Notes under the pieces: generated by a model
Seen by the model: the letters and a program-made list of their open reading frames with translations, nothing else
Told to the model about the DNA's origin: nothing
Databases searched by the model: none
Program-made: the position numbers and the translations under genes
Shown: positions 1 through 64,000 of the stretch, one piece after another
How positions within the stretch are numbered: the stretch's first letter is position 1
How the letters are laid out: every line of letters begins with the position of its first letter
Sequence record: NC_106514.1
Length of the DNA stretch: 64,000 nucleotides
Direction: 5' to 3' (one strand)
Source of the DNA: Escherichia phage vB_EcoS_ESCO40

Positions 1-60
1 CGGATACCCAGATTACGAGTAGCTTTCTTACCATTTTTACGAACATTTTTAGATACTGGC
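1..60 (-). CDS. 5' end of a CDS running off the window edge (N-terminus MPVSKNVRKNGKKATRNLGI...)
   Basis: ATG at 58-60 on minus strand, basic N-terminus, AAGGA upstream and an early-type promoter at 103-131; rest of gene lies outside the window. Confidence 0.4.
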
Positions 61-102
61 ATATTTGTTTTCCTTTTATTGTTTTCTCAAATTTATGAAT
101 AT

Positions 103-131
103 ATTATACAGAATTTTGGAGCCGGAAGCAA
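103..131 (-). promoter_or_regulatory. sigma70-type early promoter (TTGCTT-17bp-TATAAT) with conserved downstream CATAAATTTGAGA box
   Basis: minus strand reads TTGCTT (126-131), 17-bp spacer, TATAAT (103-108), then ATATTCATAAATTTGAGAAAAC. Confidence 0.6.
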
Positions 132-132
132 A

Positions 133-834
133 TCAAATTTTCATTTTTTCGATCATAGCTGCAACACAATAGCTTTCAACTAAGGCATCAAATGCAGGAT
201 CATGCTTAACCGGATAGATCCCATAACGAATGGTGTCCATCTTCTCCATTTTAGCTATTGCCCAGCTAATACCTTCGGTCTCTAGAGCCTTATAACTGTA
301 TCCAGCTTGCATCCAGAGATTACGAAGAGATCGAACATTACCCAAATTCCAGAATTTCCACGGAACTACCTCTTCATTGGTTCCAGCATGGAAAGTGTTT
401 GCAGAGTAGATAGTCATATCAAACTCTGGGCCATTGCCATAATACAAAGCATTTTCGCCTAGAGCCAACTCCATAATATTTTGAGCCATAGAGAAGGCAG
501 CATAGTTAGAGCCAAGTTTATTAGTACAATGATGTTTACCATTTTGGAAGGCAATCAGTTTTGGATTACGCTCGTTCATAGCTTCCATAATGTGGATAGC
601 AGACGGGCTATTTTTAGCTTGATCCATCCAGAATGCTAGAGTAGATGCTGTAACTTTGGCACCAGAATTAAGCTGATCTTGCACATCCAAAGTAACAAAT
701 ACTAGATTAGGGTCTTTATCAATCCCATGCATAGCCACAAAAGCGAAAGAAGGCATTACGATATGAGTAGTACCACAATCCCCTGGAGTTCCTAGAGATT
801 CAATATCTAACATACCAAATGGTTTTACTTTCAT
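133..834 (-). CDS. putative DEDD-type 3'-5' exonuclease (DexA-like)
   Basis: 233-aa ORF; N-terminal FGMLDIESLGT resembles the Exo I D-x-E box; sits in the early nucleotide-metabolism block. Confidence 0.4.
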   Translation of the reverse strand: MKVKPFGMLDIESLGTPGDCGTTHIVMPSFAFVAMHGIDKDPNLVFVTLDVQDQLNSGAKVTASTLAFWMDQAKNSPSAIHIMEAMNERNPKLIAFQNGKHHCTNKLGSNYAAFSMAQNIMELALGENALYYGNGPEFDMTIYSANTFHAGTNEEVVPWKFWNLGNVRSLRNLWMQAGYSYKALETEGISWAIAKMEKMDTIRYGIYPVKHDPAFDALVESYCVAAMIEKMKI

Positions 835-862
835 AACTTATCCTTTATTGCGTAGAAAACTA

Positions 863-1099
863 TTAAAGAGCTGTCTCTTTAATAGACTCCCACTTCTTGG
901 GGTCTTTAAAACCAGGAAGCATATCTTCACTAACATCCCAGTTTTCTTCCATAGAAAAGTCTGGCCATTCATTCCAGCTATCTTCCAGTTCTTCGTAGCA
1001 GGTATCCATTACCTCATGACTAGAAAGTCGTGTATAATCTCTAGCGGACTTATGAGTGCTAGCACGGTTAAAATCATTCTTTGCTACAAAATTACGCAT
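863..1099 (-). CDS. hypothetical acidic small protein
   Basis: 78-aa ORF with GGAGAAAC-ATG ribosome site, co-directional with neighbours; the overlapping plus-strand ORF 848-1114 is judged spurious. Confidence 0.5.
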   Translation of the reverse strand: MRNFVAKNDFNRASTHKSARDYTRLSSHEVMDTCYEELEDSWNEWPDFSMEENWDVSEDMLPGFKDPKKWESIKETAL

Positions 1100-1115
1100 A
1101 GTTTCTCCAAATAAG

Positions 1116-1132
1116 AGGGGCTTTCGCCCCCT
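1116..1132 (-). terminator. stem-loop GGGGC-GAAA-GCCCC (as read on minus strand), terminator-like
   Basis: perfect 5-6 bp GC stem with GNRA-type loop just downstream of the 1141-1356 gene; identical copy at 1395-1410. Confidence 0.45.
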
Positions 1133-1140
1133 GACTTAAA

Positions 1141-1356
1141 TTATTTGCCCAGCAGTTTAAGGATATTTTCCATAATAGTTTGGGCAGATTTTTCACTCTT
1201 GTTGGTTTCAGCCAACTTTAAAGCGAGTTCTTCCTGCTGTTTCTGAATATCAGCAGCAATTTTCTGATCAGCCTCGATACGAGCTTGAAGTTCATCAGTG
1301 ATAGTAGTAAAGGAAGCAACGATTTCAGTAACGGAACGTGGTTTCTTGGAGAACAT
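1141..1356 (-). CDS. hypothetical small coiled-coil protein
   Basis: 71-aa ORF, helical heptad-like sequence (QARIEADQKIAADIQKQQEELALKLAE). Confidence 0.5.
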   Translation of the reverse strand: MFSKKPRSVTEIVASFTTITDELQARIEADQKIAADIQKQQEELALKLAETNKSEKSAQTIMENILKLLGK

Positions 1357-1394
1357 AAAAATATCCTTGATTAGTTAGAGAGCTAGTTGACTGT

Positions 1395-1410
1395 AGGGGC
1401 TTTCGCCCCT
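1395..1410 (-). terminator. second copy of the AGGGGCTTTCGCCCCT stem-loop
   Basis: identical palindrome to 1116-1131, downstream of the 1416-1931 gene; no strong U-tract, so may be a processing or stability element rather than a terminator. Confidence 0.35.
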
Positions 1411-1415
1411 ATCTA

Positions 1416-1931
1416 TTACTTCGCTTTACGTTTACGAGCTGGTTTAGCAGATTTACGAGCGGAATCGCCCGTGAATTTAATACCTACACCATAACACAGA
1501 GCACGAACGTTATCTTTGCTATATTCTACACCAAAGATATTTGGCTTAACAGAACCAAACTGTCCACGAGTATCACGCAATACATCTGCTGTTGGTTTAC
1601 GCTTCTGGTTAACTGCCTTCTCATAGTCTTTCATAGACATACCATTACGAGAGAACAATTCAGCCCCAGCGTTGAAGCTCAGGGAAACTGGGACAGATTT
1701 GTGGCCGTAATTTTCTACATACATAACCATTTTGTAGGATTTACGGGTAGCATTTTTAGCTTTAGGCTTCTGACGAATCGGAGCCGGATTATTCAGTGCT
1801 TGTGCAGCCTGAGCATCGGTAGGATGCTTACGCAGGTGACGTTCCAGGCGAGCTTTGCGATTAGCCTCAGTCTTCGGGAAAGTTTTAACTGCCGGAGCTG
1901 CTTGAGTTTTTGCGTTTTTCTGCTTAGCCAT
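1416..1931 (-). CDS. hypothetical highly basic protein (Lys/Arg-rich termini), possible nucleic-acid binding
   Basis: 171-aa ORF with own promoter at 1971-1999; N- and C-termini rich in K/R/A. Confidence 0.55.
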   Translation of the reverse strand: MAKQKNAKTQAAPAVKTFPKTEANRKARLERHLRKHPTDAQAAQALNNPAPIRQKPKAKNATRKSYKMVMYVENYGHKSVPVSLSFNAGAELFSRNGMSMKDYEKAVNQKRKPTADVLRDTRGQFGSVKPNIFGVEYSKDNVRALCYGVGIKFTGDSARKSAKPARKRKAK

Positions 1932-1970
1932 TATTTATTTTCCTTTTTGTTTATCAATTTATGAAGTATA

Positions 1971-1999
1971 TTATACGAGAATTTGAAGCGTTTAGCAAA
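1971..1999 (-). promoter_or_regulatory. sigma70-type early promoter (TTGCTA-17-TATAAT)
   Basis: minus strand TTGCTA (1994-1999), TATAAT (1971-1976), followed by ATACTTCATAAATTGATAAAC. Confidence 0.6.
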
Positions 2000-2014
2000 T
2001 GAATTTTTTAAAAA

Positions 2015-2293
2015 TTATCTACCAACCATCTTAGCTTGTTCGGCATCTGAGACATATTGATACGCTCCTTTATTATACGCTGGAGCAGTACACATTTTCT
2101 TACGCTCAATCTCTTCTTGAGCTTTTCTTTCGCGTTCAGCTAATTCTTCGTCCAGATAAACTAAACGTTGTTCTGGAGGAGGTGGAAGACGTGTTTCTGG
2201 CTCACCAATATTAGCCTTTCTTATTTGACGAGGTGATTGTGCACGTTTTCTCAATGGTTTAAATCCTAATGAATTTGAGTTATAAATTCGCAT
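2015..2293 (-). CDS. hypothetical protein
   Basis: 92-aa ORF preceded by promoter at 2320-2348. Confidence 0.45.
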   Translation of the reverse strand: MRIYNSNSLGFKPLRKRAQSPRQIRKANIGEPETRLPPPPEQRLVYLDEELAERERKAQEEIERKKMCTAPAYNKGAYQYVSDAEQAKMVGR

Positions 2294-2319
2294 AAAGCCC
2301 CCTCACTTTCAATACGAAT

Positions 2320-2348
2320 ATTATACTAAATTAAAGGGCTTTAAGCAA
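2320..2348 (-). promoter_or_regulatory. sigma70-type early promoter (TTGCTT-17-TATAAT)
   Basis: minus strand TTGCTT (2343-2348), TATAAT (2320-2325). Confidence 0.55.
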
Positions 2349-2368
2349 GAAAATTTTTAATTTATTTA

Positions 2369-2845
2369 TCACATCTCAGCCATTTCAGCTTCAGTAATAA
2401 CTGTATTACATAGTGCATCTACAGCTTCATTACCACTAATTCCTGAGTGCCCTTTTACTTTAATAAAAGTAGGATTAGTATTGTGGAAGTTAATGTATTG
2501 CTGAGTTAATTTAAATGCTTCTTGCCAAAGTTCTAGATTAAGAGGGATTTCACCATCTGCTTTCTTCCAGCCTTTCTTTTGCCAAGAAAACATCCAACTT
2601 TCCATACCATTTTTGCAATAAGCAGAGTCAGTATATATAATAATTGGTCTATTATCTTTTTTAACGGACCAACGTAGAGCTTCTACAATAGCTGTGAGTT
2701 CCATCTCATTATTTGTAGTTTTAGGACTATAACCAGATTTAGAGCCTAAACGATCGTCGTTATCATCATAGACAATAAAACCCCAAGCACCCGGGCCAGG
2801 GTTGGACTTACAAGCACCATCTGTGTAAATGTGGAAAACCGACAT
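2369..2845 (-). CDS. rnh: ribonuclease H (RnhA-type)
   Basis: IYTDGACKSNPGPGAWG, ELTAIVEAL, IYTDSAY and KGHSGISGNEAVDALC match RNase H catalytic motifs; ATG at 2843-2845 preferred over the upstream TTG used in the ORF track. Confidence 0.85.
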   Translation of the reverse strand: MSVFHIYTDGACKSNPGPGAWGFIVYDDNDDRLGSKSGYSPKTTNNEMELTAIVEALRWSVKKDNRPIIIYTDSAYCKNGMESWMFSWQKKGWKKADGEIPLNLELWQEAFKLTQQYINFHNTNPTFIKVKGHSGISGNEAVDALCNTVITEAEMAEM

Positions 2846-3126
2846 TATACCTCCCAACTAATTTTAAGACCTATGTCTACAAAGGCGGCTTCTCGGTAGT
2901 ATTGTGAGAGATGATACCCCTTATCCGATAAGGTTTTTAGTACCGATTTAGCGGCTCCTGGCATTTCTCTAGGATTATATAGCCACCTAGCGTAAGGATT
3001 ATCTCGAATAATTACTTCTGTATTTCCAGACTTAGCAGCTTCTACAATCTTTTCTTCTATAAACTTTAGAAATGCGGGTACTTCTGTTAATCCTGCAAGT
3101 TCTTGGGCTTCTTTGGCTGAAATCAT
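2845..3126 (-). CDS. hypothetical protein
   Basis: 93-aa ORF, stop overlaps the RNase H start (TAATG coupling), own promoter at 3152-3180. Confidence 0.5.
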   Translation of the reverse strand: MISAKEAQELAGLTEVPAFLKFIEEKIVEAAKSGNTEVIIRDNPYARWLYNPREMPGAAKSVLKTLSDKGYHLSQYYREAAFVDIGLKISWEV

Positions 3127-3151
3127 TGTATACCTCCAATTTATAAAATAT

Positions 3152-3180
3152 ATTATATTTAAATTTCACTAAATAAGCAA
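3152..3180 (-). promoter_or_regulatory. sigma70-type early promoter (TTGCTT-17-TATAAT)
   Basis: minus strand TTGCTT (3175-3180), TATAAT (3152-3157), then ATATTTTATAAATTGGAGG. Confidence 0.6.
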
Positions 3181-3196
3181 ATGAAATTTAAATATA

Positions 3197-3214
3197 ATAG
3201 CCCCGAAGGGCTAT
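3197..3214 (-). terminator. stem-loop ATAGCCC-UUCG-GGGCUAU, terminator after thyA
   Basis: 7-bp stem with UUCG-type loop on minus strand followed by A/U-rich tract, directly downstream of thyA stop. Confidence 0.5.
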
Positions 3215-3219
3215 TTAAG

Positions 3220-4059
3220 TTAAGAGGACATTTTAGCTTTAAGAGCTGGATGAGGATCGTACCCCTCTAAATGGAATGACCAAGCTGCCGTATTATTTTC
3301 TAGTAAGTCGTAAAGATCTACAAACTCTGGCATTACTAGAGTTGGCAGAGGGCGTGGCTTGCGTTTTACCTGTTCTTCTACCTGTTCCATGTGGTCATTA
3401 TAGATATGAGTATCACCGCCACTAAAGATAAGATAACGAGGTTTTAATCCTGTCAGTTTTGCTAATATATGCGTTAATAAAGCATAACTAGCAATATTGA
3501 AAGGTAAACCGAGGAAACAATCCACAGAGCGTTGTGTCCATTTAAGATCTAGGTATCCATCGTTACTTACATAGCACTGGAAGCCATAGTGACATGGTGG
3601 TAATGCCATTTTATCAAGTTCAGCTACGTTCCACGCAGAAACTAGGTGTCTACGACCATGTGGATTATTCTTGAGTCCCTCAATGAGTTCTAAAATCTGA
3701 TCTCGTCCGCCAAAGTTGCGCCATTGTTTACCATATACTGGTCCTAGATTACCATTGTCATAACCCATGCTTATAGCTTGGTCTTCATAATTTGGGGTCC
3801 AGATGGTCCACTGTCCTTCGTCACGACCAAATGTGAATACACGTAGATCATGAAGATTTGTGGAACCAGACAAGAACCATAAAAGTTCTCCTACTACTGA
3901 TTTCCAGGCCAGGCGTTTAGTAGTTACAGCCGGGAACCCTTCACGTAAATCGAACTTAGCATAGGAATCAAAAATTGAAACTGTGCCTGTTCCTGTACGG
4001 TCATTACGGGGTTCACCTAGTAAAATTACATCTGTCAAAATTTTTAAGTATTGTTGCAT
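3220..4059 (-). CDS. thyA: thymidylate synthase
   Basis: 279-aa ORF with LPPCHYGFQCYV catalytic-Cys region and typical ThyA N-terminus (RNDRTGTGT). Confidence 0.9.
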   Translation of the reverse strand: MQQYLKILTDVILLGEPRNDRTGTGTVSIFDSYAKFDLREGFPAVTTKRLAWKSVVGELLWFLSGSTNLHDLRVFTFGRDEGQWTIWTPNYEDQAISMGYDNGNLGPVYGKQWRNFGGRDQILELIEGLKNNPHGRRHLVSAWNVAELDKMALPPCHYGFQCYVSNDGYLDLKWTQRSVDCFLGLPFNIASYALLTHILAKLTGLKPRYLIFSGGDTHIYNDHMEQVEEQVKRKPRPLPTLVMPEFVDLYDLLENNTAAWSFHLEGYDPHPALKAKMSS

Positions 4060-4592
4060 TAATAAGTAACCAATTCCTGTACAAATCGCAGGCTGTTATC
4101 ACTGTTTGCGCCAACTGCATAGACTAATCGGGTGGATTCATAGTTATAATCCAGTATCATACTATCTAGGTGTATATCTGCCTCTAGCTTCTGTTCGCTA
4201 AAGATTGTAGATACAAAAGCACTTTCTATATGCCCATGTTGGTACATTTCTAGAAGAAGATTAGCTCCGCCTAGAACTACTGTTTGCTGATCTTTTAGAA
4301 AGGTAGGTAATGTATCACCTATCATTGATATGGGAGTGTAAATATCATGTGTAATATCGTCTGGCAATGGACGATCAGCACGAATAAATAGGTCAGAAGC
4401 TCCAATCATACGTTCCCTAACGGCATATGGAAGAGCTAAATAAGTACCAGCACCAATGATGATGTTATCTGGATTCAACACGTCCAGTTGAGAATAGAAA
4501 GCATCTAGTTCTTCTTTGAAGGAACCCCATGGAAGTTTACCACGGAGGCCGAACTCCCCATTCGGCCCAACTGCATATATTGCTGTAATCAT
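4059..4592 (-). CDS. frd: dihydrofolate reductase
   Basis: 177-aa ORF, N-terminus ITAIYAVGPNGEFGLRGKLPW typical of DHFR; start overlaps thyA stop. Confidence 0.8.
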   Translation of the reverse strand: MITAIYAVGPNGEFGLRGKLPWGSFKEELDAFYSQLDVLNPDNIIIGAGTYLALPYAVRERMIGASDLFIRADRPLPDDITHDIYTPISMIGDTLPTFLKDQQTVVLGGANLLLEMYQHGHIESAFVSTIFSEQKLEADIHLDSMILDYNYESTRLVYAVGANSDNSLRFVQELVTY

Positions 4593-5734
4593 AAGAAATC
4601 TCCAAATTCATTACCCAGATCTTTCAGAGTATCAGTAGAGGTCTCAGTTACCTGACCTACACGGTAAGCTGCACCAATCTGGATTTCTTGCGGAGCAGGC
4701 TGTAGAGAAGTAGTATCCAACCAGTTCATGATCCACGGAATAGGGTTTTTGGTGATTACAGGCAGATTACTTGGCCATTCTACACCGATGTGCATAAATG
4801 CATTGCGCCCCACAAAGTACAGATATTCTTCTAGAAGTTCTGCATTCAAGCCAATCAGACTACGACCTTTGAAAATGAAATGACCCCATTCAATTTCAGT
4901 TTTCAGAGTTTTCAGGAGCTGTGCTGGTGCTTTAGCCACTGCCTCATCTACCAGATCTTTGTCAAATTGCTGAAACATAATCTGGATGATTGCTTTGGAC
5001 ATCTGAGTGTGCAGAGCTTCATCTTTAGCGATTAATTGCAGATTTTTAGCAATACCTTGCAGAATATCGTTCTCTGCTAATGCAAAGGTACATGCAAAGG
5101 ATGCGTAAAACTGCATTGCTTCCAGACCATAGATCGCAAAGTAAGCGTCTAATAGTTTAGCCTGAGTTTCACGTTTAACTTCAGGGAACTCAGTTTCTGG
5201 ATATGTATTGTCGCCACGATGATCGCGTACTGCAATGAAATACTGACCTAACTGGTACAGTTCATCGAATAGTTCAACAGAATCAGCGATGCGTGCGAAT
5301 GCTTCCTGGTTTTTGGTTACAGAATCAATAAATTCTGCTGGATCAGTCAACACATTACGAATAATATTACTATATGCACGGCTATGCAGATCTTCGAAGT
5401 AGCTCCACTGCTTGAGCATACCTTCCAATTCTGGACGACTTACAAGCGGCATAATAGCTGCTTCAGGAGCACGACTGATAAAGGAATCTGTTTGGGTCTG
5501 CCATGCTAAGTTCAGGAGTGTAATTTCCTGAATTTCACGTGGGAGGTTGGGCCATTGTTTCTTATCTGCTTCCAGACTGATTTCAGTTTCAGTCCAAAAT
5601 TGAGAGCGTTGCAGAAGTGCCAGACGCTCTAATTCTGGATGTGCTACACGCACATAATCTGCGATACCTAGAGAATCGCCCAGGAAAAGATCAGCGTTAG
5701 TATGATCCCAATTCAGGTTTAGTAAAGTAGTCAT
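4589..5734 (-). CDS. nrdB: ribonucleotide reductase class Ia small subunit
   Basis: 381-aa ORF immediately downstream of nrdA, typical NrdB size and helical composition; own promoter at 5766-5794. Confidence 0.8.
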   Translation of the reverse strand: MTTLLNLNWDHTNADLFLGDSLGIADYVRVAHPELERLALLQRSQFWTETEISLEADKKQWPNLPREIQEITLLNLAWQTQTDSFISRAPEAAIMPLVSRPELEGMLKQWSYFEDLHSRAYSNIIRNVLTDPAEFIDSVTKNQEAFARIADSVELFDELYQLGQYFIAVRDHRGDNTYPETEFPEVKRETQAKLLDAYFAIYGLEAMQFYASFACTFALAENDILQGIAKNLQLIAKDEALHTQMSKAIIQIMFQQFDKDLVDEAVAKAPAQLLKTLKTEIEWGHFIFKGRSLIGLNAELLEEYLYFVGRNAFMHIGVEWPSNLPVITKNPIPWIMNWLDTTSLQPAPQEIQIGAAYRVGQVTETSTDTLKDLGNEFGDFL

Positions 5735-5765
5735 TGATTTTCCTCTTTCTCACTATTTCAGGAAT

Positions 5766-5794
5766 ATTATAGCAAATCAGGTAGCGATTAGCAA
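5766..5794 (-). promoter_or_regulatory. sigma70-type early promoter (TTGCTA-17-TATAAT) for nrdB
   Basis: minus strand TTGCTA (5789-5794), TATAAT (5766-5771). Confidence 0.6.
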
Positions 5795-5812
5795 GTAAAA
5801 TTTCAAAGAAAA

Positions 5813-5832
5813 AGGAGACCCGAAGATCTCCT
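5813..5832 (-). terminator. stem-loop plus U-tract after nrdA
   Basis: AGGAGA / TCTCCT stem; minus-strand transcript ends ...CUCCUUUUUCUUUG. Confidence 0.5.
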
Positions 5833-5840
5833 TGTTTTTA

Positions 5841-8171
5841 TTAAATAGTACAACCACCGGATGCACAACCTGCTGCTTCTTCTCCAGCACCTCCACCATT
5901 TGCGGTATTGAAGTTAGCATAATACCAAGTTTTCCACCCATACTTAACAGCAGTCATGAAATCACGAACTACTACTGGGCCAGGAATAATTTCATTCTCA
6001 AACTTGGTGTAGTCATAGTACATATTCGTGCTGATAGACTGACTGAAGAATTTCTGCATAGTTGCTACCCATTTGATCCACTCGATACGATCTACATCAT
6101 AAGCCAATTTATAGCTCATTAACGTTTCCCAATCGGTTGCACCTGGAGCAATTGCAATTACTTTATTTACTGCACTACCTTTGATAGATACAATCTTACG
6201 AGGTGGTTCGATAGAGTTAGTAACACCTAACAGAACAGAAGAACTTTCTCCCGGCATCTGAGCAGTCAGAACAGAGTTACGCATACCATATTTCATAATA
6301 TCTGCACGCAGAGACTCCCAATCCATTTCTAGACCTACGGATACCAGTTCATCAACAGTTTTCTTGTACGTGTCGATTACCAGAATTCCTTTAGATGGTT
6401 TAGTACGATCAAACCACTCACATGCGCCCTGTTCTTTAGCCAGGCGTACGGAGGCTTTATGCAGGAAGTAAGATAGTTTTTCAGCCTCACGGTGGATCCA
6501 GTTACGAGCTTCAATACCTTCGTAAGCCAGACCTTCTGCTGCCATTGCACCTGCTGCGTTCATTAGTCCAATACCAACATTACGACGTTTCTTAGCCGTA
6601 TATTCCATAGTTGGGAACGGATAATCCTGAATTTCAATAATTGTATCAACGAATTTCAGAAGGATGTAGCAAGTTTTTTCCCACTCAGCCAGAGATTCCA
6701 TGCGTCCTAGTACAACACCACCTAAGTTGCACAGAGATACTTCACCAATATCCTCCGGCTTCATTTGATCAAGTTGTTCTTTTGTTTTATACAGTTCCGT
6801 GATATGATGGAACGGACGTGTAGGCTGAGTAATTTCAACACAAAGGTTTGTCATACGGATCGGATCAAGGAAGTTACCGTGACGATTAGATTCCCCGATG
6901 TGGTGAGCATACATACGTCCTGTTTCCATTCGGATACGTAGCCAAGTATCTAGGATTTCTTTTGCAGAGACTTTAGGAGCTGCTGGAACTGTTTTTCCTT
7001 CGTGGTCGATCTTTGTAAGAGATGCCACACGTTTCTCCGCTGCCACATAGATTTCTTCAAATTTAGCCTCGTCATCACTATAAAACGCTTCATGAACTTC
7101 TGGAGCATAGAAGTATGACATTAGCGTAATATCTTCATTTTTCAGATAACGTTTTAACAAAAGATTGTTGAAGCTCAGAGAATAATCCATCTTATCGATT
7201 TTATTCTCATCTGTAGCACGTTGCTGCTTAACCTGCATCAATTGAATGATTTCAGGGTCAAAGTATGGATAAGACACTGTAGCAGAACCACCACGAGTTT
7301 GCTGAGTATTGGCCTTTACTGAGCGGTCAATGTGTCGATAATATGGCAGTTTTCCGGAATGCGGGAATGCCCCATTTCGCACCGGATCAGCAATTGATCG
7401 GCTTTCAAGATGATACCCGATTCCCGCTCTGGCTGCGACCATTTTGAAGACGATGTGCTCGGCTGTGTCGATTGAATCCAATGTGTCAGTGGAATCCACG
7501 AGGCAACAACTAGCAAATCCACGATCACTAGAGCGCAAGCCAACCAATGGCGGCGTAGGAATGTTGATTTTGTGTAGCGACATTGCGTTGTAGAGGTCGA
7601 TTGCATCTAGAATTGTCCAATTAGGTTGAGATAACATCGCCATTGCCATACCCATATAGGCGAATTGCGGGGTTTCGTAAATTTCGCCAGTTGCGATATT
7701 ACGACGGGAATACTTATCAAAGAATTGTTTCAATCCTCCGCTAGTGAAAAGACGGTCGCGATCATGGTCGATAACCTGATTCAGAGCTTCAAATTGCTCA
7801 TCGGTAATCCATGCACTCATGTCTTCCCATGCACCTACACTAACCATATGATCGTGGAAGAAGCGTAGAGAAGGTGGTTCGAAGGAATCATAAAGGCGTT
7901 TACGCATCTGCGCAAGACGTAATTCCTTTGCTGGCACGTCGTATGCTGGATTATCTTTGATAAGACTTTCAGCAGCTTTAATTAAAGCATCCATCAGAGT
8001 GTCGGAATCTACAACCCCTTTAGGCAGAGTTTTTTGAGCAGCCATAGTAATGGCTGACCAACTTACATCAACTGTTTTGCAGCCATACTCTGCCCAACCA
8101 TTGAGTTTTTCAGGAGCAAAGTCTTCTACAGTACCGTCACGTTTAATTACTTTTTCAATGCGATGGCTCAT
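5841..8171 (-). CDS. nrdA: ribonucleotide reductase class Ia large subunit
   Basis: aligns by eye with E. coli NrdA from the ATP-cone (VIKRDG) to the C-terminal Cys pair; ATG at 8169-8171 with AAGGA site chosen over ORF-track start 8276. Confidence 0.9.
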   Translation of the reverse strand: MSHRIEKVIKRDGTVEDFAPEKLNGWAEYGCKTVDVSWSAITMAAQKTLPKGVVDSDTLMDALIKAAESLIKDNPAYDVPAKELRLAQMRKRLYDSFEPPSLRFFHDHMVSVGAWEDMSAWITDEQFEALNQVIDHDRDRLFTSGGLKQFFDKYSRRNIATGEIYETPQFAYMGMAMAMLSQPNWTILDAIDLYNAMSLHKINIPTPPLVGLRSSDRGFASCCLVDSTDTLDSIDTAEHIVFKMVAARAGIGYHLESRSIADPVRNGAFPHSGKLPYYRHIDRSVKANTQQTRGGSATVSYPYFDPEIIQLMQVKQQRATDENKIDKMDYSLSFNNLLLKRYLKNEDITLMSYFYAPEVHEAFYSDDEAKFEEIYVAAEKRVASLTKIDHEGKTVPAAPKVSAKEILDTWLRIRMETGRMYAHHIGESNRHGNFLDPIRMTNLCVEITQPTRPFHHITELYKTKEQLDQMKPEDIGEVSLCNLGGVVLGRMESLAEWEKTCYILLKFVDTIIEIQDYPFPTMEYTAKKRRNVGIGLMNAAGAMAAEGLAYEGIEARNWIHREAEKLSYFLHKASVRLAKEQGACEWFDRTKPSKGILVIDTYKKTVDELVSVGLEMDWESLRADIMKYGMRNSVLTAQMPGESSSVLLGVTNSIEPPRKIVSIKGSAVNKVIAIAPGATDWETLMSYKLAYDVDRIEWIKWVATMQKFFSQSISTNMYYDYTKFENEIIPGPVVVRDFMTAVKYGWKTWYYANFNTANGGGAGEEAAGCASGGCTI

Positions 8172-8315
8172 TTGGTTTTCCTTTTTATAGTTATCAGGAT
8201 TTAGGAAATAGTTTACTTTATTCTCAGTCATTTGGCAAATAAAATTTTCTGATAGAAAAGGCCCGAGTATTTTCATACCCAGGCCTTCTGTGTTGTCAGT
8301 CTAGTTTTTGGCCAC

Positions 8316-8513
8316 TTAAGTTCTCAGCAGAATATCTATTGAGGTACTTAGTTCATTATAATTGAAGGGCCGATTTGGATTTGAGGTTACAATTTTCCAC
8401 GCTAGGGTAGTCTTAGGACTTTCTTCCCCTTCCTTACGTGTAATCATATTAGCAGCACTCAGTGAAGTACGATGTATTTTAGTTTTACGGTGTAGATGTA
8501 CGACGTTTCCCAT
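8316..8513 (-). CDS. hypothetical small basic protein, translationally coupled to phoH
   Basis: 65-aa ORF starting 1 nt after the phoH stop, GGAAGG 8 nt upstream; the longer ORF-track version overlaps phoH. Confidence 0.3.
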   Translation of the reverse strand: MGNVVHLHRKTKIHRTSLSAANMITRKEGEESPKTTLAWKIVTSNPNRPFNYNELSTSIDILLRT

Positions 8514-8514
8514 A

Positions 8515-9267
8515 TTACACCTTCCCCATGTCTTTAAAAATATCATAGAATGCTTTAGACTCAACAGAACGAACGTTATCAATCAATTCGATCATTGAGA
8601 ATGGGGCATTTTCGTATTTCTCATAGACTTCCATAAGTAGTGCTAGACCTGAGTCACCTTTAATGTCTTTCTGAGCTATATCTCCGCAGATAATTAAACG
8701 GCAGTCTTGTCCTACACGAGTTAGGAGACAAACCATTGCCTCAACGGAAATATTCTGAGCTTCATCGACAATTACATAGGAGTTGTTGAAAGTTCTGCCA
8801 CGAGCATGTTCTATAGCCAAAAATTTAATTTTCTGACGTTCGACATATCCCTTATAGGCATGATCACCGATGGCCCATTTCATACCATCAGCTATTGGCT
8901 CTAACCAAGGCTCTAGCTTTTCCGCTAGATCACCAGGAAGCATACCAAGAGACTTACCTAGAGGTTCATTAGGACGTACGAGGATCACTTGCTCAATATC
9001 TGAGTGAATGTCTACGAGTTCCTGAGCTGCAAGAACAGACGGGATAAAGGTTTTACCAGTACCTGGCTCCCCGATACCCACAGTCACTGTGTTGTTCTTG
9101 ATCATATTGATATATGATTTTTGCTCGCGGTTTTTACCTACTAGGGATTTAGCAACTGGGTTAGCGTAATCATTAGAAAAATCAGCCTGAATTACGTTAT
9201 TCTCATATTTGTTGCCACGCTTTCTTGAACCATTGCGGTTCTCTCTTTTTTGACGTGCTTTTCCCAT
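8515..9267 (-). CDS. phoH: PhoH-like ATPase
   Basis: Walker A GEPGTGKTF and PhoH-like core; ATG at 9265-9267 with AGGAG 8 nt upstream preferred over GTG at 9276. Confidence 0.85.
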   Translation of the reverse strand: MGKARQKRENRNGSRKRGNKYENNVIQADFSNDYANPVAKSLVGKNREQKSYINMIKNNTVTVGIGEPGTGKTFIPSVLAAQELVDIHSDIEQVILVRPNEPLGKSLGMLPGDLAEKLEPWLEPIADGMKWAIGDHAYKGYVERQKIKFLAIEHARGRTFNNSYVIVDEAQNISVEAMVCLLTRVGQDCRLIICGDIAQKDIKGDSGLALLMEVYEKYENAPFSMIELIDNVRSVESKAFYDIFKDMGKV

Positions 9268-9343
9268 AAATAACACTCCTATAGTGTACTTCGCTTCTAA
9301 CAGAGGATCAACAAAGAGATCTTGTTTATCAACTTACAAATAT

Positions 9344-9372
9344 ATTATAACAAGGTTTACAGCAAAAAGCAA
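9344..9372 (-). promoter_or_regulatory. sigma70-type early promoter (TTGCTT-17-TATAAT) for phoH operon
   Basis: minus strand TTGCTT (9367-9372), TATAAT (9344-9349). Confidence 0.55.
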
Positions 9373-9544
9373 GTATAATTTTAAATAAACCTATGATATT
9401 GCTTTTAAGTAAAAAATTTACTTGCTTATAAAGGTAGAAATATGATACTAGATAATCATTTATTTATATGTAAAGATATTATGCTGTATAGCATCGATAA
9501 AAATTGATAAAAATCAAAAGTCAAATAGTATTAGAAAAATGTAG

Positions 9545-9573
9545 TTGACTTATGGGGTGGAATTGTGTATAAT
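9545..9573 (+). promoter_or_regulatory. sigma70-type promoter (TTGACT-17-TATAAT)
   Basis: TTGACT 9545-9550, TATAAT 9568-9573, followed by AAGGAG site and the 9595 start. Confidence 0.6.
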
Positions 9574-9594
9574 ATATGAATTAAGGAGAATTTA

Positions 9595-10266
9595 ATGGTA
9601 AGAAAGAAAATAACTACAGAAGATGTGAACTTAACACTTGCTCCCAGAGGAATAATTATGCTAAGCACGTATATATCAGCTAAATCCAATGCTATATTTA
9701 AGTGCTCTAATGGACATAGTTGGGAGGCTAGAGTAGATAATGTAAAAGGTGGGAGAGGTTGCCCTTATTGTGCTAGTCGTACTTTAGATCTTAAAGAGGT
9801 AAGTGAATCCTTAGCTGCTCGTGGAATAAAGATGGAAGGTAAATACATCAATTCTAAGAGTAAAATTATGTTCAGCTGTGAGAATAATCATAGGTGGGAG
9901 TCTACACTTGATAGTGTTAGAAACCATAGTTCTGGTTGTCCTATATGTTTATTAGAGAAGGATAATTATCCTACTAGCGTATATATTTTAATAAGTAATG
10001 TGGGAACCAAAATAGGAGTGTCTAGCAGAACTAAAGATAGACTCAGAGATATTAAAACTTCTTCTAACATACATGATTTAAAAATATTTAAGGAATATAG
10101 CTTTTCAGATAGATCAAAAGCTATGCGTATTGAAAGAGAGGCCCATTTACAGTTTAAGGAATATAATTGTCAGTACAAAGATTTTGATGGTGCTACAGAA
10201 TTTTTTAATATTGAGCCAGAAGTAGTAGCAAGGTTTATTGAGGAAATAATTAATGACAGAGAATGA
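9595..10266 (+). CDS. T5orf172 / GIY-YIG-like domain protein with two N-terminal zinc-ribbon repeats; putative homing-type endonuclease
   Basis: two repeats C-x-N-x-H-x-W-E...G-C-P-x-C (KCSNGHSWEARVDNVKGGRGCPYC, SCENNHRWESTLDSVRNHSSGCPIC); C-terminal VYILISNVGTKIGVSS...R..R pattern. Confidence 0.55.
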   Translation: MVRKKITTEDVNLTLAPRGIIMLSTYISAKSNAIFKCSNGHSWEARVDNVKGGRGCPYCASRTLDLKEVSESLAARGIKMEGKYINSKSKIMFSCENNHRWESTLDSVRNHSSGCPICLLEKDNYPTSVYILISNVGTKIGVSSRTKDRLRDIKTSSNIHDLKIFKEYSFSDRSKAMRIEREAHLQFKEYNCQYKDFDGATEFFNIEPEVVARFIEEIINDRE

Positions 10267-12079
10267 ATTAATTGAGAATTGCAAAGGTCTGCTCACTCTA
10301 ACTGCGGATAAGGACTTACAGCATAATAATGCTAATAAGCCTAGTGAGATGTTCCATACTCAAAGAGACTTATTAGCTGGGGAAATTAACAAGTATTTAG
10401 TATCGCAAGAATTACCTAAACACCTGTTAGACGCACATAATCTAGGTAAAATACACATTCATGACATGGACTACAGAGCACAAGGGTACACCAACTGTTG
10501 CTTAGTAGATCTAGGCGGTATGCTGAAAAATGGCACTAAAATTGGTAACGCAAATATTGAAACCCCTAAATCCATAACTACTGCATGCGCGATTACTGCT
10601 CAGATTATTGCTCAAGTATCGGGTGCTCAGTATGGTGGCACCTCTATTGATCGTATCGATGAGGTTTTAGCCCCCTATGTCAGAAAGTCTTATGATAAAC
10701 ACCTGGGTCGTGGGCTACGTTGGCTCAAGGATGAAAGAAAAGCTGCTGTGTATGCTACTGAGCTTACTGAAAAAGAGTGTTATGATGCATTCCAAGCCCT
10801 AGAGTATGAAACTAATTCATTATTTAACTCTAATGGGCAGACCCCTTTTGTTACGCTTGGCTTTGGATTAGGTCAAGAGTGGGAGGAAAGGATGATTCAG
10901 AAAGCCATCCTCCAAAATCGTATTAAAGGTTTAGGTGCTGCTGAGTCAACCCCTATCTTCCCTAAACTAGTATTCTCAGTTAAAGAAGGGTTAAATAAAA
11001 ATCCAGGTGATCCTAACTATGATATAAAACAGCTAGCACTTGAGTGTTCTGCTACTCGTATGTATCCAGACTATTTAAGTTACGAGAGAGTTGTAGCTGT
11101 TACTGGTGATTTTAAAGCCCCTATGGGTTGTCGTAGTTTTTTATCTGCTATCCCCTCTGGAGAAATTGCAGGGCGTAATAATTTAGGTGTTGTGTCTATC
11201 AATCTACCTATGGTTGCTGCTGAGGCAGATGGAGTTTTTGAAGATTTCTGGGATATTCTAGACAAATATGTGGATGAGGCTTTTGAAGCGCATGACTTCT
11301 TCTTAAACAGACTGAAGAAAGTTAAGGCTAAACAAGCCCCTATTCTTTATATGCACGGTGGTTTTGGTGTACGTTTAGAAGGGGAAGAATATGTATGGCC
11401 TATTTTTGAGGGTAGATCCTCTGTATCTCTTGGGTATATTGGGGTCTATGAGATGTGCCAAATAATGTTTAGTTTACCACAGACTCATAGGGACTGTATT
11501 GAATTTACAGAGGAAGTTCTCACTCACTTAAAAAATCGTTGCGAAGTTAAAGCTAATGAGACTAATCTTGGGTTTAGCTTGTATGCTACTCCTAGTGAGT
11601 CTCTGTGTAATCGCTTTAATAAATTACTGGAGCGTAGATTCCCAGAGTATTCTTGGTTAACAGACAAAGGCTATCTTACTAATAGTCACCATTTGGACGT
11701 AAGAGAGAAGGTAGCCCCAGATACTAAATTTGAGTACGAAGCTCATTTTACCAAAATAGCTAATGGGGGTAATATATCGTTTGTGGAATTACCACAAATG
11801 AAAAAATTCCATAAAGCTCTTGAATACGTAGTAGATAAGGGACTAGAGTGTAGCCATTATATCGGTGTTAATATACCGATTGACGAGTGTTTCAACTGCG
11901 GATATATGGGTGAATCTATTGCCTCTGAGCGTGGGTTTGTATGTCCAAGTTGTGGGTCTGAAGAAATAGAGGTTACACGTAGGGTTTGCGGGTACCTGGG
12001 ATCCCCGGGCAGTAGGCCTTTCAATTCTGGGAAACAAAAAGAAGTGCTTGGTAGAGTAAAACACTTAAATCTTAAGTAA
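10253..12079 (+). CDS. nrdD: anaerobic ribonucleoside-triphosphate reductase (class III)
   Basis: aligns by eye with E. coli NrdD including the C-terminal zinc site (CFNCG...CPSCG) and glycyl-radical motif RVCGYLGS; no N-terminal ATP cone. Confidence 0.9.
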   Translation: MTENELIENCKGLLTLTADKDLQHNNANKPSEMFHTQRDLLAGEINKYLVSQELPKHLLDAHNLGKIHIHDMDYRAQGYTNCCLVDLGGMLKNGTKIGNANIETPKSITTACAITAQIIAQVSGAQYGGTSIDRIDEVLAPYVRKSYDKHLGRGLRWLKDERKAAVYATELTEKECYDAFQALEYETNSLFNSNGQTPFVTLGFGLGQEWEERMIQKAILQNRIKGLGAAESTPIFPKLVFSVKEGLNKNPGDPNYDIKQLALECSATRMYPDYLSYERVVAVTGDFKAPMGCRSFLSAIPSGEIAGRNNLGVVSINLPMVAAEADGVFEDFWDILDKYVDEAFEAHDFFLNRLKKVKAKQAPILYMHGGFGVRLEGEEYVWPIFEGRSSVSLGYIGVYEMCQIMFSLPQTHRDCIEFTEEVLTHLKNRCEVKANETNLGFSLYATPSESLCNRFNKLLERRFPEYSWLTDKGYLTNSHHLDVREKVAPDTKFEYEAHFTKIANGGNISFVELPQMKKFHKALEYVVDKGLECSHYIGVNIPIDECFNCGYMGESIASERGFVCPSCGSEEIEVTRRVCGYLGSPGSRPFNSGKQKEVLGRVKHLNLK

Positions 12080-12086
12080 GCTAATC

Positions 12087-12119
12087 AGCCAGGTTGCTAG
12101 TCGACCTGGCTTTTATTTT
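12087..12119 (+). terminator. rho-independent terminator after nrdD
   Basis: AGCCAGGT / ACCTGGCT 8-bp stem followed by TTTTATTTTA. Confidence 0.65.
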
Positions 12120-12121
12120 AT

Positions 12122-12150
12122 TTGCTTTCAGCCAAAAATTTATATATAAT
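12122..12150 (+). promoter_or_regulatory. sigma70-type early promoter (TTGCTT-17-TATAAT) with CATAAATTTGAGAGG leader
   Basis: TTGCTT 12122-12127, TATAAT 12145-12150, then AGATTTATAAATTTGAGAGGAG. Confidence 0.65.
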
Positions 12151-12178
12151 AGATTTATAAATTTGAGAGGAGAAGACT

Positions 12179-12460
12179 ATGAGCGAATTGCTTCCTAAAG
12201 TAGATGTTTCTCATCTTGGAGAGCCTAGTGAAGAACGTAAGGCTCTTGATTGGCTAGGTTACTTTGATTATCGTCGTGTTGTTGCAACATGGAATGATAA
12301 GAAAGTTAAGAAGTTTCGGGTACATTATGTAGGTAAAGACAAGTGGCTCTGGATTGATTATGAGGAATCGAAGGGGTCTACTAAGGCTGTGAAAATTTAT
12401 TGTATGTATGGGTATTATTATGCTCACTGTGATAAGAATGAATTTACAGTACAGAACTAA
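12179..12460 (+). CDS. hypothetical protein
   Basis: 93-aa ORF with GAGGAG site and own promoter. Confidence 0.55.
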   Translation: MSELLPKVDVSHLGEPSEERKALDWLGYFDYRRVVATWNDKKVKKFRVHYVGKDKWLWIDYEESKGSTKAVKIYCMYGYYYAHCDKNEFTVQN

Positions 12461-12469
12461 GGAACAAGA

Positions 12470-12700
12470 ATGAAAGACGTAAAACATCTTAAATATCGCT
12501 TAATCTATAATGGACGTATGGAAACTGAGGAGCTAGCTCAATTAGCTACTAACTCTAATGAGGTTATGGTGCGTGCGCTAGCAATTGAAAAGTTGCGTGC
12601 TTCTTATGAAAGTCGTATTATGCGACTGGAGGAAACCCTTTATGGACTTCTTGAATCAGAGGCTAAAAGTAACCCAGAGGATGGGCCTTCTAAGCAATAG
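12470..12700 (+). CDS. hypothetical protein
   Basis: 76-aa ORF with AAGGAA site, tightly packed after preceding gene. Confidence 0.5.
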   Translation: MKDVKHLKYRLIYNGRMETEELAQLATNSNEVMVRALAIEKLRASYESRIMRLEETLYGLLESEAKSNPEDGPSKQ

Positions 12701-12752
12701 AGGGTAACTTTACCCAAAATATTATCAAAGGACTCAAGAGAGGAATCATATA

Positions 12753-13589
12753 ATGCGTAGATTAATTATTATTAGTGGTGCAGGTTTGAGTGTTGAAAGT
12801 GGTGTACGAGCCTTCCGTACTGATACTGCTAGTGGTAAAGCATTGTGGGATGATTATGATCTAGAAGAGGTGTGTAATATTCATGCCTTTCGTGGTAATT
12901 TTTACCATAAAACTCACGCATTTTACAATAAACGTCGTGAAGAGTTAGAAACTGTTGAACCTAATCTTGCACACTTGCGTATTGGTGAATGGTATAAACA
13001 ATACCCAGGTCAGGTAGTAAACTTGACTACCAACGTTGATGACCTTATTGAGCGTGCTGGTGTTCCGCATAGTGACATTCTGCACATTCACGGATACTTA
13101 AAAGAGGTTGTTGTAGCTGATAGCTACAATAGTAGCAATAAACGAATTATTGATGTTGGGTATAGCTCTATTGACCCAGATGATTATAAGTGGGTTAAAC
13201 CTAATGTAATCTTCTTCGGAGAACATGCTCCAGCATACGCGGAGATGTACAATGTTTTTGATGGTATTACCAGTCAAGATATGATTGTGGTGGTTGGTTG
13301 CTCTAACCAAGTAATTAACTTCTACTGGGAATTATTCCCTGTTCTTAATCGGACTGCTGCGAAACTTATGGTAGTTAACTACTACGATAGTGCCTTAGCG
13401 GCGGAACCAGGCTATCAAGGTATGACTCGTAGTGATATGTACCAACTGGAAGATCGTGATATTCCTTACTGGAGTAAAGGTGCGGTAGATGCTTTCAGTG
13501 ACCCTGGTTTTATCGCTCGTGTAGAAGCTCATCTAGAGGGTAGACCTTATATGCCGGAGAGAAGGGGAAACAGATATGTCCATAGTTAA
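12753..13589 (+). CDS. Sir2-like (sirtuin-fold) NAD-binding protein lacking the zinc-ribbon module
   Basis: ISGAGLSVESGVRAFRTD (Rossmann NAD site), TTNVDDLIERAG and LHIHGYL (catalytic His region); no CxxC pairs. Confidence 0.6.
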   Translation: MRRLIIISGAGLSVESGVRAFRTDTASGKALWDDYDLEEVCNIHAFRGNFYHKTHAFYNKRREELETVEPNLAHLRIGEWYKQYPGQVVNLTTNVDDLIERAGVPHSDILHIHGYLKEVVVADSYNSSNKRIIDVGYSSIDPDDYKWVKPNVIFFGEHAPAYAEMYNVFDGITSQDMIVVVGCSNQVINFYWELFPVLNRTAAKLMVVNYYDSALAAEPGYQGMTRSDMYQLEDRDIPYWSKGAVDAFSDPGFIARVEAHLEGRPYMPERRGNRYVHS

Positions 13590-13758
13590 ATCTGTATATA
13601 CACATCCCGATGATATATTTGTATGGGCGGATGGTAGTTGGTGTTATCGTTGTGAGCTATGGGAAATGGACTATAAATCTGATGACTATGGTGTCATATA
13701 TGTTGATACGGTTGAGTATGATACGTTCTTAGCAAGGGACAAAAATGGAAATAAGTAA
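13576..13758 (+). CDS. hypothetical small protein
   Basis: 60-aa ORF, AAGGGGA site, overlaps both neighbours by a few codons. Confidence 0.4.
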   Translation: MSIVKSVYTHPDDIFVWADGSWCYRCELWEMDYKSDDYGVIYVDTVEYDTFLARDKNGNK

Positions 13759-14251
13759 TACTCCAATTATTTTTCTAGATATTGATGGGGTGCTCAACTC
13801 GAGCATCTCTCATCACCATGCACCTGATGATGAAAAGATTTTCTTTGGAAGTGACTGGGTTTTTAAACCGCTTCTCAAGGCTTTTCAGGACTTTATTCGT
13901 CCTTCTCCAATAATGATTGTTGGGGTATCTTCATGGTTCTCTGTCAGGAATGAGATGGAGAACGTTCAGATTATGACCGGATTAGATCTTATCGATCGTT
14001 TTCTTGGTACAACGGATTTTACTGGTGGTGGGCTATCTAGGGGTAATTCTGTTCTTCGCTTCGTTGAAAAGTATAAGCTCAAACATTGGTGTGTGCTGGA
14101 TGACGCTGGTGCTATGATGTATCAGTATCCAACGGTTATAGTCAATGGTAGAACTGGAATAAATCTTCAAGATTTAAGAGCTGTTAGCTATATGTTAGAA
14201 TTTAGTCCAGATCTTGAAATGTGTAAAGCCCTACAACAATTTAAGGTGTAA
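13745..14251 (+). CDS. HAD-superfamily phosphatase-like protein (possible nucleotidase)
   Basis: N-terminal IIFLDIDGVLN matches HAD motif I (DxDx[TV]); 168 aa. Confidence 0.55.
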   Translation: MEISNTPIIFLDIDGVLNSSISHHHAPDDEKIFFGSDWVFKPLLKAFQDFIRPSPIMIVGVSSWFSVRNEMENVQIMTGLDLIDRFLGTTDFTGGGLSRGNSVLRFVEKYKLKHWCVLDDAGAMMYQYPTVIVNGRTGINLQDLRAVSYMLEFSPDLEMCKALQQFKV

Positions 14252-14253
14252 AT

Positions 14254-14682
14254 ATGTTTAATAATGTATTCTCTAAAGAAGCTAACCCAATATTGGTTAA
14301 TTTTTGGCGTACTCTTCCAGACAACCTGTACAATGAGGCTATTAATGCCCTGAAAATATGGTGTGAGAATAATGAAATCTCCTTTGCTTTTAGAGGTGAG
14401 GTTGAAGAATCTCCCTGTATTGGTTTAATTGTGCAGGTAGAGGATGGTTTTGAAGAGATTGTCGGCTGGAAAGAGTTAGATGAAATGGGCTTGGTTTTTG
14501 CATTAAACTATAAGCTGTTTATGCCTAATAAACACCGTATTGTTGTTAACTATAAAACCAATGAATCTCCTGGTTTTCAAGTTAATGAACATTACGGTTG
14601 GTCTTACTCACCGGAAGAGGTAAATGATGGTATCCAGAAACTTCGTCGTTTTGGTTATCAGATTCCTGGTTTAACTGCCTAA
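14254..14682 (+). CDS. hypothetical protein, paralogue A of a tandem pair
   Basis: 142-aa ORF; shares blocks with the next ORF (SPCIGLIVQVEDG / WKELDEMGLVFALNYKLFMP / YQIPGLT). Confidence 0.55.
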   Translation: MFNNVFSKEANPILVNFWRTLPDNLYNEAINALKIWCENNEISFAFRGEVEESPCIGLIVQVEDGFEEIVGWKELDEMGLVFALNYKLFMPNKHRIVVNYKTNESPGFQVNEHYGWSYSPEEVNDGIQKLRRFGYQIPGLTA

Positions 14683-14691
14683 GGGGACACA

Positions 14692-15084
14692 ATGGAACAA
14701 GTATATTGGCGTCAGATTGATCCTAGTTTGGTGAAGCGTGCGGAGAAGCTGCTACAACGTTGGTTGGGGGTAAGACAAGCCTCCTTCACTTTTCCAGAGC
14801 AGCAAATAGATGATCCCTGTGTTGGTGTTTTCCTATCAGGCTACGCTAGGGAATGGGAATTGGATTGGAATGAATTGTCTGCTATGGGTTTAATTGTTGC
14901 ACTAAATTTCTCTTTGTTCCATCCACGTGGTTTGGCCATATGTCGTGTGCCTGGTGACGGTTGTTCGCCCCATCTTTTACAGGTGGAAGATGATATTTGG
15001 GAGTACACTCCAGGTATTCTCAAAGAAGCTAAAGAACAATTAAATCGTGTTGGAATCTATGTTCCGGGACTAAATGATGAATAA
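14692..15084 (+). CDS. hypothetical protein, paralogue B of a tandem pair
   Basis: 130-aa ORF; DPCVGVFLS / WNELSAMGLIVALNFSLFHP / HLLQVEDD / YVPGLN match paralogue A. Confidence 0.55.
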   Translation: MEQVYWRQIDPSLVKRAEKLLQRWLGVRQASFTFPEQQIDDPCVGVFLSGYAREWELDWNELSAMGLIVALNFSLFHPRGLAICRVPGDGCSPHLLQVEDDIWEYTPGILKEAKEQLNRVGIYVPGLNDE

Positions 15085-15268
15085 AGAATATTGGGTATGT
15101 TATGGTAAAATTAAAAAGTGGAATAAGGGTCAACTTTCCGCTAAACAAGTAAAATTTATGGCGAGATATTTGACTGATCCCACTTTCGATATTAAAAAGT
15201 TAAGTAGCTCAAACCGCGCTATTATACTTAAATTTGCTAATACTATTCGTGGTCTTTTTTATGATTAA
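15074..15268 (+). CDS. hypothetical small protein
   Basis: 64-aa ORF overlapping previous stop, followed by terminator. Confidence 0.4.
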   Translation: MMNKEYWVCYGKIKKWNKGQLSAKQVKFMARYLTDPTFDIKKLSSSNRAIILKFANTIRGLFYD

Positions 15269-15275
15269 TCCGTAT

Positions 15276-15302
15276 AACCGAGTCATTTTGGCTCGGTTTT
15301 CT
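15276..15302 (+). terminator. rho-independent terminator
   Basis: AACCGAG / CTCGGTT stem followed by TTTTCTCT. Confidence 0.6.
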
Positions 15303-15344
15303 CTGTACTCAAAGACACTGATAGCACCATCCGGAAAATTTTAC

Positions 15345-15373
15345 TTGCATGATACTCAAAATCTTGATATAAT
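15345..15373 (+). promoter_or_regulatory. sigma70-type promoter (TTGCAT-17-TATAAT) heading a ~500-nt untranslated leader
   Basis: TTGCAT 15345-15350, TATAAT 15368-15373, then ATTTATATTGAATTGAGAGAC and a 10-bp hairpin (15394-15419). Confidence 0.55.
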
Positions 15374-15873
15374 ATTTATATTGAATTGAGAGACATTAGT
15401 AAAAATTGGTTTTACTAATTTTTCTTGTTTACAATCCGCGATACGGAACAGTTAGGCTGCCCCATTAAGGGTTGTTTTAACTGTTACGTGTTAGTTTTTA
15501 AACAAATAGTTAATAGAATACTTAGCGATCTGCGTCCCATAGGAACCCTGGTAAGGCCTCGAAGCAACCTAGTATGAGGTGGTTGTGAAGTGAGATGGGA
15601 GGAGTGAAAAACTACCGAGACGTGATTCTGTAAGTTATATTGCATCTAGTATGAGCTAGTATATGAAGCATTAGGTGAGCAAATCTGGCTTAGCGGCCAT
15701 CCTCAAGGATTTGTGCGGTATAATGAGGCAGCAGCGCAGCGTGAAAGTGGAAGTTGCCACCCCACTTCAGTATTTGCGATTAATTTGTTGAGAAATTGAC
15801 AGTAACAGTTGTTCTATTCTTTCTGAATAGTCCTAAAGAAAACTTATTTCATTTCCAACACAGGAGTATTGTT

Positions 15874-18663
15874 GTGTTTTCAATCCTACAAGGTCATGCA
15901 GGATTTCATCGCGATTTAGCCACAGGCAATTGGCGAGAAGTTAAAGCAGAAGATTATCTTTTTGCTAAAAGATTTTCCTCAAAGCATCCTGAAGGTAAAC
16001 CAGCTTCAATGCCCTTCAAGTTTGATGTAATTGACGAAGTTGATCCTCAAACCCTAGTAGAAATGCTCCCTCTTATGAGACGTTTAACGTCTGACCCTCA
16101 TATCGTTGCGGTACGAGGTCGATGTCTTGCACCTAAAAATAATGTGCGGCGTAAGAAGGGCAACTTTAATGTATCTAATCCAAGTCATATAATCGCAATG
16201 GATGTGGATGGTATTGTAGATACAGGAGGTTGTAACAAGTTTGATCTTGTTGGCGTGGCTCGACATATTATTAGGATGTTAAATAGTATTAGTGAGGATA
16301 TGTTTCCTCTTGATGCAGGGTTTATCGCTCATGCATCGTCTTCGGCTGGACTAAAACCAGGTATCCGAATGCACTTAATACTAGAATCTAATGTTAAAGT
16401 TACACAGGGTCAGATCAAGTTCTTATTTACATCTATCAACGAAAGTAGTAGACAAAAGTATGGCTTTGATATTGCCGACTTAGCTTATTACTCTTCCGTA
16501 CAGCTCCACTATTTCGCAGATCCTTTATTTATTGATGGTATAGTCGATCCGTTTAAAGCGGAGGGTGCTTCACGTCTGGTATTTGTTAAAGGCTCAAAAG
16601 TAAATTTACCTAATAATCTAGTTGACTATGAAACAACTAGAGGAGAGTTTAAAGAGGAATTCTACTCTTTACTCGATCAAATTAAAGGTAAAAAAGCTGC
16701 CTCTGATAAAGTAGAGGAAACTATCAGTGAGCTAGAAGAGGCTGATGATGGGGTATACTTACGTATTATTCCAAAGCTATATCACCGAGCGTTAGAGGAT
16801 GGGGTAGATTTTGGTTGGCTAGAAAAAGAAATCCGCCCAGCTTTATCAGAATATATTGCAACTAAAGATAATAGCCGTAATATTCAGGATTATTTCAATA
16901 ACGGACGGAAACAGGCATTAAAAGCCTTTGTGAATAACTCTAAGCGTGAGATCCCTGAAGTATTAAAAGGTATCCCCCTTAAAAAGCTAGAAACTAATTC
17001 ACTAGAGACTGACAACTTCTTGAAATTAAATACTGTACCACCAGAAGGCTATATGACTTTTGTAAAAGCAAGTCTAGGCACAGGTAAAACCACGGCGGTT
17101 GTGCGTTGGTTAGATTCAGGGGTTATTAAAGGTAATTTCTTAGCAATTACCAATACTAGAGCACTGGTATCTTCAAATGCTAAGAAATTTAGTGCAGGAC
17201 AATATGATAAGTCTGTAGATATGCTTAATTTTAAGCGTGGTGCTATTGACCGTATGTCCACAACTATTCACTCTTTGCATAAATTCAAGAGTTTTATTGG
17301 TCAAATTGACGCAATCTTTATCGATGAATGTGATGCAGTAATGAATGACCTATTATTCGCTCCGGTTGTTAAGCAACGTCGCGAGTGTATTCAGGTTCTT
17401 CGTGATATTCTTGCAACTGCAAAAATAATTATATTATCTGATGGGGATATTAGTGCAGAAACAATTGAAGCATATGGTTCTTTGATTGAGTTCGATAAAC
17501 CAGTTGCATTTTACAATCACCACCGTAAAATGCTGTCAAAAGCTCATGCTTATGAGTTCCCTGATGAATCCAGTATTTGGGTTGCACTTCAGACTTCTCT
17601 AGAGATGGGTGAGAAATCTATTCTAGTATCTGATTGTGGCCCGGATGAGCTGAATGAGAAAGGTATGGCACTGCGTCGTAATACGGGTGCGTTAGTTAAG
17701 GAAATCCATTCAAACTCTACCTCAGATGTGGATATTCGACGTATTCTGGATTACACAACTAATGAACTAATTGATCAACAAATTGATTGCTTATTATGTA
17801 GTCCATCCGTAACGAGTGGTGTTGACTTTAACTATTTTGATAACGTATTTGTTATTACTAGAACTAGTAATCAAGCGCCAAACATGCGTTTTCAAGCAAT
17901 CAGGCGCGACCGTGGTGCTCAGAATATCTATTATTTTATTGATAAATCCACTAGTGGGTTCTCTGCTGGTTCTGAACAATATAATATTGATGAAGGTTGG
18001 CTGGAGTTAGCACAGCAGTTATATGCGCGTCGCAGGGAGCTAGAATCTAGGAACTATACTAGTACTTTACGTTATTACTTGCTTGATCAAGGTGCAACTA
18101 TTGATATTTTCAGCGAAAGCTGGGGAACTATTGAAGGTGCTGGTAAAGAGTACACAGAAGAGCGAATCAAAGCTATTCTGCATTCAACTCCAGATTATTG
18201 TGCTCCACGTCATGCGGATGCGTATGAAGCTAAACTACTTCTTGTTCGCTATTATCATCTTGAGTCTATTAAAGATGTAACAGTTGAGCATGTTGAACAA
18301 TATATCAAAGATAAGCCGAATGATCGAGCTGCATTCTTCCATAAGATGCACGAGATGTTCTGGGAAGATATTAAGAAGTGTTCAAATGTGACCATTAAAC
18401 CATTCATAGAAGCTCTGAAAGGTAAGAAGAAGGACTTCTTCCTTAAAACAGGTCAGAGTGCTAACCCAAAATATGCTAGAATGTATCTTGGTATGATGGG
18501 TATTGGTAAAGATATGAACACGGAGAATATCGTAGACTGGTACAGAACCTATTGTAAAATCGAGTGTATGCCAATTCCTTATAAGTTCATGACTGACGAG
18601 GAAAAACATATGCACGATGAAGCAATGTCAGAGCTAGGTGCTAGAAATGACAGTGAAGAATAA
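15874..18663 (+). CDS. large replication protein: N-terminal domain plus P-loop NTPase / DExD-type helicase domain (candidate origin-binding helicase)
   Basis: Walker A ASLGTGKTTAVV, Walker B AIFIDECDAV; GTG at 15874 with AGGAG 7 nt upstream chosen over ORF-track TTG at 15796; start uncertain. Confidence 0.6.
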   Translation: MFSILQGHAGFHRDLATGNWREVKAEDYLFAKRFSSKHPEGKPASMPFKFDVIDEVDPQTLVEMLPLMRRLTSDPHIVAVRGRCLAPKNNVRRKKGNFNVSNPSHIIAMDVDGIVDTGGCNKFDLVGVARHIIRMLNSISEDMFPLDAGFIAHASSSAGLKPGIRMHLILESNVKVTQGQIKFLFTSINESSRQKYGFDIADLAYYSSVQLHYFADPLFIDGIVDPFKAEGASRLVFVKGSKVNLPNNLVDYETTRGEFKEEFYSLLDQIKGKKAASDKVEETISELEEADDGVYLRIIPKLYHRALEDGVDFGWLEKEIRPALSEYIATKDNSRNIQDYFNNGRKQALKAFVNNSKREIPEVLKGIPLKKLETNSLETDNFLKLNTVPPEGYMTFVKASLGTGKTTAVVRWLDSGVIKGNFLAITNTRALVSSNAKKFSAGQYDKSVDMLNFKRGAIDRMSTTIHSLHKFKSFIGQIDAIFIDECDAVMNDLLFAPVVKQRRECIQVLRDILATAKIIILSDGDISAETIEAYGSLIEFDKPVAFYNHHRKMLSKAHAYEFPDESSIWVALQTSLEMGEKSILVSDCGPDELNEKGMALRRNTGALVKEIHSNSTSDVDIRRILDYTTNELIDQQIDCLLCSPSVTSGVDFNYFDNVFVITRTSNQAPNMRFQAIRRDRGAQNIYYFIDKSTSGFSAGSEQYNIDEGWLELAQQLYARRRELESRNYTSTLRYYLLDQGATIDIFSESWGTIEGAGKEYTEERIKAILHSTPDYCAPRHADAYEAKLLLVRYYHLESIKDVTVEHVEQYIKDKPNDRAAFFHKMHEMFWEDIKKCSNVTIKPFIEALKGKKKDFFLKTGQSANPKYARMYLGMMGIGKDMNTENIVDWYRTYCKIECMPIPYKFMTDEEKHMHDEAMSELGARNDSEE

Positions 18664-18888
18664 AAAATGGGAAACAAGGAAGTTTCCAGTAAAAGAACGT
18701 AAGGTTCCTGTTTATGATACTTCGGAAAAGCTATGTAGGGTGGTACCACACAGATTAGCTGGTATCCCTAACATATCCGAGTGGTTACTTAAACAACGGA
18801 GGACTAGCGTATCCCTCCGCATAGGGTTTGAGTTAGATAAAGTATATGCTGAACTTTCTTCTTTGCTCAAAGAATCATAAAAAATTAT

Positions 18889-18917
18889 TTGCTTTCAGGA
18901 AAAATTTTCTGTATAAT
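18889..18917 (+). promoter_or_regulatory. sigma70-type early promoter; sequence matches (from memory) the classical T5 PN25 promoter
   Basis: AAATTATTTGCTTTCAGGAAAAATTTTCTGTATAATAGATTCATAAATTTGAGAGAGGAG; TTGCTT 18889-18894, TATAAT 18912-18917. Confidence 0.75.
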
Positions 18918-18948
18918 AGATTCATAAATTTGAGAGAGGAGTTTAAAT

Positions 18949-19653
18949 ATGGCTGGTTCTCGCAGAAAGAAACATATCCATGAAATCCCGGATGAAGTCT
19001 TTAAAAAAGTTATAGAGCATCTGGAGAACGGTGGTACTAAGAAAGCAGCATGTGAAATGCTCGGCGTATCATCCAATCCAACTATGGAAAGGATGATTGA
19101 AGAATGGCAAGACCGCCAGATTCAAGTTGCCGAAATGAAGAAAAAGAAACGTGGTACACTCATTGAAGGTATTGAGTTGGCCAACGTTATTGAGCAGTAT
19201 CTATCTGGTGACTCCTTTGAGGAGATTGCCGATCGTAATTATCGTTCTGTAGCAATGGTTAAATCTGTTCTGGAACGATATGGTGCTCTACTTCGTTTGA
19301 ACGATATTGTAGATCCATTGAATCCACCAATTATTCCTGATGATGCTGTAGCAGAAGAATTTGAGGTAGGCGAGCTTGTTTGGGTTCCTGGATACCAGTG
19401 TATCGGTGAAATCAAAAAGGCAATGGATAATCCTGTTGGTTGCTACCGTGTATGGCTTCTATCAGAAGGCAAACAACAGAACGTTCATTATATGAATTAT
19501 GAATTAGCTTCTGTAAAGCATTTGGAAAAGTTAGGGGTTGACGTAAAATCTCTGGGGTACAAGTGGACTCGTGAAGAAGTTATTACGTTGATTAACGAAG
19601 CTGTTAAGGCTGCCCTGAAACTTGATAAAGAAAAAGGAAAACGCCGTGAGTAG
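18949..19653 (+). CDS. putative DNA-binding protein with helix-turn-helix motifs
   Basis: 234-aa ORF; TKKAACEMLGVSSNPTMERMI and SFEEIADRNYRSVAMVKSVLERY look HTH-like; driven by the PN25-like promoter. Confidence 0.5.
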   Translation: MAGSRRKKHIHEIPDEVFKKVIEHLENGGTKKAACEMLGVSSNPTMERMIEEWQDRQIQVAEMKKKKRGTLIEGIELANVIEQYLSGDSFEEIADRNYRSVAMVKSVLERYGALLRLNDIVDPLNPPIIPDDAVAEEFEVGELVWVPGYQCIGEIKKAMDNPVGCYRVWLLSEGKQQNVHYMNYELASVKHLEKLGVDVKSLGYKWTREEVITLINEAVKAALKLDKEKGKRRE

Positions 19654-19897
19654 ACTAACTGATTTACTTAAAGATGGGGAAGTAAAAACACTATATCGCA
19701 GAAGCTGGGGTAACGATAATAACGGCTTAGTGTTACTAACTTTAGATGCTGACTCGGATGTAGCTACCCAGCATACCTGGGTAGCCGGTAACTATCCATA
19801 TAGCGAGGTCGTTTCATTAACAGTATGCGAAGCTATTGCGGACGATTGGGAGGTTGCCAGCATTGATGATATGCTCGCTGTTGGCCTGGTGGAGTAA
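19646..19897 (+). CDS. hypothetical protein
   Basis: GTG start with AAGGAAA site overlapping previous stop; the ORF-track TTG start at 19622 is less likely. Confidence 0.4.
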   Translation: MSRLTDLLKDGEVKTLYRRSWGNDNNGLVLLTLDADSDVATQHTWVAGNYPYSEVVSLTVCEAIADDWEVASIDDMLAVGLVE

Positions 19898-19914
19898 CTA
19901 CTTAAAAATTTCAG

Positions 19915-19943
19915 TTGCTTAATCCTATAATTCTTGATATAAT
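19915..19943 (+). promoter_or_regulatory. sigma70-type early promoter (TTGCTT-17-TATAAT)
   Basis: TTGCTT 19915-19920, TATAAT 19938-19943. Confidence 0.6.
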
Positions 19944-20000
19944 ATTCTCATAGTTTGAAAGAACTATTCTGTTTAATTCTTAATTAAGGAAATATAAAAT

Positions 20001-20411
20001 ATGACTACTCCAACTCAGTGGACTGATGAACTGTTCGAAAAAATGTCTTCCGAATACGTTGCTCGTATGGAGCAATTCCCAGAGGATGAACGTCCGAGTG
20101 TTAGTATGGAAATTGTTAGTGAAATTGCCCAAGAAAATGGTGTAACTCCGAACGGTTTTCGTATGAAGCTGACTAAAGCAGGTGTGTATATCAAGAAAGC
20201 TGCTGGTTCTGCTTCTAAATCTAGCGCATCTACTGGAGAAAAAGCTTCTGGTGGTTCTCGTACCTCCAAAGCCCAAGCTCATGCCGACCTGCGTTCAGCA
20301 TTCTCTGATGCTGGCTTAGCACCAGATTTTCTGGATGATGCAATTATCGACAAACTGACCGGTAAAGCGGCCGCTCATCTGGCAGAAGCAATCCGAGCTA
20401 TCACTAAGTAA
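20001..20411 (+). CDS. hypothetical protein with high-expression codon usage
   Basis: 136-aa ORF, Ala/Ser-rich middle, GGT/GCT/CTG/CGT-biased codons distinct from AT-rich neighbours. Confidence 0.55.
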   Translation: MTTPTQWTDELFEKMSSEYVARMEQFPEDERPSVSMEIVSEIAQENGVTPNGFRMKLTKAGVYIKKAAGSASKSSASTGEKASGGSRTSKAQAHADLRSAFSDAGLAPDFLDDAIIDKLTGKAAAHLAEAIRAITK

Positions 20412-20448
20412 TATTTAGATAAATCCACCAACAAAAGGAACTACAGTT

Positions 20449-20745
20449 ATGACCAAAGCTGAAATTATCGCACAGTGTGAAAAATTTGGTGAGTTTTATC
20501 TTCATTACGAGAAACTTCGTCAGAAAGGAACCACGTACCTTCAGGGTACAATGGAATTTGATCCGGCCCAAGATAAATATCTGGCTGAGCGTATTAAACG
20601 TGAACGTATTCGTAAAGCGAAAGATGATGAAATCCTTGTCTTCTCTCGTACTAATGATAGCTTCCGTTTTATTCCTGTCGAGAAAGTTCGTCGTGTGACT
20701 AGCCTCCAATCAGAGTTAGATCGTGCTTCTCCAGTAGGCCGATAA
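20449..20745 (+). CDS. hypothetical protein
   Basis: 98-aa ORF with AAAGGAA site, followed by terminator. Confidence 0.5.
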   Translation: MTKAEIIAQCEKFGEFYLHYEKLRQKGTTYLQGTMEFDPAQDKYLAERIKRERIRKAKDDEILVFSRTNDSFRFIPVEKVRRVTSLQSELDRASPVGR

Positions 20746-20755
20746 GAAAACAATT

Positions 20756-20782
20756 AGCCCCTATATGGGGCTTTTTGTGTAT
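20756..20782 (+). terminator. rho-independent terminator
   Basis: AGCCCC-TATAT-GGGGCT stem-loop then TTTTTGTGTATTT. Confidence 0.65.
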
Positions 20783-20795
20783 TTGGGATATGTAA

Positions 20796-21104
20796 ATGAG
20801 CGAACAGGTAAATCAAAACTATGAAGGACACGTTGATGACCAGTCCATCATACTTTGGGAGAAGGAGGGGGAACAAGTAAGATTAACAGTATCTGAATTT
20901 CGTGGGAATCTATACATGGGTATTCGTTACTGGCTTCTTGATATTAATGATGAATGGTTTCCAACGAAATCTGGCTTCTCTTTTCCTTACACCCTAGAAA
21001 CAACATCACAGCTTTTCTATGCGTTTACACAGATTCTTAGTGAATCTGAGGTTTTACATGAAGTACAGAAACGAGCTGAAGAACTCAAAGCCAAGAATGC
21101 CTAG
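20796..21104 (+). CDS. hypothetical protein
   Basis: 102-aa ORF; stop lies inside the following terminator stem. Confidence 0.5.
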   Translation: MSEQVNQNYEGHVDDQSIILWEKEGEQVRLTVSEFRGNLYMGIRYWLLDINDEWFPTKSGFSFPYTLETTSQLFYAFTQILSESEVLHEVQKRAEELKAKNA

Positions 21105-21122
21105 TTCTTGGCTTTTTCTTTA
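21089..21122 (+). terminator. rho-independent terminator
   Basis: AGCCAAGAA / TTCTTGGCT 9-bp stem then TTTTTCTTTAT. Confidence 0.7.
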
Positions 21123-21131
21123 TAAATGTAT

Positions 21132-21160
21132 TTGCTTTCAACTCAGTTTTGTTATATAAT
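21132..21160 (+). promoter_or_regulatory. sigma70-type early promoter (TTGCTT-17-TATAAT)
   Basis: TTGCTT 21132-21137, TATAAT 21155-21160, then ATTTATATAAATTAATGAGAGG. Confidence 0.65.
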
Positions 21161-21174
21161 ATTTATATAAATTA

Positions 21175-21390
21175 ATGAGAGGATCAATCATGGCAATGAC
21201 AGTAACACTTCCCAAGATTCAAGCAAAACTTAATCTACTTTCCACAGCACGTATTAATTATCAAGATAGCATAGGCACAGTAAATCAAAAAGCGTACAAA
21301 GATGCGTTTCTGAAAGAATCTGCTGATTTGATGGATATGGTTACACAATATAATAAAGAACTCAAGATGGAAATCGCCGATGATGAATAA
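21175..21390 (+). CDS. hypothetical small protein
   Basis: 71-aa ORF with GAGAGGA site; overlaps the ligase start. Confidence 0.5.
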   Translation: MRGSIMAMTVTLPKIQAKLNLLSTARINYQDSIGTVNQKAYKDAFLKESADLMDMVTQYNKELKMEIADDE

Positions 21391-22354
21391 TGTAAAAGGC
21401 TTTATTAGGCGTTGTCAAGAAGCATATTATCAAGGCATGTCTTTAATCTCTGATGAGGAGTATGATTGCCTGGTAAAACGCTTCCCGTTAGAAGAAGAGA
21501 TCGGGCCTAAAGGTGATATTCCACATCTGTATCGTATGTATTCTTTACAGAAAGTTTATTATAATCGTGGAGATAAACCCCCATTTAACCCCTTAGGTCA
21601 GGTAGAAACTGATAAGTTAGATGGTTGTGCAATTTCTCTGTTATATATTAACGGCGAATTTGTCCAAGCATTAACCCGTGGTAATGGTATTCTAGGGAAT
21701 GATGTCACAAGCAACGTAAGATTGCTGAACATTCCTAAAAAGATTTCCCAAAAAGTACCTACTCAAATCACTGGTGAAGTTCTAATTACAAAAGAAGTAG
21801 AAAATAAACGTAACTTTGCCTCTGGTGCTATTAACCTCAAAGATAGTGATGATTTCGTACAACGCATTGGAGAAGGCGGTTTAATCTTTGTTGCTTACGG
21901 TATCCAATGTTCTGCTGAATCTGTAGGTATTACAGAAGCATACTTAAAAGATATGCTTTGGCTAGAGAATGAGAACTTCTTAACAGTTGTTAATGTGCGT
22001 TCCTTCTTTAAATGGATTCCGACGGACGGTAAAGTTGTTCGTATTAATGACAACAACAAATTCTTCCGTGAAGGCTGGACTAATAAATTCCCTCGTGGAG
22101 CATTCGCTATTAAAGAGGATGAAGAAGGCGAAATTACAACTCTTACTAAAGTTGAATGGCAGGTAGGGGCTTCTGGTAAAGTAACTCCAGTTGGTTATTT
22201 CGAACCGGTAATTATTGATGATGCTACAATTGTTAAGGCGACTCTTAATAACGTTGATTATATTAACTCTCTCGATCTAGAGATCGGTTGCCAGATTCGA
22301 GTGATTCGTGCTGGTGGTGTAATCCCGTGCATAGTAGAGCGAGTATACGATTAA
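21380..22354 (+). CDS. ligA: NAD-dependent DNA ligase, N-terminal (adenylation/OB) half
   Basis: KLDG adenylation-lysine motif (ETDKLDGCAISLLY), TRGNGILGNDVT; ORF ends before the Zn-finger/HhH/BRCT part. Confidence 0.75.
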   Translation: MMNNVKGFIRRCQEAYYQGMSLISDEEYDCLVKRFPLEEEIGPKGDIPHLYRMYSLQKVYYNRGDKPPFNPLGQVETDKLDGCAISLLYINGEFVQALTRGNGILGNDVTSNVRLLNIPKKISQKVPTQITGEVLITKEVENKRNFASGAINLKDSDDFVQRIGEGGLIFVAYGIQCSAESVGITEAYLKDMLWLENENFLTVVNVRSFFKWIPTDGKVVRINDNNKFFREGWTNKFPRGAFAIKEDEEGEITTLTKVEWQVGASGKVTPVGYFEPVIIDDATIVKATLNNVDYINSLDLEIGCQIRVIRAGGVIPCIVERVYD

Positions 22355-22404
22355 TACATAACCCTTTGCTACCCATCTACCATATCGGAATTATAAAGTG
22401 GTTA

Positions 22405-22433
22405 TTGACATTTTCGCCGCTTAGGTATATACT
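22405..22433 (+). promoter_or_regulatory. sigma70-type promoter (TTGACA-17-TATACT) inside the ligase spacer
   Basis: TTGACA 22405-22410, TATACT 22428-22433; followed by an 8-codon mini-ORF (ATG GCG AGG GTA AGC AAA GTT AGT TAA). Confidence 0.5.
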
Positions 22434-22497
22434 ATTATCATTCAGTTGAGGGATAGAAAGTTATGGCGAGGGTAAGCAAAGTTAGTTAAAATTGTAG

Positions 22498-22526
22498 TTG
22501 CTAAATGCTTAAATACTTGCTATAAT
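22498..22526 (+). promoter_or_regulatory. sigma70-type early promoter (TTGCTA-17-TATAAT)
   Basis: TTGCTA 22498-22503, TATAAT 22521-22526, then ATTTATATAAATTGATAAGGAAG. Confidence 0.65.
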
Positions 22527-22556
22527 ATTTATATAAATTGATAAGGAAGAAATTTG

Positions 22557-23336
22557 ATGAAAATCGAAATTCCAACACAATGTCCCTCTTGTGGTTCTAA
22601 GCTAGATCTTGTCAACGGACAATTATTCTGTCGTAATAAGTCCAACTGTCCAGCGCAATCAAGTAAGTTAATTGAGAACTTCTGTACAAAAATGAAGTTA
22701 AAGGGCTTTGGCCCGAAAACTATTGAGAAGCTGGAGCTGACGAAGATTTCAGAACTATTTTACCTAACCGAAGAAGATTTGGTTAGAGCCGTGGGTAGCA
22801 AGGTTGCCGCTAAGTTAATTAGCGAATTAAATACTAAAGTTCGCGGAGACATTGACTTTGGTTCAGTTCTCGGTTCTTTAGGAATCCCTCTAATTGGAGA
22901 GGTTGCAGCAAAGAAATTGTCCCAAAATTGCACCAGTTTTCAAGATGTGAGAGCTGATGGCAAAGCTGGAGAAAATTATAAAGCCTGGCTAAATTCCCCA
23001 CAAGGCAAGGATGTTATCGAATTACCGTGGAAATTCACAACTGGTATTAAAGGTGCTAAAGCTGGGGTCATCATTACTGATGGTCTAGTAGCCCAGCCAA
23101 ATGGAATCACGGTGTGTATTACCGGGTCTTTGCAAGATTTTGCAAATAGAACGGATGCAACAAATTATTTAGAAGGTCTAGGGTATACTGTTAAAAAATC
23201 AGTTACCAAAGACGTTAAATACCTAATCTGTGAGGATGAATCGAAGCGTTCTTCCTCATCTTATAAGAAAGCCGAAACGAATGGGATAGAAATCCTGTCG
23301 ATTAAAGAACTATTGGAGAAAAATAATAATGTCTAA
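22557..23336 (+). CDS. ligA: NAD-dependent DNA ligase, C-terminal (zinc-finger/HhH/BRCT) half
   Basis: four-Cys zinc finger CPSCGSKLDLVNGQLFCRNKSNCPAQ and HhH-like KLKGFGPKTIEKL; ATG 22557 with AAGGAAG site. Confidence 0.7.
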   Translation: MKIEIPTQCPSCGSKLDLVNGQLFCRNKSNCPAQSSKLIENFCTKMKLKGFGPKTIEKLELTKISELFYLTEEDLVRAVGSKVAAKLISELNTKVRGDIDFGSVLGSLGIPLIGEVAAKKLSQNCTSFQDVRADGKAGENYKAWLNSPQGKDVIELPWKFTTGIKGAKAGVIITDGLVAQPNGITVCITGSLQDFANRTDATNYLEGLGYTVKKSVTKDVKYLICEDESKRSSSSYKKAETNGIEILSIKELLEKNNNV

Positions 23337-24096
23337 ACTGAACTGGAACGTAGAAGGTGTAACCGAGTCTCTGAAAGCAAAAGCCACTGCTCTGGGTGTT
23401 GATGTAATCTCTCAAGAACAAGTAGCTACTATCGCTGCTGAACTGGCCGCTGAAACTGGCAAAGACGTTACCGCTCGCTCTGTTGGCTCTAAGCTGCGTA
23501 AAGAAGGTTTCGAAGTACAGAAAGCTAACGAAGTACAGAAATCTCCGTGGACTCCTGAGCAGGAAGCTGAACTGGTTGATTTCCTGAACGCTCATGCTGG
23601 TCAGTATACTTATGCTGAAATCGCTGCTGCTGTAGCTGGTGGTCAATTTGGTGCTAAGCAGGTACAGGGTAAGATCCTGAGTCTGGAAATGACCGCTTCT
23701 GTTAAACCAACTGAAAAAGCTGCTGCTGTTCGTTCCTTCACTCCGGATGAAGAAACTGACTTTGTTAATCAGGTTGTTGCTGGTGCTACTATTGAAGCTA
23801 TCGCTGCTCACTTCGGTCGTAATATCAAGCAGATCCGTGGTAAAGCTCTGAGTCTGCTGCGTGAAGGTCGTATCGCTGCTATGCCGGTACAGGAAACTTC
23901 AAGTGCTAAAACCCGTGAAGATCTGTTAGAAGGTCTGGATCTGGCTAATATGACCGTTGCTGAGATCGCTGAGAAAACTGGTAAGTCTGAGCGCGGTGTT
24001 AAATCTATGCTGTCTCGTCGTGGTCTGGTTGCTAAGGACTATGATGGTGCCGCTAAGCGTGCTAAACTGGATGCAAAAGCTGCGGCTGCTGAATAA
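23329..24096 (+). CDS. abundant-type protein with four degenerate ~30-aa HTH-like repeats (candidate DNA-binding protein)
   Basis: repeats TIAAELAAETGKDVTARSVGSKLRKEG / TYAEIAAAVAGG..QGKILSLE / TIEAIAAHFGRNIKQIRGKALSLLREG / TVAEIAEKTGKSERGVKSMLSRRG; strongly biased E. coli-optimal codons. Confidence 0.55.
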   Translation: MSKLNWNVEGVTESLKAKATALGVDVISQEQVATIAAELAAETGKDVTARSVGSKLRKEGFEVQKANEVQKSPWTPEQEAELVDFLNAHAGQYTYAEIAAAVAGGQFGAKQVQGKILSLEMTASVKPTEKAAAVRSFTPDEETDFVNQVVAGATIEAIAAHFGRNIKQIRGKALSLLREGRIAAMPVQETSSAKTREDLLEGLDLANMTVAEIAEKTGKSERGVKSMLSRRGLVAKDYDGAAKRAKLDAKAAAAE

Positions 24097-24114
24097 TCTG
24101 GTAAATTAAACCTA

Positions 24115-24150
24115 AGGGGAGGGGGCTATGCTCCTTCCCCTTTTTGCATT
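24115..24150 (+). terminator. rho-independent terminator
   Basis: GGGGAGG...CCTTCCCC stem then TTTTTGCATTT. Confidence 0.6.
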
Positions 24151-24178
24151 TAGAAGGCACGAAAGCGTGCAAAGGAGA

Positions 24179-25651
24179 ATGACCTTGTTTAACGTGCAAG
24201 CTGTAGTGTTGAAGATGCTTCTAGCTTCAGAACAGAAGCAAATAGCATTGGAAACATTCTCAAAACTGCATAAAGATCATTTTAATGACGCTTTCTCCTC
24301 AATTTACCAAGCCGTCCAGAATTATTATAAAAAATATAACACAATGCCGTCCATTGACGCACTGATGCTTGAGGCTAATAGGAACGCCCGCCTTTCTCAA
24401 GCTCTAGTCGTTTTAGCTAACACTCAAATTCCAGAAGTTAGCATGGAACAGGCACTTGAAGTCTTAGAGGCCGAGTATACACAGGATTTATTCCTGAAGC
24501 TTCTAGAAACAGACGTGCTTCAAGATTTAACAATGCTGGATCAGGGAGAAATTCTTAACCGAGTTGCCTCCCTTCACTTAAAATTAGAAGAGAAAGTAAC
24601 GAATACTGGAAAAGTATTCAACGCAGATAACATGCGTATTTTCCAGAGAGAAGAAGATACCAAACTGAACTTAATCGCTCTTGGTATTTGTAATGAGTTC
24701 GATGCTCAAATTGGTTTAGCTCGCACAGAAACGTTACTGCTTGGTGGTTGGCGTGGTACTGGTAAATCCATTATCTGTTCAAACATACAGGTTCAGCAAT
24801 ATTTGAATGGAGATATTGCTCCATACTTCTCAATTGAGATGAAAGAACATGAAGTATTTAGACGTAATCTAGCCATGTTAGCTGGTGTATCAGCACTAGC
24901 AATGCGTAATAATACTCTAGAAGGTGCAGCTCTGTTGAGATTAGCCAGAACTAGAGCTAGGATGTTTAATGGTGGTGAGGAGCTTTTCGATAACTTCGTT
25001 AAACAGTACACAATGGCTAAGATGAGTGATTTCTACGATATGGAAAGTAAGCTAATAGAAGGATATGAGCTACATACTCCTATGATTATTGTTTATGATC
25101 CTGAGCTGTCTATTACAACAGTTGACGTAGAATTAAATAAATTAGTTGCTAGATATGGGGATAAAGTTACAGTAGCTTTACTGGACTATATTAACCAAAC
25201 CCGACTTCCAGACTCTAAAACCATTGATATGTATGACTGGAAAGAACAGATGGTTGTTAGCTCGTCTTTCAAATCTATCTGCCAGAAACATAACGTGGCT
25301 GGTGTAGCCCCTTACCAGATTGATCAAGATGGTAGAACACGTATGTCAAAGGGGATTCTTGATTCCGCAGACATGGCTGCTAATCTTAATGCTGCTAAAG
25401 CTGATAATGGTCAAGGTGCTATTATGTTTGACTTCGTTAAGACCCGTTCTTCTGATAGCGTGAAGTTTATGCCTAAAATGAACTGGGAAACCCTGCGAAT
25501 GGATAACACTACCAACCTAGCAATGGAAGATATATCTCAAATGGAAGCTGAGTTCGTTATCCCTATTGAGAAGGATAAGCCAGCTCAATCTAAACGTGCT
25601 AAGAAAGACAAAGCTGAAAATTCAACAGGTGAACAGGCCAGCGATATATGA
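24179..25651 (+). CDS. putative replicative helicase (RecA-fold P-loop ATPase)
   Basis: Walker A LLGGWRGTGKSI, DnaB-like C-terminal organisation, followed directly by primase; ORF-track start 24128 lies inside the upstream terminator so ATG 24179 is preferred. Confidence 0.6.
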   Translation: MTLFNVQAVVLKMLLASEQKQIALETFSKLHKDHFNDAFSSIYQAVQNYYKKYNTMPSIDALMLEANRNARLSQALVVLANTQIPEVSMEQALEVLEAEYTQDLFLKLLETDVLQDLTMLDQGEILNRVASLHLKLEEKVTNTGKVFNADNMRIFQREEDTKLNLIALGICNEFDAQIGLARTETLLLGGWRGTGKSIICSNIQVQQYLNGDIAPYFSIEMKEHEVFRRNLAMLAGVSALAMRNNTLEGAALLRLARTRARMFNGGEELFDNFVKQYTMAKMSDFYDMESKLIEGYELHTPMIIVYDPELSITTVDVELNKLVARYGDKVTVALLDYINQTRLPDSKTIDMYDWKEQMVVSSSFKSICQKHNVAGVAPYQIDQDGRTRMSKGILDSADMAANLNAAKADNGQGAIMFDFVKTRSSDSVKFMPKMNWETLRMDNTTNLAMEDISQMEAEFVIPIEKDKPAQSKRAKKDKAENSTGEQASDI

Positions 25652-26538
25652 GTAGAATAACAGAACTACTTGATCTGAAAGGCATTGAATATAAAGACAC
25701 AGGTGGGGACATCCTCATCTGTTGTCTCAATCCAGATCATGACGATAAACACCCAAGTTTGCGTATTGACCCTGAAACAGGTATTATGCACTGCTTGAGT
25801 TGTGGCTTCGGTAAAGGTATACCGAGCATTTACCATTATTTTAATGAGACTCAGTACCGACAGTCCCCAAGGCTATCGCAAGTACGTAAAAAGATTTCAG
25901 AGATTAGGAATGGATCAACGAATCTTGCAATTCCTGAATCTGCTTACCTTTTCGAAGGTGATTTCCGGGGTATAAGTTCTAAGACCTTGAAGAAATATTT
26001 TGCTTTCCAACACCAAGAGAGCTGGGAAGGCAGAATTGTATTCCCAATCACAGATGCTGTTGGACGCAATATCCTATTTTTGGGTCGTTCTATAAACAGT
26101 TCTGCCCCTCCTAAATACTTAGTAAAACCAAAACAAGTTTCACCGCCAATTTTTCCTGTACGATATAATACTCCAGTTCTTATTCTAGTTGAAGGCATCT
26201 TTGATATGCTGAACCTAGAGGATAATGGTATAGACTATGCTTCTTGCTGCTTTGGTACACATCAGTTTACTTCGGATAACATTGCAGATAAGTTCAGTCC
26301 TTATATTATTGCTGGGGTAAAAGTTGTTGTTATCTTACTAGATAATGATGCTTCCGGTAATAAAGCTGCACAAGCACTGGCCAAGCTAATTCGTACAAAA
26401 ACGCGTTTAACACCTGTAGTTGCTAACTTTCTTCTGCCCGAAGGTAAAGACCCCGGTGATTTAAATAAAGAAGAGATTGATATGTTAGCAAAACGTATTG
26501 AAATTTTAGTTGCTGAATCACTTAAAGATTTGGTATAA
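25648..26538 (+). CDS. DNA primase (zinc-binding domain plus Toprim)
   Basis: CHC2 zinc finger CCLNPDHDDKHPSLRIDPETGIMHCLSCG; Toprim acidic motifs ILVEGIFDMLNLED and VILLDNDASG. Confidence 0.85.
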   Translation: MSRITELLDLKGIEYKDTGGDILICCLNPDHDDKHPSLRIDPETGIMHCLSCGFGKGIPSIYHYFNETQYRQSPRLSQVRKKISEIRNGSTNLAIPESAYLFEGDFRGISSKTLKKYFAFQHQESWEGRIVFPITDAVGRNILFLGRSINSSAPPKYLVKPKQVSPPIFPVRYNTPVLILVEGIFDMLNLEDNGIDYASCCFGTHQFTSDNIADKFSPYIIAGVKVVVILLDNDASGNKAAQALAKLIRTKTRLTPVVANFLLPEGKDPGDLNKEEIDMLAKRIEILVAESLKDLV

Positions 26539-26564
26539 TAGTCCTAAATAACTGAGGAGCTACT

Positions 26565-26894
26565 ATGGAATATGTATATATTTATGAAGATGTTCCAGTA
26601 TACGATAGTATAACACACGAAGAAGTTAAACTAGAGCTATTTACAGTACTAGAGTCCCTTAATAAACGAAAGGATTTCCATTTATTTGGTGATCCTAAAT
26701 TACCTGCATCTTATATTTTCTTTAAAGTAAAAGATACAGGTCAAGAGGTGTATCTAACTTATGATTGGGCTGTTGTAGAAAATACTGAGCAATCTATGAA
26801 AGTGTTAGGTGCTTTTCTGCGTATAGATGAAGAATTTCGGTCACTAGAAAAGCAGCGCAATGAAATGCGTAAATTACTACATACCTATAAATAG
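26565..26894 (+). CDS. hypothetical protein
   Basis: 109-aa ORF with GAGGAG site. Confidence 0.5.
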   Translation: MEYVYIYEDVPVYDSITHEEVKLELFTVLESLNKRKDFHLFGDPKLPASYIFFKVKDTGQEVYLTYDWAVVENTEQSMKVLGAFLRIDEEFRSLEKQRNEMRKLLHTYK

Positions 26895-26897
26895 TAT

Positions 26898-26927
26898 TTG
26901 CTATTATCCCAATATTTTTGATACAAT
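26898..26927 (+). promoter_or_regulatory. sigma70-type promoter (TTGCTA-18-TACAAT) for the DNA polymerase gene
   Basis: TTGCTA 26898-26903, TACAAT 26922-26927; 5' leader forms a 9-bp hairpin (26931-26939 / 26967-26975) abutting the AAGAGGAG site. Confidence 0.55.
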
Positions 26928-26988
26928 ATATTGGTAAGTTAGAGAAGAAACACTGAAGTTATACTTACTTACCAAGAGGAGATTAAAT

Positions 26989-29556
26989 TTGAAAATCGCA
27001 GTAGTTGATAAAGCTCTAAATAACACTCGTTATGATAAACATTTCCAGCTATACGGCGAGGAAGTTGATGTATTCCATATGTGTAACGAGAAGTTGTCCG
27101 GTCGTTTGCTCAAAAAGCATATTACTATCGGGACTCCGGAAAACCCATTTGACCCGAATGATTATGATTTTGTTATACTGGTAGGTGCCGAACCTTTCCT
27201 ATACTTTGCAGGTAAGAAAGGTATTGGTGATTATACTGGTAAACGTGTAGAGTATAATGGATATGCTAACTGGATTGCGAGTATCAGCCCAGCCCAGTTA
27301 CACTTTAAACCTGAAATGAAACCAGTTTTTGGTGCAACAGTAGAGAATATCCACGATATTATCAATGGTCGTGAGAAGATTGCAAAAGCTGGTGATTACC
27401 GTCCTATTACTGACCCGGATGAGGCAGAAGAATATATCAAGATGGTGTATAATATGGTTATCGGACCTGTCGCATTCGACTCCGAAACCTCAGCACTATA
27501 CTGTCGAGATGGTTATCTGCTTGGTGTTTCTATGTCTCACCAAGAGTATCAGGGTGTATATATCGATTCTGATTGTCTCACAGAAGTTGCAGTATATTAC
27601 CTCCAGAAAATTCTAGATAGTGAAAACCACACTATTGTTTTTCACAACTTGAAGTTTGATATGCACTTTTATAAGTACCATCTGGGACTTACTTTTGATA
27701 AAGCACATAAAGAACGCAGGCTCCATGATACCATGTTGCAGCACTATGTTCTAGATGAACGTCGGGGTACTCATGGCTTGAAATCTCTAGCAATGAAGTA
27801 TACCGATATGGGTGACTATGACTTCGAACTAGATAAGTTCAAAGATGATTACTGCAAAGCACATAAAATCAAGAAAGAAGATTTCACCTATGATTTAATT
27901 CCGTTTGATATTATGTGGCCTTACGCTGCGAAAGATACAGATGCTACCCTACGTTTACACAACTTCTTCTTACCGAAAATTGAGAAGAATGAAAAACTTT
28001 GCAGTCTGTACTATGATGTTTTGATGCCTGGTTGCGTATTCTTGCAACGTGTTGAGGATCGTGGAGTACCTATCTCTATTGATCGTTTGAAAGAAGCTCA
28101 GTATCAATTGACTCATAATTTGAATAAAGCCCGTGAGAAACTGTACACTTATCCAGAAGTTAAACAGCTAGAACAAGATCAGAATGAAGCATTTAACCCG
28201 AACTCTGTTAAGCAACTTCGTGTTCTTCTGTTCGATTATGTTGGTTTGACTCCAACTGGTAAGTTAACAGATACTGGTGCAGATTCTACAAACGCAGAAG
28301 CTCTGAATGAGTTGGCAACCCAGCATCCGATTGCTAAAACTCTTCTAGAGATTCGTAAGCTGACTAAGCTGATCTCTACTTATGTTGAGAAGATTCTACT
28401 GAGTATTGATGCAGATGGTTGCATTCGTACTGGTTTCCATGAACATATGACTACTTCTGGTCGTCTGAGTTCTTCTGGTAAACTGAACCTGCAACAGTTA
28501 CCTCGTGATGAATCTATCATTAAGGGTTGTGTAGTTGCACCACCTGGATACCGTGTAATCGCATGGGACTTAACAACTGCGGAAGTTTATTATGCTGCTG
28601 TTCTATCTGGTGATAGAAATATGCAACAAGTATTTATCAACATGAGAAATGAACCTGATAAATACCCTGACTTCCACTCTAACATCGCCCACATGGTATT
28701 TAAATTGCAATGTGAACCTCGTGATGTTAAGAAGTTGTTCCCAGCTCTACGTCAGGCAGCTAAGGCAATTACCTTTGGTATTTTGTATGGTTCTGGCCCG
28801 GCTAAAGTAGCACATTCTGTTAATGAAGCATTGCTAGAACAAGCAGCCAAAACTGGTGAACCGTTTGTTGAATGTACTGTTGCAGATGCTAAAGAGTATA
28901 TTGAGACTTACTTTAGTCAATTCCCACAGCTTAAGCGTTGGATTGATAAGTGCCACGATCAGATCAAGAATCATGGATTTATCTATAGTCACTTTGGTCG
29001 TAAACGTCGTCTACATAATATCCACTCCGAAGACCGTGGCGTTCAGGGTGAAGAAATTCGTTCTGGATTTAACGCAATCATTCAGTCTGCTTCTTCTGAT
29101 AGTCTCCTTTTAGGTGCTGTAGATGCAGATAATGAGATCATTTCTCTTGGCTTAGAACAAGAGATGAAGATTGTTATGCTGGTTCATGACTCCGTAGTTG
29201 CTATTGTTCGTGAGGATTTGATCGACCAATACAATGAACTTCTGATTCGTAATATTCAGAAAGACCGTGGTATCAGTATTCCTGGTTGTCCTATTGGTAT
29301 TGATTCAGATTCTGAAGCTGGAGGTTCTCGTGACTATTCTTGTGGTAAGATGAAGAAACAGCACCCATCAATCGCTTGTATTGATGATGATGAGTATACT
29401 CGTTATGTCAAGGGTGTATTACTTGATGCAGATTTCGAGTATAAGAAATTAGCTGCAATGGATAAAGAGCATCCAGACCACAGCAAGTACAAGGATGATA
29501 AGTTTATTGCTGTATGTAAAGATCTGGATAACGTGAAAAGGATTCTCGGTGCTTAA
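26989..29556 (+). CDS. DNA polymerase, family A, with 3'-5' exonuclease domain
   Basis: 855 aa; Exo I FDSETSALY, motif B RQAAKAITFGILYGSG, motif C MLVHDS; TTG start 7 nt after AAGAGGAG. Confidence 0.9.
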   Translation: MKIAVVDKALNNTRYDKHFQLYGEEVDVFHMCNEKLSGRLLKKHITIGTPENPFDPNDYDFVILVGAEPFLYFAGKKGIGDYTGKRVEYNGYANWIASISPAQLHFKPEMKPVFGATVENIHDIINGREKIAKAGDYRPITDPDEAEEYIKMVYNMVIGPVAFDSETSALYCRDGYLLGVSMSHQEYQGVYIDSDCLTEVAVYYLQKILDSENHTIVFHNLKFDMHFYKYHLGLTFDKAHKERRLHDTMLQHYVLDERRGTHGLKSLAMKYTDMGDYDFELDKFKDDYCKAHKIKKEDFTYDLIPFDIMWPYAAKDTDATLRLHNFFLPKIEKNEKLCSLYYDVLMPGCVFLQRVEDRGVPISIDRLKEAQYQLTHNLNKAREKLYTYPEVKQLEQDQNEAFNPNSVKQLRVLLFDYVGLTPTGKLTDTGADSTNAEALNELATQHPIAKTLLEIRKLTKLISTYVEKILLSIDADGCIRTGFHEHMTTSGRLSSSGKLNLQQLPRDESIIKGCVVAPPGYRVIAWDLTTAEVYYAAVLSGDRNMQQVFINMRNEPDKYPDFHSNIAHMVFKLQCEPRDVKKLFPALRQAAKAITFGILYGSGPAKVAHSVNEALLEQAAKTGEPFVECTVADAKEYIETYFSQFPQLKRWIDKCHDQIKNHGFIYSHFGRKRRLHNIHSEDRGVQGEEIRSGFNAIIQSASSDSLLLGAVDADNEIISLGLEQEMKIVMLVHDSVVAIVREDLIDQYNELLIRNIQKDRGISIPGCPIGIDSDSEAGGSRDYSCGKMKKQHPSIACIDDDEYTRYVKGVLLDADFEYKKLAAMDKEHPDHSKYKDDKFIAVCKDLDNVKRILGA

Positions 29557-30046
29557 TTTCAAATTGCCCGTCTATGCGTTACGGGCGTTTGTATCAATTG
29601 AGCAAGAAGGTGATTATTCCGTAATTACAACAAGATATAATAAATATGTGCTAGATAACAGGAAGTTGCCTGGCACGTTTTCTCAACGTAGGCTTATTCT
29701 ATTTGAGAAACGGAAAGAATTACCATACAAGCTTTATCCTATTAGGGGTAGAATATCAATGTTGTCTCAATTAGTTGGGTCAAAGCGTGACCAATTTATA
29801 GATTCTGATGGAAATCTTATTAATTGGAAGAAAACTACGTTCTATGATGTTGTCACCTCTAAAGTTTTGCATTCAGCTAGAATTTATAATGGAAAATACC
29901 AATGCTATGTGGCTAAAGTCCCTTATCCATTTGTACTATCCTATGTTCCAGCTTATATAAGCTATATTCTGGTAAATAATAGCCCTGTTATTTATCAAGC
30001 CCATCAAGAGGAGCCTGAAATTCCTAGACTTAGAATAAAATTATGA
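29549..30046 (+). CDS. hypothetical protein (AT-rich, atypical codon usage)
   Basis: 165-aa ORF exactly filling the gap between polymerase and helicase, GTG start, no internal Met until residue 71; may be shorter or non-coding. Confidence 0.3.
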   Translation: MLNFKLPVYALRAFVSIEQEGDYSVITTRYNKYVLDNRKLPGTFSQRRLILFEKRKELPYKLYPIRGRISMLSQLVGSKRDQFIDSDGNLINWKKTTFYDVVTSKVLHSARIYNGKYQCYVAKVPYPFVLSYVPAYISYILVNNSPVIYQAHQEEPEIPRLRIKL

Positions 30047-31395
30047 AGGTTGTTATATCTAATAAAGCCTATTTCAAGCCCGATGATGAACTTTGGGATT
30101 ATTGTAGTAAGCAAACCACTTATCACATAGAGACAATGACTAGTAAATACCCTATTATGTATAAGAATAGTGGTGTTGTTGCCAAAGAGATTAAGTGGAT
30201 TCCTATTACGCGTCTGGACTTACTAGATGCTAAAGGAGTAAAATACGAATTAGTCGATAAACGCACATTAGCTCCGGTAGATATACCAAAACCTAAGTTC
30301 AAACTGCGTGAAGAAGATCAGCTTCCAATATACGAAGAATGCGATGATACCTGTATTATTAATGGTAAGCCTGGATTTGGTAAAACTATCCTAGCCCTTG
30401 CACTTGCGTATAAATTTGGCCAGAAAACTTTGGTAATCTGTACGAATACATCCATTCGTGAAATGTGGGCGGCAGAAGTTCGTAAATGGTTTGGGTTTGA
30501 ACCAGGCATCATAGGTTCTGGGAAATACAATATTGATCCACCAATTGTAGTTAGTAATATTCAAACAGTGAATAAACATGCGAATAATCTTTCTAAAGTA
30601 TTCGGTACTGTTATAGTTGATGAAGTTCACCATTGTGTAGCTACAACTTTCACTAACTTCCTAGAAATATCATGTGCTCGCTATAAAATTGGACTATCCG
30701 GTACACTAAAACGAAAAGATGGTTTGCAAGTTATGTTCAAAGATTTCTTTGGATATAAAATCTTTAGTCCTCCAGTTAATAATACTGTTGCTCCTACAAT
30801 CCACAGGTACTCCGTACCAGTTGAATTGTCTGGAAACCAAAACGTACCGTGGGCATTACGTGCTAACGATGTGTATAATCATCCTGAATATCGAGAGACC
30901 ATTATAAACCTAGCACATTTATATGTGAATATGGGACATAAAGTACTCATTGTAAGTGATAGAACAGAGTTAATCCAAACAGTACTAGAAGCACTATCTC
31001 AGAGAGGAGTCACAACCTATGAGATTATTGGCGCAACCCACTTAGATGACCGATTAAAAATTCAGGAAGATATAGCAAAAGGTGGGTCTTGTGTACTTGC
31101 AGCAGCTCAAAGTATCTTCTCTGAAGGTATTTCCCTTAACGAGCTGTCTTGTTTAATAATGGGAAGCCTCATTAATAATGAATCTCTCATCGAACAGCTT
31201 GCAGGCCGTGTTCAACGTATTGTCGATGGTAAACTCGACCCTATTGTTGTAGATCTAATTATGAAAGGTGGCACTGGGTTAAGGCAGGCTTCTGGACGTA
31301 TGGCAGTATATCGTAACAACGGGTGGAAAACTATTACTATGACTCCGGAGAAAGCAGTTCAATTAGCTAAAATTGCATTTGGCAACAGCTCATAA
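30043..31395 (+). CDS. SF2 DNA helicase (DEVH-box)
   Basis: Walker A NGKPGFGKTILALALA, Walker B VIVDEVHHC, helicase C-terminal domain. Confidence 0.85.
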   Translation: MKVVISNKAYFKPDDELWDYCSKQTTYHIETMTSKYPIMYKNSGVVAKEIKWIPITRLDLLDAKGVKYELVDKRTLAPVDIPKPKFKLREEDQLPIYEECDDTCIINGKPGFGKTILALALAYKFGQKTLVICTNTSIREMWAAEVRKWFGFEPGIIGSGKYNIDPPIVVSNIQTVNKHANNLSKVFGTVIVDEVHHCVATTFTNFLEISCARYKIGLSGTLKRKDGLQVMFKDFFGYKIFSPPVNNTVAPTIHRYSVPVELSGNQNVPWALRANDVYNHPEYRETIINLAHLYVNMGHKVLIVSDRTELIQTVLEALSQRGVTTYEIIGATHLDDRLKIQEDIAKGGSCVLAAAQSIFSEGISLNELSCLIMGSLINNESLIEQLAGRVQRIVDGKLDPIVVDLIMKGGTGLRQASGRMAVYRNNGWKTITMTPEKAVQLAKIAFGNSS

Positions 31396-31478
31396 ATGAT
31401 GTATAATATATACATAAATTTGAGAGAGAAAGTTTCGGATTGATAAGAAAGTCCGAAGCAGAAAAATAAAAATTTTAG

Positions 31479-31508
31479 TTGCTAAATTCTCTCGAAATCT
31501 AGTATAAT
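31479..31508 (+). promoter_or_regulatory. sigma70-type early promoter (TTGCTA-18-TATAAT)
   Basis: TTGCTA 31479-31484, TATAAT 31503-31508, then ATATACATAAATTCGAGGAG; a related TATAAT / CATAAATTTGAGAGAG element sits at 31402-31430. Confidence 0.55.
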
Positions 31509-31615
31509 ATATACATAAATTCGAGGAGAAAACAAAAATTAAATTCTTCGATTATGAAAAGCTATACTTACTAGCTAGAGGAAATTCTGACCTAATTATT
31601 AAGCTATTCAAAAGA

Positions 31616-31900
31616 ATGCTTACAGAGCCTGATGCTCACCAATTATTGGTCGGTTCCTCATTTATTTTGAATGAATCAACAATAGTTGATAATCCAAATA
31701 AATTGTCTAATAGACAACTGGCAGAATATCTAGGAATTTTAAGTCTACGAAATTATGCCGAATACAAGTTTACAAACGATCCTAGTTTGGACATACAATA
31801 TGTTCCAGTATGGATACCACGTTTAGTAATCGACACTAACCCACTAATCGCAATTAACAAATCGAAATTAATCTTTAAAGAGGAAATAAAATATGGCTAA
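31616..31900 (+). CDS. hypothetical protein (doubtful)
   Basis: 94-aa ORF without a convincing ribosome site; region may be a long leader for the next gene. Confidence 0.25.
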   Translation: MLTEPDAHQLLVGSSFILNESTIVDNPNKLSNRQLAEYLGILSLRNYAEYKFTNDPSLDIQYVPVWIPRLVIDTNPLIAINKSKLIFKEEIKYG

Positions 31901-32666
31901 GTCTTGGGGCGAAACTACTGGCGGTTCTAACGATAAAATCGAATTCCTGAAGTTCAACAACGGTATCACTCGTGTTCGTATCGTTTCTGGTGTTCTTCCA
32001 CGTTATGTCTATTGGCTGACTAATAAAGAGGGTAGCGTAGCTCCTTTCGAATGTCTCCGTTTTAACCGCGACAAAGAGAGCTTTGTTCGTGGTAAAGCTG
32101 ATCCGGTTCATGAGATGGGTTTCTTTGAGAAAGAGCTGGATAAAGATGGTAATCGCGTTCCGCTGAAACCGAAGAAAAACTATATCGCTTTTGTTATCGA
32201 CCGTTCTGATAACAAACTGAAAGTAATGGAAGTCAAGGCTACTATTCTGAAAGGCATCCAGTCTATCATGAAGCAGTTGAATCTGGCGACTCCGTTTGAT
32301 ATTGATATTTCTATTGAGAAGAAGGGTAAAGGTTTCGATACCGAGTATGATGTACAGCAGATTGCTGCTATGCAGTTCCAAATTAAGCTGCAAGATCCTA
32401 ACAGCGCAGAATCTAAGCAATATGCTGCGGATGTAGATCTGATCGGTGAAGCTATGTGTGATGAAGATGGCGACATCATCAAGTTCGAAAAAGTTCCTTC
32501 TCTGGAACAAACATATCCGGTTCCTACCTATGAAGAGCAGAAAGAAGCAATTCAAGCCTTCATGGAAGGTCGTGAGAATAAAGATGATGATGCCAAATCT
32601 GGTAACAGCAATGCTGGTTCCCAGAAAGGTATTGACCAAGAAGCTGCAAGCGATCTGGACGACTAA
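31893..32666 (+). CDS. abundant replication-module protein with acidic C-terminal tail; possible ssDNA-binding protein
   Basis: 257-aa ORF, AAGAGGA site, high-expression codon usage, C-terminus ...QEAASDLDD; assignment is inferential. Confidence 0.4.
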   Translation: MAKSWGETTGGSNDKIEFLKFNNGITRVRIVSGVLPRYVYWLTNKEGSVAPFECLRFNRDKESFVRGKADPVHEMGFFEKELDKDGNRVPLKPKKNYIAFVIDRSDNKLKVMEVKATILKGIQSIMKQLNLATPFDIDISIEKKGKGFDTEYDVQQIAAMQFQIKLQDPNSAESKQYAADVDLIGEAMCDEDGDIIKFEKVPSLEQTYPVPTYEEQKEAIQAFMEGRENKDDDAKSGNSNAGSQKGIDQEAASDLDD

Positions 32667-32673
32667 TAAATAG

Positions 32674-32698
32674 AGGGGCTTCGGCCCCTTTCTTTTTA
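32674..32698 (+). terminator. rho-independent terminator
   Basis: AGGGGC-UUCG-GCCCCU stem-loop then TTCTTTTTAA. Confidence 0.7.
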
Positions 32699-32702
32699 AC
32701 TT

Positions 32703-33233
32703 ATGAGAAATAAGCTATATTCCTTATTTTTGGAAGACCCTAAAAAATTCATTTTATTAGTAAATAAATTCAGAGAAAGATTTTCTTATGATCCTGAGTC
32801 CGGCCTACTCTCTAGGAAAGTAGGAACGGGTGGTCAGTTAGCAGGATCTATAGTAGGCACGGATAATGGAAAAGGGTATTTAAGAACCTCATTTAATAAT
32901 GAGCAGTATCTTGTACATTTAATTATTTATGCCATGCAGACTAATGAAATGGCAGAAGTAGTAGACCACAAAGACTTAGATAAGAAGAATAATAGATGGA
33001 ATAATCTAAGACCAACTAATAAATCAGGTAATGAAAGAAACACAAGCGTAAGATCTAATAGTACCACAGGTGTTAAAAACGTATATTGGATACCTGGGAG
33101 ACATAAGTATAGGGTTCAGTTTAAAATCCACGGAGAAACAAAATACTTTGGATATTATGATACTATTCAAGAAGCAGAAGTAGTAGCTGATAGGGAACGT
33201 AGGCGACTACACGGAGAATTTGCCAGATCATGA
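32703..33233 (+). CDS. HNH endonuclease with AP2-type DNA-binding domain (homing-endonuclease-like)
   Basis: GYLRTSFNNEQYLVHLIIYA...VDHKDLDKKNNRWNNLRPTNKSGN (HNH core) then VYWIPGRHKYRVQFKIHGETKYFGYYDTIQEA (AP2-like). Confidence 0.7.
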   Translation: MRNKLYSLFLEDPKKFILLVNKFRERFSYDPESGLLSRKVGTGGQLAGSIVGTDNGKGYLRTSFNNEQYLVHLIIYAMQTNEMAEVVDHKDLDKKNNRWNNLRPTNKSGNERNTSVRSNSTTGVKNVYWIPGRHKYRVQFKIHGETKYFGYYDTIQEAEVVADRERRRLHGEFARS

Positions 33234-34207
33234 AAATACTCTTTAGTGCTGATCACCATATAAAACTTGGGCAAGATAAAATTCCCAAAGAATGGCAGAA
33301 GAAAAGATTCTTAATGCTGGGAGACCGTCTAAATGATATATTCCATAATCATAACTGTGATTTGCATATTATTGGTGGTGATTTATTTGATCATTCCGAC
33401 CCGTCGTCGGAAGAAGTAGAACTTCTAGAAAAATTTATGTCTAGGCTAGATCATATAGGAATGGTATTTACAGGTAATCATGAATTAATAACTAAAACCA
33501 TTTCGTGCCTATATCATTATGCGGGGGTTATTAACAAAGTAACTAGTGGGAAGTGGGAAGTAATTACCAAACCATATCGTTCCCCTGAATTTGATATTGT
33601 TCCGTATGATGAGATCCATAAATCTAAGTGGAAACCTCCTGTATCAAAACTATGTTTCACGCATGTTCGTGGTGAAATCCCTCCGCATGTAAAACCAGAA
33701 ATTGATCTAACTAAGTACAACTGTTATGATACTGTAATTGCTGGCGATTTACATTCTTATACTAATAGCCAGACTATCGGATCTACTAGACTTCTCTACC
33801 CAGGCTCTCCATTAACTACATCGTTCCATAGAGAACGCACAAAAGGTACAAATGGTTGCTTTATCATTGATACCGACACATTAAAAGTAGAATGGATTGA
33901 ACTAGGTGATTTACCACAACTGATTCGTAAAACAATCGGAGCAGGTGAAGAGATGGAACCTAGTGATTATGATCGTGTAGTCTACGAAGTTACTGGTGAC
34001 GTTGTTCAATTAAAGTCTATTAAAGACTCTGATTTATTAGATAAGAAGATTAACCATCGAGTTACTAAAGATGCTAAGTTAAATCTTGTTGATCTTGATA
34101 TGTTGGGCGAACTTGAACTTTACTTCCGTGAAGTCGAGAAGCTATCTCAAGGCGACATTGATAGAATCTTGGCTAGAGCTGCGAAATATGTCAAAGATTA
34201 CAATTAA
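33230..34207 (+). CDS. SbcD/Mre11-like nuclease subunit
   Basis: calcineurin-type phosphoesterase motifs FSADHH, GGDLFDH, TGNHE. Confidence 0.8.
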   Translation: MKILFSADHHIKLGQDKIPKEWQKKRFLMLGDRLNDIFHNHNCDLHIIGGDLFDHSDPSSEEVELLEKFMSRLDHIGMVFTGNHELITKTISCLYHYAGVINKVTSGKWEVITKPYRSPEFDIVPYDEIHKSKWKPPVSKLCFTHVRGEIPPHVKPEIDLTKYNCYDTVIAGDLHSYTNSQTIGSTRLLYPGSPLTTSFHRERTKGTNGCFIIDTDTLKVEWIELGDLPQLIRKTIGAGEEMEPSDYDRVVYEVTGDVVQLKSIKDSDLLDKKINHRVTKDAKLNLVDLDMLGELELYFREVEKLSQGDIDRILARAAKYVKDYN

Positions 34208-36026
34208 GACACTAAAATTTAGTAACGTTATGTCTTACGGTAAGGACATCGTAATTCATTTCGATAAGAATCCAGTTACTCAACTAATTGGTGGCAATGG
34301 GCTAGGGAAATCCACCATCGCTACGGTTATCGAGGAATTGTTTTATAACAAGAACTCTCGAGGTATCAAGAAGGATGCTCTATTCTCCTGGGCTTCTCCG
34401 AAGAAAGAATACGATATGCACGCTTACTTTTCAAAAGATGATGATGAGTATGAGCTGCATAAAGTTGTCAAGTCAACTGCTAAAGTAACGTTGATTAAGA
34501 ATGGGGAAGATATTAGTGGGCACACGGCAACCCAAACATACAAGATGATTGAAGAGATTATGGGTGGTGACTTTCAAACATTCACCAAACTGATTTATCA
34601 ATCAGTGGGTTCTAATCTAGATTTTCTAAAAGCAACAGATGCAACACGTAAGGCTTTTCTTGTTAACTTGTTCAATCAGGAACAATACAAAGAAATGTCG
34701 GAAACTATTAAGGCCGACCGTAAAGAAATAGCAAATACCTTAAATAATTTGCAGGGCCAAATGGCTGTAATTACGAAAATCCTTAATGGAAAAAATAATC
34801 TAGGAACTTTGCAGGAACCTGTAGAGGTGCCGGAGTTTGATGAAGAGCCATTAGCGCAAGAACTTACTGAATCGAAAATTAAGGCGGCATTAGCCAAGTC
34901 TCAAGAGGCTAATATTACTAAGTTGCGTAATTTGGACAAAGCTGTACAAGTTGCCGAACAATCTTTCGAACCTTTCAAAAATTTGCCCGCGCCCACCGAC
35001 CAAAATGAAGAGATCTCGAGTGTTACGCGTGACCTAACGATTGTGACCTCACGTGCGAGCGAAGTTAAGAAACGTTATCAGAAGTTCAAGCAAGAGGCTT
35101 CGAATACTGAATGCCCTACTTGCGGTACTCATCTAGATACAACTGCTGCTCAAAAAGCAATGGATATGGCTAGAGTAGAATATGATCCTCTGTTCAAAGA
35201 GAAGCAATCTCTTGAAGCTAAGCTAGAACAGTTGAAGAAAGAACAACTTGAGTACGTTGCGTATACTAGAGCAAAAGATGCTCTTGATAAAGCGGTGGTA
35301 GCTAGAGACGAGTTCAAAAATTCAATGAGTGATGCTTCTTTTGAAGAACTCAATGTGCAAATCCTACAGGTGCAAATCCGACAATTAGAACAGGCAATCG
35401 CTGATGGACGTTCTAAGGTTGCAATTGCCAAAGAGCATAATGCAAATGTAGAATTAGCCAATGCAAAATATAAAGCAAAGTTAGAACAGATTGAGAAAGC
35501 AGAAGCAGAAATGACTGAGATTACTTCCAAACTGAATGGAGTAGCCGAAGCTGTAGCTGATCTTGATATTCTAATTGCTGCTTTGAAAAATCTGGTGGGG
35601 TATAAACTAGAGCATAGTGTGAAAGTATTTGAAGAACTAATTAATAAATACCTTTCCATTATGACTGGAGGTAAATTCGCACTTGGATTTGAACTGGATG
35701 AAACGAAGTTACAAGTAGTAATCTTCAATGATGGAAACCGTACCAGTATGGAGAACTGCTCTACTGGTCAGCAAAGTCGAATTAATCTAGCAACCCTGTT
35801 AGCTATTCGGATGCTGTTAACATCTATTAGTAAAGTTAATATTAATCTTCTATTCCTTGATGAAGTAATTAGCTTTATTGATACGAAAGGACTTGATACT
35901 CTCGTTGAACTATTAAATGAGGAAGAAAGTCTAAATTCTATCATTGTTTCTCATGGGCATACGCATCCATTAGCTCATAAGATTACTGTCAAAAAAGATG
36001 CAGAAGGATTTTCCTACTTAGAATAA
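34188..36026 (+). CDS. SbcC/Rad50-like ATPase subunit
   Basis: Walker A GGNGLGKSTI, zinc-hook CPTCG within long coiled coil, signature CSTGQQSRIN, Walker B LLFLDEV; ATG 34188 (MSKITIKTLKF) used instead of ORF-track 34086. Confidence 0.8.
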   Translation: MSKITIKTLKFSNVMSYGKDIVIHFDKNPVTQLIGGNGLGKSTIATVIEELFYNKNSRGIKKDALFSWASPKKEYDMHAYFSKDDDEYELHKVVKSTAKVTLIKNGEDISGHTATQTYKMIEEIMGGDFQTFTKLIYQSVGSNLDFLKATDATRKAFLVNLFNQEQYKEMSETIKADRKEIANTLNNLQGQMAVITKILNGKNNLGTLQEPVEVPEFDEEPLAQELTESKIKAALAKSQEANITKLRNLDKAVQVAEQSFEPFKNLPAPTDQNEEISSVTRDLTIVTSRASEVKKRYQKFKQEASNTECPTCGTHLDTTAAQKAMDMARVEYDPLFKEKQSLEAKLEQLKKEQLEYVAYTRAKDALDKAVVARDEFKNSMSDASFEELNVQILQVQIRQLEQAIADGRSKVAIAKEHNANVELANAKYKAKLEQIEKAEAEMTEITSKLNGVAEAVADLDILIAALKNLVGYKLEHSVKVFEELINKYLSIMTGGKFALGFELDETKLQVVIFNDGNRTSMENCSTGQQSRINLATLLAIRMLLTSISKVNINLLFLDEVISFIDTKGLDTLVELLNEEESLNSIIVSHGHTHPLAHKITVKKDAEGFSYLE

Positions 36027-36029
36027 AAC

Positions 36030-36512
36030 ATGGCTGTAGATAGTAGAGAGAAAGGTAAACGTGGTGAATATCAGGTAAGAGATATTTTACGTGAGCGTAC
36101 AGGTCTTGAGTGGGAACGTGTTCCTGGCTCTGGTGCTTTTGGCCAGAGCCACGGACTGAAAGGTGACATCTACCTTCCACCACAAAGCGGACACATTAGT
36201 AAATACTGCTTCGAAGTTAAGTGGTATAAAGATGATAATATATCAAGTAATTTATTTAATGTTGGTGAATCCACTCTAGAGAAGTGGTGGCAGCAGTGTT
36301 CACGTGAAGGTGAGCAGATGAACTCCAAACCTGCATTAATATTCAAAAAAGACAGAGGACAGTGGTTAATAGCTTTGGATAGCTCAGACCCGATGGTTGA
36401 CAACTTAATGAGTCGTACCCATATGGTCTTAAATAAGAAAGGCATGGAAATCGTAATCGGTTTATTTGAGCCGTGGCTACATAATGCATCTGTTGAGGAC
36501 TTAATTAAATAA
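36030..36512 (+). CDS. putative PD-(D/E)xK-type recombination endonuclease / resolvase-like protein
   Basis: 160-aa ORF; GEYQVRDIL...KGDIY...FEVKW pattern resembles Hjc-type nuclease core; position next to the SbcCD pair. Confidence 0.4.
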   Translation: MAVDSREKGKRGEYQVRDILRERTGLEWERVPGSGAFGQSHGLKGDIYLPPQSGHISKYCFEVKWYKDDNISSNLFNVGESTLEKWWQQCSREGEQMNSKPALIFKKDRGQWLIALDSSDPMVDNLMSRTHMVLNKKGMEIVIGLFEPWLHNASVEDLIK

Positions 36513-37387
36513 TGAGTAAATCCTGGGGAAAATTTATTGAAGAAGAGGAAGCTGAAATGGCTTCCCGTCGTAACCTAATGATTGTCGATGGAACTAACTT
36601 AGGCTTTCGCTTCAAACATAACAACAGTAAAAAACCATTTGCCTCAAGTTATGTTTCAACTATTCAATCTCTGGCAAAATCCTACTCTGCAAGAACCACG
36701 ATTGTTTTAGGCGATAAAGGGAAGTCTGCATTTCGCCTAGAGCATCTTCCGGAGTATAAAGGGAATCGAGACGAGAAATACTCTCAGCGTACGGAAGAGG
36801 AGAAAGCGTTAGATGAGCAGTTCTTCGAGTATTTGAAAGATGCTTTCGAACTATGTGAAACTACATTCCCAACCTTCACTATTCGTGGCGTAGAAGCAGA
36901 TGATATGGCAGCTTATATTGTTAAGCTCATCGGGCATCTATATGATCACGTTTGGTTGATTTCTACTGACGGTGACTGGGATACCTTATTAACTGATAAA
37001 GTTTCTCGCTTCTCTTTCACAACACGTCGTGAATATCATCTTCGTGATATGTACGAGCATCATAATGTTGACGATGTAGAGCAGTTTATCTCTCTGAAAG
37101 CAATTATGGGTGATTTAGGGGATAATATCCGAGGTGTTGAAGGTATCGGGGCAAAACGCGGGTATAACATTATTCGTGAATTCGGTAACGTTCTGGATAT
37201 TATTGATCAGCTTCCATTGCCTGGAAAACAGAAATATATACAGAATTTAAATGCTTCGGAAGAGTTGCTTTATCGAAACCTAATTCTGGTTGATTTACCT
37301 ACCTACTGCGTGGATGCTATTGCTGCTGTAGGTCAAGATGTATTAGATAAGTTCACAAAAGATATTTTGGAGATTGCAGAACAATGA
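36512..37387 (+). CDS. D15: flap endonuclease / 5'-3' exonuclease
   Basis: 291 aa; N-terminal NLMIVDGTNLGFRF and acidic clusters typical of FEN-family nucleases; matches the size of T5 D15. Confidence 0.8.
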   Translation: MSKSWGKFIEEEEAEMASRRNLMIVDGTNLGFRFKHNNSKKPFASSYVSTIQSLAKSYSARTTIVLGDKGKSAFRLEHLPEYKGNRDEKYSQRTEEEKALDEQFFEYLKDAFELCETTFPTFTIRGVEADDMAAYIVKLIGHLYDHVWLISTDGDWDTLLTDKVSRFSFTTRREYHLRDMYEHHNVDDVEQFISLKAIMGDLGDNIRGVEGIGAKRGYNIIREFGNVLDIIDQLPLPGKQKYIQNLNASEELLYRNLILVDLPTYCVDAIAAVGQDVLDKFTKDILEIAEQ

Positions 37388-37830
37388 TTAAAATTAAATT
37401 AACTCACCCAGATTGTATGCCTAAGATTGGTTCCGAAGATGCCGCAGGTATGGATCTGCGAGCATTCTTTGGTACAAACCCTGCCGCAGATTTACGTGCT
37501 ATTGCGCCAGGCAAATCCCTAATGATTGACACCGGTGTCGCGGTAGAAATTCCGCGAGGTTGGTTCGGTTTGGTGGTTCCTCGCAGCTCTTTAGGTAAGC
37601 GCCATTTGATGATTGCAAACACCGCTGGAGTGATCGACTCAGACTATCGTGGTACTATTAAGATGAACCTTTATAACTACGGTTCTGAAATTCAAACTCT
37701 GGAGAATTTTGAAAGACTTTGCCAGTTAGTGGTACTACCGCATTACTCAACCCATAATTTTAAAATCGTTGATGAACTAGGGGAGACTGATCGTGGAGAG
37801 GGTGGATTTGGAAGTTCAGGAAGCAAATAA
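37384..37830 (+). CDS. dut: dUTPase
   Basis: motifs AGMDLRA, VVPRSSLG, GVIDSDYRG, RGEGGFGSSG. Confidence 0.9.
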   Translation: MIKIKLTHPDCMPKIGSEDAAGMDLRAFFGTNPAADLRAIAPGKSLMIDTGVAVEIPRGWFGLVVPRSSLGKRHLMIANTAGVIDSDYRGTIKMNLYNYGSEIQTLENFERLCQLVVLPHYSTHNFKIVDELGETDRGEGGFGSSGSK

Positions 37831-38056
37831 TTTTACTGATCCTAATATGGTAGGTATTGATACTAATGTGTCAACTTATCAGACTAAAACTACAGAACCG
37901 GAAAGATTTGTACTAAAAACAGACAAAGAAGGTAATGTTACTTTCTGGGATCCTGAAGGTTTTGTAGAGCTTTGTACTAATACAGATAATGAGCAGTTAA
38001 AATTACTATTAACTATTTATAATCTTGGTATTATAGAAGGTTGTAGAAGAGAATAG
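37793..38056 (+). CDS. hypothetical small protein
   Basis: 87-aa ORF, GTG start with GGGGAG site inside the dut 3' end; followed by a terminator. Confidence 0.35.
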   Translation: MERVDLEVQEANNFTDPNMVGIDTNVSTYQTKTTEPERFVLKTDKEGNVTFWDPEGFVELCTNTDNEQLKLLLTIYNLGIIEGCRRE

Positions 38057-38062
38057 TAGAGA

Positions 38063-38098
38063 AAACCCCAGTGGACAAAATCCGCTGGGGTTTCTTAT
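38063..38098 (+). terminator. terminator-like stem-loop closing the early plus-strand block
   Basis: AAACCCCA / TGGGGTTT 8-bp stem with internal loop, then CTTATTA. Confidence 0.5.
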
Positions 38099-38441
38099 TA
38101 TGATATTAGCTTATTAGCTAATATTTTTAGTTTGTCCCTATTTGAGTGGGTTATTTAGATGTTTTTAGTGCCACTATCCCTGCCCCCAAATCCTACGTTT
38201 GTTTACTTAGATACTAGACAAATCCTAGTAGACCACAAGGGTTGGGGCCTACTAAAGGCCTATCTCTATCCTACCAGTATCACGAGTGTCCTTTTAAGCT
38301 CCATTGCTATATTTGGTATATTAAGATGCTATACCCTCCCGTTGGCAATAACACCGAAGTTGGTAGGACTATGTACGCACAACATCAGAATAGGGTAGAA
38401 AATTCTACATCTGCAGAATTTTTAGAGGAATCCAGGTGGCG

Positions 38442-40121
38442 TTACTTCTGTACCATTAGATTGACCAGTTCTCTGAGTTCAGCCAATTCAGCTTTCATCT
38501 CAGCCAACTCCCTATCCTGCTCCTGTACCACTGCCACGATATCTGCTAGTATCGCACGATCGTTCAGGTTGAGCATTCCAGACATGCTACCGGAAAACGC
38601 GTAAATCTCATCCGCTTCTTTAGCTTCCTGAGCAACAAATCCGCGATCTTTGCGCCCATCTGATAGCCATTCAAACTCACGCGCAACAAGGCGGTTAATA
38701 CGGTCACGTGGGGTGTTGCCTTCCGTATTGGTGGTGTCTGTGATCTTGTCTTTGAGGCGACGATCTGAACCGCCAGGTTGGATAAGGCCTAAATTAGTGT
38801 CGATACATGAATTTTCCCATTTAAACGCCCAATATTTATTACCTCCTACGGCTCTATTAATATTTAGTTGTACGGCTCTAAATTGTGTATTACCTTCACG
38901 TATGCCACCAAATTCCCACCTATCGTCATACCAATGACCACGAATAATATTTACATAGGTATTACCTTCGCTACTAGGAGTAACATTGAAAAACTCGATG
39001 GCATTGGGTTCTCCTGTATTACCTACGAAAAAACCACCTCTCCCTGGTACTGTTACCACACCAATTGAGTTAACAGACATTACCTCCCGCAACGTACCTT
39101 CTTGTCCTTTTACTTCTAGTGCAGAATAAAAATCTGTCCCAAAAAGAATCTTGGTACGCAATTGTGAGACATATGCTTCCGCGCCAGCAATATTGTATAC
39201 AGATCGCACAGCACCGCCATAGGCCATTACGCCGTTAGATGGACTTGTCGCATCACCATTAATAACACTCCACGAGGTATTCGCAGCCACGAACCCCCCA
39301 GAAGCACGGATTACCCAGACGCCGACAAAGTTTCGTGTAAGGATTTCGTCCCTTGATGCCCCGTAGATAGGGCTTGAGCGTGAGGCGTCAAAATTTAATG
39401 TATTATAGCGCCCAGCTACTGCAATATTTCCTGTACTTGGAATTGCATCCCCATCCCCATTAGGAAAAATCGCATTATCAACAAAGAAAGCACCGCTAGC
39501 AGCAGAACCAAATACCTGAGCGTAACTACCCCCTGAGTAACTAGGAACAGCAGCAGTAATATTAGGCGCAGCGGATTCAAATAGCTGGCCATTTGCACCA
39601 CTATTCCCACCATCACCACGACCGTAGAGAGCACGTATTGATCCTTGTTGCACACCGTTCCTATCTGGCACACGGAAAGTAGTTGTACCGTCACCCAATG
39701 AGTATCTGCCACGCTGAAATTTATCTGCTAACCAAACTGAATCATCTATAGCCCCAACCATTTGTGCATACGCCCAAAGTTCAGGCCAGTCAGCCCTATT
39801 AAGAAGCTGTCCGTCAGAAACGACTTCGTATGGTTGAATATACGCACGACTATCTCGAAGGTGGAAATCACCAACACCGTAATTCATAACACCATTCATA
39901 GTGGGACCGACTGTACCGGTGTTAATCTTATTCTCTACCCAACGTTTAGTTGCGGCATCATAGTCCCCAACAGGATCCCCCGCAAGAGGGGTGGACCCAA
40001 TAGGACGCACATTTAACCATGCTGCTGCACGGTCTGCAAGATCGGATAAATTGTTGTTTTTATCCATCTTTTCGTCTTTAAGTTTTGTAATATCCTGGGG
40101 GATATTAGTATAAGTAGTCAT
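38442..40121 (-). CDS. distal tail-fibre protein with C-terminal intramolecular chaperone (S74-like) domain
   Basis: 559 aa; N-terminal NNLSDLADRAAAWLNV fibre-attachment-like motif; C-terminal ...GGSDRRLKDKI... chaperone-type domain with coiled-coil end; strong AAGAGGTGA site. Confidence 0.7.
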   Translation of the reverse strand: MTTYTNIPQDITKLKDEKMDKNNNLSDLADRAAAWLNVRPIGSTPLAGDPVGDYDAATKRWVENKINTGTVGPTMNGVMNYGVGDFHLRDSRAYIQPYEVVSDGQLLNRADWPELWAYAQMVGAIDDSVWLADKFQRGRYSLGDGTTTFRVPDRNGVQQGSIRALYGRGDGGNSGANGQLFESAAPNITAAVPSYSGGSYAQVFGSAASGAFFVDNAIFPNGDGDAIPSTGNIAVAGRYNTLNFDASRSSPIYGASRDEILTRNFVGVWVIRASGGFVAANTSWSVINGDATSPSNGVMAYGGAVRSVYNIAGAEAYVSQLRTKILFGTDFYSALEVKGQEGTLREVMSVNSIGVVTVPGRGGFFVGNTGEPNAIEFFNVTPSSEGNTYVNIIRGHWYDDRWEFGGIREGNTQFRAVQLNINRAVGGNKYWAFKWENSCIDTNLGLIQPGGSDRRLKDKITDTTNTEGNTPRDRINRLVAREFEWLSDGRKDRGFVAQEAKEADEIYAFSGSMSGMLNLNDRAILADIVAVVQEQDRELAEMKAELAELRELVNLMVQK

Positions 40122-40131
40122 TGATCACCTC

Positions 40132-40398
40132 TTATGCCCATTTGCGTACATCAGGATTCTTAATAATGAATTGTTCGATGTCTGACAAGTCTATATTATC
40201 TCCTACTATCCTTATATTTATGTAATAACCTTCTTTACCAATAATAGCAGGGGTTTTACTTTTAGGGTCGTCTACCACAGGGATAAAACCAATTTCATCT
40301 ATAAACACGTTACCGTAGTTTGTCTTAAGCCACCCACTATCAACGACAACATCCAGATAATGTTTTTCATCCTTGAATTGTAAATTAATATCTTTCAC
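40132..40398 (-). CDS. hypothetical 88-aa protein between the two fibre genes
   Basis: in frame with the upstream 815-aa ORF and separated by a single TAA; GTG start immediately after that stop, GGGAGA 8 nt upstream. Confidence 0.35.
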   Translation of the reverse strand: MKDINLQFKDEKHYLDVVVDSGWLKTNYGNVFIDEIGFIPVVDDPKSKTPAIIGKEGYYINIRIVGDNIDLSDIEQFIIKNPDVRKWA

Positions 40399-42846
40399 TT
40401 AAACTTTCTCCCGCATTTGACTATCTGTTAATACTCTATTCCATATTCTAAGGTTACGAATATGACCATACAATTTAGTTGAATCTGAAAGTCTACCGCC
40501 TATTTCTACTAGTGCGTCCGCGTCCGTTCCTTTCCATGTAAAACCGTGTGAGGTCTCACCCCTATTACCATTAACAAACGAGGTGACCTCTACATCGCCA
40601 CGGAGAATAAAACCAAATACATGTGGAGAAAATTGTTTTTCAAATGAATAACCTCTGGACAGTATAGTTGATCCATCCTCAGTTACCACATACGTGTAAG
40701 GTGTAACGGAGGTTCTGTCAAATTCCGCAACAAATGCTTTTCCTCTTACGAAGTAGTGGTTGTTATCCACTATCATTGGGTATATATTATCTAAGTGAAA
40801 GCTATCCCAGTTAACACTTACCTCAGCAAGTAATGAAATATTTGTCCCGAAGAAATTATTCCTTGCTGGTATAGTAACATAGTCTAGAGCCCTTGTTGCA
40901 GGCGTGCTTCCCGTAATAATGAAGGAGGATGCACAAAAACCCTTTTCAAATTGCGGGTTACAAAATGATATTTCATCCCCAACTTGTAAAGGCTGACCAT
41001 CCACCCGACAATAATTCACCGAACCAATAGAATTTCCGCCAATCTCCACAAATTTACACATAGCTTCAACTTTCAACCATCCGTTGTCTTCTCTATATAT
41101 TCTATGTGCTATAGTCCCGCTCCCTTCTACTACAGAAGAAATTTCGCCGGTTCCGCAACTTATGACAGATCTAGCGCCGAGAATAAGTCCTCCGTCCTCA
41201 CCTACTAAATAAAATTGAGGGGTAATATAGATATCCTGGCCTGCTTTTACTCGTATGGATAAAGAGACATATTCATTTTTCTGACAGTTAATCGCATTTG
41301 CTGTTTCACAATAAAATAGGTTTGGCGTATCACCTTGACCATTTTGGTTTACAGTTGCCGTTGTGTATGTAAAACCATACTTATCAACACCATATGTAAC
41401 ATCGATACGATGTCTATCCGTATTTAAAGAAGCCGGGTCGTTACTGAAAGTAATGTGATTTGTCCTCTGCCCTTCAATCAAGAGTCCTTGCTTTTCAAAT
41501 CTAGGCTCATCGATATTGGCAATACAAAACTCACCGTGTTTGTTTATATATGTTGCATTTGATGCGCGGGAGAAACTGACAACCTTATCCGAGGGCATTG
41601 TAATAACATCTTCACCAACTGTTATTTTCTTGTATCCTGGCGAGTAACCTGCAAGCATATCAAGCGAGTCATTAAAGGGAATCCATACGTCAGGGAATGG
41701 TTGAAGATCCGGAGCCCTGTTAGCTGCAATTTCCGCACGGTCTGCTTCTGCTTTTGCACGGTCTGCCTCTACTTTAGAGCTATTTGCACTACCAGCAGCA
41801 TTGCTAGCTTGTTGCCCGGCCTCAACAGCACTATTACCTGCTTGTGTAGCAGAAGCAGCAGCTTGGTTTTTTAAAGTTGTTGTCTCAGATACCGCGCTAT
41901 CCTTAATACCTTGTGTATCTGTTTTTAATTGCTCAACCTCTGCTTTTAAAGCTGTTGTCTCTGTTACAGCACTATTTTTAATGGCCTGGGTATCAGATTT
42001 TAACTGTTCGACATCCGCTTTTAAAGCTGTTGTCTCTGTTATAGCACTATTTTTAATGGCCTGGGTATCAGATTTTAATTGTTCAACATCTGATTTAAGT
42101 CCTTGAATAGTAGTTACAGATTGGTTGGCGGAGGCTGCAGACCCTGCCGCATTAGTTTCGCTAGCCTTAGCTTTTGTTTCCGAGGTTTTTGCATTGGTTT
42201 CAGAGATTTTTGCCGCAGATGCCGATGCAGCAGCTTGCCCAGAAAATATTTCCGCCTCATTCCTAAAACCGCTAGAATCAGCTGCTGATTGAGCTGCATT
42301 AGTCTCACTGACCTTTGCATTACCCTCGCTAAGTTTTGCATCAGTAGCTGATTGAGCTGCATTAGTCTCACTTGCCTTTGCATTAGTCTCACTAATTTTT
42401 GCAGCAGCAGCTGATGCGTCAGCATTAGTTTCACTAGTCTTCGCATTAGTTTCACTAGTCTTCGCATTAGTTTCACTAGTCTTCGCATTAGTCTCGGATA
42501 TTTTAGCTGCGGCAGCGGACTCTGCAGACTTATTGGCTGACGCTGCGGACTGAGTAGCAGAGGTAGCAGACTGAGTAGCAGAAGCTTCTGAAGCTCCAGC
42601 AGAAATAGCAGCTTCCTGTTCAGAGTTCTTAGCATTAAGCTCTGAAGTCTTAGCTGCTATTTCAGAATCTTTTGCAGCCGCAGCAGACTTAGCAGCGGCC
42701 TCTATAGAGGATACTAACTCATTAGCAGTAATAGAGCTAATAGAATTTCCAAGAGTTACTGTGTATCTAGGAAATTTACTAGCAGTAGCTTTAGTATCAT
42801 CAATATTTAATATTTGTTGTACAATAATCTTAGTAGTTATTGCCAT
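40399..42846 (-). CDS. ltf: proximal L-shaped tail-fibre protein (LtfA-like) with Ala/Ser/Thr-rich tandem repeats
   Basis: 815 aa; repeated SETNAKT heptads and three ~25-aa repeats (DVEQLKSDTQAIKNSA.TETTALKA); position after the baseplate genes. Confidence 0.65.
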   Translation of the reverse strand: MAITTKIIVQQILNIDDTKATASKFPRYTVTLGNSISSITANELVSSIEAAAKSAAAAKDSEIAAKTSELNAKNSEQEAAISAGASEASATQSATSATQSAASANKSAESAAAAKISETNAKTSETNAKTSETNAKTSETNADASAAAAKISETNAKASETNAAQSATDAKLSEGNAKVSETNAAQSAADSSGFRNEAEIFSGQAAASASAAKISETNAKTSETKAKASETNAAGSAASANQSVTTIQGLKSDVEQLKSDTQAIKNSAITETTALKADVEQLKSDTQAIKNSAVTETTALKAEVEQLKTDTQGIKDSAVSETTTLKNQAAASATQAGNSAVEAGQQASNAAGSANSSKVEADRAKAEADRAEIAANRAPDLQPFPDVWIPFNDSLDMLAGYSPGYKKITVGEDVITMPSDKVVSFSRASNATYINKHGEFCIANIDEPRFEKQGLLIEGQRTNHITFSNDPASLNTDRHRIDVTYGVDKYGFTYTTATVNQNGQGDTPNLFYCETANAINCQKNEYVSLSIRVKAGQDIYITPQFYLVGEDGGLILGARSVISCGTGEISSVVEGSGTIAHRIYREDNGWLKVEAMCKFVEIGGNSIGSVNYCRVDGQPLQVGDEISFCNPQFEKGFCASSFIITGSTPATRALDYVTIPARNNFFGTNISLLAEVSVNWDSFHLDNIYPMIVDNNHYFVRGKAFVAEFDRTSVTPYTYVVTEDGSTILSRGYSFEKQFSPHVFGFILRGDVEVTSFVNGNRGETSHGFTWKGTDADALVEIGGRLSDSTKLYGHIRNLRIWNRVLTDSQMREKV
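41867..42091. repeat. tandem 75-bp direct repeats (about 3 copies) inside the fibre gene
   Basis: GCTTTTAAAGCTGTTGTCTCTGTTA(C/T)AGCACTATTTTTAATGGCCTGGGTATCAGATTTTAA... repeated with period 75. Confidence 0.8.
42422..42484. repeat. tandem 21-bp direct repeats (3 copies) inside the fibre gene
   Basis: GCATTAGTTTCACTAGTCTTC x3, encoding (T)SETNAK heptads. Confidence 0.85.
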
Positions 42847-43268
42847 TATCTAGTTACCCCATCACTGATAAATACTTTACCCTCCATTATACGAAAAGAG
42901 CTAATAGCTGATCCTATGACATCTCGTGTCATAATTATATCATAGTATCCTGCAAAACGTTGGCGAGGGTTATACTTATCTCTCTCTTTGGTAGCTTTTT
43001 CACCAATATTATCTACCGCCTCTACAGGTAAACTTATAGCTATGGCACCCTGAGCAGCATCAATAATTTTAGTAGTAAAAGATGCCAAAGTTTCCGCATT
43101 CTCATCAAGCCCGGCCTTTATAGTACCCCTTAGGGAATACCCTGTTAAGTTAACAGGGGTATTTGTAGGTGGATAAGTACTATCATCAACATCTAAGAAT
43201 TGCATCATTAGACCATAAGGTACTTTCTCATCTATCACTAAGTCTATAACTCTATTTTCAGTACTCAT
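42846..43268 (-). CDS. small tail-tip/collar protein
   Basis: 140-aa ORF between pb4-like and fibre genes; size and position match the T5 collar protein. Confidence 0.5.
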
Positions 43269-43274
43269 TATTTA

Positions 43275-45347
43275 TTACCTTATATGGATATACCCACTAT
43301 TTAGGTCTATCTTCATCTTGTAGTATGCCTCAGGGTTTCCTGATAACGCAGCGTTCCTATCATAAATGATGTTAACACCGATCTGAGATAAGAAAGCATT
43401 TCCTGCTACAATTTTATCTGCCGTCACCGTTCCGTTAACAATCATGTTTCCATGGAGAACCATTGCAGGGTTAACCCAACCAGACCCATTCCATTGCCTT
43501 GTAAATGCTGATTGTGGGGCATTACTATTAAATTCAGTTAATACATCGTATTTAACTGGTGGAGAACCGAAGTTACTTTGAAAGAAGGAATTAGCTTGTC
43601 CATCATCCCAACCACCTAAACCTGCTATACCTACAGAATACATCCCAGGACCACGTTGTCCATCATGCCCTATAGTACCTTCAGTACCACTCCACTGAAC
43701 TACATCCGACCAGCTAGTACCCTCTAATAACCTATTAGTAACTGGATCAAGCGTACCTGTAGTGGCATAGATATTTTGTGTCATATCTGTACGGTTAGGT
43801 GGAGTTTTTGACCAACCAGGAGGTGGATAATCTTGTTCTAGTGGTTTAGCCGGTAGAGATGTTGCTAACTTATAAACAAATACTGTCTGTTTACCTTGTA
43901 AACCAGTTTCAATATCTACGTCACCATTTGGTGTTCCAATTACTACACCACTAGAGATACGCAAAGTAGTACCATCATAACGTATCCATTGTGTAGCATT
44001 ACCAATGTCTAATTTAGCTTTGGCAGAGGTATTATCCATACCCATCCAAATACCGGAGTTATTATCCCCCCAAGATTTACCTTGAGTGTAAATTGCTGGG
44101 TTATCCTTACCAGATAAGTTAGTCATGATAAAGTTCGCAGCATTAATATCCCTAGTAATTACTTTACCATCAACGTTAACAACACGGTTTATAGGATCAA
44201 AAGAAATAGGTGCTTTTCCTTCTTCATCTAGCAGACCAATGTTAATAGCACCAGTAGCTGCGTCGATTAAGAATGTCTGTCTCCAGATTTCTCCATCTTT
44301 CATGCTGCCCTTAATAAAGGCATAATTAACATCAATACCCGTCTCATTGACAAAGCTGTTGTCTAGAGGAGTATCTTCATTCAATATAAATGTTACAGGA
44401 GCTGATTCTGTTATATCTTGCTTATTTGGTCCCCAGGCAATTGATGATACCTTAAAAGTATGCTCAACTTTCCATGGGAATGATATAATCGTTGCAGCTC
44501 TAGCAGCCCCAACGTTTATCTTTTGAGCTTTAGCCCAACCAGTCTTAGCGTATTCTTCAGAGTTTATATAAGTAACCAGAAATTCACGGACATTAGCACC
44601 CGCACCACGTTCCCAGTCCCACTCTATTCTAACATCATATCGTTCCTTACCATCTGCGATTCGTGCAGCTTTAAAGGCAATGTTAGTAGGTGCAGTAGGT
44701 GGTACGAAATTATAAGCTACAGTGAAAATGCTAGGATATTCATAATAGCCAGATGAGTCAACTGTAACACCATCTGGCATAGTAACTTGACCAGATATTC
44801 TGATCTTATAGTTGCCAACAGGAACACCACCAAATTTGATAGTAGGTCCCAGCGCGCCTATATAATATTTAACCCATTCACTATCTTCTGATGCAGTACT
44901 TTTTAATTCAATAGTGCAGTAACTAGCTTCACCAGCAGTCTCTACAACAACTATTGGAGCACCAACACCAACATCAACGGGTTCTGATTCAGATCTTGCT
45001 GCAGTAATTATTGGCTTTTCCTTTGTTCTAAAGTTAGTTTCATTAGAGAGGTTGATACCAATTTTTGCATTTAAAAGCTCTGAGTCGATAATTGAGTCAT
45101 AGAAAGCCCCCTGAATCTCATAGGAGGTAGAGGGGGTTAGATTATTAATCATTACGAAGAAAGTATCTATACCGGTGTAATCACGTCTATCTATACTTTC
45201 TCCTATTTTTAACCAAAAAGATCTACCAATAACATCATAATCAGTATAAATGGAGTGCTGGACATAAGCCAAAGTATATCCAGTCATTATACTATTTAAG
45301 ACCATTTTGGCTGGTGCATTATTTGAAATCATTAAATGGATGCCCAC
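43275..45347 (-). CDS. baseplate/tail-tip protein (pb4-like)
   Basis: 690-aa ORF downstream of the hub gene; size and order as in T5-like phages; start uncertain (overlaps preceding gene). Confidence 0.6.
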   Translation of the reverse strand: MGIHLMISNNAPAKMVLNSIMTGYTLAYVQHSIYTDYDVIGRSFWLKIGESIDRRDYTGIDTFFVMINNLTPSTSYEIQGAFYDSIIDSELLNAKIGINLSNETNFRTKEKPIITAARSESEPVDVGVGAPIVVVETAGEASYCTIELKSTASEDSEWVKYYIGALGPTIKFGGVPVGNYKIRISGQVTMPDGVTVDSSGYYEYPSIFTVAYNFVPPTAPTNIAFKAARIADGKERYDVRIEWDWERGAGANVREFLVTYINSEEYAKTGWAKAQKINVGAARAATIISFPWKVEHTFKVSSIAWGPNKQDITESAPVTFILNEDTPLDNSFVNETGIDVNYAFIKGSMKDGEIWRQTFLIDAATGAINIGLLDEEGKAPISFDPINRVVNVDGKVITRDINAANFIMTNLSGKDNPAIYTQGKSWGDNNSGIWMGMDNTSAKAKLDIGNATQWIRYDGTTLRISSGVVIGTPNGDVDIETGLQGKQTVFVYKLATSLPAKPLEQDYPPPGWSKTPPNRTDMTQNIYATTGTLDPVTNRLLEGTSWSDVVQWSGTEGTIGHDGQRGPGMYSVGIAGLGGWDDGQANSFFQSNFGSPPVKYDVLTEFNSNAPQSAFTRQWNGSGWVNPAMVLHGNMIVNGTVTADKIVAGNAFLSQIGVNIIYDRNAALSGNPEAYYKMKIDLNSGYIHIR

Positions 45348-48181
45348 TCCACAGACTGTTCTCCATCATCCCCTTCAGCTCTAATACGAAAATACAATTT
45401 TCTATTTATACCTAGAGCACCGCTGTTTTGGAGAGCAAAATCTGCCTTATTATACGTTAATAAATAGTCATAAGTATACTGATTTTCAATACGTACACTT
45501 CTTAACATCCTATTTTGTGAATCGTGTATTTCAAGTGTATAAAATATACTCTCTATTATATCTTCTTCAGGTATTCTATCCCAGGCTAGTTTCACATCTG
45601 GGCCAACAAACTCAGTTACATCTCCAGAAGCCGTATTAGTTACTCTAAAATTAGATACTACACTAAGGTTTTTAGCAGAGTTAAGCTCTATGGACAGAGT
45701 CACCGGGGAACTTCTTCTACCATTAATATCTACTGCCCTTATCTCAAATATAGCCAGACCTGCTGGTTCCCCAATTATTTCTTGGATCATACGTTCATTA
45801 GGGTTGGTCTCTAACTGTTGTACTATGTAAGGTTCGGCATGGCCTGAGTGCACAATAGAGTAATAAACTACATTATTGGTTAGACTCGGAAGCCAAGATA
45901 ACTCACCATTTTTACCTATAGAGCCTACTAAACCGCCAGGAGTAGGGGTATACTTAAAGTCTCTAGGAGGAAGGACATTATTACTAATATCGGGAATATC
46001 ATTACCGCTATTATCAACCTGCTCAGAGTTGATGAATACATCTTCTCCATACTCCTGTAGAGTAACATTTATCTTTCCTTCCCTAGAGTTTTCCACTTCG
46101 TCTACTAGGAAGTACTTCTTATCCCATCCGTAACGGTCATACGTGAATGCAATAGCATCATTGGGTTCAATCCCTATGAACTGGTATGGTAATGAGAAAG
46201 AAAGTGTTCTTGAGTATCTGGATTTCTTAAGTTCCCTATCAGCAAAACTTCTTGCAGTATAGTAATTAGTAATATTAGCAAAAGATAGTTGTAATTTTTT
46301 ATCTAGGTTCTTGTCCTGTTCCTTATACTTGGAATTATAGAATGTAATAGAATTAGTTTTCCAGCTAAGGGCGGGATCTACGATAGATGCTTGAACTGAG
46401 TTGAATTTATTTCTACCAGTAGTATCTGATAGCTCCAAATCACCGTAAGTATCTAGAAAATTAATCTCTAAGGGAGTATTAGAGTATTTTTCTACAGTAA
46501 CCCTATACTGGCCAGATAAATTGTTAATAGCCCCACCATAGGACTCTAACAAACCTTGCACATTTTTAAATACTGATTCAGATGTATCCAGAATAGTATT
46601 CATTTGTACTATTTGTCTATTTTCTGCTAGTGGATCAGTCCACCCAACGTATCTCCAATATGGCTGCCAAGATACCTGATAGGATTCATCTATAATATCT
46701 AAAATAGCTGCCTCCTGTATTAATTGCTGAAGAGGAAACTGATCAATGGTAATATTAGCGCCATATCTATCAGAGGTTAAGTAATCAAGTGTTTGCCAAA
46801 TACCATTTAAACTAGTACTATTAGCAGTTACTCTACCATCAGAATGATAGACTTTTACTTTTTTACCTTGAATTTCAGCACTAACTTCTGGAATCTCAGT
46901 CCTATTTTCATTAATAGTGAAGCGCACCACTGCGTATGCAGTATCTAGTAGCTTATATCTAGCATCCCAGTACTCCGGCCCATTGCCATTCATATTCTGA
47001 AGGTAGAATCCACGTTCTTTAGCTATATCTACTAGTACTTCAGAGGCTGTTTGATCAGATTTTCCGTGATAAGTCCAAATCCTTATGTCACCATTTCCAT
47101 CATTATACTTATACTCTTGACCATGGACGGATGGACTACTAGAAGAGGTTCCAGATGCTATCCTCTGCATTGTATCTCCTGCTATTTTTTTAGTACCAAA
47201 GCAGGTTCTAGCGGAGCTGTCATTAGCATCTACGCAGATCATAGGGTTATCACCAAAGGAGAAATCAAGAAAACCATCAATCTCCCCCTCAGCAAAGGCG
47301 TATACGACATAAACTATGTTGGGATTGTGTAGTTCTGTATCAGCAAAAATGGGTATTCCAGGAATTTTTTGAACTCCATAAACCACCGGTATGTATTTAG
47401 CAGCAAGGTTAAAATCTATATCCACTTCCTTAGTGACAGTTTCATAGTATTTTTTAAGGCTGTAGCTTCTAGATAAACCAAATAATTTTTTCTTTGATTT
47501 TAGCTTGTATCTTTCTTCTTGAACCTGATATTTTGCTAGGATAGAGATACTTTTATTAGAGTGGAAGAACCCATAGTCTTCTTGGTACTCAGGTCTTTTA
47601 GCCCCGTTAGATGGAACTAATTGTCCTGCTACAACTTCAAGCCCTCTATGGGAGGCGTCATCAGTATATCTACCGTTAACTCTATCAAAGTCATAGAATT
47701 GGTTAGAACAATTCCAGGTAATTGTAGAGGTTCCTACCCCAGAGGTACTAATATTATCTTTAATGCCCCCTCCAGTAATCCTCCCCCTAAAGTATAGTAA
47801 AGGACCATTTGTATCTGGGTCTACTGGTAGAATAGAACCATCTTCGGTAATAATTGCTTGATGAATTGATACGGTTCTATCTAAGAAGGATACACCATTT
47901 TGCACTAGTTTTAGTACTTCATCCTGTGCTGTACCAGTAATAGTAAAAGATAGACTACCAATAGATAAATCTCTATTTTGTTTGTGTGAGCTAATAGACT
48001 TAACTTTACCTGCCTGGTATAAGATGCCATTATATAGTACATCCCTAAAATAATCAGTTAAATAAATAAAAGCAGTACTAGTACCAGTAGAGCCAGGTAA
48101 CTCTAGAGAAATTAGACTAGCAGTTTTTATTCTGCTATTATTTTTTAAGTAGTTTCTAGCACTATCTAGTATTTTTTTCAT
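45332..48181 (-). CDS. baseplate hub protein (pb3-like)
   Basis: 949-aa ORF following the distal tail protein; size and order as in T5. Confidence 0.65.
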   Translation of the reverse strand: MKKILDSARNYLKNNSRIKTASLISLELPGSTGTSTAFIYLTDYFRDVLYNGILYQAGKVKSISSHKQNRDLSIGSLSFTITGTAQDEVLKLVQNGVSFLDRTVSIHQAIITEDGSILPVDPDTNGPLLYFRGRITGGGIKDNISTSGVGTSTITWNCSNQFYDFDRVNGRYTDDASHRGLEVVAGQLVPSNGAKRPEYQEDYGFFHSNKSISILAKYQVQEERYKLKSKKKLFGLSRSYSLKKYYETVTKEVDIDFNLAAKYIPVVYGVQKIPGIPIFADTELHNPNIVYVVYAFAEGEIDGFLDFSFGDNPMICVDANDSSARTCFGTKKIAGDTMQRIASGTSSSSPSVHGQEYKYNDGNGDIRIWTYHGKSDQTASEVLVDIAKERGFYLQNMNGNGPEYWDARYKLLDTAYAVVRFTINENRTEIPEVSAEIQGKKVKVYHSDGRVTANSTSLNGIWQTLDYLTSDRYGANITIDQFPLQQLIQEAAILDIIDESYQVSWQPYWRYVGWTDPLAENRQIVQMNTILDTSESVFKNVQGLLESYGGAINNLSGQYRVTVEKYSNTPLEINFLDTYGDLELSDTTGRNKFNSVQASIVDPALSWKTNSITFYNSKYKEQDKNLDKKLQLSFANITNYYTARSFADRELKKSRYSRTLSFSLPYQFIGIEPNDAIAFTYDRYGWDKKYFLVDEVENSREGKINVTLQEYGEDVFINSEQVDNSGNDIPDISNNVLPPRDFKYTPTPGGLVGSIGKNGELSWLPSLTNNVVYYSIVHSGHAEPYIVQQLETNPNERMIQEIIGEPAGLAIFEIRAVDINGRRSSPVTLSIELNSAKNLSVVSNFRVTNTASGDVTEFVGPDVKLAWDRIPEEDIIESIFYTLEIHDSQNRMLRSVRIENQYTYDYLLTYNKADFALQNSGALGINRKLYFRIRAEGDDGEQSVEWASI

Positions 48182-48792
48182 AAACTTTCCCGTAAATTTA
48201 ATGAGATGCCGGAATATGTTCCGTTATTGTTTAATGTAGATCCGAAAGCATCACCATTCATGAGTTTTGTTCTAAACAGTATCCCATTAAATACTGGTTT
48301 TTCAGCTCCAGTAGTCGTTACAAATAAATCAGGGTATAGATTTATAGACCATGTATTGCCTGATTTGTTAAATGATGTTATTTTGTAAACTTTTGGGTGA
48401 TTGGATAATTTAAATAAATCACCTGGTTTAGGGATACCGGTAAGAACACCTTTTGTATCCATAGTAATATTGGAACCTTTTTGTCCTGCTGGTATATTTA
48501 CTAAGTTAGTATTACCCCTAACCCTAAAAGCCTCATACTGAGGTAATATAACATCAATGTAGCCTCCTGTCCTCTTATACTCTAGAATAAAGGAATCTAG
48601 AACACTATATTCATCAGGAAACAATTCTGGGTAAGAAATATTTATACCCCAGTACTGAGCAGATACCTTAACTTCGTTAACTTTACCATTAGGTAACTCA
48701 TCACGAATTACTGGGTCATTATCAATCAGGTTAACACTTTCGAATCCTAATCCTGAAAGTTCTGGATTCGTGTATGGGTCTGGTAATCTCAT
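48178..48792 (-). CDS. distal tail protein (pb9-like)
   Basis: 204-aa ORF immediately after the tape measure gene; AAGAGGAGAAATTAACT site before ATG. Confidence 0.65.
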   Translation of the reverse strand: MRLPDPYTNPELSGLGFESVNLIDNDPVIRDELPNGKVNEVKVSAQYWGINISYPELFPDEYSVLDSFILEYKRTGGYIDVILPQYEAFRVRGNTNLVNIPAGQKGSNITMDTKGVLTGIPKPGDLFKLSNHPKVYKITSFNKSGNTWSINLYPDLFVTTTGAEKPVFNGILFRTKLMNGDAFGSTLNNNGTYSGISLNLRESL

Positions 48793-48859
48793 AGTTAATT
48801 TCTCCTCTTAGATACAATTATTATAATAGTATTAGAAAATTTTATCAAGAAATTTTTAT

Positions 48860-48894
48860 TTTTCCATAAAGAAAAGGAGGACTCAAAGTCCTCC
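48860..48894 (-). terminator. stem-loop plus U-tract after the tape measure gene, with A/T box
   Basis: perfect 8-bp stem GGAGGACT / AGTCCTCC, 3-nt loop; minus-strand transcript continues UUUUCUUUAUGGAAAAAUAAAAA. Confidence 0.6.
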
Positions 48895-48901
48895 TCCAGT
48901 T

Positions 48902-51900
48902 TTAAGAATTTCCTAGTGTTTTTAGGCTAGCACCATTCTCATTCAGAGCTAATTCTACTGCATCCCTCAGAGCACCGCTATTACTAGAGGCGAACTCTCT
49001 AAAACTAGCAGCATCCATAGCACTAATATTCAGGATGATAGGTCTTCCTGAGGTTGAATTAGAGGAATTTTTTAACTCATCATTAGGTGTAGCTTTCATA
49101 GGAATCATAGGTGTAATTACTTCTGTACCATGTTCTCCCATCTGGTAGCTAACCCCTGGGTACATATTACCACCTTCGGCACGAGGCACAAATGAATTAG
49201 CATTACCAATACCTTGATCACCACGTACATAGGATAGTTCCCCAGCATTAGCAGACATAGATACATCAATGTTCTTCTGACGCTCCCCAAGAGTTAAATA
49301 ACTAGTAGTATCCGCTCCAGAATCTGCAATACTTGACATACTAGAGGCAGAGGATGCCTGCGCTAATGCCAGAGCACCTGCTAATCCTGCCGCTACCATT
49401 AGAGGGATAGAGAACGGGTATGGTACAGCTGTTGCTGCCTGCATAACTGCTACTGCAGTTTGGATGATAATCTGCTTCTTAGCTGCATCTTGTTGAATCT
49501 TCAGCTTTTCAGCTTCTAGCTTCTTCAATTTAGCTTTAGATGCCTCAGATTTACCATCACGTTTCTGTTCGGCGGCGATAGCCTGATCAATGGCACTAAC
49601 CTGCTGACTAGTACTATATTGAATCATGGAAGCCACAGTCTGCATACCAACTGCAATAGTAGAAGTGGTATCTAGAGATCCCTGGGAGAACTGAATCATA
49701 GCATTGGCTAAGTTACCCATACTTTGTGCTACCGCAGTTGCTTCGGAGTTTAGCTCGGACAGCTTAGAGATTGCTTGGTCATAAGAAGCCAATTGATTTC
49801 CCATATCTGCAAATTTCTTATCTTCTCCAGATAACCCAGTAGTAGGGGTGTATACAGCACCTAAAGAAGATCCAACAGAAGCTTGCATTTGAGCATTACG
49901 TTGCGCTGTTAAAGCAGACATTTGAGCCCTTGTCTTAGCTATTTCAGCATTCCAGCGCATCTGCTCATTAGCATTACCTTTAGTAAGTTCCTTCATCTGA
50001 GTATAAAAATCTAGCTGCATTTCCATTTTCTGCATTTCCCCAGCCAGAGGGAACATGGAAGTTAGTGTATTTTCAAAGGCTTCTTGCCTTTTGCGGGTCA
50101 TTTCAGCTTGCTGATCTTGGCGGAATTTCCAGATTTCACGCTCTATCTGTGCTTGAGCACGCCTAGATTGTTCAGCCTCTTTTTGTTTATCTGCCTGTTT
50201 TGTGTACCACTCATACTTTTCCTTTTCAATAGTCAGCTCTAGATTTAACTGCGCCAGACGATACTGAGTATCAGTCATAGTACGGTTATTCAAGAGAGCA
50301 ATCTCACGATCTACACCAAGAATTTTATCTGTGTAATCCTTGACCTTCTTCTGAGCTTCCATACCCTGATTGGTAAGTTTAAGTTTCTCCAGCTGAATTT
50401 TTTCAATTTCTTTCTCAACAGCTTTATTCCCCTGGTTTGTTTTAAGAACACGGCGTAAAGCAGCTTCTTGCTCTTCTAACTGTTGCAACTCTAAACGTCT
50501 ACCAGCTTCCTGAGCCTTTTCCTTATCCTTAGTTTGATTATACACATCAGCTATTTTCTGTTGAACTGCTAACTGATTTTTAGTTTCATTACCAGTTAGT
50601 TTAACATACTCAGATAGAGCCTGAGATGCAGTTTTCATTTCAGACAGGGTGTTATAGCCCAGGTTAAGGTTTTTAACATATTCATCGGCACTCTTACCAG
50701 TGCCTAAGGATAGAGATTCTATGTTTTTTATAGCATCTGCTAAAGTAGCACTAGTTTTAGCAGCAGTATCTGTATTCTGAGCAACGTTCTGTATATCATT
50801 AGCTAAGTCACTAGCAGTTTTCTTAGTTTGATTATATGCTTTCTGTTGTTCAGTTAGCCCTTTTAATACTGTGGAGTTAAAGTCATATACAGCACCAGGA
50901 TCAGTAGTATCCCTCTGTAGATTAATCTGTTTTTGGAATTCTGGATTAGCTTTTGCAGCAGCAGCACCCGCAGCTTGATAGGCTGACTTCCAAGCATTAA
51001 GGTTTTCAGTAGAATCTTCTACCTCCTTACCTAGTCTGGTTACTTGTAGACCCATAGCTGCAGTTTCTTCTACGAACTTTTTATTAGCTTCGGAAGCACC
51101 AGCAGCAGCAAGACCAACAGGAATACCTTCACCAACTTGACGTATGGCTAATCTTGTATAGAAATCCGCTTGCTCCATTCGTTTATCGAATTCGGATTTT
51201 AGCTTATTACGCTTATCAAGAGATTCCTTATACATATCTAGAGCTTTATTATAGCCTTCTTCAGAAGCGGCCAAACTTAAAGCAACAGCACCAACGTTGG
51301 TAGGATCTATCTGTCTATTAGTTTTTTCTTGAGCTCTAGCTGCTTCAGCAGATACAGAAGCCTGAGAAGTATAAAATACTGTGTTGATAGCATCAATTAC
51401 TGGTCCTAAGTACTTAGCAGCAGCTTGTTGTATTGTTCTTAATGCAGCATCAGCATTAGCAGCAAACTGCTCCCATGGAGTAGCACGCAGAACTTCATCT
51501 AGATACCCGAATTGTTTAGTAGATTCTGCTATAGCAGCCTTAGCGTATGCCTGCTGTTTCTGGAAAGTAGTAAGACTATTAATGTTATAAGTTATACCCG
51601 TGTTAGCAGCATTTAGCTGTTTAACATAGTCAGCATAAGCATCGTTAAGACGAATAGTAATACCAAGTTCATCCATAAGTTCGATTTCTTGTTTAGATAT
51701 ACCCTTAATTACACGGTTAAGTGCATCAGTCATATCAACACCAAGAACAGCAGCCGCACGACGTGCTATCAAACCAAACTGCTCCAGTTGTTCAGCATCA
51801 AATCCGTACGCAGAAGCAGAGGATGCTTGTCTCATTGCTTCTTCAAAGGAGATAGCATATCCGGCAGCTTCTTGTAGTGATCTAGCAAGAGACTGAACAG

Positions 51901-52585
51901 GAGTACCTGTCTGAGTACCTACTATAACACCAAATTTTTCTAGACGATTTAGCTGGTCACCTAGTTTAAGTTGTTCGAATGCAGATTGCAAAACGAAGAT
52001 GTTGGAAGCAAGAGCTGCGTACATAATAGGTAAACTACCACCTATCTTAGCCATTGCTGCAAAATCACGAGTTGCACCGCGTGCTGAACCAGAAGTATTA
52101 CCAATAGCTCTAGAAGCCCTACCAGCAGCACCAGTAGTATCATTAAAGCCTTTAGTTGTACCACCTAAAGCTCTATTAGTATCGTATAACCTATCTTGAA
52201 CTTTCTCTGTTGCAGATGCAACATCATTACCCATTGCTTTAACAGATCTAGAAACCCCATCGAATCCAATTTCTAGCTTATCTGTTACTTCAATAAGTTG
52301 AATAGCCAGGTAATCTAGCTTATCACCAATACCCTCAATGGATTTAGTGATACCAGCCATACCCCTACTAGCTTGCATTTTAGTAAGACTTTTTGCTGCC
52401 CTGTCTGCTGCCCTCTCAATGGAGTATAGAGTTTTGGGCATTTTACCTAACTGTTCATTTGTCAGTTCGGAAGCAGCAGCAGCATTTTCTAATGCATCAG
52501 ATACGTTTTCAATAGACTTCGCAGTACGGGTTGCCCCTTTCTGTTTAACGTCTATTAGTAATTCTCGTATTAGCTTATCAGTCAT
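48902..52585 (-). CDS. tail tape measure protein
   Basis: 1227-aa ORF, long Ala/Gln-rich helical regions, between tail-chaperone-sized ORFs and the distal tail protein. Confidence 0.8.
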   Translation of the reverse strand: MTDKLIRELLIDVKQKGATRTAKSIENVSDALENAAAASELTNEQLGKMPKTLYSIERAADRAAKSLTKMQASRGMAGITKSIEGIGDKLDYLAIQLIEVTDKLEIGFDGVSRSVKAMGNDVASATEKVQDRLYDTNRALGGTTKGFNDTTGAAGRASRAIGNTSGSARGATRDFAAMAKIGGSLPIMYAALASNIFVLQSAFEQLKLGDQLNRLEKFGVIVGTQTGTPVQSLARSLQEAAGYAISFEEAMRQASSASAYGFDAEQLEQFGLIARRAAAVLGVDMTDALNRVIKGISKQEIELMDELGITIRLNDAYADYVKQLNAANTGITYNINSLTTFQKQQAYAKAAIAESTKQFGYLDEVLRATPWEQFAANADAALRTIQQAAAKYLGPVIDAINTVFYTSQASVSAEAARAQEKTNRQIDPTNVGAVALSLAASEEGYNKALDMYKESLDKRNKLKSEFDKRMEQADFYTRLAIRQVGEGIPVGLAAAGASEANKKFVEETAAMGLQVTRLGKEVEDSTENLNAWKSAYQAAGAAAAKANPEFQKQINLQRDTTDPGAVYDFNSTVLKGLTEQQKAYNQTKKTASDLANDIQNVAQNTDTAAKTSATLADAIKNIESLSLGTGKSADEYVKNLNLGYNTLSEMKTASQALSEYVKLTGNETKNQLAVQQKIADVYNQTKDKEKAQEAGRRLELQQLEEQEAALRRVLKTNQGNKAVEKEIEKIQLEKLKLTNQGMEAQKKVKDYTDKILGVDREIALLNNRTMTDTQYRLAQLNLELTIEKEKYEWYTKQADKQKEAEQSRRAQAQIEREIWKFRQDQQAEMTRKRQEAFENTLTSMFPLAGEMQKMEMQLDFYTQMKELTKGNANEQMRWNAEIAKTRAQMSALTAQRNAQMQASVGSSLGAVYTPTTGLSGEDKKFADMGNQLASYDQAISKLSELNSEATAVAQSMGNLANAMIQFSQGSLDTTSTIAVGMQTVASMIQYSTSQQVSAIDQAIAAEQKRDGKSEASKAKLKKLEAEKLKIQQDAAKKQIIIQTAVAVMQAATAVPYPFSIPLMVAAGLAGALALAQASSASSMSSIADSGADTTSYLTLGERQKNIDVSMSANAGELSYVRGDQGIGNANSFVPRAEGGNMYPGVSYQMGEHGTEVITPMIPMKATPNDELKNSSNSTSGRPIILNISAMDAASFREFASSNSGALRDAVELALNENGASLKTLGNS

Positions 52586-52633
52586 AATTTATTTTTCCCA
52601 ATAAAAAAGGCTCTGGGCAAATCACCCAGAGCC
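52586..52633 (-). terminator. stem-loop plus conserved TTTTTTATTGGGAAAAATAAAT box immediately upstream of the tape measure start
   Basis: perfect 9-bp stem GGCTCTGGG / CCCAGAGCC; minus strand then reads UUUUUUAUUGGGAAAAAUAAAUU-AUG. Confidence 0.55.
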
Positions 52634-52667
52634 AAGCCTCATCGTGGAACGCCCATTGGAGGAAACC

Positions 52668-53036
52668 TTACCGTGCTCGAGATTTGGCATGTGGCTTAAC
52701 GTTAGGTATTCTACCGTTTTGCGGCTTATGCTTCTCAGCACGTTTACGTGCAGCGTCTACAGCTTTAGCATCAAATATATTGATAATGTGTAGAACAAAT
52801 TCTTTTTCTATAGGATCAGTAATCCCATAAATATCAAATAAAACACCTAAAGCAGCTTTGTCTTTACCTATAAAGATAGGGAAGTCACCAGGTATGAAAC
52901 AGTCAACTAGACTATTATAAATATTCATACTAATAGCTACAATAGGTGGAAAGTCTTCAAGTTCAACAGGCATAGCCTTAGGATCAGGTTCTATACCCAT
53001 TGACTCACAAAGTATTAGATATTGTTGTTTAGTCAT
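52668..53036 (-). CDS. hypothetical protein (candidate tail assembly chaperone by position)
   Basis: 122-aa ORF directly upstream of tape measure gene. Confidence 0.4.
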   Translation of the reverse strand: MTKQQYLILCESMGIEPDPKAMPVELEDFPPIVAISMNIYNSLVDCFIPGDFPIFIGKDKAALGVLFDIYGITDPIEKEFVLHIINIFDAKAVDAARKRAEKHKPQNGRIPNVKPHAKSRAR

Positions 53037-53097
53037 TTTAGATGCTGAGCTTTTAATACACTTATCTGCAAAATCAGCAACAGCATCTAGTAATTCT

Positions 53098-53517
53098 TTA
53101 CGCTTTTGAGCTACGAAAAGTATCTAAGTGGAACACTGTCTGGTTGATCCAAGAATCAAACGCAGCAGAGTTCTGCATAAGCATTACAGCATTATCACGA
53201 CTAAATGGAACTTCAGTAGCAGGATCAGCATCTGTTTCAATCAGCATCAGTTTTTCAACGTCACCTACAGTCAAACCAGTCCAACCTTTAATTGCAGCAT
53301 CAACGAAAGCTTCGATAAACTTATCGTCATCCTGTACTTGAATTAGAGTACCATTAACCCACTCATCGCGTTTGGCAGAAGAGACAACACGTTTAGAAGT
53401 AGCACGAGACATGTAGTTAAGCTCTAGCTTAAAGTTTGGCATACCTGGGTATGAAAGAGTAATAGTACGGGTATCAAGAGTAATATCTTTTAAATTAATC
53501 ATTTTTAATTTCTCCAA
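53098..53517 (-). CDS. hypothetical protein (candidate tail assembly chaperone by position)
   Basis: 139-aa ORF between tail genes. Confidence 0.4.
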   Translation of the reverse strand: MEKLKMINLKDITLDTRTITLSYPGMPNFKLELNYMSRATSKRVVSSAKRDEWVNGTLIQVQDDDKFIEAFVDAAIKGWTGLTVGDVEKLMLIETDADPATEVPFSRDNAVMLMQNSAAFDSWINQTVFHLDTFRSSKA

Positions 53518-54397
53518 AGAAATCTATTCTCACTGGGTCTGAAGAAGCAGTAGGTATAATATCCCACTCAACTTTATACACATCTGAGAAATCTAGGCGT
53601 TTTGTAATACGTGCTAAAGGAAAATCTATAGAAATATTATTATTTCTTATATTTAAAGGTACATCGGTTTCTGGTTCAATATTGTAAACCATATCTCCAG
53701 CAAAACGTTTTAAGTAATATAGAGAAATGGTTGCTGAAGCATTCATTTCATTTACATAGGCTCTTTTATTATTATAGATTTTATTTATATCAAAAACACT
53801 CTTATCTTCTCTCCAAGAGCATTGCTGTTGAAAAGATAAAGAAGCGGAAATAAGGCCAGGTAAGATGCTACCGTTAGTAGAAACTATTACCGGGCTATAA
53901 GACATTGCTTCACCTTGTATAATAGAAGCTGCTTCTCTATATGTAGATACCTCGGAAAATTTCCCTGATTCAATACCAACGTTAAGAATTGGTATATTCT
54001 TATCTAAAGAAAAATCTACAGTAGATACATAGCAGTTCTCAAAGTATACACAGTTATTATCTTTATTTACTATATAGATATTAAACATAATAGGTTCAAT
54101 ATTGTTACTATATAGTGGTAGTAAGAAAGTATTACCTTTTCTATCAAAACCTAGCCATTCGAAAAAATTAGCTTCAGTAAGCGTATTACTAAAATTTACT
54201 GCTAGAGAGATAGAAGAAGGAGTTTGAGCATTTATAATAGAGTCTGCATAGTTAGTTCTACGATGAATAGTCCTACGAAGGGTCTTAAATTCTTCGTAGG
54301 AGGTTTGTACATCATAGTTTGATAGGGCATCAAAATGAAATGCCCTACCATCATACTCAACTATAACTTTTGACTCTCGCATTAGAGAGTAGTACAT
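53495..54397 (-). CDS. tail protein
   Basis: 300-aa ORF immediately downstream of the tail tube gene. Confidence 0.45.
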   Translation of the reverse strand: MYYSLMRESKVIVEYDGRAFHFDALSNYDVQTSYEEFKTLRRTIHRRTNYADSIINAQTPSSISLAVNFSNTLTEANFFEWLGFDRKGNTFLLPLYSNNIEPIMFNIYIVNKDNNCVYFENCYVSTVDFSLDKNIPILNVGIESGKFSEVSTYREAASIIQGEAMSYSPVIVSTNGSILPGLISASLSFQQQCSWREDKSVFDINKIYNNKRAYVNEMNASATISLYYLKRFAGDMVYNIEPETDVPLNIRNNNISIDFPLARITKRLDFSDVYKVEWDIIPTASSDPVRIDFFGEIKND

Positions 54398-54401
54398 TTA
54401 T

Positions 54402-55808
54402 TTATTCACCAGCACTAACTGTGATAGTTTTAGTACCTTTTACGCCAGAACCGTCTTTAGCTACAGCCTTCACAATAACTTCGCCCGTTTTAGAAACATC
54501 AGCAGTTAATAGTCCAGATTCGGCATCAATCGTAGCGGCATCACCACTAGAAATAGACCAAGTCACAGCCTTATTAGTAGCTTCTGGAGGGGTTACCTCA
54601 ACAGACATCTGTAAAGTATTACTATTTGTTACAGAAGTAGCATCAGCAGCAGATTTAACTGTGATTGATTCGACCAGTTTTGGTGGAGTTTTAGCACCAT
54701 CCCCCGTAGCAATCAGATTAGCCACAGTAGTTTTTGTATACTTGTTAGAAAATCCAAGATAACCTTCGTCACCAGTATCCAAATCTGTAGGAATAGCCTT
54801 AAACTCTACTGAAGTACCAAGTACATCATCAGTCTCAATAGTAGGAATGTTAACGTGCGCCTGTTTAGCAACTAACACAGCTGCCGGACGTTCATCATCA
54901 TATTCACCACCAAGGATAAGTGCAATCTCAAACCTGTTAACTACCTTAAGAGTTTTAATTAGATCTTTATATAATTCCATAGATCCTAGAGCTTTATCGT
55001 TAAGGTATGCTGTTAGAGAACCAGTTAATTCAAATGCACCCGTAAATGAGCCGATTGGAATATTTACACGTGACATAATATTCGGGGTTAGATACGTGAT
55101 GTTGTTATTAATGGTAAAAGTACCACCAGTAATAGGAATATCATATGCCTTATCAGAATCCATATCCTTAATTTTTAGGATAGTTAACTTGTTCTTAATG
55201 TAAGAACTCTGAATAGTCATGTAGGTTTCATCATCAATACCTAATGCATCTGGATCAAATGGTTGGCTATCTAACGGAATGAGCTGATTACCATTACCAG
55301 ACCAAGTTACACGACCAATATCTTCAATATCAACGTTAACTTCTGCCTGGTTGATCTGGCAAGAGTCAATATAGCTCCATGCTTTGTCAGTAAGAATGTA
55401 GATGTGCAGCATAGCCAACTCATGATAAGAGTTATCTTTAAAGTTAACCATGAAGTTAGCTTCATTATTATGCGCACCTGTGTCTCCCTCAAGGTTTAAC
55501 GCTTTACCACTAGAAAGAGCATGCCATAACATGTAGTCGGGAACAATCTGTTTATTAGAGGTTTTATCCTTGTATGGCAGGATATAAGTAGAAAAACTCC
55601 ACTCAGCCGCATTCAAGGAATCGTTAAAACGTTTAGAACCACGAGTAGGACGCGGACCAGCTTCGTTAACAGTAATATCTGTTGAGTTGCTGTCCTGACC
55701 CCAAGAAATATCATCCTGAACTAGAATCTCTTGCGTGTTGGTCTTATTGTGACCAGTCTTAACCGTAGACACGAAGATTCGAGTATTACGTAATAGTTGT
55801 AAAGACAT
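54402..55808 (-). CDS. major tail tube protein (pb6-like) with C-terminal Ig-like domain
   Basis: 468 aa; C-terminal ...VTWSISSGDAATIDAESGLLTADVSKTGEVIVKAVAKDGSGVKGTKTITV resembles a bacterial Ig-like domain; position and size. Confidence 0.7.
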   Translation of the reverse strand: MSLQLLRNTRIFVSTVKTGHNKTNTQEILVQDDISWGQDSNSTDITVNEAGPRPTRGSKRFNDSLNAAEWSFSTYILPYKDKTSNKQIVPDYMLWHALSSGKALNLEGDTGAHNNEANFMVNFKDNSYHELAMLHIYILTDKAWSYIDSCQINQAEVNVDIEDIGRVTWSGNGNQLIPLDSQPFDPDALGIDDETYMTIQSSYIKNKLTILKIKDMDSDKAYDIPITGGTFTINNNITYLTPNIMSRVNIPIGSFTGAFELTGSLTAYLNDKALGSMELYKDLIKTLKVVNRFEIALILGGEYDDERPAAVLVAKQAHVNIPTIETDDVLGTSVEFKAIPTDLDTGDEGYLGFSNKYTKTTVANLIATGDGAKTPPKLVESITVKSAADATSVTNSNTLQMSVEVTPPEATNKAVTWSISSGDAATIDAESGLLTADVSKTGEVIVKAVAKDGSGVKGTKTITVSAGE

Positions 55809-55834
55809 TTAATTATTTTCTCCTAATCTGTAAC

Positions 55835-56320
55835 TTATCTGCGAAGTGACCTACGTGGAGGCTGATACCTCACTGTTACATTTATTTCTGCTAAACCATA
55901 TGGGGCCAGTAGACCCTCATCTGTACTAACTGATGTAATGCTCATATCAGTCGCCTCACATGGGAAGGTCGATCCATTAGGTTTACTAACAGTATATTCT
56001 AAATTTCCACCTGTGTCAATAACGGTTTTTATATCCGCTACGAGTTTTTCAAGTTGCTCTTGAATGTCTGTTTTCTCTTTATCGTACACCAGGATTGGAA
56101 GTTCTAAAAACATCCACTGTTGGCCTGAAGGAAGATACTGCCCAGTTTCAGTTCCGATATGAACTGCAACATAAGGAAACTCTCGTATCTCCTCAAACTT
56201 ATAAGTTTGACGTGAGACGTTTCCATACAAGTTATTAAAATATTCATCTGGTTGAGAGCCATCCATTTGTTTGGCTATTCGGTCAACCAGAGCTTGTGCT
56301 ATACTTGTTCTGTGATCCAT
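55835..56320 (-). CDS. tail completion / neck protein (by position)
   Basis: 161-aa ORF between head and tail tube genes. Confidence 0.45.
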   Translation of the reverse strand: MDHRTSIAQALVDRIAKQMDGSQPDEYFNNLYGNVSRQTYKFEEIREFPYVAVHIGTETGQYLPSGQQWMFLELPILVYDKEKTDIQEQLEKLVADIKTVIDTGGNLEYTVSKPNGSTFPCEATDMSITSVSTDEGLLAPYGLAEINVTVRYQPPRRSLRR

Positions 56321-56323
56321 TTA

Positions 56324-57091
56324 TTAGGTTCCTTGATTAACCTTAATTTTGTATCTGGAGTGAATTAAGTCTCTTGCAGCTTTAGCTATCGCCTCTCCAA
56401 TTAGTCTTTGAGGATTTCTAGCACCTGGGTAGGGTCGTAATGACAATCTTCGATATGTAGATACTGCAGGATTAAATACTGAATATGGACGTACCATATA
56501 ATTATATGTAACATTTAATTCAGGAGCACCTTTGCTAGTTCCAGCATCTCTAAGCATAACATCTTTAACTTTTAGAGAATTTGCAAAACGACCTGTTCTA
56601 AATTTAAGTGGAGCTCCTGCTTTTTTCATATCCTTTATTAAGTATTCTTTAGCAACCAACTCCAGAATAACCTTCATATTACTATTTGACACAAAACGAC
56701 CAGAAGCACCGGTTACTGCACCAGAATATCCGTCTTCTACATCTCTAGGATCCCCAAAGTTTACCTCTACTCTACCAGTAGAGCGTTTTTTACCTACAGA
56801 AGATTTCTTGCCTGCGGTTGATTGAATAAGGCTTTCTAAAGCCCCTAGATCTCCTGTTAGGTCTAAGCTAGAAGAAACTGCTTTTAGAATAGAGGCTGTC
56901 CTAACACTAAGGAGATCCTGTGATACCGGTTTTGAGAATTTAAAAGATACTTGAGCAACAGTACCATCTCTAGTGGGATCTTTTAATCCTGTTTCAACAG
57001 AATATACAACAGTATTCTTATTGTTCTCGGAACGTCCAACATTATCTAGCTGCTCCTTAATAATTTGTGTAGCTAAATCAGAAAGAGACAT
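56324..57091 (-). CDS. head-tail joining protein (by position)
   Basis: 255-aa ORF. Confidence 0.45.
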   Translation of the reverse strand: MSLSDLATQIIKEQLDNVGRSENNKNTVVYSVETGLKDPTRDGTVAQVSFKFSKPVSQDLLSVRTASILKAVSSSLDLTGDLGALESLIQSTAGKKSSVGKKRSTGRVEVNFGDPRDVEDGYSGAVTGASGRFVSNSNMKVILELVAKEYLIKDMKKAGAPLKFRTGRFANSLKVKDVMLRDAGTSKGAPELNVTYNYMVRPYSVFNPAVSTYRRLSLRPYPGARNPQRLIGEAIAKAARDLIHSRYKIKVNQGT

Positions 57092-57603
57092 TATACTCTC
57101 CTGTAAACTTCAATAATAGTACGAATATGCTCTGGAATACCAGACTTAGTATTATTAAAGGTAACTGTTTCTCCGCCAATTGTTTTAGCTTGACGGTAAT
57201 CCTGTTTATGCCAATGATCTACTAGCATACATGCTGCAAGTTTGAGATCTTCAGGAATTGGGTTAAATCCACCTTGTGTGTATTCTACATCCATATAACC
57301 TTCCGGAGGATTAAATTTAAGAAGTATAACCCCATCAGAATACAACTTATACTGTTTGGGATCTATCTCCTTATCATTAATAGTCATTTTAGTTACTGAA
57401 GTAGCCGAGGGAGAACTTAAGAAGTATTTTTTACGAGTAGGTTTTGTATTGATTAACTGGTCTACCGCATCAGCATCATCCATACCTAAGAGGCTAGTAA
57501 TCAGCGCGTTGGCAGCAGTAATCATCATCTCTACTCCAGATTCTAGTTCCGGTCGTTTTAACCCGCCGTATAGTCTATAGTCTTCAGCTGTGATTATTTG
57601 CAT
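57091..57603 (-). CDS. head completion / head-tail connector protein (by position)
   Basis: 170-aa ORF whose ATG directly follows the conserved hairpin + A/T box. Confidence 0.45.
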   Translation of the reverse strand: MQIITAEDYRLYGGLKRPELESGVEMMITAANALITSLLGMDDADAVDQLINTKPTRKKYFLSSPSATSVTKMTINDKEIDPKQYKLYSDGVILLKFNPPEGYMDVEYTQGGFNPIPEDLKLAACMLVDHWHKQDYRQAKTIGGETVTFNNTKSGIPEHIRTIIEVYRRV

Positions 57604-57642
57604 TTATTTTTCCCAATAAAAAAGGAGAGCCGAAGCTCTCCT
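57604..57642 (-). terminator. strong stem-loop (UUCG loop) plus U-tract after the major capsid gene, with conserved A/T box
   Basis: AGGAGAGC-UUCG-GCUCUCCU then UUUUUUAUUGGGAAAAAUAAAU-AUG on minus strand. Confidence 0.65.
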
Positions 57643-57662
57643 TATCGGCTGAAAAGCCTGTA

Positions 57663-59039
57663 TTAAGATGCAGCGTAAGTACCAGATACAACGCCATTAT
57701 TAAAGTAACGTTGCAGGTTAACACGCTGAGTAACGTAGTATGCATCACGCTGTTTACCAGCTTGGCGCTCACGTTCAACAGTAACAGCACGCTGACGCGG
57801 CATTACGAAGTTATCTTTATAAACAATAACTGCGAACTCTGCTGAGTTAGCTTTAGCTGGGAAGAATTCAGAAACTACAACCGGCAGACCGTAAATACGA
57901 CCAACTTGACCTTGCAGTTTAACAGCATCGTTACCAACCTGTGCAACATCCTGCCATTCTTCATCTTCCAGCAGATCGTAGTAAGCATCCATAGATACGA
58001 TCAGTACCAGCTTGCTTAGTTTCAGACCATGACGGCCCAGTTTACGACGCAGTTTAGAGATAGTCTTAGCGGTTACCTTTACGGAACCGTCAGCTTTAGC
58101 TTCTGTGACAACCTTAGCACTATCTTCACTAGCAAGGGTCAACAGACCTTTCGGCTTACCAGAACCATCACCAGTCATAAATGCTTCTTCGATAGAAACA
58201 GCGTGTGCTTCAATCAGACGTTTACGCAGCAGCGGTAGCAGAGAGAAGATTGCATCTTCTTCAGTTTCATCAGTAATAAAGGACTTAGCAGCCAGTTTGT
58301 AGGTTTTAAAACTAATTTCAGTTAATGTACCTTTAACTTCGTTACCAGTAGTATTGTCAGTACCATAAGCGGAAGCATCTACCCAAGTAGCTTTACCAGC
58401 TTCTGGTTCAACCAGCATAGTAAGAATCTTACTAGACATCGGCAGTTCTTCGAACAGTGCGCCAACTACCAGTTCTTTCTGCAGGTCACGAATGATACGG
58501 GTAGAGAAAATAGTTTCGTAGTTTTCGCTAGAAACCTGAACTGAGGAAGAAGAGTTTACAGCTTTAAGGTGATTCTGACCATGTTCAGTTTCGAATACGC
58601 CTTTTTCCATTACATAAGATAACAGAACCAGTTTTTCAACTTCATCTTCAAAGGCTTCCTGAGTACCGTACAGTGCTTTAGCAACACTATCACCAACGAA
58701 GGAACGACCTTCACGAGCTGTCAGCAGGGATTTGATTTCGTCCTGAAGACCAACAATAGTTTCCTGCTGTTTTTCTACAGTTTGTGCAAACAGTTCTGCG
58801 CTCTTCTTAGATTTTTCATCCAGGGATTTAACCAGTTCCAGAGCTTCTTCCAGACGCTTACGGTCTTCGCCAACTGCTTTAGAAACCAGGTCATTCATAC
58901 GAGCCAGTTCTTTTTCTTCCTGCTCTTTACGCATACGTTCAGCTTCCTGAGCTTTCTGAGCAGCGGTCAGACCTTCCAGAGATTTAGCCAGATCACCCAG
59001 ACCAAGTTCTTCTTTCAGCTTATTAATATCAATAGTCAT
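57663..59039 (-). CDS. major capsid protein precursor with N-terminal scaffolding (delta) domain
   Basis: 458 aa; N-terminal ~150 aa Glu/Lys-rich coiled coil, high-expression codon usage, follows prohead protease gene. Confidence 0.8.
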   Translation of the reverse strand: MTIDINKLKEELGLGDLAKSLEGLTAAQKAQEAERMRKEQEEKELARMNDLVSKAVGEDRKRLEEALELVKSLDEKSKKSAELFAQTVEKQQETIVGLQDEIKSLLTAREGRSFVGDSVAKALYGTQEAFEDEVEKLVLLSYVMEKGVFETEHGQNHLKAVNSSSSVQVSSENYETIFSTRIIRDLQKELVVGALFEELPMSSKILTMLVEPEAGKATWVDASAYGTDNTTGNEVKGTLTEISFKTYKLAAKSFITDETEEDAIFSLLPLLRKRLIEAHAVSIEEAFMTGDGSGKPKGLLTLASEDSAKVVTEAKADGSVKVTAKTISKLRRKLGRHGLKLSKLVLIVSMDAYYDLLEDEEWQDVAQVGNDAVKLQGQVGRIYGLPVVVSEFFPAKANSAEFAVIVYKDNFVMPRQRAVTVERERQAGKQRDAYYVTQRVNLQRYFNNGVVSGTYAAS

Positions 59040-59056
59040 TTTTAAATAATTCTCCG

Positions 59057-59689
59057 TTATTCTTTAACGTAGCCTAAAGCTATCGCAAGTTTTTCTAGTT
59101 CAGAAAGATTACGTTCTTGAGCTGGGACAGCTTTAGAACTTATTGCAGTAAAAGATTTACGCCATTCAGTATAATCATGACCATTCATGCTCTTAGCGAG
59201 ATTGAACGTTGAGTCCTGATTACAAGGTACAGAAACTACCGAAACTTCGTATAGTTCTAAATCTTTAATAATAAATATATCAGTAGCTTCATCCCACTCT
59301 GCATCTAGGCAGCGGAATCCGATACTAAAAGTTTTCAGTACACCGTTTTTAATTAGTGAAAAGATAGCCGGGTCAGAACTTTCATAGATCTCGCATTCGA
59401 TTTCGAGACCCATTTCAGTAGGGTTAAGATCAATACACTTGCCGATTGGACGACGATGATCGTGTCCGAAAAGAATAATCGGGTTTTTCATGTAGTTAGC
59501 AAGTGCATTAGATGTTTTCCACGCAGAAGCAGGAATTACATCACCAGCGCGATCTTTACTAATTGTGTTAGCGAATCCACGGATTTTTACAACACCTTCT
59601 TTGGATTCGCTATCAATAGATTTAATATAAGCATCTAAATGAACGGGTGCTGATTTTAACTTGTTATAGTCAATAGCAGCTTGTGTCAT
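59057..59689 (-). CDS. prohead protease
   Basis: 210-aa ORF between decoration and capsid genes; size and position. Confidence 0.6.
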   Translation of the reverse strand: MTQAAIDYNKLKSAPVHLDAYIKSIDSESKEGVVKIRGFANTISKDRAGDVIPASAWKTSNALANYMKNPIILFGHDHRRPIGKCIDLNPTEMGLEIECEIYESSDPAIFSLIKNGVLKTFSIGFRCLDAEWDEATDIFIIKDLELYEVSVVSVPCNQDSTFNLAKSMNGHDYTEWRKSFTAISSKAVPAQERNLSELEKLAIALGYVKE

Positions 59690-59692
59690 TTA

Positions 59693-60187
59693 TTAGCCTC
59701 CAGGAACAGTAGGATTAACTGTCACAGCACATGTAGTAGAGTCCTTGCTTACTTGCTTACTATCTGTTACAGTTACTTTATAGGCTCCAGAATCCTCCGT
59801 AGCTGCTGCAGGCTTAGTATAGGTAGCTCCTGAAGCATCCGGAATAGGAGAACCATCTTTAGTCCATGCATAAGTATATGGACCAGTACCACCAGTTGCA
59901 GTAACAGAAAGTGTTAATGCTGTTCCCTCTTCAACGGACATGCTAGCAGTTAAATCTTTAGAAAGAGTTAACGGTGGGGCCGGTGGAGCAGGAGGAACTG
60001 CTTTACCATAAGCCTCTACAAATTTCTTCCATACTTTACGGTTAGTATGCGCAGATGAAAGTCCTAGTTCTCTACGCAGAAAAGCATAGCTAGGAACATA
60101 TTTATGCGCAGCAACCGTAGCAAAGAAGATATGAGATTCTGGCAGTTTTTCACCAAAAATGGTCTTTAGACCATTATAATCAATCAT
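59693..60187 (-). CDS. head decoration protein with C-terminal Ig-like domain
   Basis: 164 aa; Pro-rich linker PPAPPAPP then Ig-like region (TLSVTATGGTGPYTYAWTKDG...YKVTVTD). Confidence 0.65.
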   Translation of the reverse strand: MIDYNGLKTIFGEKLPESHIFFATVAAHKYVPSYAFLRRELGLSSAHTNRKVWKKFVEAYGKAVPPAPPAPPLTLSKDLTASMSVEEGTALTLSVTATGGTGPYTYAWTKDGSPIPDASGATYTKPAAATEDSGAYKVTVTDSKQVSKDSTTCAVTVNPTVPGG

Positions 60188-61401
60188 TCTTTATCTCCCT
60201 CGGTGGAACCTTGAGGTCTACCACCTTCTTGACCAGATACACCTGTTGCAGAACCAGCAACGTTAGCAGGAATACGAATCTTATCCATCTGCTCATCATC
60301 TAAAGGTTCAAGGTTCAGCTCTAAACGAGCTTCGTTACCAGTCATAATACCATTATTAACCAATGAGGTTAAATGTTTAGCCTCAGCTTCTTTATCTGGG
60401 GTTAATGCAGCTACCTCCTTAGTATTAGGGGTAATCTTATAACCAAAAAAGAAAGTAAGAGAACTAGTCAGTTTGTTCAGCATAGGAATGATAGTCATAT
60501 AATAGAACAATTCGATGTTTGGTCGAATATTCGCATTATTACCACCATCAAGCAGTACTTGCGGAACACCAAAGGCTAGACAGATAGATTTATTAAATCC
60601 TTCGATGTCTTCCTTAAAGTCTAGATCTTTAAAAGAGGATATTTGGGAGTACGGTTTAGCTTTCATACCACCATCTAGAATCAGGACAGAAGACTGACCC
60701 GTACTAGGATTATAATCGAGTTGTAATTCTTCTTGTTTACGCTCACGCAATTTCTTGTTCAGGATTTCATCCGTCTCAAGAATAAGACCAATCACGGTAC
60801 CGTTATCGAGGAATTTCTCTTTAAAGTTAAGCATTTTAGAACGCTTCTCGAGAGAATCAATAACAGTAGCAACACGAGATTGTCCAGAAATTTGAGAATT
60901 TGTGCCACACACGTAACTGTTATCCTTTATAAAGATAATCTCATCTACGCGATAGTCTATCTGATTATTAAATATAAATTTTTTGATAAACTTATTGGCA
61001 TCTGCCTCGACCTGCATAAGAGCGGCCGGGACATGGTAAAGCGATGTGCCATCCCAATAGATGTATGCACAACCTTCAAAAAGTAGGTCAGTGACTACAA
61101 GTCTACGGAATGTGCTTATATCCATGAATGGATTAGGTCGTACATTTAAGAGAGTGTCTAGAGTCTTTGTCTTGATGCCATTGGCATACGTGACAATATT
61201 ATATTTATCTCCGACAGTATAAGAACACTCCGCCGCACTATCTATAACCATATTGGCAGTTCGATTGAGAATCTCAATCTTGCTATAGGCTTGTCCAGTG
61301 GTAAAAGGCTTACGGTTAGTGCGATGACTAACTGGTTCCATGTCTCTTATAATACGTTGACCCGGATTTAACTTTTCAGTAATCCAGCTTTTTAAACCCA
61401 T
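60184..61401 (-). CDS. portal protein
   Basis: 405-aa ORF between the terminase region and head genes; size and position. Confidence 0.65.
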   Translation of the reverse strand: MGLKSWITEKLNPGQRIIRDMEPVSHRTNRKPFTTGQAYSKIEILNRTANMVIDSAAECSYTVGDKYNIVTYANGIKTKTLDTLLNVRPNPFMDISTFRRLVVTDLLFEGCAYIYWDGTSLYHVPAALMQVEADANKFIKKFIFNNQIDYRVDEIIFIKDNSYVCGTNSQISGQSRVATVIDSLEKRSKMLNFKEKFLDNGTVIGLILETDEILNKKLRERKQEELQLDYNPSTGQSSVLILDGGMKAKPYSQISSFKDLDFKEDIEGFNKSICLAFGVPQVLLDGGNNANIRPNIELFYYMTIIPMLNKLTSSLTFFFGYKITPNTKEVAALTPDKEAEAKHLTSLVNNGIMTGNEARLELNLEPLDDEQMDKIRIPANVAGSATGVSGQEGGRPQGSTEGDKE

Positions 61402-61838
61402 TATAAGAACCTTGCGAATCCTGATTTTATTTCAGTCTTGACTTGTGTCTTTTCTTGAGGATTCTGTAATTTGTCTTTCTGCTTTTGAACCCACACTTTT
61501 TGCTTATTAGCAGAAAATAAAGGAGGTTCTTTTGTGTAAACCTTATGTAATAGTTGGTGATGGTGTACACAAAGGGTAACAGTGTCTTCTACCAGCTCAT
61601 GCCTATATCGATCATAGAATGCCGTCCTATTTGAAAGGACTGTTTCTTCGTCAGTGAAATCCAATTGGAGTTCTTTAGCAAATTTTTTAACTAGTAGAGA
61701 CACCGTATGGTAATGATGAAGCTCTAATTCTTCAGCACAACCGCAGATAGCACATTGAGAGTCTTTTTTATATTGACTTTTTATTCCGTCTCTCATAAGG
61801 GATATAGCATCGCGTTTATATTTTATATTGCTTGCCAT
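61401..61838 (-). CDS. HNH endonuclease (zinc-binding), free-standing cassette
   Basis: CAICGCAEELELHHYH ... LCVHHHQLLHK; ATG 61836-61838 with GAGGAG site; own promoter and upstream terminator. Confidence 0.65.
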   Translation of the reverse strand: MASNIKYKRDAISLMRDGIKSQYKKDSQCAICGCAEELELHHYHTVSLLVKKFAKELQLDFTDEETVLSNRTAFYDRYRHELVEDTVTLCVHHHQLLHKVYTKEPPLFSANKQKVWVQKQKDKLQNPQEKTQVKTEIKSGFARFL

Positions 61839-61864
61839 AGTGTTCTCCTCAACTGTATGAATAT

Positions 61865-61893
61865 AGTATACATAATCGTATCGAATTTGTAAA
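61865..61893 (-). promoter_or_regulatory. sigma70-type promoter (TTTACA-17-TATACT) for the HNH gene
   Basis: minus strand TTTACA (61888-61893), TATACT (61865-61870). Confidence 0.5.
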
Positions 61894-61915
61894 GGGGATT
61901 TTAAAATACAGGAAT

Positions 61916-61939
61916 GGGATACCAACTGAGTAGTATCCC
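61916..61939 (-). terminator. stem-loop after the large terminase gene
   Basis: GGGATAC / GTATCCC 7-bp stem; minus strand then reads AUUCCUGUAUUUUAAAAUC. Confidence 0.45.
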
Positions 61940-61952
61940 ATCCTATACTTAT

Positions 61953-63269
61953 TTATTTACCACGGGAAATAGAGTAAATTCCATAGCGGAGCGCATCACA
62001 AAGGTGAGAGTTAGCATCATGACGTGGTTTTTCACGTGATAATTTCTCTTCACCTTCTTGGAAATCCCACTTATAGTTCTGCAGTGCATGGATTAATGAG
62101 GAACATGAAGCATCTACAATAATCTTACCCTGTTGGAATAGTGCCTGCAGACATGCTAGGCCATCTAGGACAGATTTTTTAGCTGGAGCCGATGCGATTT
62201 CATGCTCATAAGCTAAGTCCTGTCGGAACTGAGCTGCTGCAGAGTCAACAAAAATACGATCAACTTTATAACGATCTATACAGTGCTGAATATAAGCAGC
62301 ATGCTGAGCTGTAGTTTTCTCCGCCTGCTGGTACTCTTCTAATACATAGTAAGTATCCGTATCGTAATGATATTTAATAGTAAGAACTGCTGTAGGATCA
62401 CGATAACCAACGTCAATACCAAGCAACGTTTCGAATGCTTCATCATCTTTAAAGAAGTGACGCATACCTTTGAGGTCTTTAACATGATCGATAGCATTAA
62501 AGGTATCAAAGATCTGGCCCTCGAATACAGAGAAGTCAGCCTCGTATTCTTGGCGGAAGTAGTTTTTACTAACTGTACGGCGTGCTTCCTCAATATCATT
62601 CAAGTCAGCACGTGGGTTATCACGATATGTACCATGAATAGATACCCAGTTAGGCAACGTATCATCAAATCCGTAGGCGTAAAACTCTTTAAACCAGTTA
62701 CCTCCACGAGGGGTGGAAATAAATAGAGCCTTAGAATTAGGTTTATCCAGAGTAGGACGCAGCTGAACCCTGAAAGCATCACCACCCACGTCGGAAATTG
62801 CCGCTTCGTCAAAGATGATAAAATCATATGAACGTCCAACTGCGGAGTCAGCCTGCGCCGCAGAAGCTAGTTTGAAGAGCGAGCCGTTTGCCAGCTCAAT
62901 CTCTTTATCTTTGGCGTTTTCACGTTCGGTTTGTAGGCCATACTTCTTGATAAGACCACGAATCTGTGACCAACCAATGTTAGCCAGTGAGTAGTTAGGG
63001 GCAACTACTAGTACCTTCACATTAGGTTCCAGCAATTTTAGGAACCCAAGTGTGTATGCTATAAAGGACTTGCCTACACGGCGTGATACACACGCCGTTA
63101 CAAAACGATGTCTAGGGTCTTCTAGGGCATTGATAATTGCTATTTGAGGGCCATTAGGCGTGATACCCTCTTGTGCTAGTATTCCGGAAACAGGTAAACG
63201 AAAGAAACGCTTATCTATTCCGAAATCAATAACATCTACTGTGTTAACATAGGGTCTTGATACTTCCAT
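61953..63269 (-). CDS. terminase large subunit
   Basis: 438 aa; Walker A-like CVSRRVGKSF, Walker B IIFDEAAISD, C-terminal nuclease-like region. Confidence 0.8.
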   Translation of the reverse strand: MEVSRPYVNTVDVIDFGIDKRFFRLPVSGILAQEGITPNGPQIAIINALEDPRHRFVTACVSRRVGKSFIAYTLGFLKLLEPNVKVLVVAPNYSLANIGWSQIRGLIKKYGLQTERENAKDKEIELANGSLFKLASAAQADSAVGRSYDFIIFDEAAISDVGGDAFRVQLRPTLDKPNSKALFISTPRGGNWFKEFYAYGFDDTLPNWVSIHGTYRDNPRADLNDIEEARRTVSKNYFRQEYEADFSVFEGQIFDTFNAIDHVKDLKGMRHFFKDDEAFETLLGIDVGYRDPTAVLTIKYHYDTDTYYVLEEYQQAEKTTAQHAAYIQHCIDRYKVDRIFVDSAAAQFRQDLAYEHEIASAPAKKSVLDGLACLQALFQQGKIIVDASCSSLIHALQNYKWDFQEGEEKLSREKPRHDANSHLCDALRYGIYSISRGK

Positions 63270-63751
63270 TACTTTTTACCTCCAGTAGCTAGGGAAGTAA
63301 TTAAGTCCATGTAGTTTTGGTCCCCAGCTCCAGCAATAATGTTATTCTGGATATTGGTCTGATTAGCAGGAGCACGGACAGCAGCTTTAGCTTTCTCTAA
63401 CTCTACCATCATCTTCATTTCTTCCATCTTCATTTTGTGTGCCTTCCAGAGAATATCCATAATATCTTGGTCAGAACCCATGCCAGTTTCTTCTAGCTCT
63501 TCTAGCTTACGCTTAATAACCTCATCTAGAACACCAAATAAACGATCCCTATTACGGAATCCACTCTCCATAAAAATATCGTTTAAGTAGTTCTTAACTT
63601 CACTACGATTCATAATATCTCGAAAAGCAATTTCGGACATTCCAAGGCTACGTGCGGCAGAAGGCACATCGCTACCACACTGTAAATAAGCTTCAATCAC
63701 ATCCATCCCTTCAGGGGACATAAGATCTGGTACTAATACATCATTTGCCAT
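63269..63751 (-). CDS. putative terminase small subunit / DNA-binding protein
   Basis: 160-aa ORF immediately upstream of the large terminase with HTH-like [17 protein letters not shown]. Confidence 0.45.
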
Positions 63752-63761
63752 ATTTCCTCCT

Positions 63762-63959
63762 TTAGGTAAGGCGCTGAACTGTTACTCTTAATCTAGGTAG
63801 GAAAACTGCGCTACCCAAACTCACGTGCATAACTACTCCTAACTCTACATTTCCATTTCCTAAATTTTTAACAGTGTATATAAAACTGTTCCTACTTAGA
63901 GCATTGTTAGGTGTATATCTAAAAGCAGATGTAGTATGAAAAGGTACTAGATAACCCAC
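63762..63959 (-). CDS. hypothetical small protein
   Basis: 65-aa ORF near the window edge; no further support. Confidence 0.25.
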
Positions 63960-64000
63960 AGGTAGCGTTAAAATCTGGTGGAATATTGCATCTCCATTAC

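Follow-up and report, generated by a model that had tools for sequence, protein, structure and literature searches.

A probable AKFV33-type lateral tail fibre operon with an intervening small gene in Escherichia phage vB_EcoS_ESCO40

The tail fibre locus of Escherichia phage vB_EcoS_ESCO40 raises the question of whether an 88-codon ORF, placed directly and in frame after the stop codon of a fibre gene, is a part of that gene reached by read-through or cut off by a recent mutation, or a gene in its own right. We analysed a window of 64,000 nucleotides of this phage (NC_106514.1), where a first-pass annotation had described an 815-aa proximal fibre ORF ending at one TAA, the 88-codon ORF starting at GTG, and a 559-aa fibre with a C-terminal chaperone-like domain. 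Our analysis confirmed these ORFs and the TAA-GTG junction between the first two, as well as the chaperone domain and the tandem repeats noted in the proximal gene; every feature lies on the minus strand (Table 1). The locus comprises four translationally coupled cistrons, namely ltfC, the proximal fibre gene, the small gene and the distal fibre gene. On the whole we consider it likely to be a lateral tail fibre operon of the AKFV33 type, producing four separate polypeptides with a joint made of head, small protein and tag.

Table 1. Features of the lateral tail fibre locus, with positions in the window
Feature	Position	Strand	Evidence
ltfC, collar protein anchoring the lateral fibre	42846..43268	-	ORF list, Pfam PF23926, PHROG 34807
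Proximal lateral tail fibre, 815 aa, LtfA-like, homologue of AKFV33 ORF137	40399..42846	-	
Ala/Ser-rich heptad coiled-coil shaft, ~residues 40-385, carrying every tandem repeat	41692..42729	-	Protein sequence
21-bp heptad array (SETNAKT-type), 9.6 imperfect copies	42295..42495	-	TRF, 69% matches
63-bp x 2.8 reading of the overlapping stretch	42279-42457	-	TRF
75-bp x 3.0 array, three 25-aa units (LKxDVEQLKSDTQAIKNSAxTETTA)	41869..42096	-	TRF score 316, 84% matches
Additional 21-bp x 2 array	41735-41775	-	TRF
C-terminal lectin-like head module, 433 aa	40402..41700	-	NCBIfam, Pfam, Foldseek
GGGAG Shine-Dalgarno of the small gene	40408..40412	-	Sequence; counterparts in relatives
TAA-GTG stop-start junction	40396..40401	-	Sequence; comparison with relatives
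Conserved small protein, 88 aa, PHROG 1361 (function unknown), identical to ESCO40_00132	40132..40398	-	
Distal fibre, 559 aa, homologue of AKFV33 ORF135	38442..40121	-	PHROG 6921
N-terminal 15-residue motif MTTYTNIPQDITKLK of the distal fibre, putative docking tag	40077..40121	-	
Peptidase_S74 intramolecular chaperone, C-terminal, distal fibre	38445..38768	-	Pfam PF13884

The junction reads ...CGG GAG AAA GTT TAA GTG AAA..., with the GTG (40396-40398) directly after the single TAA (40399-40401). Since no nucleotide separates stop and start, the in-frame relation is automatic; for adjacent ORFs in general it is expected by chance in 1 of 3 cases. The GGGAG Shine-Dalgarno (SD) sequence lies 9 nt 5' of the GTG, within the final codons of the proximal gene, and a survey of 68 loci found a counterpart (AAGGAG, AAGAGG or GGGAG) at the matching position in every relative. 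In the same survey the TAAGTG junction was identical in NBEco002, AKFV33, FFH_1 and phiAPCEc03 but in no other relative, the in-frame form being limited to loci with a small-protein identity of 94% or more. SelmaRatti has TAA-A-ATG (+1 frame), stop and start are separated by a 10-nt spacer in a group at 58% identity, and all distant relatives show an ATGA overlap (-1 frame). The start position of the small gene is conserved, the codon being ATG in relatives outside the TAAGTG group, from SelmaRatti outwards. A sequencing error at the junction was excluded, as the identical TAAGTG is present in four further phage genomes, each sequenced independently. Comparison of the loci indicates that TAAGTG is merely a zero-spacer stop-start junction and that the 88-aa gene starts at the GTG from its own SD. 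Elsewhere in the operon, the ltfC stop and the ATG of the proximal gene share 1 nt, and a strong SD (GAGGTGA) precedes the distal fibre gene.

The small protein occurs in about 250 protein clusters, always free-standing and of 85-99 aa, the few longer entries being frameshifted or disrupted. Its gene shows dN/dS values of 0.07-0.24 in informative pairs, indicating that it is under purifying selection, and we read it as a separate conserved gene, not a read-through extension. The first-pass annotation had suggested stop-codon read-through as one option; a leaky or programmed TAA would then give a fraction of 815+88-aa fusion as a second fibre isoform. The zero spacer with both ORFs in frame would allow it, but the in-frame state is found only in the closest relatives and is gone elsewhere: SelmaRatti is shifted to +1, the 58% group has its 10-nt spacer and the distant relatives overlap at ATGA. 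The small gene also has its own SD, is under purifying selection and always encodes a free-standing protein. In E. coli, termination at TAA is generally efficient when the next base is G. An ochre suppressor tRNA is absent among the 23 tRNAs of the AKFV33 tRNA cluster, and the window carries no tRNA at all, which also speaks against read-through. The ORF137 gel band of AKFV33, at 95.8 kDa against a calculated 83.1 kDa for ORF137 alone, counts against separate polypeptides and lies near the 93.3 kDa of a hypothetical fusion, but acidic Ala/Ser-rich coiled-coil proteins often run slowly on SDS gels. Mass spectrometry (MS) of this band gave 33 peptides at 57% coverage, all from ORF137 and zero from ORF136 (PMC3326045), although these data are unable to reveal the very short junction peptide. 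With no natural fused homologue among the ~250 clusters, we regard read-through as very improbable. The other option, that the 815-aa and 88-aa ORFs were one ancestral fibre gene until a recent nonsense mutation divided it, draws on the in-frame junction, a lone stop with coding sequence directly after it; it seems even less credible, close to negligible, because the division is old and shared by all homologues. Across four phage groups the small gene always stands apart, with a start codon and an SD of its own and mostly in another frame; the search of the ~250 clusters, which found no fused version, weighs against this idea as well, and so does the conserved ...LTDxQMxExV C-terminus of the upstream protein, with the same end point in all relatives.

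The proximal fibre matches PHROG 1419 (E 8e-223); its residues 1-211 align to DT57C LtfA 1-225 (8hqz_d, E 1e-33) and residues 3-191 match the T5-pb1-type PHROG 24369. Its AKFV33 homologue, ORF137, is a virion protein by MS (PMC3326045). The protein can be divided, by sequence, into the conserved N-terminal anchor of the T5/DT57C kind, a heptad coiled coil of variable length and a lectin-like head of about 430 aa. The anchor threads into the LtfC collar; the ltfC product matches Pfam PF23926 LtfC (E 8e-15) and PHROG 34807, 'collar tail protein for L-shaped tail fibre attachment'. The trimerising helix of DT57C LtfA begins at T40 (PMC10713586). Regarding the repeats, the 75-bp array was correctly described as three units, whereas the 21-bp repeat, although present, had been counted too low at three copies: TRF finds 9.6, with three perfect TSETNAK heptads in the core. 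The suggestion that such repeats could change fibre length agrees with copy numbers that differ among relatives. SETNA motif counts in the window and six relatives are 9, 7, 5, 8, 7, 9 and 0; AKFV33 has fewer heptads and a proximal fibre of 784 aa (815 in the window), IrisVonRoten has two 25-aa units instead of three, and SelmaRatti is missing the entire coiled coil, with no 25-aa units and a proximal fibre of 537 aa. Coiled-coil length thus varies in nature by gain or loss of repeats.

The head is without an intramolecular chaperone domain. It matches NCBIfam GTA_spike_fiber at residues 456-653 (49.2 bits, cut-off 36) and Laminin_G_3 at residues 742-810 (26.8 bits, slightly below the 27.6 cut-off), and its low-confidence model (pLDDT 58) gave Foldseek matches to the jelly rolls of tandem galectin, LNS, BoNT-Hc and pentraxin. 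The low confidence of this model and the Laminin_G_3 score under the cut-off count against the joint model described below. Homologues of the head form 2477 clusters, with various different N-termini. As for the distal fibre, it is 89% identical to AKFV33 ORF135 and collinear with DT57C LtfA 508-1073, the distal half of that protein (45% identity), and with LtfB 206-531 (59.5% identity). Its chaperone-like domain is a Peptidase_S74 at residues 452-503 (31 bits, cut-off 22), the GGSDRRLKDKI motif lying at residues 450-460; from the conserved motif in PMC4728585, autocleavage is predicted before S452, between GG and SDRRLK. The N-terminus MxTxTxIPxDIxxL is present in 54 of 55 fibre genes downstream of the small gene, the remaining one (L113) having the close variant MASLTVIPDDIKTLK, and it is kept even with otherwise unrelated proteins (JenP2, KarlBarth); it is probably a docking tag.

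The same gene trio is found in Tequintavirus, Queuovirinae (Nonagvirus JenP2) and Dhillonvirus, which points to a mobile cassette, and DNA similarity to ~60-kb phages runs precisely from the proximal C-terminus through the small gene to the distal N-terminus. All 78 head modules examined have the small gene directly 3' of them. Head, small protein and the N-terminal 15 residues of the distal fibre may constitute a portable joint, where the small protein would bind or mature the lectin-like head and the distal fibre would plug into the resulting complex through its MxTxTxIPxDIxxL tag, leading to a fibre that is articulated or branched and could bind glycans at up to two sites. The small protein, modelled by AF2 as an alpha/beta sandwich (pLDDT 89), probably helps to build or join the fibre. 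In lambdoid phages and prophages (e.g. mEp460) the head module and the small gene are followed by a hydrophobic protein of ~97 aa and no fibre; this replacement of the distal fibre, seen in about 37 of 94 loci, mostly prophages, means that the small protein is not solely a distal-fibre adaptor.

It is possible, though we lean against it, that the small protein is instead a non-structural Tfa-like chaperone for the lectin-like head, staying outside the virion and playing no part in distal-fibre docking. Its gene sits where tfa follows stf in lambda, no other gene occupies a tfa-like position in the lambdoid loci examined, and the head has no chaperone of its own. Moreover, it follows the head in all 78 of these loci, distal fibre present or not, remains under purifying selection in loci without the distal fibre (median dN/dS 0.32), and its product is not among the four AKFV33 virion proteins identified from excised gel bands, a weak negative (PMC3326045). 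However, it has no match in Pfam, tail-fibre assembly families (Caudo_TAP/Tfa) included, and the structure search returned no informative neighbour and no known fibre chaperone; constraint seems stronger with the distal fibre (0.12 against 0.32, from few genes), and the small gene travels with the distal N-terminus in cross-family transfers. A fibre branched as in DT57C, with the distal fibre on the shaft or base and the head as a free second receptor-binding tip, appears somewhat less likely again. Genetic support exists for branching of the LtfA/LtfB fibre (PMC4728585; PMC10713586), the fold of the head is of a carbohydrate-binding type and one of its domains is related to the GTA head-spike fibre, and many prophages have the head without any distal fibre. 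Against this, the proximal protein matches only residues 1-205 and 191-226 of LtfA and is without the phiEco32 gp14-like region proposed for LtfB docking, and the distal N-terminus is dissimilar to those of LtfB or gp15. SelmaRatti, devoid of the whole shaft, still has the head, the small gene and a distal fibre with the identical tag, so that the dock of the distal fibre must be in the anchor, the head or the small protein.

Among known systems, the long tail fibre of T4 (gp34-gp35-gp36-gp37, with the gp38/gp57 chaperones) is multi-protein and articulated, with a small joint protein and assembly factors in one operon; it serves as a working analogy only, no relationship in sequence or fold to the window being detected. 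With the lambda-type stf-tfa pair (mEp460-type, E. coli prophages) the window shares a translationally coupled small gene directly 3' of the fibre gene, and the 433-aa head is ~37-42% identical to the corresponding head of Stf-like prophage proteins with a PF08400 N-terminus; the small protein is about half the size of Tfa and outside its family, and unlike stf-tfa many loci have another fibre gene after it. T5 pb1 (Ltf) has ~190 N-terminal residues homologous to the proximal fibre (PHROG 24369), lies, as here, between ltfC and the dUTPase operon, and likewise carries a C-terminal intramolecular chaperone on the receptor-binding polypeptide. That the T5 fibre is a single polypeptide of ~1400 aa, as stated in the first-pass annotation, fits the 1396-position PHROG profile and PMC4728585; in the window the function of this 1396-aa protein is divided over three gene products. 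The branched fibre of DT57C and DT571/2 (LtfA + LtfB; Golomidova 2016, Ayala 2023) shares the N-terminal anchor and the LtfC collar, and its LtfA 508-1073 and LtfB 206-531 are homologous to the distal fibre, S74 chaperone included. DT57C joins anchor and fibre body in one polypeptide, docks the second fibre via phiEco32 gp14/gp15-like regions and has no small gene annotated between ltfA and ltfB, whereas the window has an anchor protein with a lectin-like head, an intervening small gene, a separate fibre body and another N-terminal tag. The locus had rightly been seen as a variant of the T5 architecture: it is a multi-protein variant of the L-shaped fibre, not a new one, as described before in AKFV33 and in the BASEL paper (PMC3326045, PMC8594841), and such a three-gene side-fibre locus is an ordinary arrangement found in many T5-like phages. 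In AKFV33 it consists of ORF137 'ltpA', ORF136 and ORF135 'ltpB' (Niu et al. 2012, PMC3326045), and NBEco002, FFH_1, phiAPCEc03, SP15 and SelmaRatti have the same gene order. The DNA of these loci is 89-91% identical to the window across the locus, and for the small protein identity is 94-98% in NBEco002, AKFV33, FFH_1 and phiAPCEc03, 86% in SelmaRatti and 81% in SP15; the window differs from the AKFV33 type not in kind but in small details of heptad number (815 against 784 aa) and of the distal tip.

The first-pass annotation had placed three ORFs in this locus, and they were found at those positions, all on the minus strand, with the TAA of the proximal fibre gene directly abutting the GTG of the small gene (...ATG CGG GAG AAA GTT TAA GTG AAA GAT...). 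Since the spacer is zero, the small gene is automatically in frame with the proximal ORF, a relation that carries no information in itself. Upstream, ltfC, the gene for the collar protein that anchors the lateral fibre, overlaps the ATG of the proximal gene by one base. Given such tight junctions (1-base overlap, zero spacer and 10-nt gap), ltfC and the proximal, small and distal genes constitute a tightly coupled operon. Inside it, a scan for promoters and terminators gave no signal above chance and no enrichment. In AKFV33, bidirectional terminators are annotated in the intergenic region (orf135/orf134) equivalent to that holding the likely terminator of the window.

Features of the lateral fibre operon in the window
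Feature	Position	Strand	Detail
ltfC	42846-43268	-	Pfam PF23926 LtfC, E 8e-15; directly upstream of proximal gene
Proximal fibre ORF	40399-42846	-	815 aa
21-bp array	42295-42495	-	Tandem Repeats Finder; 9.6 imperfect copies, three perfect TSETNAK heptads
75-bp array	41869-42096	-	Tandem Repeats Finder; 3.0 copies, score 316
Further 21-bp array	41735-41775	-	Tandem Repeats Finder; 2 copies
Proximal stop codon	40399-40401	-	TAA
Small-gene start codon	40396-40398	-	GTG
Shine-Dalgarno, small gene		-	GGGAG, 9 nt 5' of GTG
Small ORF	40132-40398	-	88 codons
Shine-Dalgarno, distal gene		-	GAGGTGA, strong; distal gene 10 nt past small gene
Distal fibre ORF	38442-40121	-	559 aa
Likely terminator	38063-38093		13-bp GC-rich hairpin then T-run; sole convincing one; beyond distal gene, between convergent dUTPase and fibre operons

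The in-frame junction had been taken as a possible sign of stop-codon read-through or of a recent nonsense mutation, and neither idea is supported by the comparison of the 68 loci that encode a homologue of the small protein. TAAGTG is limited to loci whose small protein has 94% identity or more (NBEco002, AKFV33, FFH_1 and phiAPCEc03). In SelmaRatti (86%) the junction reads TAA-A-ATG and the small gene is shifted to the +1 frame; the group at 58% identity has TAA, 10 nt and ATG; and the group at 25-36%, which takes in T5-like, Nonagvirus and lambdoid phages as well as prophages, shows an ATGA overlap (-1 frame) throughout. Translation starts on the same MKD/MRD codon in all compared loci, with a Shine-Dalgarno-like sequence 5' of each, and relatives without the TAAGTG junction all use ATG there. 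The small gene evolves under purifying selection: dN/dS is 0.07-0.24 in the informative close pairs, and against the 58% group dN is about 0.29 with synonymous sites saturated. A recent nonsense mutation that split one gene into the proximal and small ORFs is thus hardly credible, since the small gene has its own Shine-Dalgarno sequence and start codon and lies out of frame in other relatives. A sequencing error was also rejected, as the same junction occurs in four other independently sequenced genomes.

Read-through of the TAA, which would give a fusion of the proximal fibre and the small protein, finds some support in AKFV33, where the ORF137 band of the virion ran at 95.8 kDa on the gel against a calculated 83.1 kDa (PMC3326045, Table 3 and Table S2), near the 93.3 kDa that we calculate for an ORF137+ORF136 fusion. 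However, the 33 AKFV33 peptides listed all come from ORF137 (the last one being residues 774-781) and none from ORF136, the junction peptide being too small for detection. This band is more likely explained by slow gel migration, the protein being an acidic (pI ~5) coiled coil rich in Ala and Ser. No tRNA was found in the window, hence no suppressor tRNA there, and AKFV33 has 23 tRNAs, not one of which reads a stop codon. In E. coli, a TAA with G as the next base generally terminates translation efficiently. Programmed read-through is disfavoured, as the downstream ORF is not conserved in frame, initiation signals are present, and we found neither a suppressor tRNA (in the window or AKFV33) nor a leaky stop. 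A profile search with the small protein returned 251 clusters, nearly all of 85-99 aa; the few longer "homologues" (123-150 aa) were considered as fusions and rejected, being frameshifted or mis-started entries. A full-library HMMER search retrieved five representatives only, with no fused or annotated relative among them. With the in-frame relation confined to the closest relatives, a Shine-Dalgarno sequence of its own before the small gene and no suppressor tRNA in the window or AKFV33, we consider read-through very improbable, if slightly less so than the nonsense mutation. By this comparison, the junction is a trivial, non-conserved stop-start coupling with zero spacer, and no recoding event takes place here.

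The proximal fibre is composed of an anchor, a shaft and a head. Residues 1-211 match DT57C LtfA 1-225 (PDB 8hqz, 8hqz_d; E 1e-33), and the T5-pb1-type PHROG 24369 matches residues 3-191 (E 2e-48). In the DT57C structure, the matched N-terminal part of LtfA is threaded into the LtfC collar, with a trimerising helix from T40 onwards (PMC10713586). Residues ~40-385 are heptad-rich and contain all the repeats, and the C-terminal 433 residues form a separate module, the head, with GTA_spike_fiber (NCBIfam) at residues 456-653 (49.2 bits, cut-off 36) and Laminin_G_3 at 742-810 (26.8 bits, just below the cut-off of 27.6). The AF2 model of the head is poor; the Foldseek matches of its confident core include tandem galectins, neurexin LNS pairs, BoNT Hc, pentraxins and CBM40, as well as two Pseudomonas phage baseplate fibre proteins, all of them weak support at a pLDDT of 58. 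These matches are consistent with a putative carbohydrate-binding jelly-roll. The head module occurs in 2477 clusters, fused to several N-termini (lambda-Stf-type PF08400, PF12571 and PF03406). It contains no chaperone domain, and no Peptidase_S74 was detected anywhere in the 815-aa protein.

Concerning the repeats, the 75-bp x3 array described previously is real, and the 21-bp array proved longer than the three copies claimed. The proposal that the repeats modulate fibre length was borne out by natural copy-number variation among the window and six relatives.

Proximal fibre length and repeat copy number in the window and its relatives
Phage	Proximal fibre (aa)	SETNA heptad motifs	25-aa units
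Window	815	9	3
NBEco002	815	7	3
phiAPCEc03	815	9	3
FFH_1	816	7	3
AKFV33	784	5	3
IrisVonRoten	796	8	2
SelmaRatti	537	0	0

In the proximal fibre of SelmaRatti 278 residues are deleted, and Ala-rich sequence flanks the junction on both sides. Alignment of its locus (L002 2655-4268) with window 41860-42700 places the loss at residues ~51-328, that is, the entire coiled-coil shaft, so that the anchor is almost directly joined to the head. In phi37, a T5-like Salmonella phage, host-range mutations in Ltf cluster at residues 468-556, and evolution in mice gave rise to a deletion, A56-A97 (PMC12541327). If phi37 Ltf is of this type, the mutations would map to the GTA_spike_fiber domain and the deletion to the repeat-rich coiled coil, and the head would be a true O-antigen-binding site.

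The distal fibre runs collinear to two stretches in DT57C: LtfA 508-1073 (45% identity; residues 16-130 are near-identical) and LtfB 206-531 (59.5%). By alignment, DT57C LtfA is in effect a fused version, and the window has the same fibre body as its own gene. A variable tip (~residues 330-450) is followed by the chaperone domain that had been assigned to this protein, now identified as Pfam PF13884 Peptidase_S74 (residues 452-503 of 559; 31 bits, cut-off 22). From the motif GG/SDRRLK, autoproteolytic cleavage, which would follow trimerisation, is predicted between GG and SDRRLK, before S452.

The small protein, 100% identical to ESCO40_00132, matched only uncharacterised phage proteins of 80-105 aa by Foldseek against BFVD, and it showed no resemblance in sequence or fold to known Tfa proteins (Tfa/Caudo_TAP). 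Its gene is coupled directly 3' of its fibre gene by stop-start overlap or abutment, the position of Tfa-type genes. We fetched 80 viral contigs by the head module alone, and in all 78 with enough downstream sequence an ORF of the small family directly follows the fibre stop. In 54 of 94 non-identical loci the next gene encodes a fibre starting MxTxTxIPxDIxxL, and in one more the fibre starts with a close variant of this tag, which persists even on distal proteins that are otherwise unrelated (e.g. JenP2, a Nonagvirus, and KarlBarth, a Dhillonvirus). About 37 of the 94, mostly E. coli prophages and lambdoid phages (e.g. mEp460), have a ~97-aa hydrophobic protein next instead. DNA similarity between the window and the ~60-kb phages BRET, SA126VB and phiG7 spans just the C-terminal half of the proximal gene, the small gene and the distal N-terminus, which indicates that these move together. 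SelmaRatti, without the coiled coil, keeps the anchor, head, small gene and an intact distal fibre with an identical tag. On account of the constant co-occurrence, the conserved tag, the joint transfer and SelmaRatti, we infer that the head has an obligate partner in the small protein, and the tag would dock the distal fibre onto the complex of both.

Whether the small protein acts as a structural adaptor or as a Tfa-like chaperone, a role for the head itself is favoured, as the gene is retained without a distal fibre, where purifying selection persists (median dN/dS 0.32). Its constraint is tighter with the distal fibre present (dN/dS 0.12, from few genes), which hints at an extra interface. 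It is possible, although we hold it only tentatively, that the PHROG 1361 protein is a structural adaptor and forms, with the head, a universal socket for any distal fibre bearing the 15-residue tag, a portable joint that T5-like, Queuovirinae, Dhillonvirus and lambdoid phages would exchange. Our literature search found no work on the small protein or on the joint; the PH204/SP76 paper was rejected as a source on the locus since it deals with pb3 and pb4.

Several other observations were made on these loci. KarlBarth (L069 3732-4880) shares the head and the tag, and its small gene encodes 85 aa (hhalign probability 99.8%); its distal part is annotated as two short genes (98 and 196 aa), a distal fibre that may be frameshifted or truly split. 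A 64-aa downstream ORF in the viral-contig locus L015 and upstream ORFs of 56 and 242 aa in L030 and L051 are truncated fibre genes, probably decayed or mis-assembled; the small gene is intact in each. The ~97-aa hydrophobic protein is conserved (MDISPLLHALCAVAAQ...) in L004 (5292-5579) and ~37 other prophage loci (e.g. L029, from 4292); it lies at the prophage edge and may be a moron or exclusion protein.

Which O-antigen types a T5-like phage can adsorb to depends on its lateral fibres, so their architecture matters for host-range prediction and engineering. The main outcome for the window is negative, with no recoding event and a locus type already sequenced many times. Two modest points are added: a widespread small protein as the obligate partner of one head type, and a short N-terminal tag common to all distal fibres of the cassette. 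If head, small protein and tag make up a docking joint, keeping the tag could be all that is needed to exchange distal fibres between phage families, which could be of use in fibre engineering.

The departure from T5 architecture that had been noticed is real, and it was already known. Niu et al. described AKFV33 as having no T5 Ltf and instead two fibre proteins, ORF137 ("ltpA") and ORF135 ("ltpB"), with the hypothetical ORF136 between them (PMC3326045), and the BASEL paper described the lateral fibres of T5-like phages and small siphoviruses as "a single large polypeptide or 2 (or more) separate proteins" (PMC8594841). As in other T5-like phages with an LtfC-anchored lateral fibre, the window has both the T5 pb1/DT57C LtfA-type N-terminus and an upstream ltfC. 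T5 pb1 carries anchor, shaft, tip and chaperone in one polypeptide, whereas in the window the chaperone lies on the separate 559-aa protein. DT57C LtfA has a phiEco32 gp14-like docking region and its own tip and chaperone, while the proximal protein of the window matches only LtfA 1-205 and 191-226 by BLASTP and has no S74. The second fibre of DT57C has a phiEco32 gp15-like N-terminus; the distal fibre of the window aligns to LtfB only from residue 206, and its N-terminus aligns instead with an internal part of DT57C LtfA. The locus DNA is 89-91% identical to NBEco002 and AKFV33 in the phage collection, with the same three genes annotated, and the window shares every feature of the AKFV33 type: a lectin-like head, a ~90-aa PHROG 1361 gene and a distal fibre starting MxTxTxIPxDIxxL. 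By its sequence, the window carries an ordinary AKFV33-type lateral fibre cassette of three genes.

Follow-up and report, generated by a model that had tools for sequence, protein, structure and literature searches.

Intrinsic terminators as the probable identity of three hairpins in the late structural operon of the T5-like phage vB_EcoS_ESCO40

Three hairpins in the late structural operon

In this work, we have analysed a window of 64,000 nucleotides from Escherichia phage vB_EcoS_ESCO40 (NC_106514.1), which, as judged by sequence comparison, belongs to a T5-like phage: it is 95% identical to phage DT57C and, over the late-operon region, 85% identical to T5. An earlier note on this DNA had described three GC-rich hairpins on the minus strand, each followed by a repeated box, after the major capsid gene and before and after the tape measure gene. 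Hairpins and box are indeed found there, and their placement relative to these genes matches how T5, HdH2 and other relatives are annotated. The stems are perfect and GC-rich as described, but their perfect cores measure 7, 9 and 7 bp at S1, S2 and S3 instead of the 8–9 bp given.

57643-57622, minus strand: hairpin S1, AAGGAGAGC-TTCG-GCTCTCCTT, 3' of the major capsid gene (57663-59039)
52633-52609, minus strand: hairpin S2, GGCTCTGGG-TGATTTG-CCCAGAGCC, preceded by the tail-assembly chaperone gene (52668-53036) and followed by the tape measure gene
48894-48876 (core; extended, 48897-48873), minus strand: hairpin S3, GGAGGAC-TTTGA-GTCCTCC, 3' of the tape measure gene

As RNA, S1 reads AAGGAGAGC-UUCG-GCUCUCCUU, with a cUUCGg tetraloop, and S2 reads GGCUCUGGG-UGAUUUG-CCCAGAGCC. 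The hairpin energies are -14.5, -19.1 and -15.5 kcal/mol for S1, S2 and S3, respectively, and with A-U and G-U extensions the stems reach 9–11 bp, closed by loops of 4, 7 and 5 nt. All three pass a terminator scan and carry the features that define intrinsic terminators, namely a G+C-rich stem-loop on the transcribed strand (stem of 5–14 bp, loop of 3–8 nt) and a U-run, here of 6–9, directly 3' of the stem (UUUUUUAUU at S1 and S2, UUUUCUUUAU at S3). At S1 and S2, the structure rather than the sequence is kept in relatives: in a hand alignment of 7–11 lineages, compensatory double changes were seen in 5 of the 9 pairs of the S1 stem and in 5 of the 8 core pairs of S2, with no broken cell among 63 and 88, respectively. 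For the late strand of this operon, the T5 record (AY543070) annotates rho-independent terminators at exactly the S1, S2 and S3 sites and nowhere else, and the annotation of HdH2 likewise has terminators at these three sites.

Other signal classes were also considered. No Rfam 15 family matched the whole window at its gathering score, and the region 48780-57720 gave chance-level matches alone (E = 0.5–2.6). The T5 nick consensus quoted in the T5 record, 5'-NPu^GCGCN-3', was not found, there being no GCGC in the boxes or in the block upstream of S2. The searchable literature yielded no transcript-end mapping for T5-like phages. Besides S1–S3, the minus strand has a fourth hairpin, of the S1 type, at 5833-5812; the earlier note does not list it.

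The repeated box and the signals that adjoin it

The box comprises, or lies next to, the following features.

57615-57623, minus strand: U-tract of S1, TTTTTTATT, the first half of the box
57601-57614, minus strand: translation initiation region of the head completion protein, made up of GGG(A), the A-rich spacer AAAAATAA and ATG
52600-52608, minus strand: U-tract of S2, TTTTTTATT, the first half of the box
52583-52599, minus strand: translation initiation region of the tape measure protein pb2, made up of GGG(A), an A-rich spacer and ATG
48849-48875, minus strand: U-tract of S3, TTTTCTTTAT, with GGAAAAATAAAAATTTC, inside the T5 feature 'promoter P-G 25'
48820-48848, minus strand: core of the P-G25 orthologue, TTGATA-17 nt-TATAAT (11/12 matches; T5 annotation)
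48790-48808, minus strand: strong Shine-Dalgarno sequence AGAGGAGA (-9.1 kcal/mol) and ATG of the distal tail protein gene (48178-48792)

On the minus strand, the S1 hairpin is followed by TTTTTTATTGGGAAAAATAA and the ATG at 57603-57601, the S2 hairpin by TTTTTTATTGGGAAAAATAAATT and the ATG at 52585, and the S3 hairpin by TTTTCTTTATGGAAAAATAAAAATTTC. The S1 and S2 sequences have 24 identical bases in common. In the whole 64 kb, the 11-mer GGAAAAATAAA has three exact occurrences, one just 3' of each hairpin and all on the minus strand (chance expectation 0.07; none of 100 shuffles reached three). The proposal that the box is a single conserved element with a single function is not supported by the comparison with relatives, where the halves are split or the second half is swapped. 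The first half, TTTT(T/C)T(T)TAT(T), is the U-tract of the terminator. GG(G)AAAAATAAA, the second half at S1 and S2, consists of a weak Shine-Dalgarno sequence and an A-rich spacer abutting the ATG; at S3, the second half is an A-tract, a UP-element-like region upstream of the -35 hexamer of P-G25.

Within the window GGAAAAATAAA is confined to the three sites. Among relatives, the U-tract is kept within the enterobacterial genera, and the second half is exchanged in several genera. The S1 U-tract is present in all enterobacterial T5-like genera examined and is expanded to T13 in phage PMBT27; the second half of S1 is replaced by GAGG in Pectobacterium and by AGG in Erwinia phages, and Vibrio phages have AGGAGG, GGGG or GGGGG before the ATG in its place. 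Similarly, the second half of S2 in Enterobacter phage KKP_3711 is AGGTGA-N5-ATG. In the start regions of the relatives the G-cluster is always found 5–8 nt before the ATG, the remainder being exchangeable. Phage T5 has the same hairpins and the same promoter hexamers, TTGATA-17-TATAAT, in an orthologous and syntenic arrangement, with an S1 intergenic region 100% identical and an S3 intergenic region 92% identical to those of ESCO40, although its annotation is silent on the shared box. At S2 the two phages differ: in T5 an additional gene, T5.141 (with domains of the CapR and zinc-finger types), separates the U-tract from the start of the tape measure gene. This gene is inserted right after TTTTTTATT and AGGAAAAC...ATG stays with pb2, so that the box halves are 0.75 kb apart in T5, whereas they are contiguous in ESCO40.

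The view that the box doubles as a translation initiation region is borne out for the second half at S1 and S2. The start of the head completion protein (170 aa) is supported by a full-length Pfam HCP domain match, and that of pb2 (1227 aa; gene 48902-52585) by its conserved N-terminus. Both boxes were scored as Shine-Dalgarno-led, by a purine/G cluster 5–9 nt before a verified start; from GGG(A) to ATG there are 7–8 nt at S1 and 10–11 nt at S2, and the S2 box-to-ATG spacing differs by 0–4 nt within the genus. Pairing with the anti-Shine-Dalgarno sequence amounts to -4.2 kcal/mol at both sites, against a late-gene median of -6.5, and A-rich spacers ending in ...ATAAATG are the norm in the late-gene start regions of ESCO40. 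Weak Shine-Dalgarno, A/U-rich initiation regions are assisted by ribosomal protein S1. The ESCO40 starts resemble them in their G cluster 5–8 nt before the ATG, their unstructured A/U-rich RNA and their weak calculated pairing with the 3' end of 16S rRNA, but differ from typical cases in that a terminator hairpin directly adjoins them and its U-tract supplies the 5' portion of the ribosome-binding region.

The third copy has another neighbour. The UP elements of σ70 promoters of the rrnB P1 type are A/T tracts at -38 to -59. At S3, -35 and -10 hexamers with a 17-nt spacing, inside the 17 ± 1 range of σ70 promoters, are preceded by A/T tracts at about that position, GGAAAAATAAAAATTTC lying directly upstream of the -35 hexamer; the 26 nt upstream of this hexamer are 85% A/T, and the 11-mer falls at about -52 to -42. 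In sequence, then, the S3 A-tract block is like an UP element of a strong promoter, and the S1 and S2 copies differ from it in having no promoter core. The segment GGAAAAATAAAAATTT would contribute to P-G25 activity, and GAAAAATAAAAATTT recurs at the same distance from a second σ70-type promoter (31461-31508, plus strand). In the T5 record P-G25 abuts S3, and P-J5 lies inside T5.146. Both T5 promoters are of the late, σ70 type and have UP elements; their activity in vivo begins at 30 min, and for P-G25 this late activity was shown by primer extension (PMC7472727). Terminator-to-promoter junctions recur elsewhere in the ESCO40 window. The suggestion that the box is a late promoter thus holds for the third copy only, and there only as the upstream part of P-G25.

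Transcription map of the late operon and alternative readings

What do these elements do in the late operon? We consider it quite probable that all three are intrinsic (rho-independent) terminators punctuating the structural genes, that S1 and S2 are leaky and that the box is composite. The composite reading rests directly on sequence, structure, covariation, synteny, annotation and the lack of a promoter consensus after S1 and S2, whereas partial termination and its role in setting protein stoichiometry are what we infer from these. The promoter search after S1 and S2 gave no site of at least 9/12 matches from which the next gene could be transcribed; the best alignments made by hand, TAATCA-18-TATACG at S1 and CTGATA-18-TAATAG at S2, both lack the final T of the -10 hexamer. 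Since no promoter follows, the low-copy genes downstream would depend on read-through, which for the same reason is presumably partial.

The capsid protein is highly abundant and the tape measure protein is very low-copy. We propose that a late promoter would give transcripts covering the capsid gene and ending in part at S1, behind which read-through would supply the head completion, tail completion and tail terminator proteins. P-J5 would serve the genes for the tail tube and the chaperones, its transcripts ending in part at S2, which would be leaky like S1; beyond S2, read-through alone would reach the tape measure gene, as far as S3. The read-through genes would then be translated from weak, unstructured, A/U-rich initiation regions, and after S3 has ended the tape-measure unit the σ70 promoter P-G25 would restart transcription for the baseplate genes. 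Leaky S1 and S2 fit attenuation that lowers the dose of low-copy proteins, so that one operon could yield both abundant capsid protein and scarce tape measure protein. The earlier idea of a terminator or attenuator that sets structural protein ratios is in keeping with the canonical hairpins, the T5 annotation, the compensatory changes and the absence of a σ70-type promoter after S1 and S2. A similar arrangement is known in phage T7, where the intrinsic terminator T-phi lies right after the major capsid gene 10 and read-through feeds the lower-copy genes downstream. Like T-phi, S1 stands behind the most abundant structural gene, although T-phi acts on T7 RNA polymerase and has no sequence relationship to S1. 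The late genes of T5 are transcribed by the host σ70 RNA polymerase (PMC7472727).

Since the three hairpins correspond to annotated T5 terminators and the box to adjoining known signals, this is ordinary gene-dosage punctuation; S1–S3 and P-G25 are already known from the T5 annotation, and no new kind of signal is revealed. A transcription-unit map of the T5-like late operon is nevertheless useful for annotation and phage engineering.

That one 11-mer should recur exactly at S1, S2 and S3 is explained by the composite model only if the sites have a compositional style in common or go back to an old duplication. Alternatively, the whole box or just GGAAAAATAAA might be one discrete cis-element read at all three sites by a single phage or host factor, such as a late-transcription/antitermination factor or a CsrA-like protein binding GGA in the loop of a UUUAUU/AAUAAA hairpin, which would couple termination with downstream expression. 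The occurrence of the 11-mer nowhere else in the window speaks for such a factor, as do the usually higher conservation of the intergenic regions than of their flanks in enterobacterial genera and the retention of the S1/S2 consensus at both loci in Providencia, Klebsiella, Proteus and Erwinia phages. That the 11-mer is also present upstream of a promoter could still be due to common descent or to a common factor. The box can also form a small A-U hairpin with GGGAAA in its loop, but this is worth just -1.5 kcal/mol and 21 of 200 shuffles fold equally well. Moreover, the second half is swapped for Shine-Dalgarno-bearing starts at S1 (Pectobacterium, Erwinia, Vibrio) and S2 (KKP_3711), the T5 halves stand far apart, the S3 box is lost in Providencia, Proteus and Vibrio phages though terminator and promoter are kept, and phages with GG, AGG, T13-run or ATT-duplication variants are viable. 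We therefore regard a single factor as improbable. It is in our opinion highly improbable that the boxes at S1 and S2 serve as UP elements for promoters, cryptic or late-specific, which restart transcription as at S3. GAAAAATAAA does occur four times in the window, in two cases in the UP position of good σ70 promoters, terminator-to-promoter junctions recur, and aligning S2 to P-G25 puts CTGATA at the -35 position. However, TATACG and TAATAG are not acceptable -10 hexamers, the T5 record annotates no promoter after S1 or S2, and the box-to-coding spacing, which varies by 0–4 nt within the genus, would break any register between UP element and -35 hexamer. Such promoters would also start transcription within the coding sequence, some 35 nt or more from its beginning, leaving the head completion and tape measure genes dependent on read-through.

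RNA processing has to be weighed as well. RNase E usually cleaves A/U-rich single strands beside a stable hairpin, and the A/U-rich segments here have that context; the hairpins could then act mainly after transcription, the stem-loop protecting the upstream capsid or tail-tube mRNA after the cut and stability setting the ratios, with the same outcome, an excess of upstream over downstream message. Against this stands the complete signature of an intrinsic terminator at each site, with its U-run of 6–9, which a mere stability element does not need, and we regard such a main role as improbable, though RNase E processing and termination are compatible and not mutually exclusive. Processing by RNase III is unlikely because stems of 9–11 bp are too short for an enzyme that takes about 20 bp or more of double-stranded RNA.

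Conservation of the S1 module and of the block upstream of S2

Intergenic DNA at S1 and S2 is, in enterobacterial genera, as a rule better conserved than the coding DNA on either side; only the capsid-side flanks at S1 in Erwinia KEY and Pectobacterium phages depart from this rule. Between Tequintavirus and Priunavirus 47 nt of the S1 module are identical, although the flanking genes are only about 60% identical. Directly upstream of the S2 hairpin there is a further conserved element.

52634-52667, minus strand: noncoding block of about 34 nt, GGTTTCCTCCAATGGGCGTTCCACGATGAGGCTT, with the pattern UUUCCUCCA-N-GGGCGUUCCACGA...

Taken together, block and S2 hairpin span 58 nt, over which 409 phage records show at least 99% identity; the block can still be recognised in Vibrio phage Cody, so its conservation spans Vibrio to E. 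coli phages. It is not coding, because frame and indels vary among relatives. The near-invariance of the S1 module and of S2 with its upstream block exceeds the needs of a generic terminator or start region. Both may, though we rate the probability as low, be more than generic terminators: a site of factor- or ribosome-dependent attenuation, a 3'-UTR element, or the source of a stable 3'-end-derived RNA. If so, attenuation or a 3'-UTR element would dose the tape measure protein relative to its chaperones. The S2 upstream block is the sole item here with research potential. A small GGC-loop-GCC hairpin is also predicted by folding just 5' of the S1 terminator (57647-57658, minus strand); its stem is kept, with differing loops, in T5, PSTCR5, Erwinia KEY, Klebsiella, Pectobacterium and SP3 phages.

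Hairpins and box at three late-operon junctions

Three minus-strand hairpins in the late region of the phage, S1 (3' of the major capsid gene), S2 (before the tape measure gene) and S3 (3' of the tape measure gene), are each followed directly by a near-identical A/T sequence, which we call the box:

57643-57601, minus strand: S1, AAGGAGAGC-TTCG-GCTCTCCTT, followed by TTTTTTATTGGGAAAAATAA and the start codon (ATG) of a 170-aa protein
52633-52583, minus strand: S2, GGCTCTGGG-TGATTTG-CCCAGAGCC, followed by TTTTTTATTGGGAAAAATAAATT and the start codon (ATG) of the 1227-aa tape measure protein
48897-48849, minus strand: S3, GGAGGAC-TTTGA-GTCCTCC, then TTTTCTTTATGGAAAAATAAAAATTTC

The earlier note had placed a hairpin plus box at these three places, and our analysis confirmed this exactly. 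S1 and S2 share 24 identical bases, and the 11-mer GGAAAAATAAA has three copies in the 64-kb window, located solely at S1, S2 and S3, against 0.07 expected, so that the repeat is not due to chance. All three hairpins were detected by a terminator scan, with folding energies of -14.5, -19.1 and -15.5 kcal/mol for S1, S2 and S3, respectively. The 170-aa protein behind S1 is a head completion protein, as judged by an end-to-end Pfam match. A small GGC-loop-GCC hairpin (57647-57658, minus strand) lies 3 nt upstream of the S1 terminator; its stem is found with differing loops in six lineages and is absent from the Proteus phage.

In phage T5, the hairpins and the promoter next to S3 are known features with existing annotation. 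The region has 95% identity to Escherichia phage DT57C, with matches in 548 T5-like (Demerecviridae) records. In the T5 record AY543070, precisely these hairpins are listed as putative rho-independent terminators, and no others are listed for the late strand of the structural operon; 'promoter P-G 25' adjoins the third of them and 'promoter P-J 5' lies within T5.146. Phage HdH2 carries an equivalent annotation of all three terminators. The T5 late promoters are of the sigma-70 type with UP elements, and the transcripts from P-G25 and P-J5 are visible at 30 min and accumulate afterwards (Klimuk et al., PMC7472727).

Composition and conservation of the box

Our results show that the box is a composite of several signals and not a single element. 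Its first half is the U-tract of the terminator, TTTTTTATT at S1 and S2 and TTTTCTTTAT at S3. At S1 and S2 the second half consists of GGG(A) and an A-rich spacer reaching the start codon; late-gene start regions of this phage generally have A-rich spacers with an ...ATAAATG ending, and the calculated pairing with the 16S rRNA 3' end at the S1 and S2 starts is weak (-4.2 kcal/mol, the median of 20 late genes being -6.5). At S3 the second half is separated from the next ATG by about 70 nt, and GGAAAAATAAAAATTTC is placed directly 5' of TTGATA-17-TATAAT (48848-48820), occupying approximately -52 to -42 of the orthologous P-G25, whose upstream region includes GGAAAAATAAAAATTT. The 10-mer GAAAAATAAA has a single additional copy in the window:

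31461-31508, plus strand: early-type promoter TTGCTA-18-TATAAT, preceded by GAAAAATAAAAATTT, an A-tract block as found 5' of P-G25

Since the distance of GAAAAATAAAAATTT from a good promoter at this second copy equals that at P-G25, the A-tract block is a recurrent upstream promoter element of the genome. The box is thus a real repeat, in which a terminator tail is joined twice to a start region and once to a promoter upstream element. A single function for the whole box, as the earlier note had it, is therefore not upheld, and the functions offered there as alternatives, among them a late promoter and a translational enhancer, each hold for a different copy.

The three junctions were compared in T5, HdH2, Epseptimavirus contigs, Erwinia KEY, Pectobacterium DU_PP_V, Providencia PSTCR5 and PR1, Proteus VTCCBPA139, Klebsiella Roth37, Enterobacter KKP_3711 and four Vibrio phages, and for the S2 junction only also in Aeromonas AhSzw-1. 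Compensatory double changes were found in five of the nine pairs of the S1 hairpin, with no pair broken, and compensatory changes in five of the eight pairs of S2; by this covariation, the hairpins are maintained as structures. Klebsiella, for example, has GGCCUAGGG/CCCUAGGCC and SP3 has AGAGAGC/GCTCTCT. The U-tract is retained throughout the enterobacterial genera compared. In the second half of the box, a G-cluster invariably lies 5-8 nt 5' of the ATG and its sequence is swappable (GAGG in Pectobacterium, AGG in Erwinia, AGGTGA in KKP_3711, and AGGAGG, GGGG or GGGGG in the Vibrio phages), a pattern typical of a start region. In Tequintavirus and Epseptimavirus, the spacing between box and tape measure ATG differs by 0-4 nt. 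GG, AGG, a T13 run and an ATT duplication are each present in viable variants. T5 itself is a natural dissection of the two halves: T5.141, a protein with CapR and zinc-finger domains, is inserted immediately 3' of TTTTTTATT, and AGGAAAAC...ATG stays 5' of the tape measure gene (pb2). The S3 box sequence is not conserved in the Providencia, Proteus and Vibrio phages, in which terminator and promoter are retained.

Gene conversion is not supported as the cause of the likeness of S1 and S2, since changes at S1 have no counterpart at S2: SP3 carries GG at the first site and GGG at the second, and in Erwinia S1 diverged and S2 did not. In the enterobacterial genera both intergenic regions are usually better conserved than their coding flanks (identity of 71-83% versus 57-78% for S1, and 70-85% versus 47-74% for S2), the exceptions being the capsid-side flanks of S1 in Erwinia KEY and Pectobacterium. 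Forty-seven nt of the S1 module are identical between T5-type phages and Providencia phage PSTCR5, and a 53-nt S1 query has at least 99% identity in 355 records. The intergenic regions surrounding S1 and S2 are also insertion hot spots: T5.141 lies between S2 and pb2 in T5 (L003 in our set, 6059-6811), Salmonella phages SP3 and FGS017 (L049, L051) carry endonuclease genes between the capsid gene and S1, and in Vibrio T5-like phages (L046, L047 and L048, about 6880-7680) the chaperone gene is separated from the tape measure gene by an unrelated gene of about 250 aa.

Proposed transcription units and protein dosage

Consensus scans found no sigma-70-like promoter serving the next gene after S1 or S2, and candidates there were rejected because no usable -10 hexamer was present in these scans or in the alignment to P-G25. 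The genes behind S1 and S2 therefore depend on read-through, namely the head completion, tail completion and tail terminator genes between S1 and P-J5 (56019-55991), and the tape measure gene between S2 and S3; with such dependence, S1 and S2 would have to be leaky terminators. Together with the terminator scan and the T5 annotation, the lack of promoters after S1 and S2 sustains the earlier reading of the hairpins as terminators or attenuators.

We infer that the dose of low-copy proteins is lowered by leaky termination and weak start regions, which would yield less of them than of the capsid and tail-tube proteins encoded upstream. S3 would end the tape measure unit, and the distal tail and baseplate genes would be transcribed anew from P-G25, as a unit with a strong Shine-Dalgarno (calculated -9.1 kcal/mol). 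In phage T7 the T-phi terminator is placed 3' of the capsid gene, and the arrangement here is functionally alike. RNase E processing at the A/U-rich segment could contribute in addition; action of RNase III on the hairpins is unlikely because their stems are short.

The ribosome-binding region 3' of P-G25 (48790-48810, minus strand; AGAGGAGAAATTAACTATG) looks, we assume, the same as the synthetic 'RBSII' of the pDS/pQE expression vectors, which was presumably modelled on the P-G25 site. At 61865-61943 (minus strand), a 13-bp hairpin without a proper U-tract is followed by TTTACA-17-TATACT and a strong Shine-Dalgarno. This element is probably the promoter for a unit that begins at a nicking-endonuclease-like gene, takes in the portal and protease genes and ends with the capsid gene at S1.

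The block upstream of S2 and other sites

A further conserved element adjoins the S2 hairpin:

52667-52634, minus strand: noncoding block, GGTTTCCTCCAATGGGCGTTCCACGATGAGGCTT (about 34 nt), which separates the chaperone stop codon from the S2 hairpin

It has one copy per genome, is confined to Demerecviridae and is annotated almost nowhere. Block and hairpin together have at least 99% identity across 58 nt in 409 T5-like records, and the block can still be recognised in Vibrio phage Cody, where the chaperone protein has only about 39% identity. A coding role (peptide FPPMGVPR), with some changes that look synonymous, was rejected, because, depending on the phage, the block is in frame 0, +1 or -1 with respect to the chaperone gene, indels of 1-2 nt occur inside the block (T5, DT571/2 and KKP_3711) and several lineages have an in-frame TGA (the window, T5, HdH2 and Erwinia phage KEY). 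Sequestration of the tape measure Shine-Dalgarno or translational coupling by pairing with the block was not supported, the complementarity being no better than that of dinucleotide shuffles (mean z of -0.25 in 13 lineages); KKP_3711 and Cody retain the block with a different downstream start region. A possible antiterminator, in which the block would pair with the hairpin's 5' arm, scored only -3.2 kcal/mol in RNAalifold and had no covariation; its CC/GG pairs are broken in the KKP_3711 and Aeromonas phages, and the folds are inconsistent between lineages. The block matched no Rfam family and does not hold the T5 nick-site consensus. A sigma-54-like TGGAAC-N5-TTGGA seen by eye on its opposite strand is not conserved in Cody, and GC-rich metagenome matches were disregarded, being about as numerous as expected by chance for 17 specified bases.

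Upstream of this block, the T5.142-like chaperone frame (53036-53150, minus strand) is open 5' of its ATG, which has no Shine-Dalgarno (-0.1 kcal/mol). Its overlap with the T5.143-like gene, at the end of the latter, is in the +1 (or -2) frame and not in the usual -1 frame, which suggests an unusual frameshift geometry for a chaperone fusion protein. A fourth S1-type hairpin lies beyond the late operon (5812-5833, minus strand; AAGGAGATC-TTCG-GGTCTCCTT) and is distinguished from S1 by a single compensatory pair. With TTTTTCTTTGAAATTTTAC and the promoter TTGCTA-17-TATAAT (5794-5766, minus strand) that follow, it forms another terminator-to-promoter junction.

Follow-up and report, generated by a model that had tools for sequence, protein, structure and literature searches.

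The DNA analysed here is a 64,000-nucleotide stretch of the genome of Escherichia phage vB_EcoS_ESCO40 (NC_106514.1), referred to below as the window, which shares about 98% nucleotide identity with T5-like phages. A gene for a 145-residue protein lies in it between the genes for the large terminase subunit and the portal protein. This position and the zinc-binding Cys/His motifs of the product had been pointed out in a first-pass annotation of the DNA, and both were borne out by the present analysis. The features of the locus are as follows.

61953..63269, minus strand: terL, large terminase subunit gene (Pfam Terminase_6N and Terminase_6C; 100% amino acid identity to T5 terL)
61904..61950, minus strand: long terminator-like hairpin, two bases 3' of the terL stop, then UUUUAAAA
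61857..61893, minus strand: promoter, with -35 TTTACA at 61893-61888, a 17-nt spacer, -10 TATACT at 61870-61865, then ATATTCAT at 61864-61857
61845..61850, minus strand: Shine-Dalgarno sequence GAGGAG, six bases 5' of the sciA ATG, read from the sequence and the alignment
61401..61838, minus strand: sciA, 145 residues, site-specific nicking endonuclease, a divergent zinc-binding HNH enzyme
60184..61401, minus strand: portal gene (Pfam Phage_portal, 1.9e-50)
57622..57643, minus strand: canonical intrinsic terminator after the major capsid gene, AAGGAGAGCTTCGGCTCTCCTT then TTTTATT

The open reading frame listed for the central gene spans 61401..61925 on the minus strand and would encode 174 residues from a TTG, the 145-residue form beginning at ATG 61838 (MASNIKYKRD...). 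The ATG is favoured over the TTG at 61925 because GAGGAG lies six bases upstream of it, and all 48 of the 48 aligned homologs start near 'MA.N'. The longer form, which starts within the hairpin, reads through the promoter and has no ribosome-binding site, was rejected.

The protein is homologous over its full length to T5 SciA (T5.153), with 82.8% amino acid identity and the same genomic position. In a phmmer search of PDB sequences, the 'Nicking endonuclease' of entries 9QGV and 9QGX was matched over residues 1-145 at E 3.7e-79; a profile search against PDB sequences returned SciA itself only, and a fold comparison showed the product to be folded like the solved SciA. Each of 114 database homologs bears the precomputed label PF26848, and GenBank and UniRef both name the gene 'nicking (site-specific) endonuclease'. 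We conclude that the gene is sciA of the T5-like phage ESCO40, the ortholog of T5 SciA, and put the probability of this reading, taken jointly with the account of the enzyme, its activity and its expression given below, at about 0.9. The gene and the kind of enzyme have already been described and are not new. The titles of the PDB entries state that T5 SciA was crystallised on GCGC DNA and call it a nicking endonuclease. Since a literature search found no paper for 9QGV/9QGX, and no primary description of T5.153 as SciA, the account of SciA enzymology given here draws on the titles of PDB entries, on names in databases and on a secondary citation. The ESCO40 protein differs from that of T5 at 25 residues, concentrated in residues 3-90; with 17% of the protein changed, mostly in the N-terminal 90 residues, its site specificity may not be identical.

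The Cys/His motifs of the protein are C29-A-I-C32-G, H41-H42-Y-H44 and C90-V-H-H93-H94. Among 49 homologs, reaching down to 41% identity, seven positions never vary (C29, C32, H41, H42, C90, H94 and H98), and H93 is kept in at least 90%. In the structural model, H41 and H42 stand at the end of a strand formed by residues 38-42, a helical insertion of about 43 residues separates this strand from a second one (86-90), and helix 91-101 carries H93, H94 and H98. H42 is the position that was mutated, to Q or A, in the crystallised T5 SciA, as read from the phmmer alignment. A structural zinc would be bound by C29 and C32 together with C90 and H93. H42, which closes the first strand, is the catalytic histidine, and the next helix would supply H94 and H98 as ligands of the catalytic metal. 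The HNH assignment made in the first-pass annotation fared unevenly in profile searches. No Pfam model matched the protein even at E 10 and no NCBIfam model at E up to 1 (PF26848 was evidently missing from the Pfam copy used); on the other side, PHROG HNH families matched at E 6.5e-6 and 3.7e-3, and sub-threshold Pfam matches were seen among the 49 homologs (AI2M-like_HNH in 11, HNH in 2, HNHc_6 and HNH_2 in 1 each; best E 0.012). HNH enzymes outside the SciA family appeared only in the tails of fold searches. The PHROG profiles and these tails point weakly to a very divergent HNH, or His-Me finger (beta-beta-alpha-metal), enzyme.

The sequence upstream of sciA contains both a terminator-like element and a promoter. 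The stem-loop noted at first pass at 61916-61939 is real and larger than described, with a core of 13 pairs at 61912-61943 (a terminator-like match) that can be extended to 61904-61950. It has a folding energy of -25.3 kcal/mol (z -5.4), reached by none of 200 shuffles, and a hairpin with different arm sequences is found at the same position in Klebsiella phage Sugarland (dG -21.1, z -5.1). As a terminator-like structure it closes the terS-terL unit; the tail of the hairpin runs into the A/T-rich stretch that precedes the sciA promoter. TTTACA-17-TATACT is the best match (10 of 12) in a 5-kb promoter scan. With 14 promoter-like matches in that scan for 13.8 expected from shuffles, their number is no higher than chance would give. 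The two hexamers are thus no proof by themselves, and the evidence for the promoter is its conservation: the -35, the -10 and the following A(T/G)ATTCAT are retained in Sugarland and in Vibrio phage Ceto, while the spacer diverges. An extended -10 motif is enriched in the window, with 15 sites for 5.6 expected, a count that 0 of 100 shuffles reach. The BF23 record OR083247 has a promoter annotated at the same place. Its remark that this promoter is 'absent in T5 phage' was not upheld, as the T5 sequence has the identical hairpin and promoter, followed by an inserted nuclease gene.

The promoter had been credited to the gene between terminase and portal as its own. Its position, 61893..61865, is exact, yet it does not belong to sciA alone, and the picture of a free-standing cassette does not hold. 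The sciA stop and the portal ATG overlap by one base (TAATG, 61403-61399), which suggests that translation of the two genes is coupled, and no minus-strand terminator-like site was found between the sciA promoter and the one 3' of the capsid gene at 57643-57622. A terminator is annotated at the equivalent position in the T5 record, and the ESCO40 terminator likely ends the operon begun at the sciA promoter. sciA is thus the first cistron of a head-morphogenesis operon comprising promoter, sciA, portal, decoration protein, prohead protease, major capsid protein and terminator, and SciA would be made together with the head proteins, presumably late, while the DNA is matured and packaged.

Co-expression with head genes would also fit a packaging-linked role, and the first-pass annotation had offered as one possibility that the protein assists the terminase. 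Small zinc-binding HNH proteins likewise lie beside the packaging genes in other phages. The enzyme of Geobacillus phage GVE2 is also a nickase. An accessory of this type, exemplified by HK97 gp74 and by the GVE2 protein (PDB 5H0O), would associate with terminase or portal, promote or finish the cuts that make the genome ends, and be needed for packaging. The place of sciA between terL and portal and its probable translational coupling to the latter are in keeping with such a function, and the order of motifs, CxxC, (D/H)H, a long helical insert and LCxxHH, is common to the sciA product and gp74 in an hhalign alignment. However, the match to gp74 (a 49-sequence profile against one sequence) is not significant, with a probability of 0.85% and E 0.065, and gp74 matches Pfam HNH, whereas the sciA product has no Pfam match. 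The ortholog is an enzyme crystallised on GCGC DNA and named for nicking, T5-like genomes terminate in direct repeats of about 10 kb, not in cos ends, and PMC3517423 describes nickless sci mutants of T5 as viable, which argues against an essential part in packaging. A terminase helper thus appears quite improbable, and the protein is better regarded as SciA.

The other proposal made for this gene, a selfish HNH homing endonuclease with its own promoter that parasitises the packaging module between two conserved genes, has even less to commend it. It is true that a gene for a small nuclease of HNH type, lying between two others and preceded by a promoter, has the look of such an element, that T5-like phages harbour many HNH homing endonuclease genes, and that sciA is far more divergent from its T5 counterpart (79.5% nucleotide identity) than its flanks are (96-97%). 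The presence/absence comparison, however, counts sciA in 898 phage records and the T5-type portal in 903, with the hosts distributed alike, and the position of sciA is constant in four lineages of the Demerecviridae (Markadamsvirinae, Ermolyevavirinae, Sugarlandvirus and Novosibvirus); these two results mark sciA as a core gene, in contrast to an insert of scattered occurrence. The order terS-terL-(variable insert)-sciA-portal is kept in phages of Vibrio, Klebsiella and Proteus, and among the records inspected no genome had an empty site in place of sciA. The promoter, moreover, serves portal and the head genes as well. The known homing endonucleases of T5 (F-TflI, II, IV and related, hegA-hegG) are likewise HNH-superfamily nucleases, but the notes of the T5 record give the Tfl genes matches to standard HNH InterPro domains, whereas sciA matches no standard HNH model. 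Tfl genes are also a main source of local genome differences among relatives, in contrast to sciA, which holds a fixed position in essentially all of them; phage Stitch has been reported without HNH homing endonuclease genes of the Tfl type.

What does come and go at this locus is another gene, for a T5orf172/MUG113 nuclease, found between terL and sciA in T5, NR01, JLBYU43 and Sugarland. Such genes (T5.154 and its relatives) have their insertion point precisely between the conserved promoter and the ribosome-binding site of sciA. In T5 it is T5.154 that separates the promoter from sciA, and the ESCO40 window, like BF23, is without this nuclease gene. The start of T5.154 in the T5 reference record is probably over-extended. 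In every insert- or scar-bearing genome examined (T5, NR01, JLBYU43 and phA11), the first 300 or so nucleotides of sciA are sharply divergent, with 57-90% nucleotide identity per 60-nt bin, and the sequences on either side of this tract are 90-100% identical. We attribute this local divergence of the sciA 5' end to insertion of the T5orf172/MUG113 nuclease. The window might, in the same vein, represent the 'empty-site' allele for a homing system whose target is the beginning of sciA, an idea we regard as tentative and on balance doubtful. If it were true, the mobile nuclease would cut within the 5' part of sciA, and its spread would drag along or select for a variant N-terminal half of SciA, possibly with an altered preference for nick sites.

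Single-strand nicks in the DNA of T5 were already known in the 1960s, and what they are for still awaits an explanation. Based on what is recorded for its ortholog, SciA of ESCO40 would recognise GCGC-containing sites (T5 consensus R/GCGCRGG, the slash marking the nick) and cut one strand only, and such cuts would produce the fixed single-strand interruptions typical of T5 and BF23 virion DNA. The sci genes are held responsible for the nicks in T5 DNA, and sciA and sciB were mapped to the late region, according to PMC3517423, which also gives this consensus; BF23 DNA is nicked as well (PMC10644984). The T5 nick sites are annotated on one strand, three as A/GCGCAGGG and one as G/GCGCGGGC. In the window, RGCGCRGG was found at the following positions.

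34986..34993, minus strand: candidate SciA target GG/GCGCGGG, predicted nick 34993/34992, corresponding to the G/GCGCGGGC site of T5
62852..62859, minus strand: RGCGCRGG match inside terL, a possible minor nick site that T5 shares, at its position 107524
49357..49364, minus strand: RGCGCRGG match inside a 1227-residue open reading frame, a possible minor nick site

The motif is not enriched in the window (3 sites for 1.7 expected, a count reached by 24 of 100 shuffles), and although all three matches lie on the minus strand, they are too few to mean anything; GCGC by itself, being a palindrome, says nothing about the strand. The first site stands apart by its context. Its 52 surrounding nucleotides are identical to those of the T5 'major single-chain interruption' at 78573/78574 (AY543070), to which it is positionally orthologous, with the reservation that the T5 record marks three of the four coordinates read, 22336, 39746 and 78573, as 'identified by match to the consensus', and that 78573 is the site matched here. 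It lies antisense within a 646-residue plus-strand open reading frame (34086-36026), the positional counterpart of T5 D13, which is home to the T5 site. From this correspondence, ESCO40 DNA is predicted to be nicked on the minus strand at 34993/34992.

It could also be supposed that SciA serves some end beyond the marking of virion DNA, such as attack on host or competitor DNA or counter-defence, with the genomic nicks a side effect. The universal conservation of sciA in the face of viable nickless mutants, and the frequency of GCGC in the host genome, which has a higher G+C content, lend themselves to such a view, and the biological purpose of T5 nicks is reported as unknown in PMC3517423. 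Against it, expression with the late head genes, as deduced here, fits an action on progeny DNA, and the nicks in phage DNA are specific for both strand and site. We consider this wider role very improbable, and SciA is best seen as the enzyme that would introduce the fixed interruptions into phage DNA.

Site-specific interruptions of one strand in virion DNA, likewise of unknown purpose, occur in the phiKMV-like phages of Pseudomonas and in phage tf, but their recognition sequences differ from that of SciA, that of tf, for example, being TACT/RTGMC; for these phages the terms used in PMC3517423 are limited to 'phage nickase' and 'nicking system', and no gene is pointed out. In the T5 group, the enzyme behind the nicks has since been named SciA, given a family label in a database and solved structurally. 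The junction of terminator and promoter between the terminase and head operons is conserved with both elements in Escherichia and Klebsiella phages, and as the promoter only in Vibrio phages. The locus also illustrates cleanly how a mobile nuclease gene can lie next to a tract of divergence inside a core gene. For the window itself, the value of the finding lies in a correct annotation: the gene between terminase and portal is a core gene for a nicking endonuclease and forms part of an operon; it is not a selfish cassette, and its product is not a helper in the cutting of cos ends.

The 145-aa gene is identified here, by sequence match, as that for SciA, the genome-nicking endonuclease of T5-like phages, which has already been characterised. 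The decisive evidence comes from a PDB sequence search, in which residues 1-145 align at E 3.7e-79 with chains 9QGV_A and 9QGX_A, both listed under the molecule name 'Nicking endonuclease'; these entries, released on 2026-03-25, are titled as the SciA(H42Q) and SciA(H42A) endonuclease of Escherichia phage T5 with 10 bp DNA (GCGC sequence). The equivalent gene in the T5 reference record, T5.153, lies at the same position (82.8% identity), and 'nicking (site-specific) endonuclease' is a name already used in many GenBank records and in UniRef. PHROGs assigned the protein to the unnamed family phrog_3497 (4e-69), with weak matches to two HNH families (6.5e-6 and 3.7e-3); Pfam-A and NCBIfam searches returned no match, in Pfam none even at E 10. 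In the virion DNA of T5 and BF23, one strand has nicks at fixed places (PMC10644984). Another source gives R/GCGCRGG as the consensus of the four major T5 nicks, maps two genes, sciA and sciB, to the late region, describes nickless T5 mutants as viable and states that no purpose has yet been established for the nicks (PMC3517423).

The first-pass annotation had called the product an HNH-type zinc nuclease, which the fold model and the weak PHROGs matches favour and the lack of a Pfam-A or NCBIfam match does not. At the fold level, the model points to a very divergent HNH enzyme. In it, strand 38-42 ends in the invariant H41-H42 and is followed by a helical insertion of ~43 residues, strand 86-90, which closes with C90, and helix 91-101, on which H93, H94 and H98 lie; this modelled strand-strand-helix layout is that of the ββα-metal topology, with a putative CxxC...CxxH zinc site. 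In the crystallised T5 SciA, the inactivating mutation is at H42. HNH- or HNHc-named proteins dominate the low-scoring tail of a viral structure library search, and sub-threshold Pfam matches among 49 homologs include AI2M-like_HNH in 11 and HNH, HNHc_6 and HNH_2, each in one or two of them. In a profile comparison the motifs line up with those of HK97 gp74, at a non-significant probability of 0.85%.

The window is part of a T5-like phage genome. Its 1.6 kb around sciA shares 97-98.5% identity with phages of Tequintavirus type from Escherichia and Salmonella, BF23 included, and every gene in this part of the window is encoded on the minus strand:

63751-63269, minus, small terminase (terS)
63269-61953, minus, large terminase (terL), Pfam Terminase_6N/6C
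61838-61401, minus, sciA, 145-aa ORF
61401-60184, minus, portal, Pfam Phage_portal (1.9e-50)
beyond portal, minus, decoration protein, prohead protease and major capsid protein genes
57643-57622, minus, canonical terminator after the capsid gene; the T5 record also has a terminator at the corresponding place

The Pfam matches of both neighbours bear out the placement between terminase and portal genes. The longest mechanical ORF has 174 aa (TTG start at 61925); since GAGGAG stands at proper spacing 5' of the ATG at 61838 and the N-terminus is approximately 'MA.N' in all homologs, the 145-aa protein had been given correctly, as had the motifs in it (C29-x2-C32, H41-H42-Y-H44, C90-x2-H93-H94). 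In Seafire and mar003J3 (1414-1938 in both loci) the gene is annotated in the 174-aa extended form starting in the hairpin region, and GTG replaces the sciA ATG.

Two functions had been proposed for this gene, terminase helper and homing endonuclease. The former is not supported, the gene being that of the SciA nicking enzyme. As for the latter, a presence/absence comparison by tblastn found SciA in 898 phage records vs 903 for the T5-type portal, with an essentially equal breakdown by host name (SciA/portal: Vibrio 356/356, Salmonella 267/268, Escherichia 128/128, Klebsiella 81/81, Proteus 10/10, Aeromonas 7/7), and the order terS-terL-(variable insert)-sciA-portal is kept in Vibrio phage Ceto, Klebsiella phage Sugarland and Proteus phage 2. 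The matching counts and fixed order exclude a sporadically distributed homing endonuclease; on this distribution sciA is a core gene rather than a mobile cassette.

Nor is it free-standing. One base belongs to both the stop codon of sciA and the portal ATG (TAATG), the genes after portal overlap or lie 3-17 nt apart, and no minus-strand terminator-like site was found between sciA and the capsid gene end before the canonical one at 57643-57622; by this layout sciA is the first gene of a head operon (sciA-portal-decoration-protease-capsid) headed by its promoter. That promoter, TTTACA-17-TATACT at 61893-61865, is the region's top hexamer match, and such matches are equally frequent in shuffled sequence; it is convincing because it is conserved. 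Its -35, -10 and following A(T/G)ATTCAT block are kept 5' of sciA in Sugarland and Ceto, with a diverged spacer, and the BF23 record annotates a promoter at this position. Classical strong T5 promoters, PN25 for example, carry the signature TATAAT-AGATTCAT. The window holds more copies of the extended -10 motif than expected (15 sites with <=2 mismatches vs 5.6 expected; 0/100 shuffles reach 15), and the signature TATA(A/C)T-A(T/G)ATTCAT is probably the mark of one T5-type promoter class:

95-108, minus, signature
12145-12158, plus, signature
18912-18925, plus, signature
31402-31415, plus, signature
31503-31516, plus, signature
61857-61870, minus, signature (sciA promoter)

A near-consensus promoter-like site, TTGACA-17-TATACT (11/12; 55991-56019, minus), lies past the terminator of the capsid operon, within a 161-aa ORF (55835-56320).

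The stem-loop noted upstream is likewise real. It starts two bases past the terL stop (61904-61950), is very stable (dG -25.3 kcal/mol, z -5.4) and precedes UUUUAAAA; in Sugarland this place is occupied by a hairpin of equal stability whose arms differ in sequence, and none was found at this locus in Ceto. The structure is consistent with a terminator-like end to the terS-terL unit.

According to the T5 record, the minus strand of T5 has major interruptions at 9748, 22336, 39746 and 78573; three of these read A|GCGCAGGG and the other G|GCGCGGGC. RGCGCRGG occurs three times in the window, not above chance and always on the minus strand:

34986-34993, minus, 52-nt context identical to the T5 78573 site within gene D13
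49357-49364, minus, inside a 1227-aa ORF (48902-52585)
62852-62859, minus, inside terL, conserved in T5 at record position 107524

A nick at 34993 is a prediction, not proof, because the count is at chance and three of the four T5 coordinates, 78573 among them, are annotated as found by matching to the consensus. The matches ending at 49364 and 62859, on the same strand, may be minor nick sites, again at a chance-level count.

The idea of a parasite in the packaging module fails for sciA itself and fits a neighbouring gene missing from the window. T5, NR01, JLBYU43 and Sugarland carry between terL and sciA an additional gene (T5.154, NR01_0085, JLBYU43_179 and Sugarland gp071) whose product has T5orf172/MUG113 (GIY-YIG-like) and treble-clef zinc-finger domains; a CapR domain also occurs among nucleases of this slot. 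Between the promoter and the ribosome-binding site of sciA lies a hotspot at which nuclease genes insert; it is empty in the window (insertion point 61856/61857) and BF23, and filled in the following:

L002 (T5), 5786-6522, nuclease insert
L009, 837-1511, nuclease insert
L011, 837-1511, nuclease insert
L006, 2331-3011, nuclease insert

Proteus phage 2 has there an unrelated 683-aa ORF with no Pfam match. From within terL through hairpin and promoter to 61857, window and T5 are identical (144/144), so the BF23-record statement that the promoter is absent in T5 is untrue at the sequence level. The T5 insert (~737 nt) begins at the 61857 equivalent and ends at the sciA start. T5.154 is annotated as 277 aa from an ATG within the terL-proximal hairpin, reading through the conserved promoter; its start is probably over-extended by 53 codons (L002 6523-6607, equivalent to window 61857-61941), because the protein is annotated with 224 aa in NR01 and JLBYU43, and the Pfam domains are offset by 53 residues. 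In Salmonella phage phA11 (1238-1500), the first ~45 nt of the T5-type insert are kept after the promoter, followed by unrelated A/T-rich sequence; this 263-nt intergenic region has no annotated ORF and may mark, as a scar, where a nuclease gene was lost.

Against the insert- or scar-bearing genomes compared (T5, NR01, JLBYU43 and phA11), identity per 60-nt bin is 57-90% over the first 300 nt of sciA (61539-61838) and 90-100% beyond (61001-61538). T5 shows no difference at the terL end or in the promoter, and protein identity to T5 is 100% for terL, 97.8% for portal and 82.8% for SciA. The sharp 5' divergence has the look of a tract associated with the mobile nuclease gene, and suggests co-conversion or an immunity allele tied to that neighbour. 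The SciA feature is already known, and the sole mildly new angle is this association of divergence in the 5' half of sciA with a homing nuclease.
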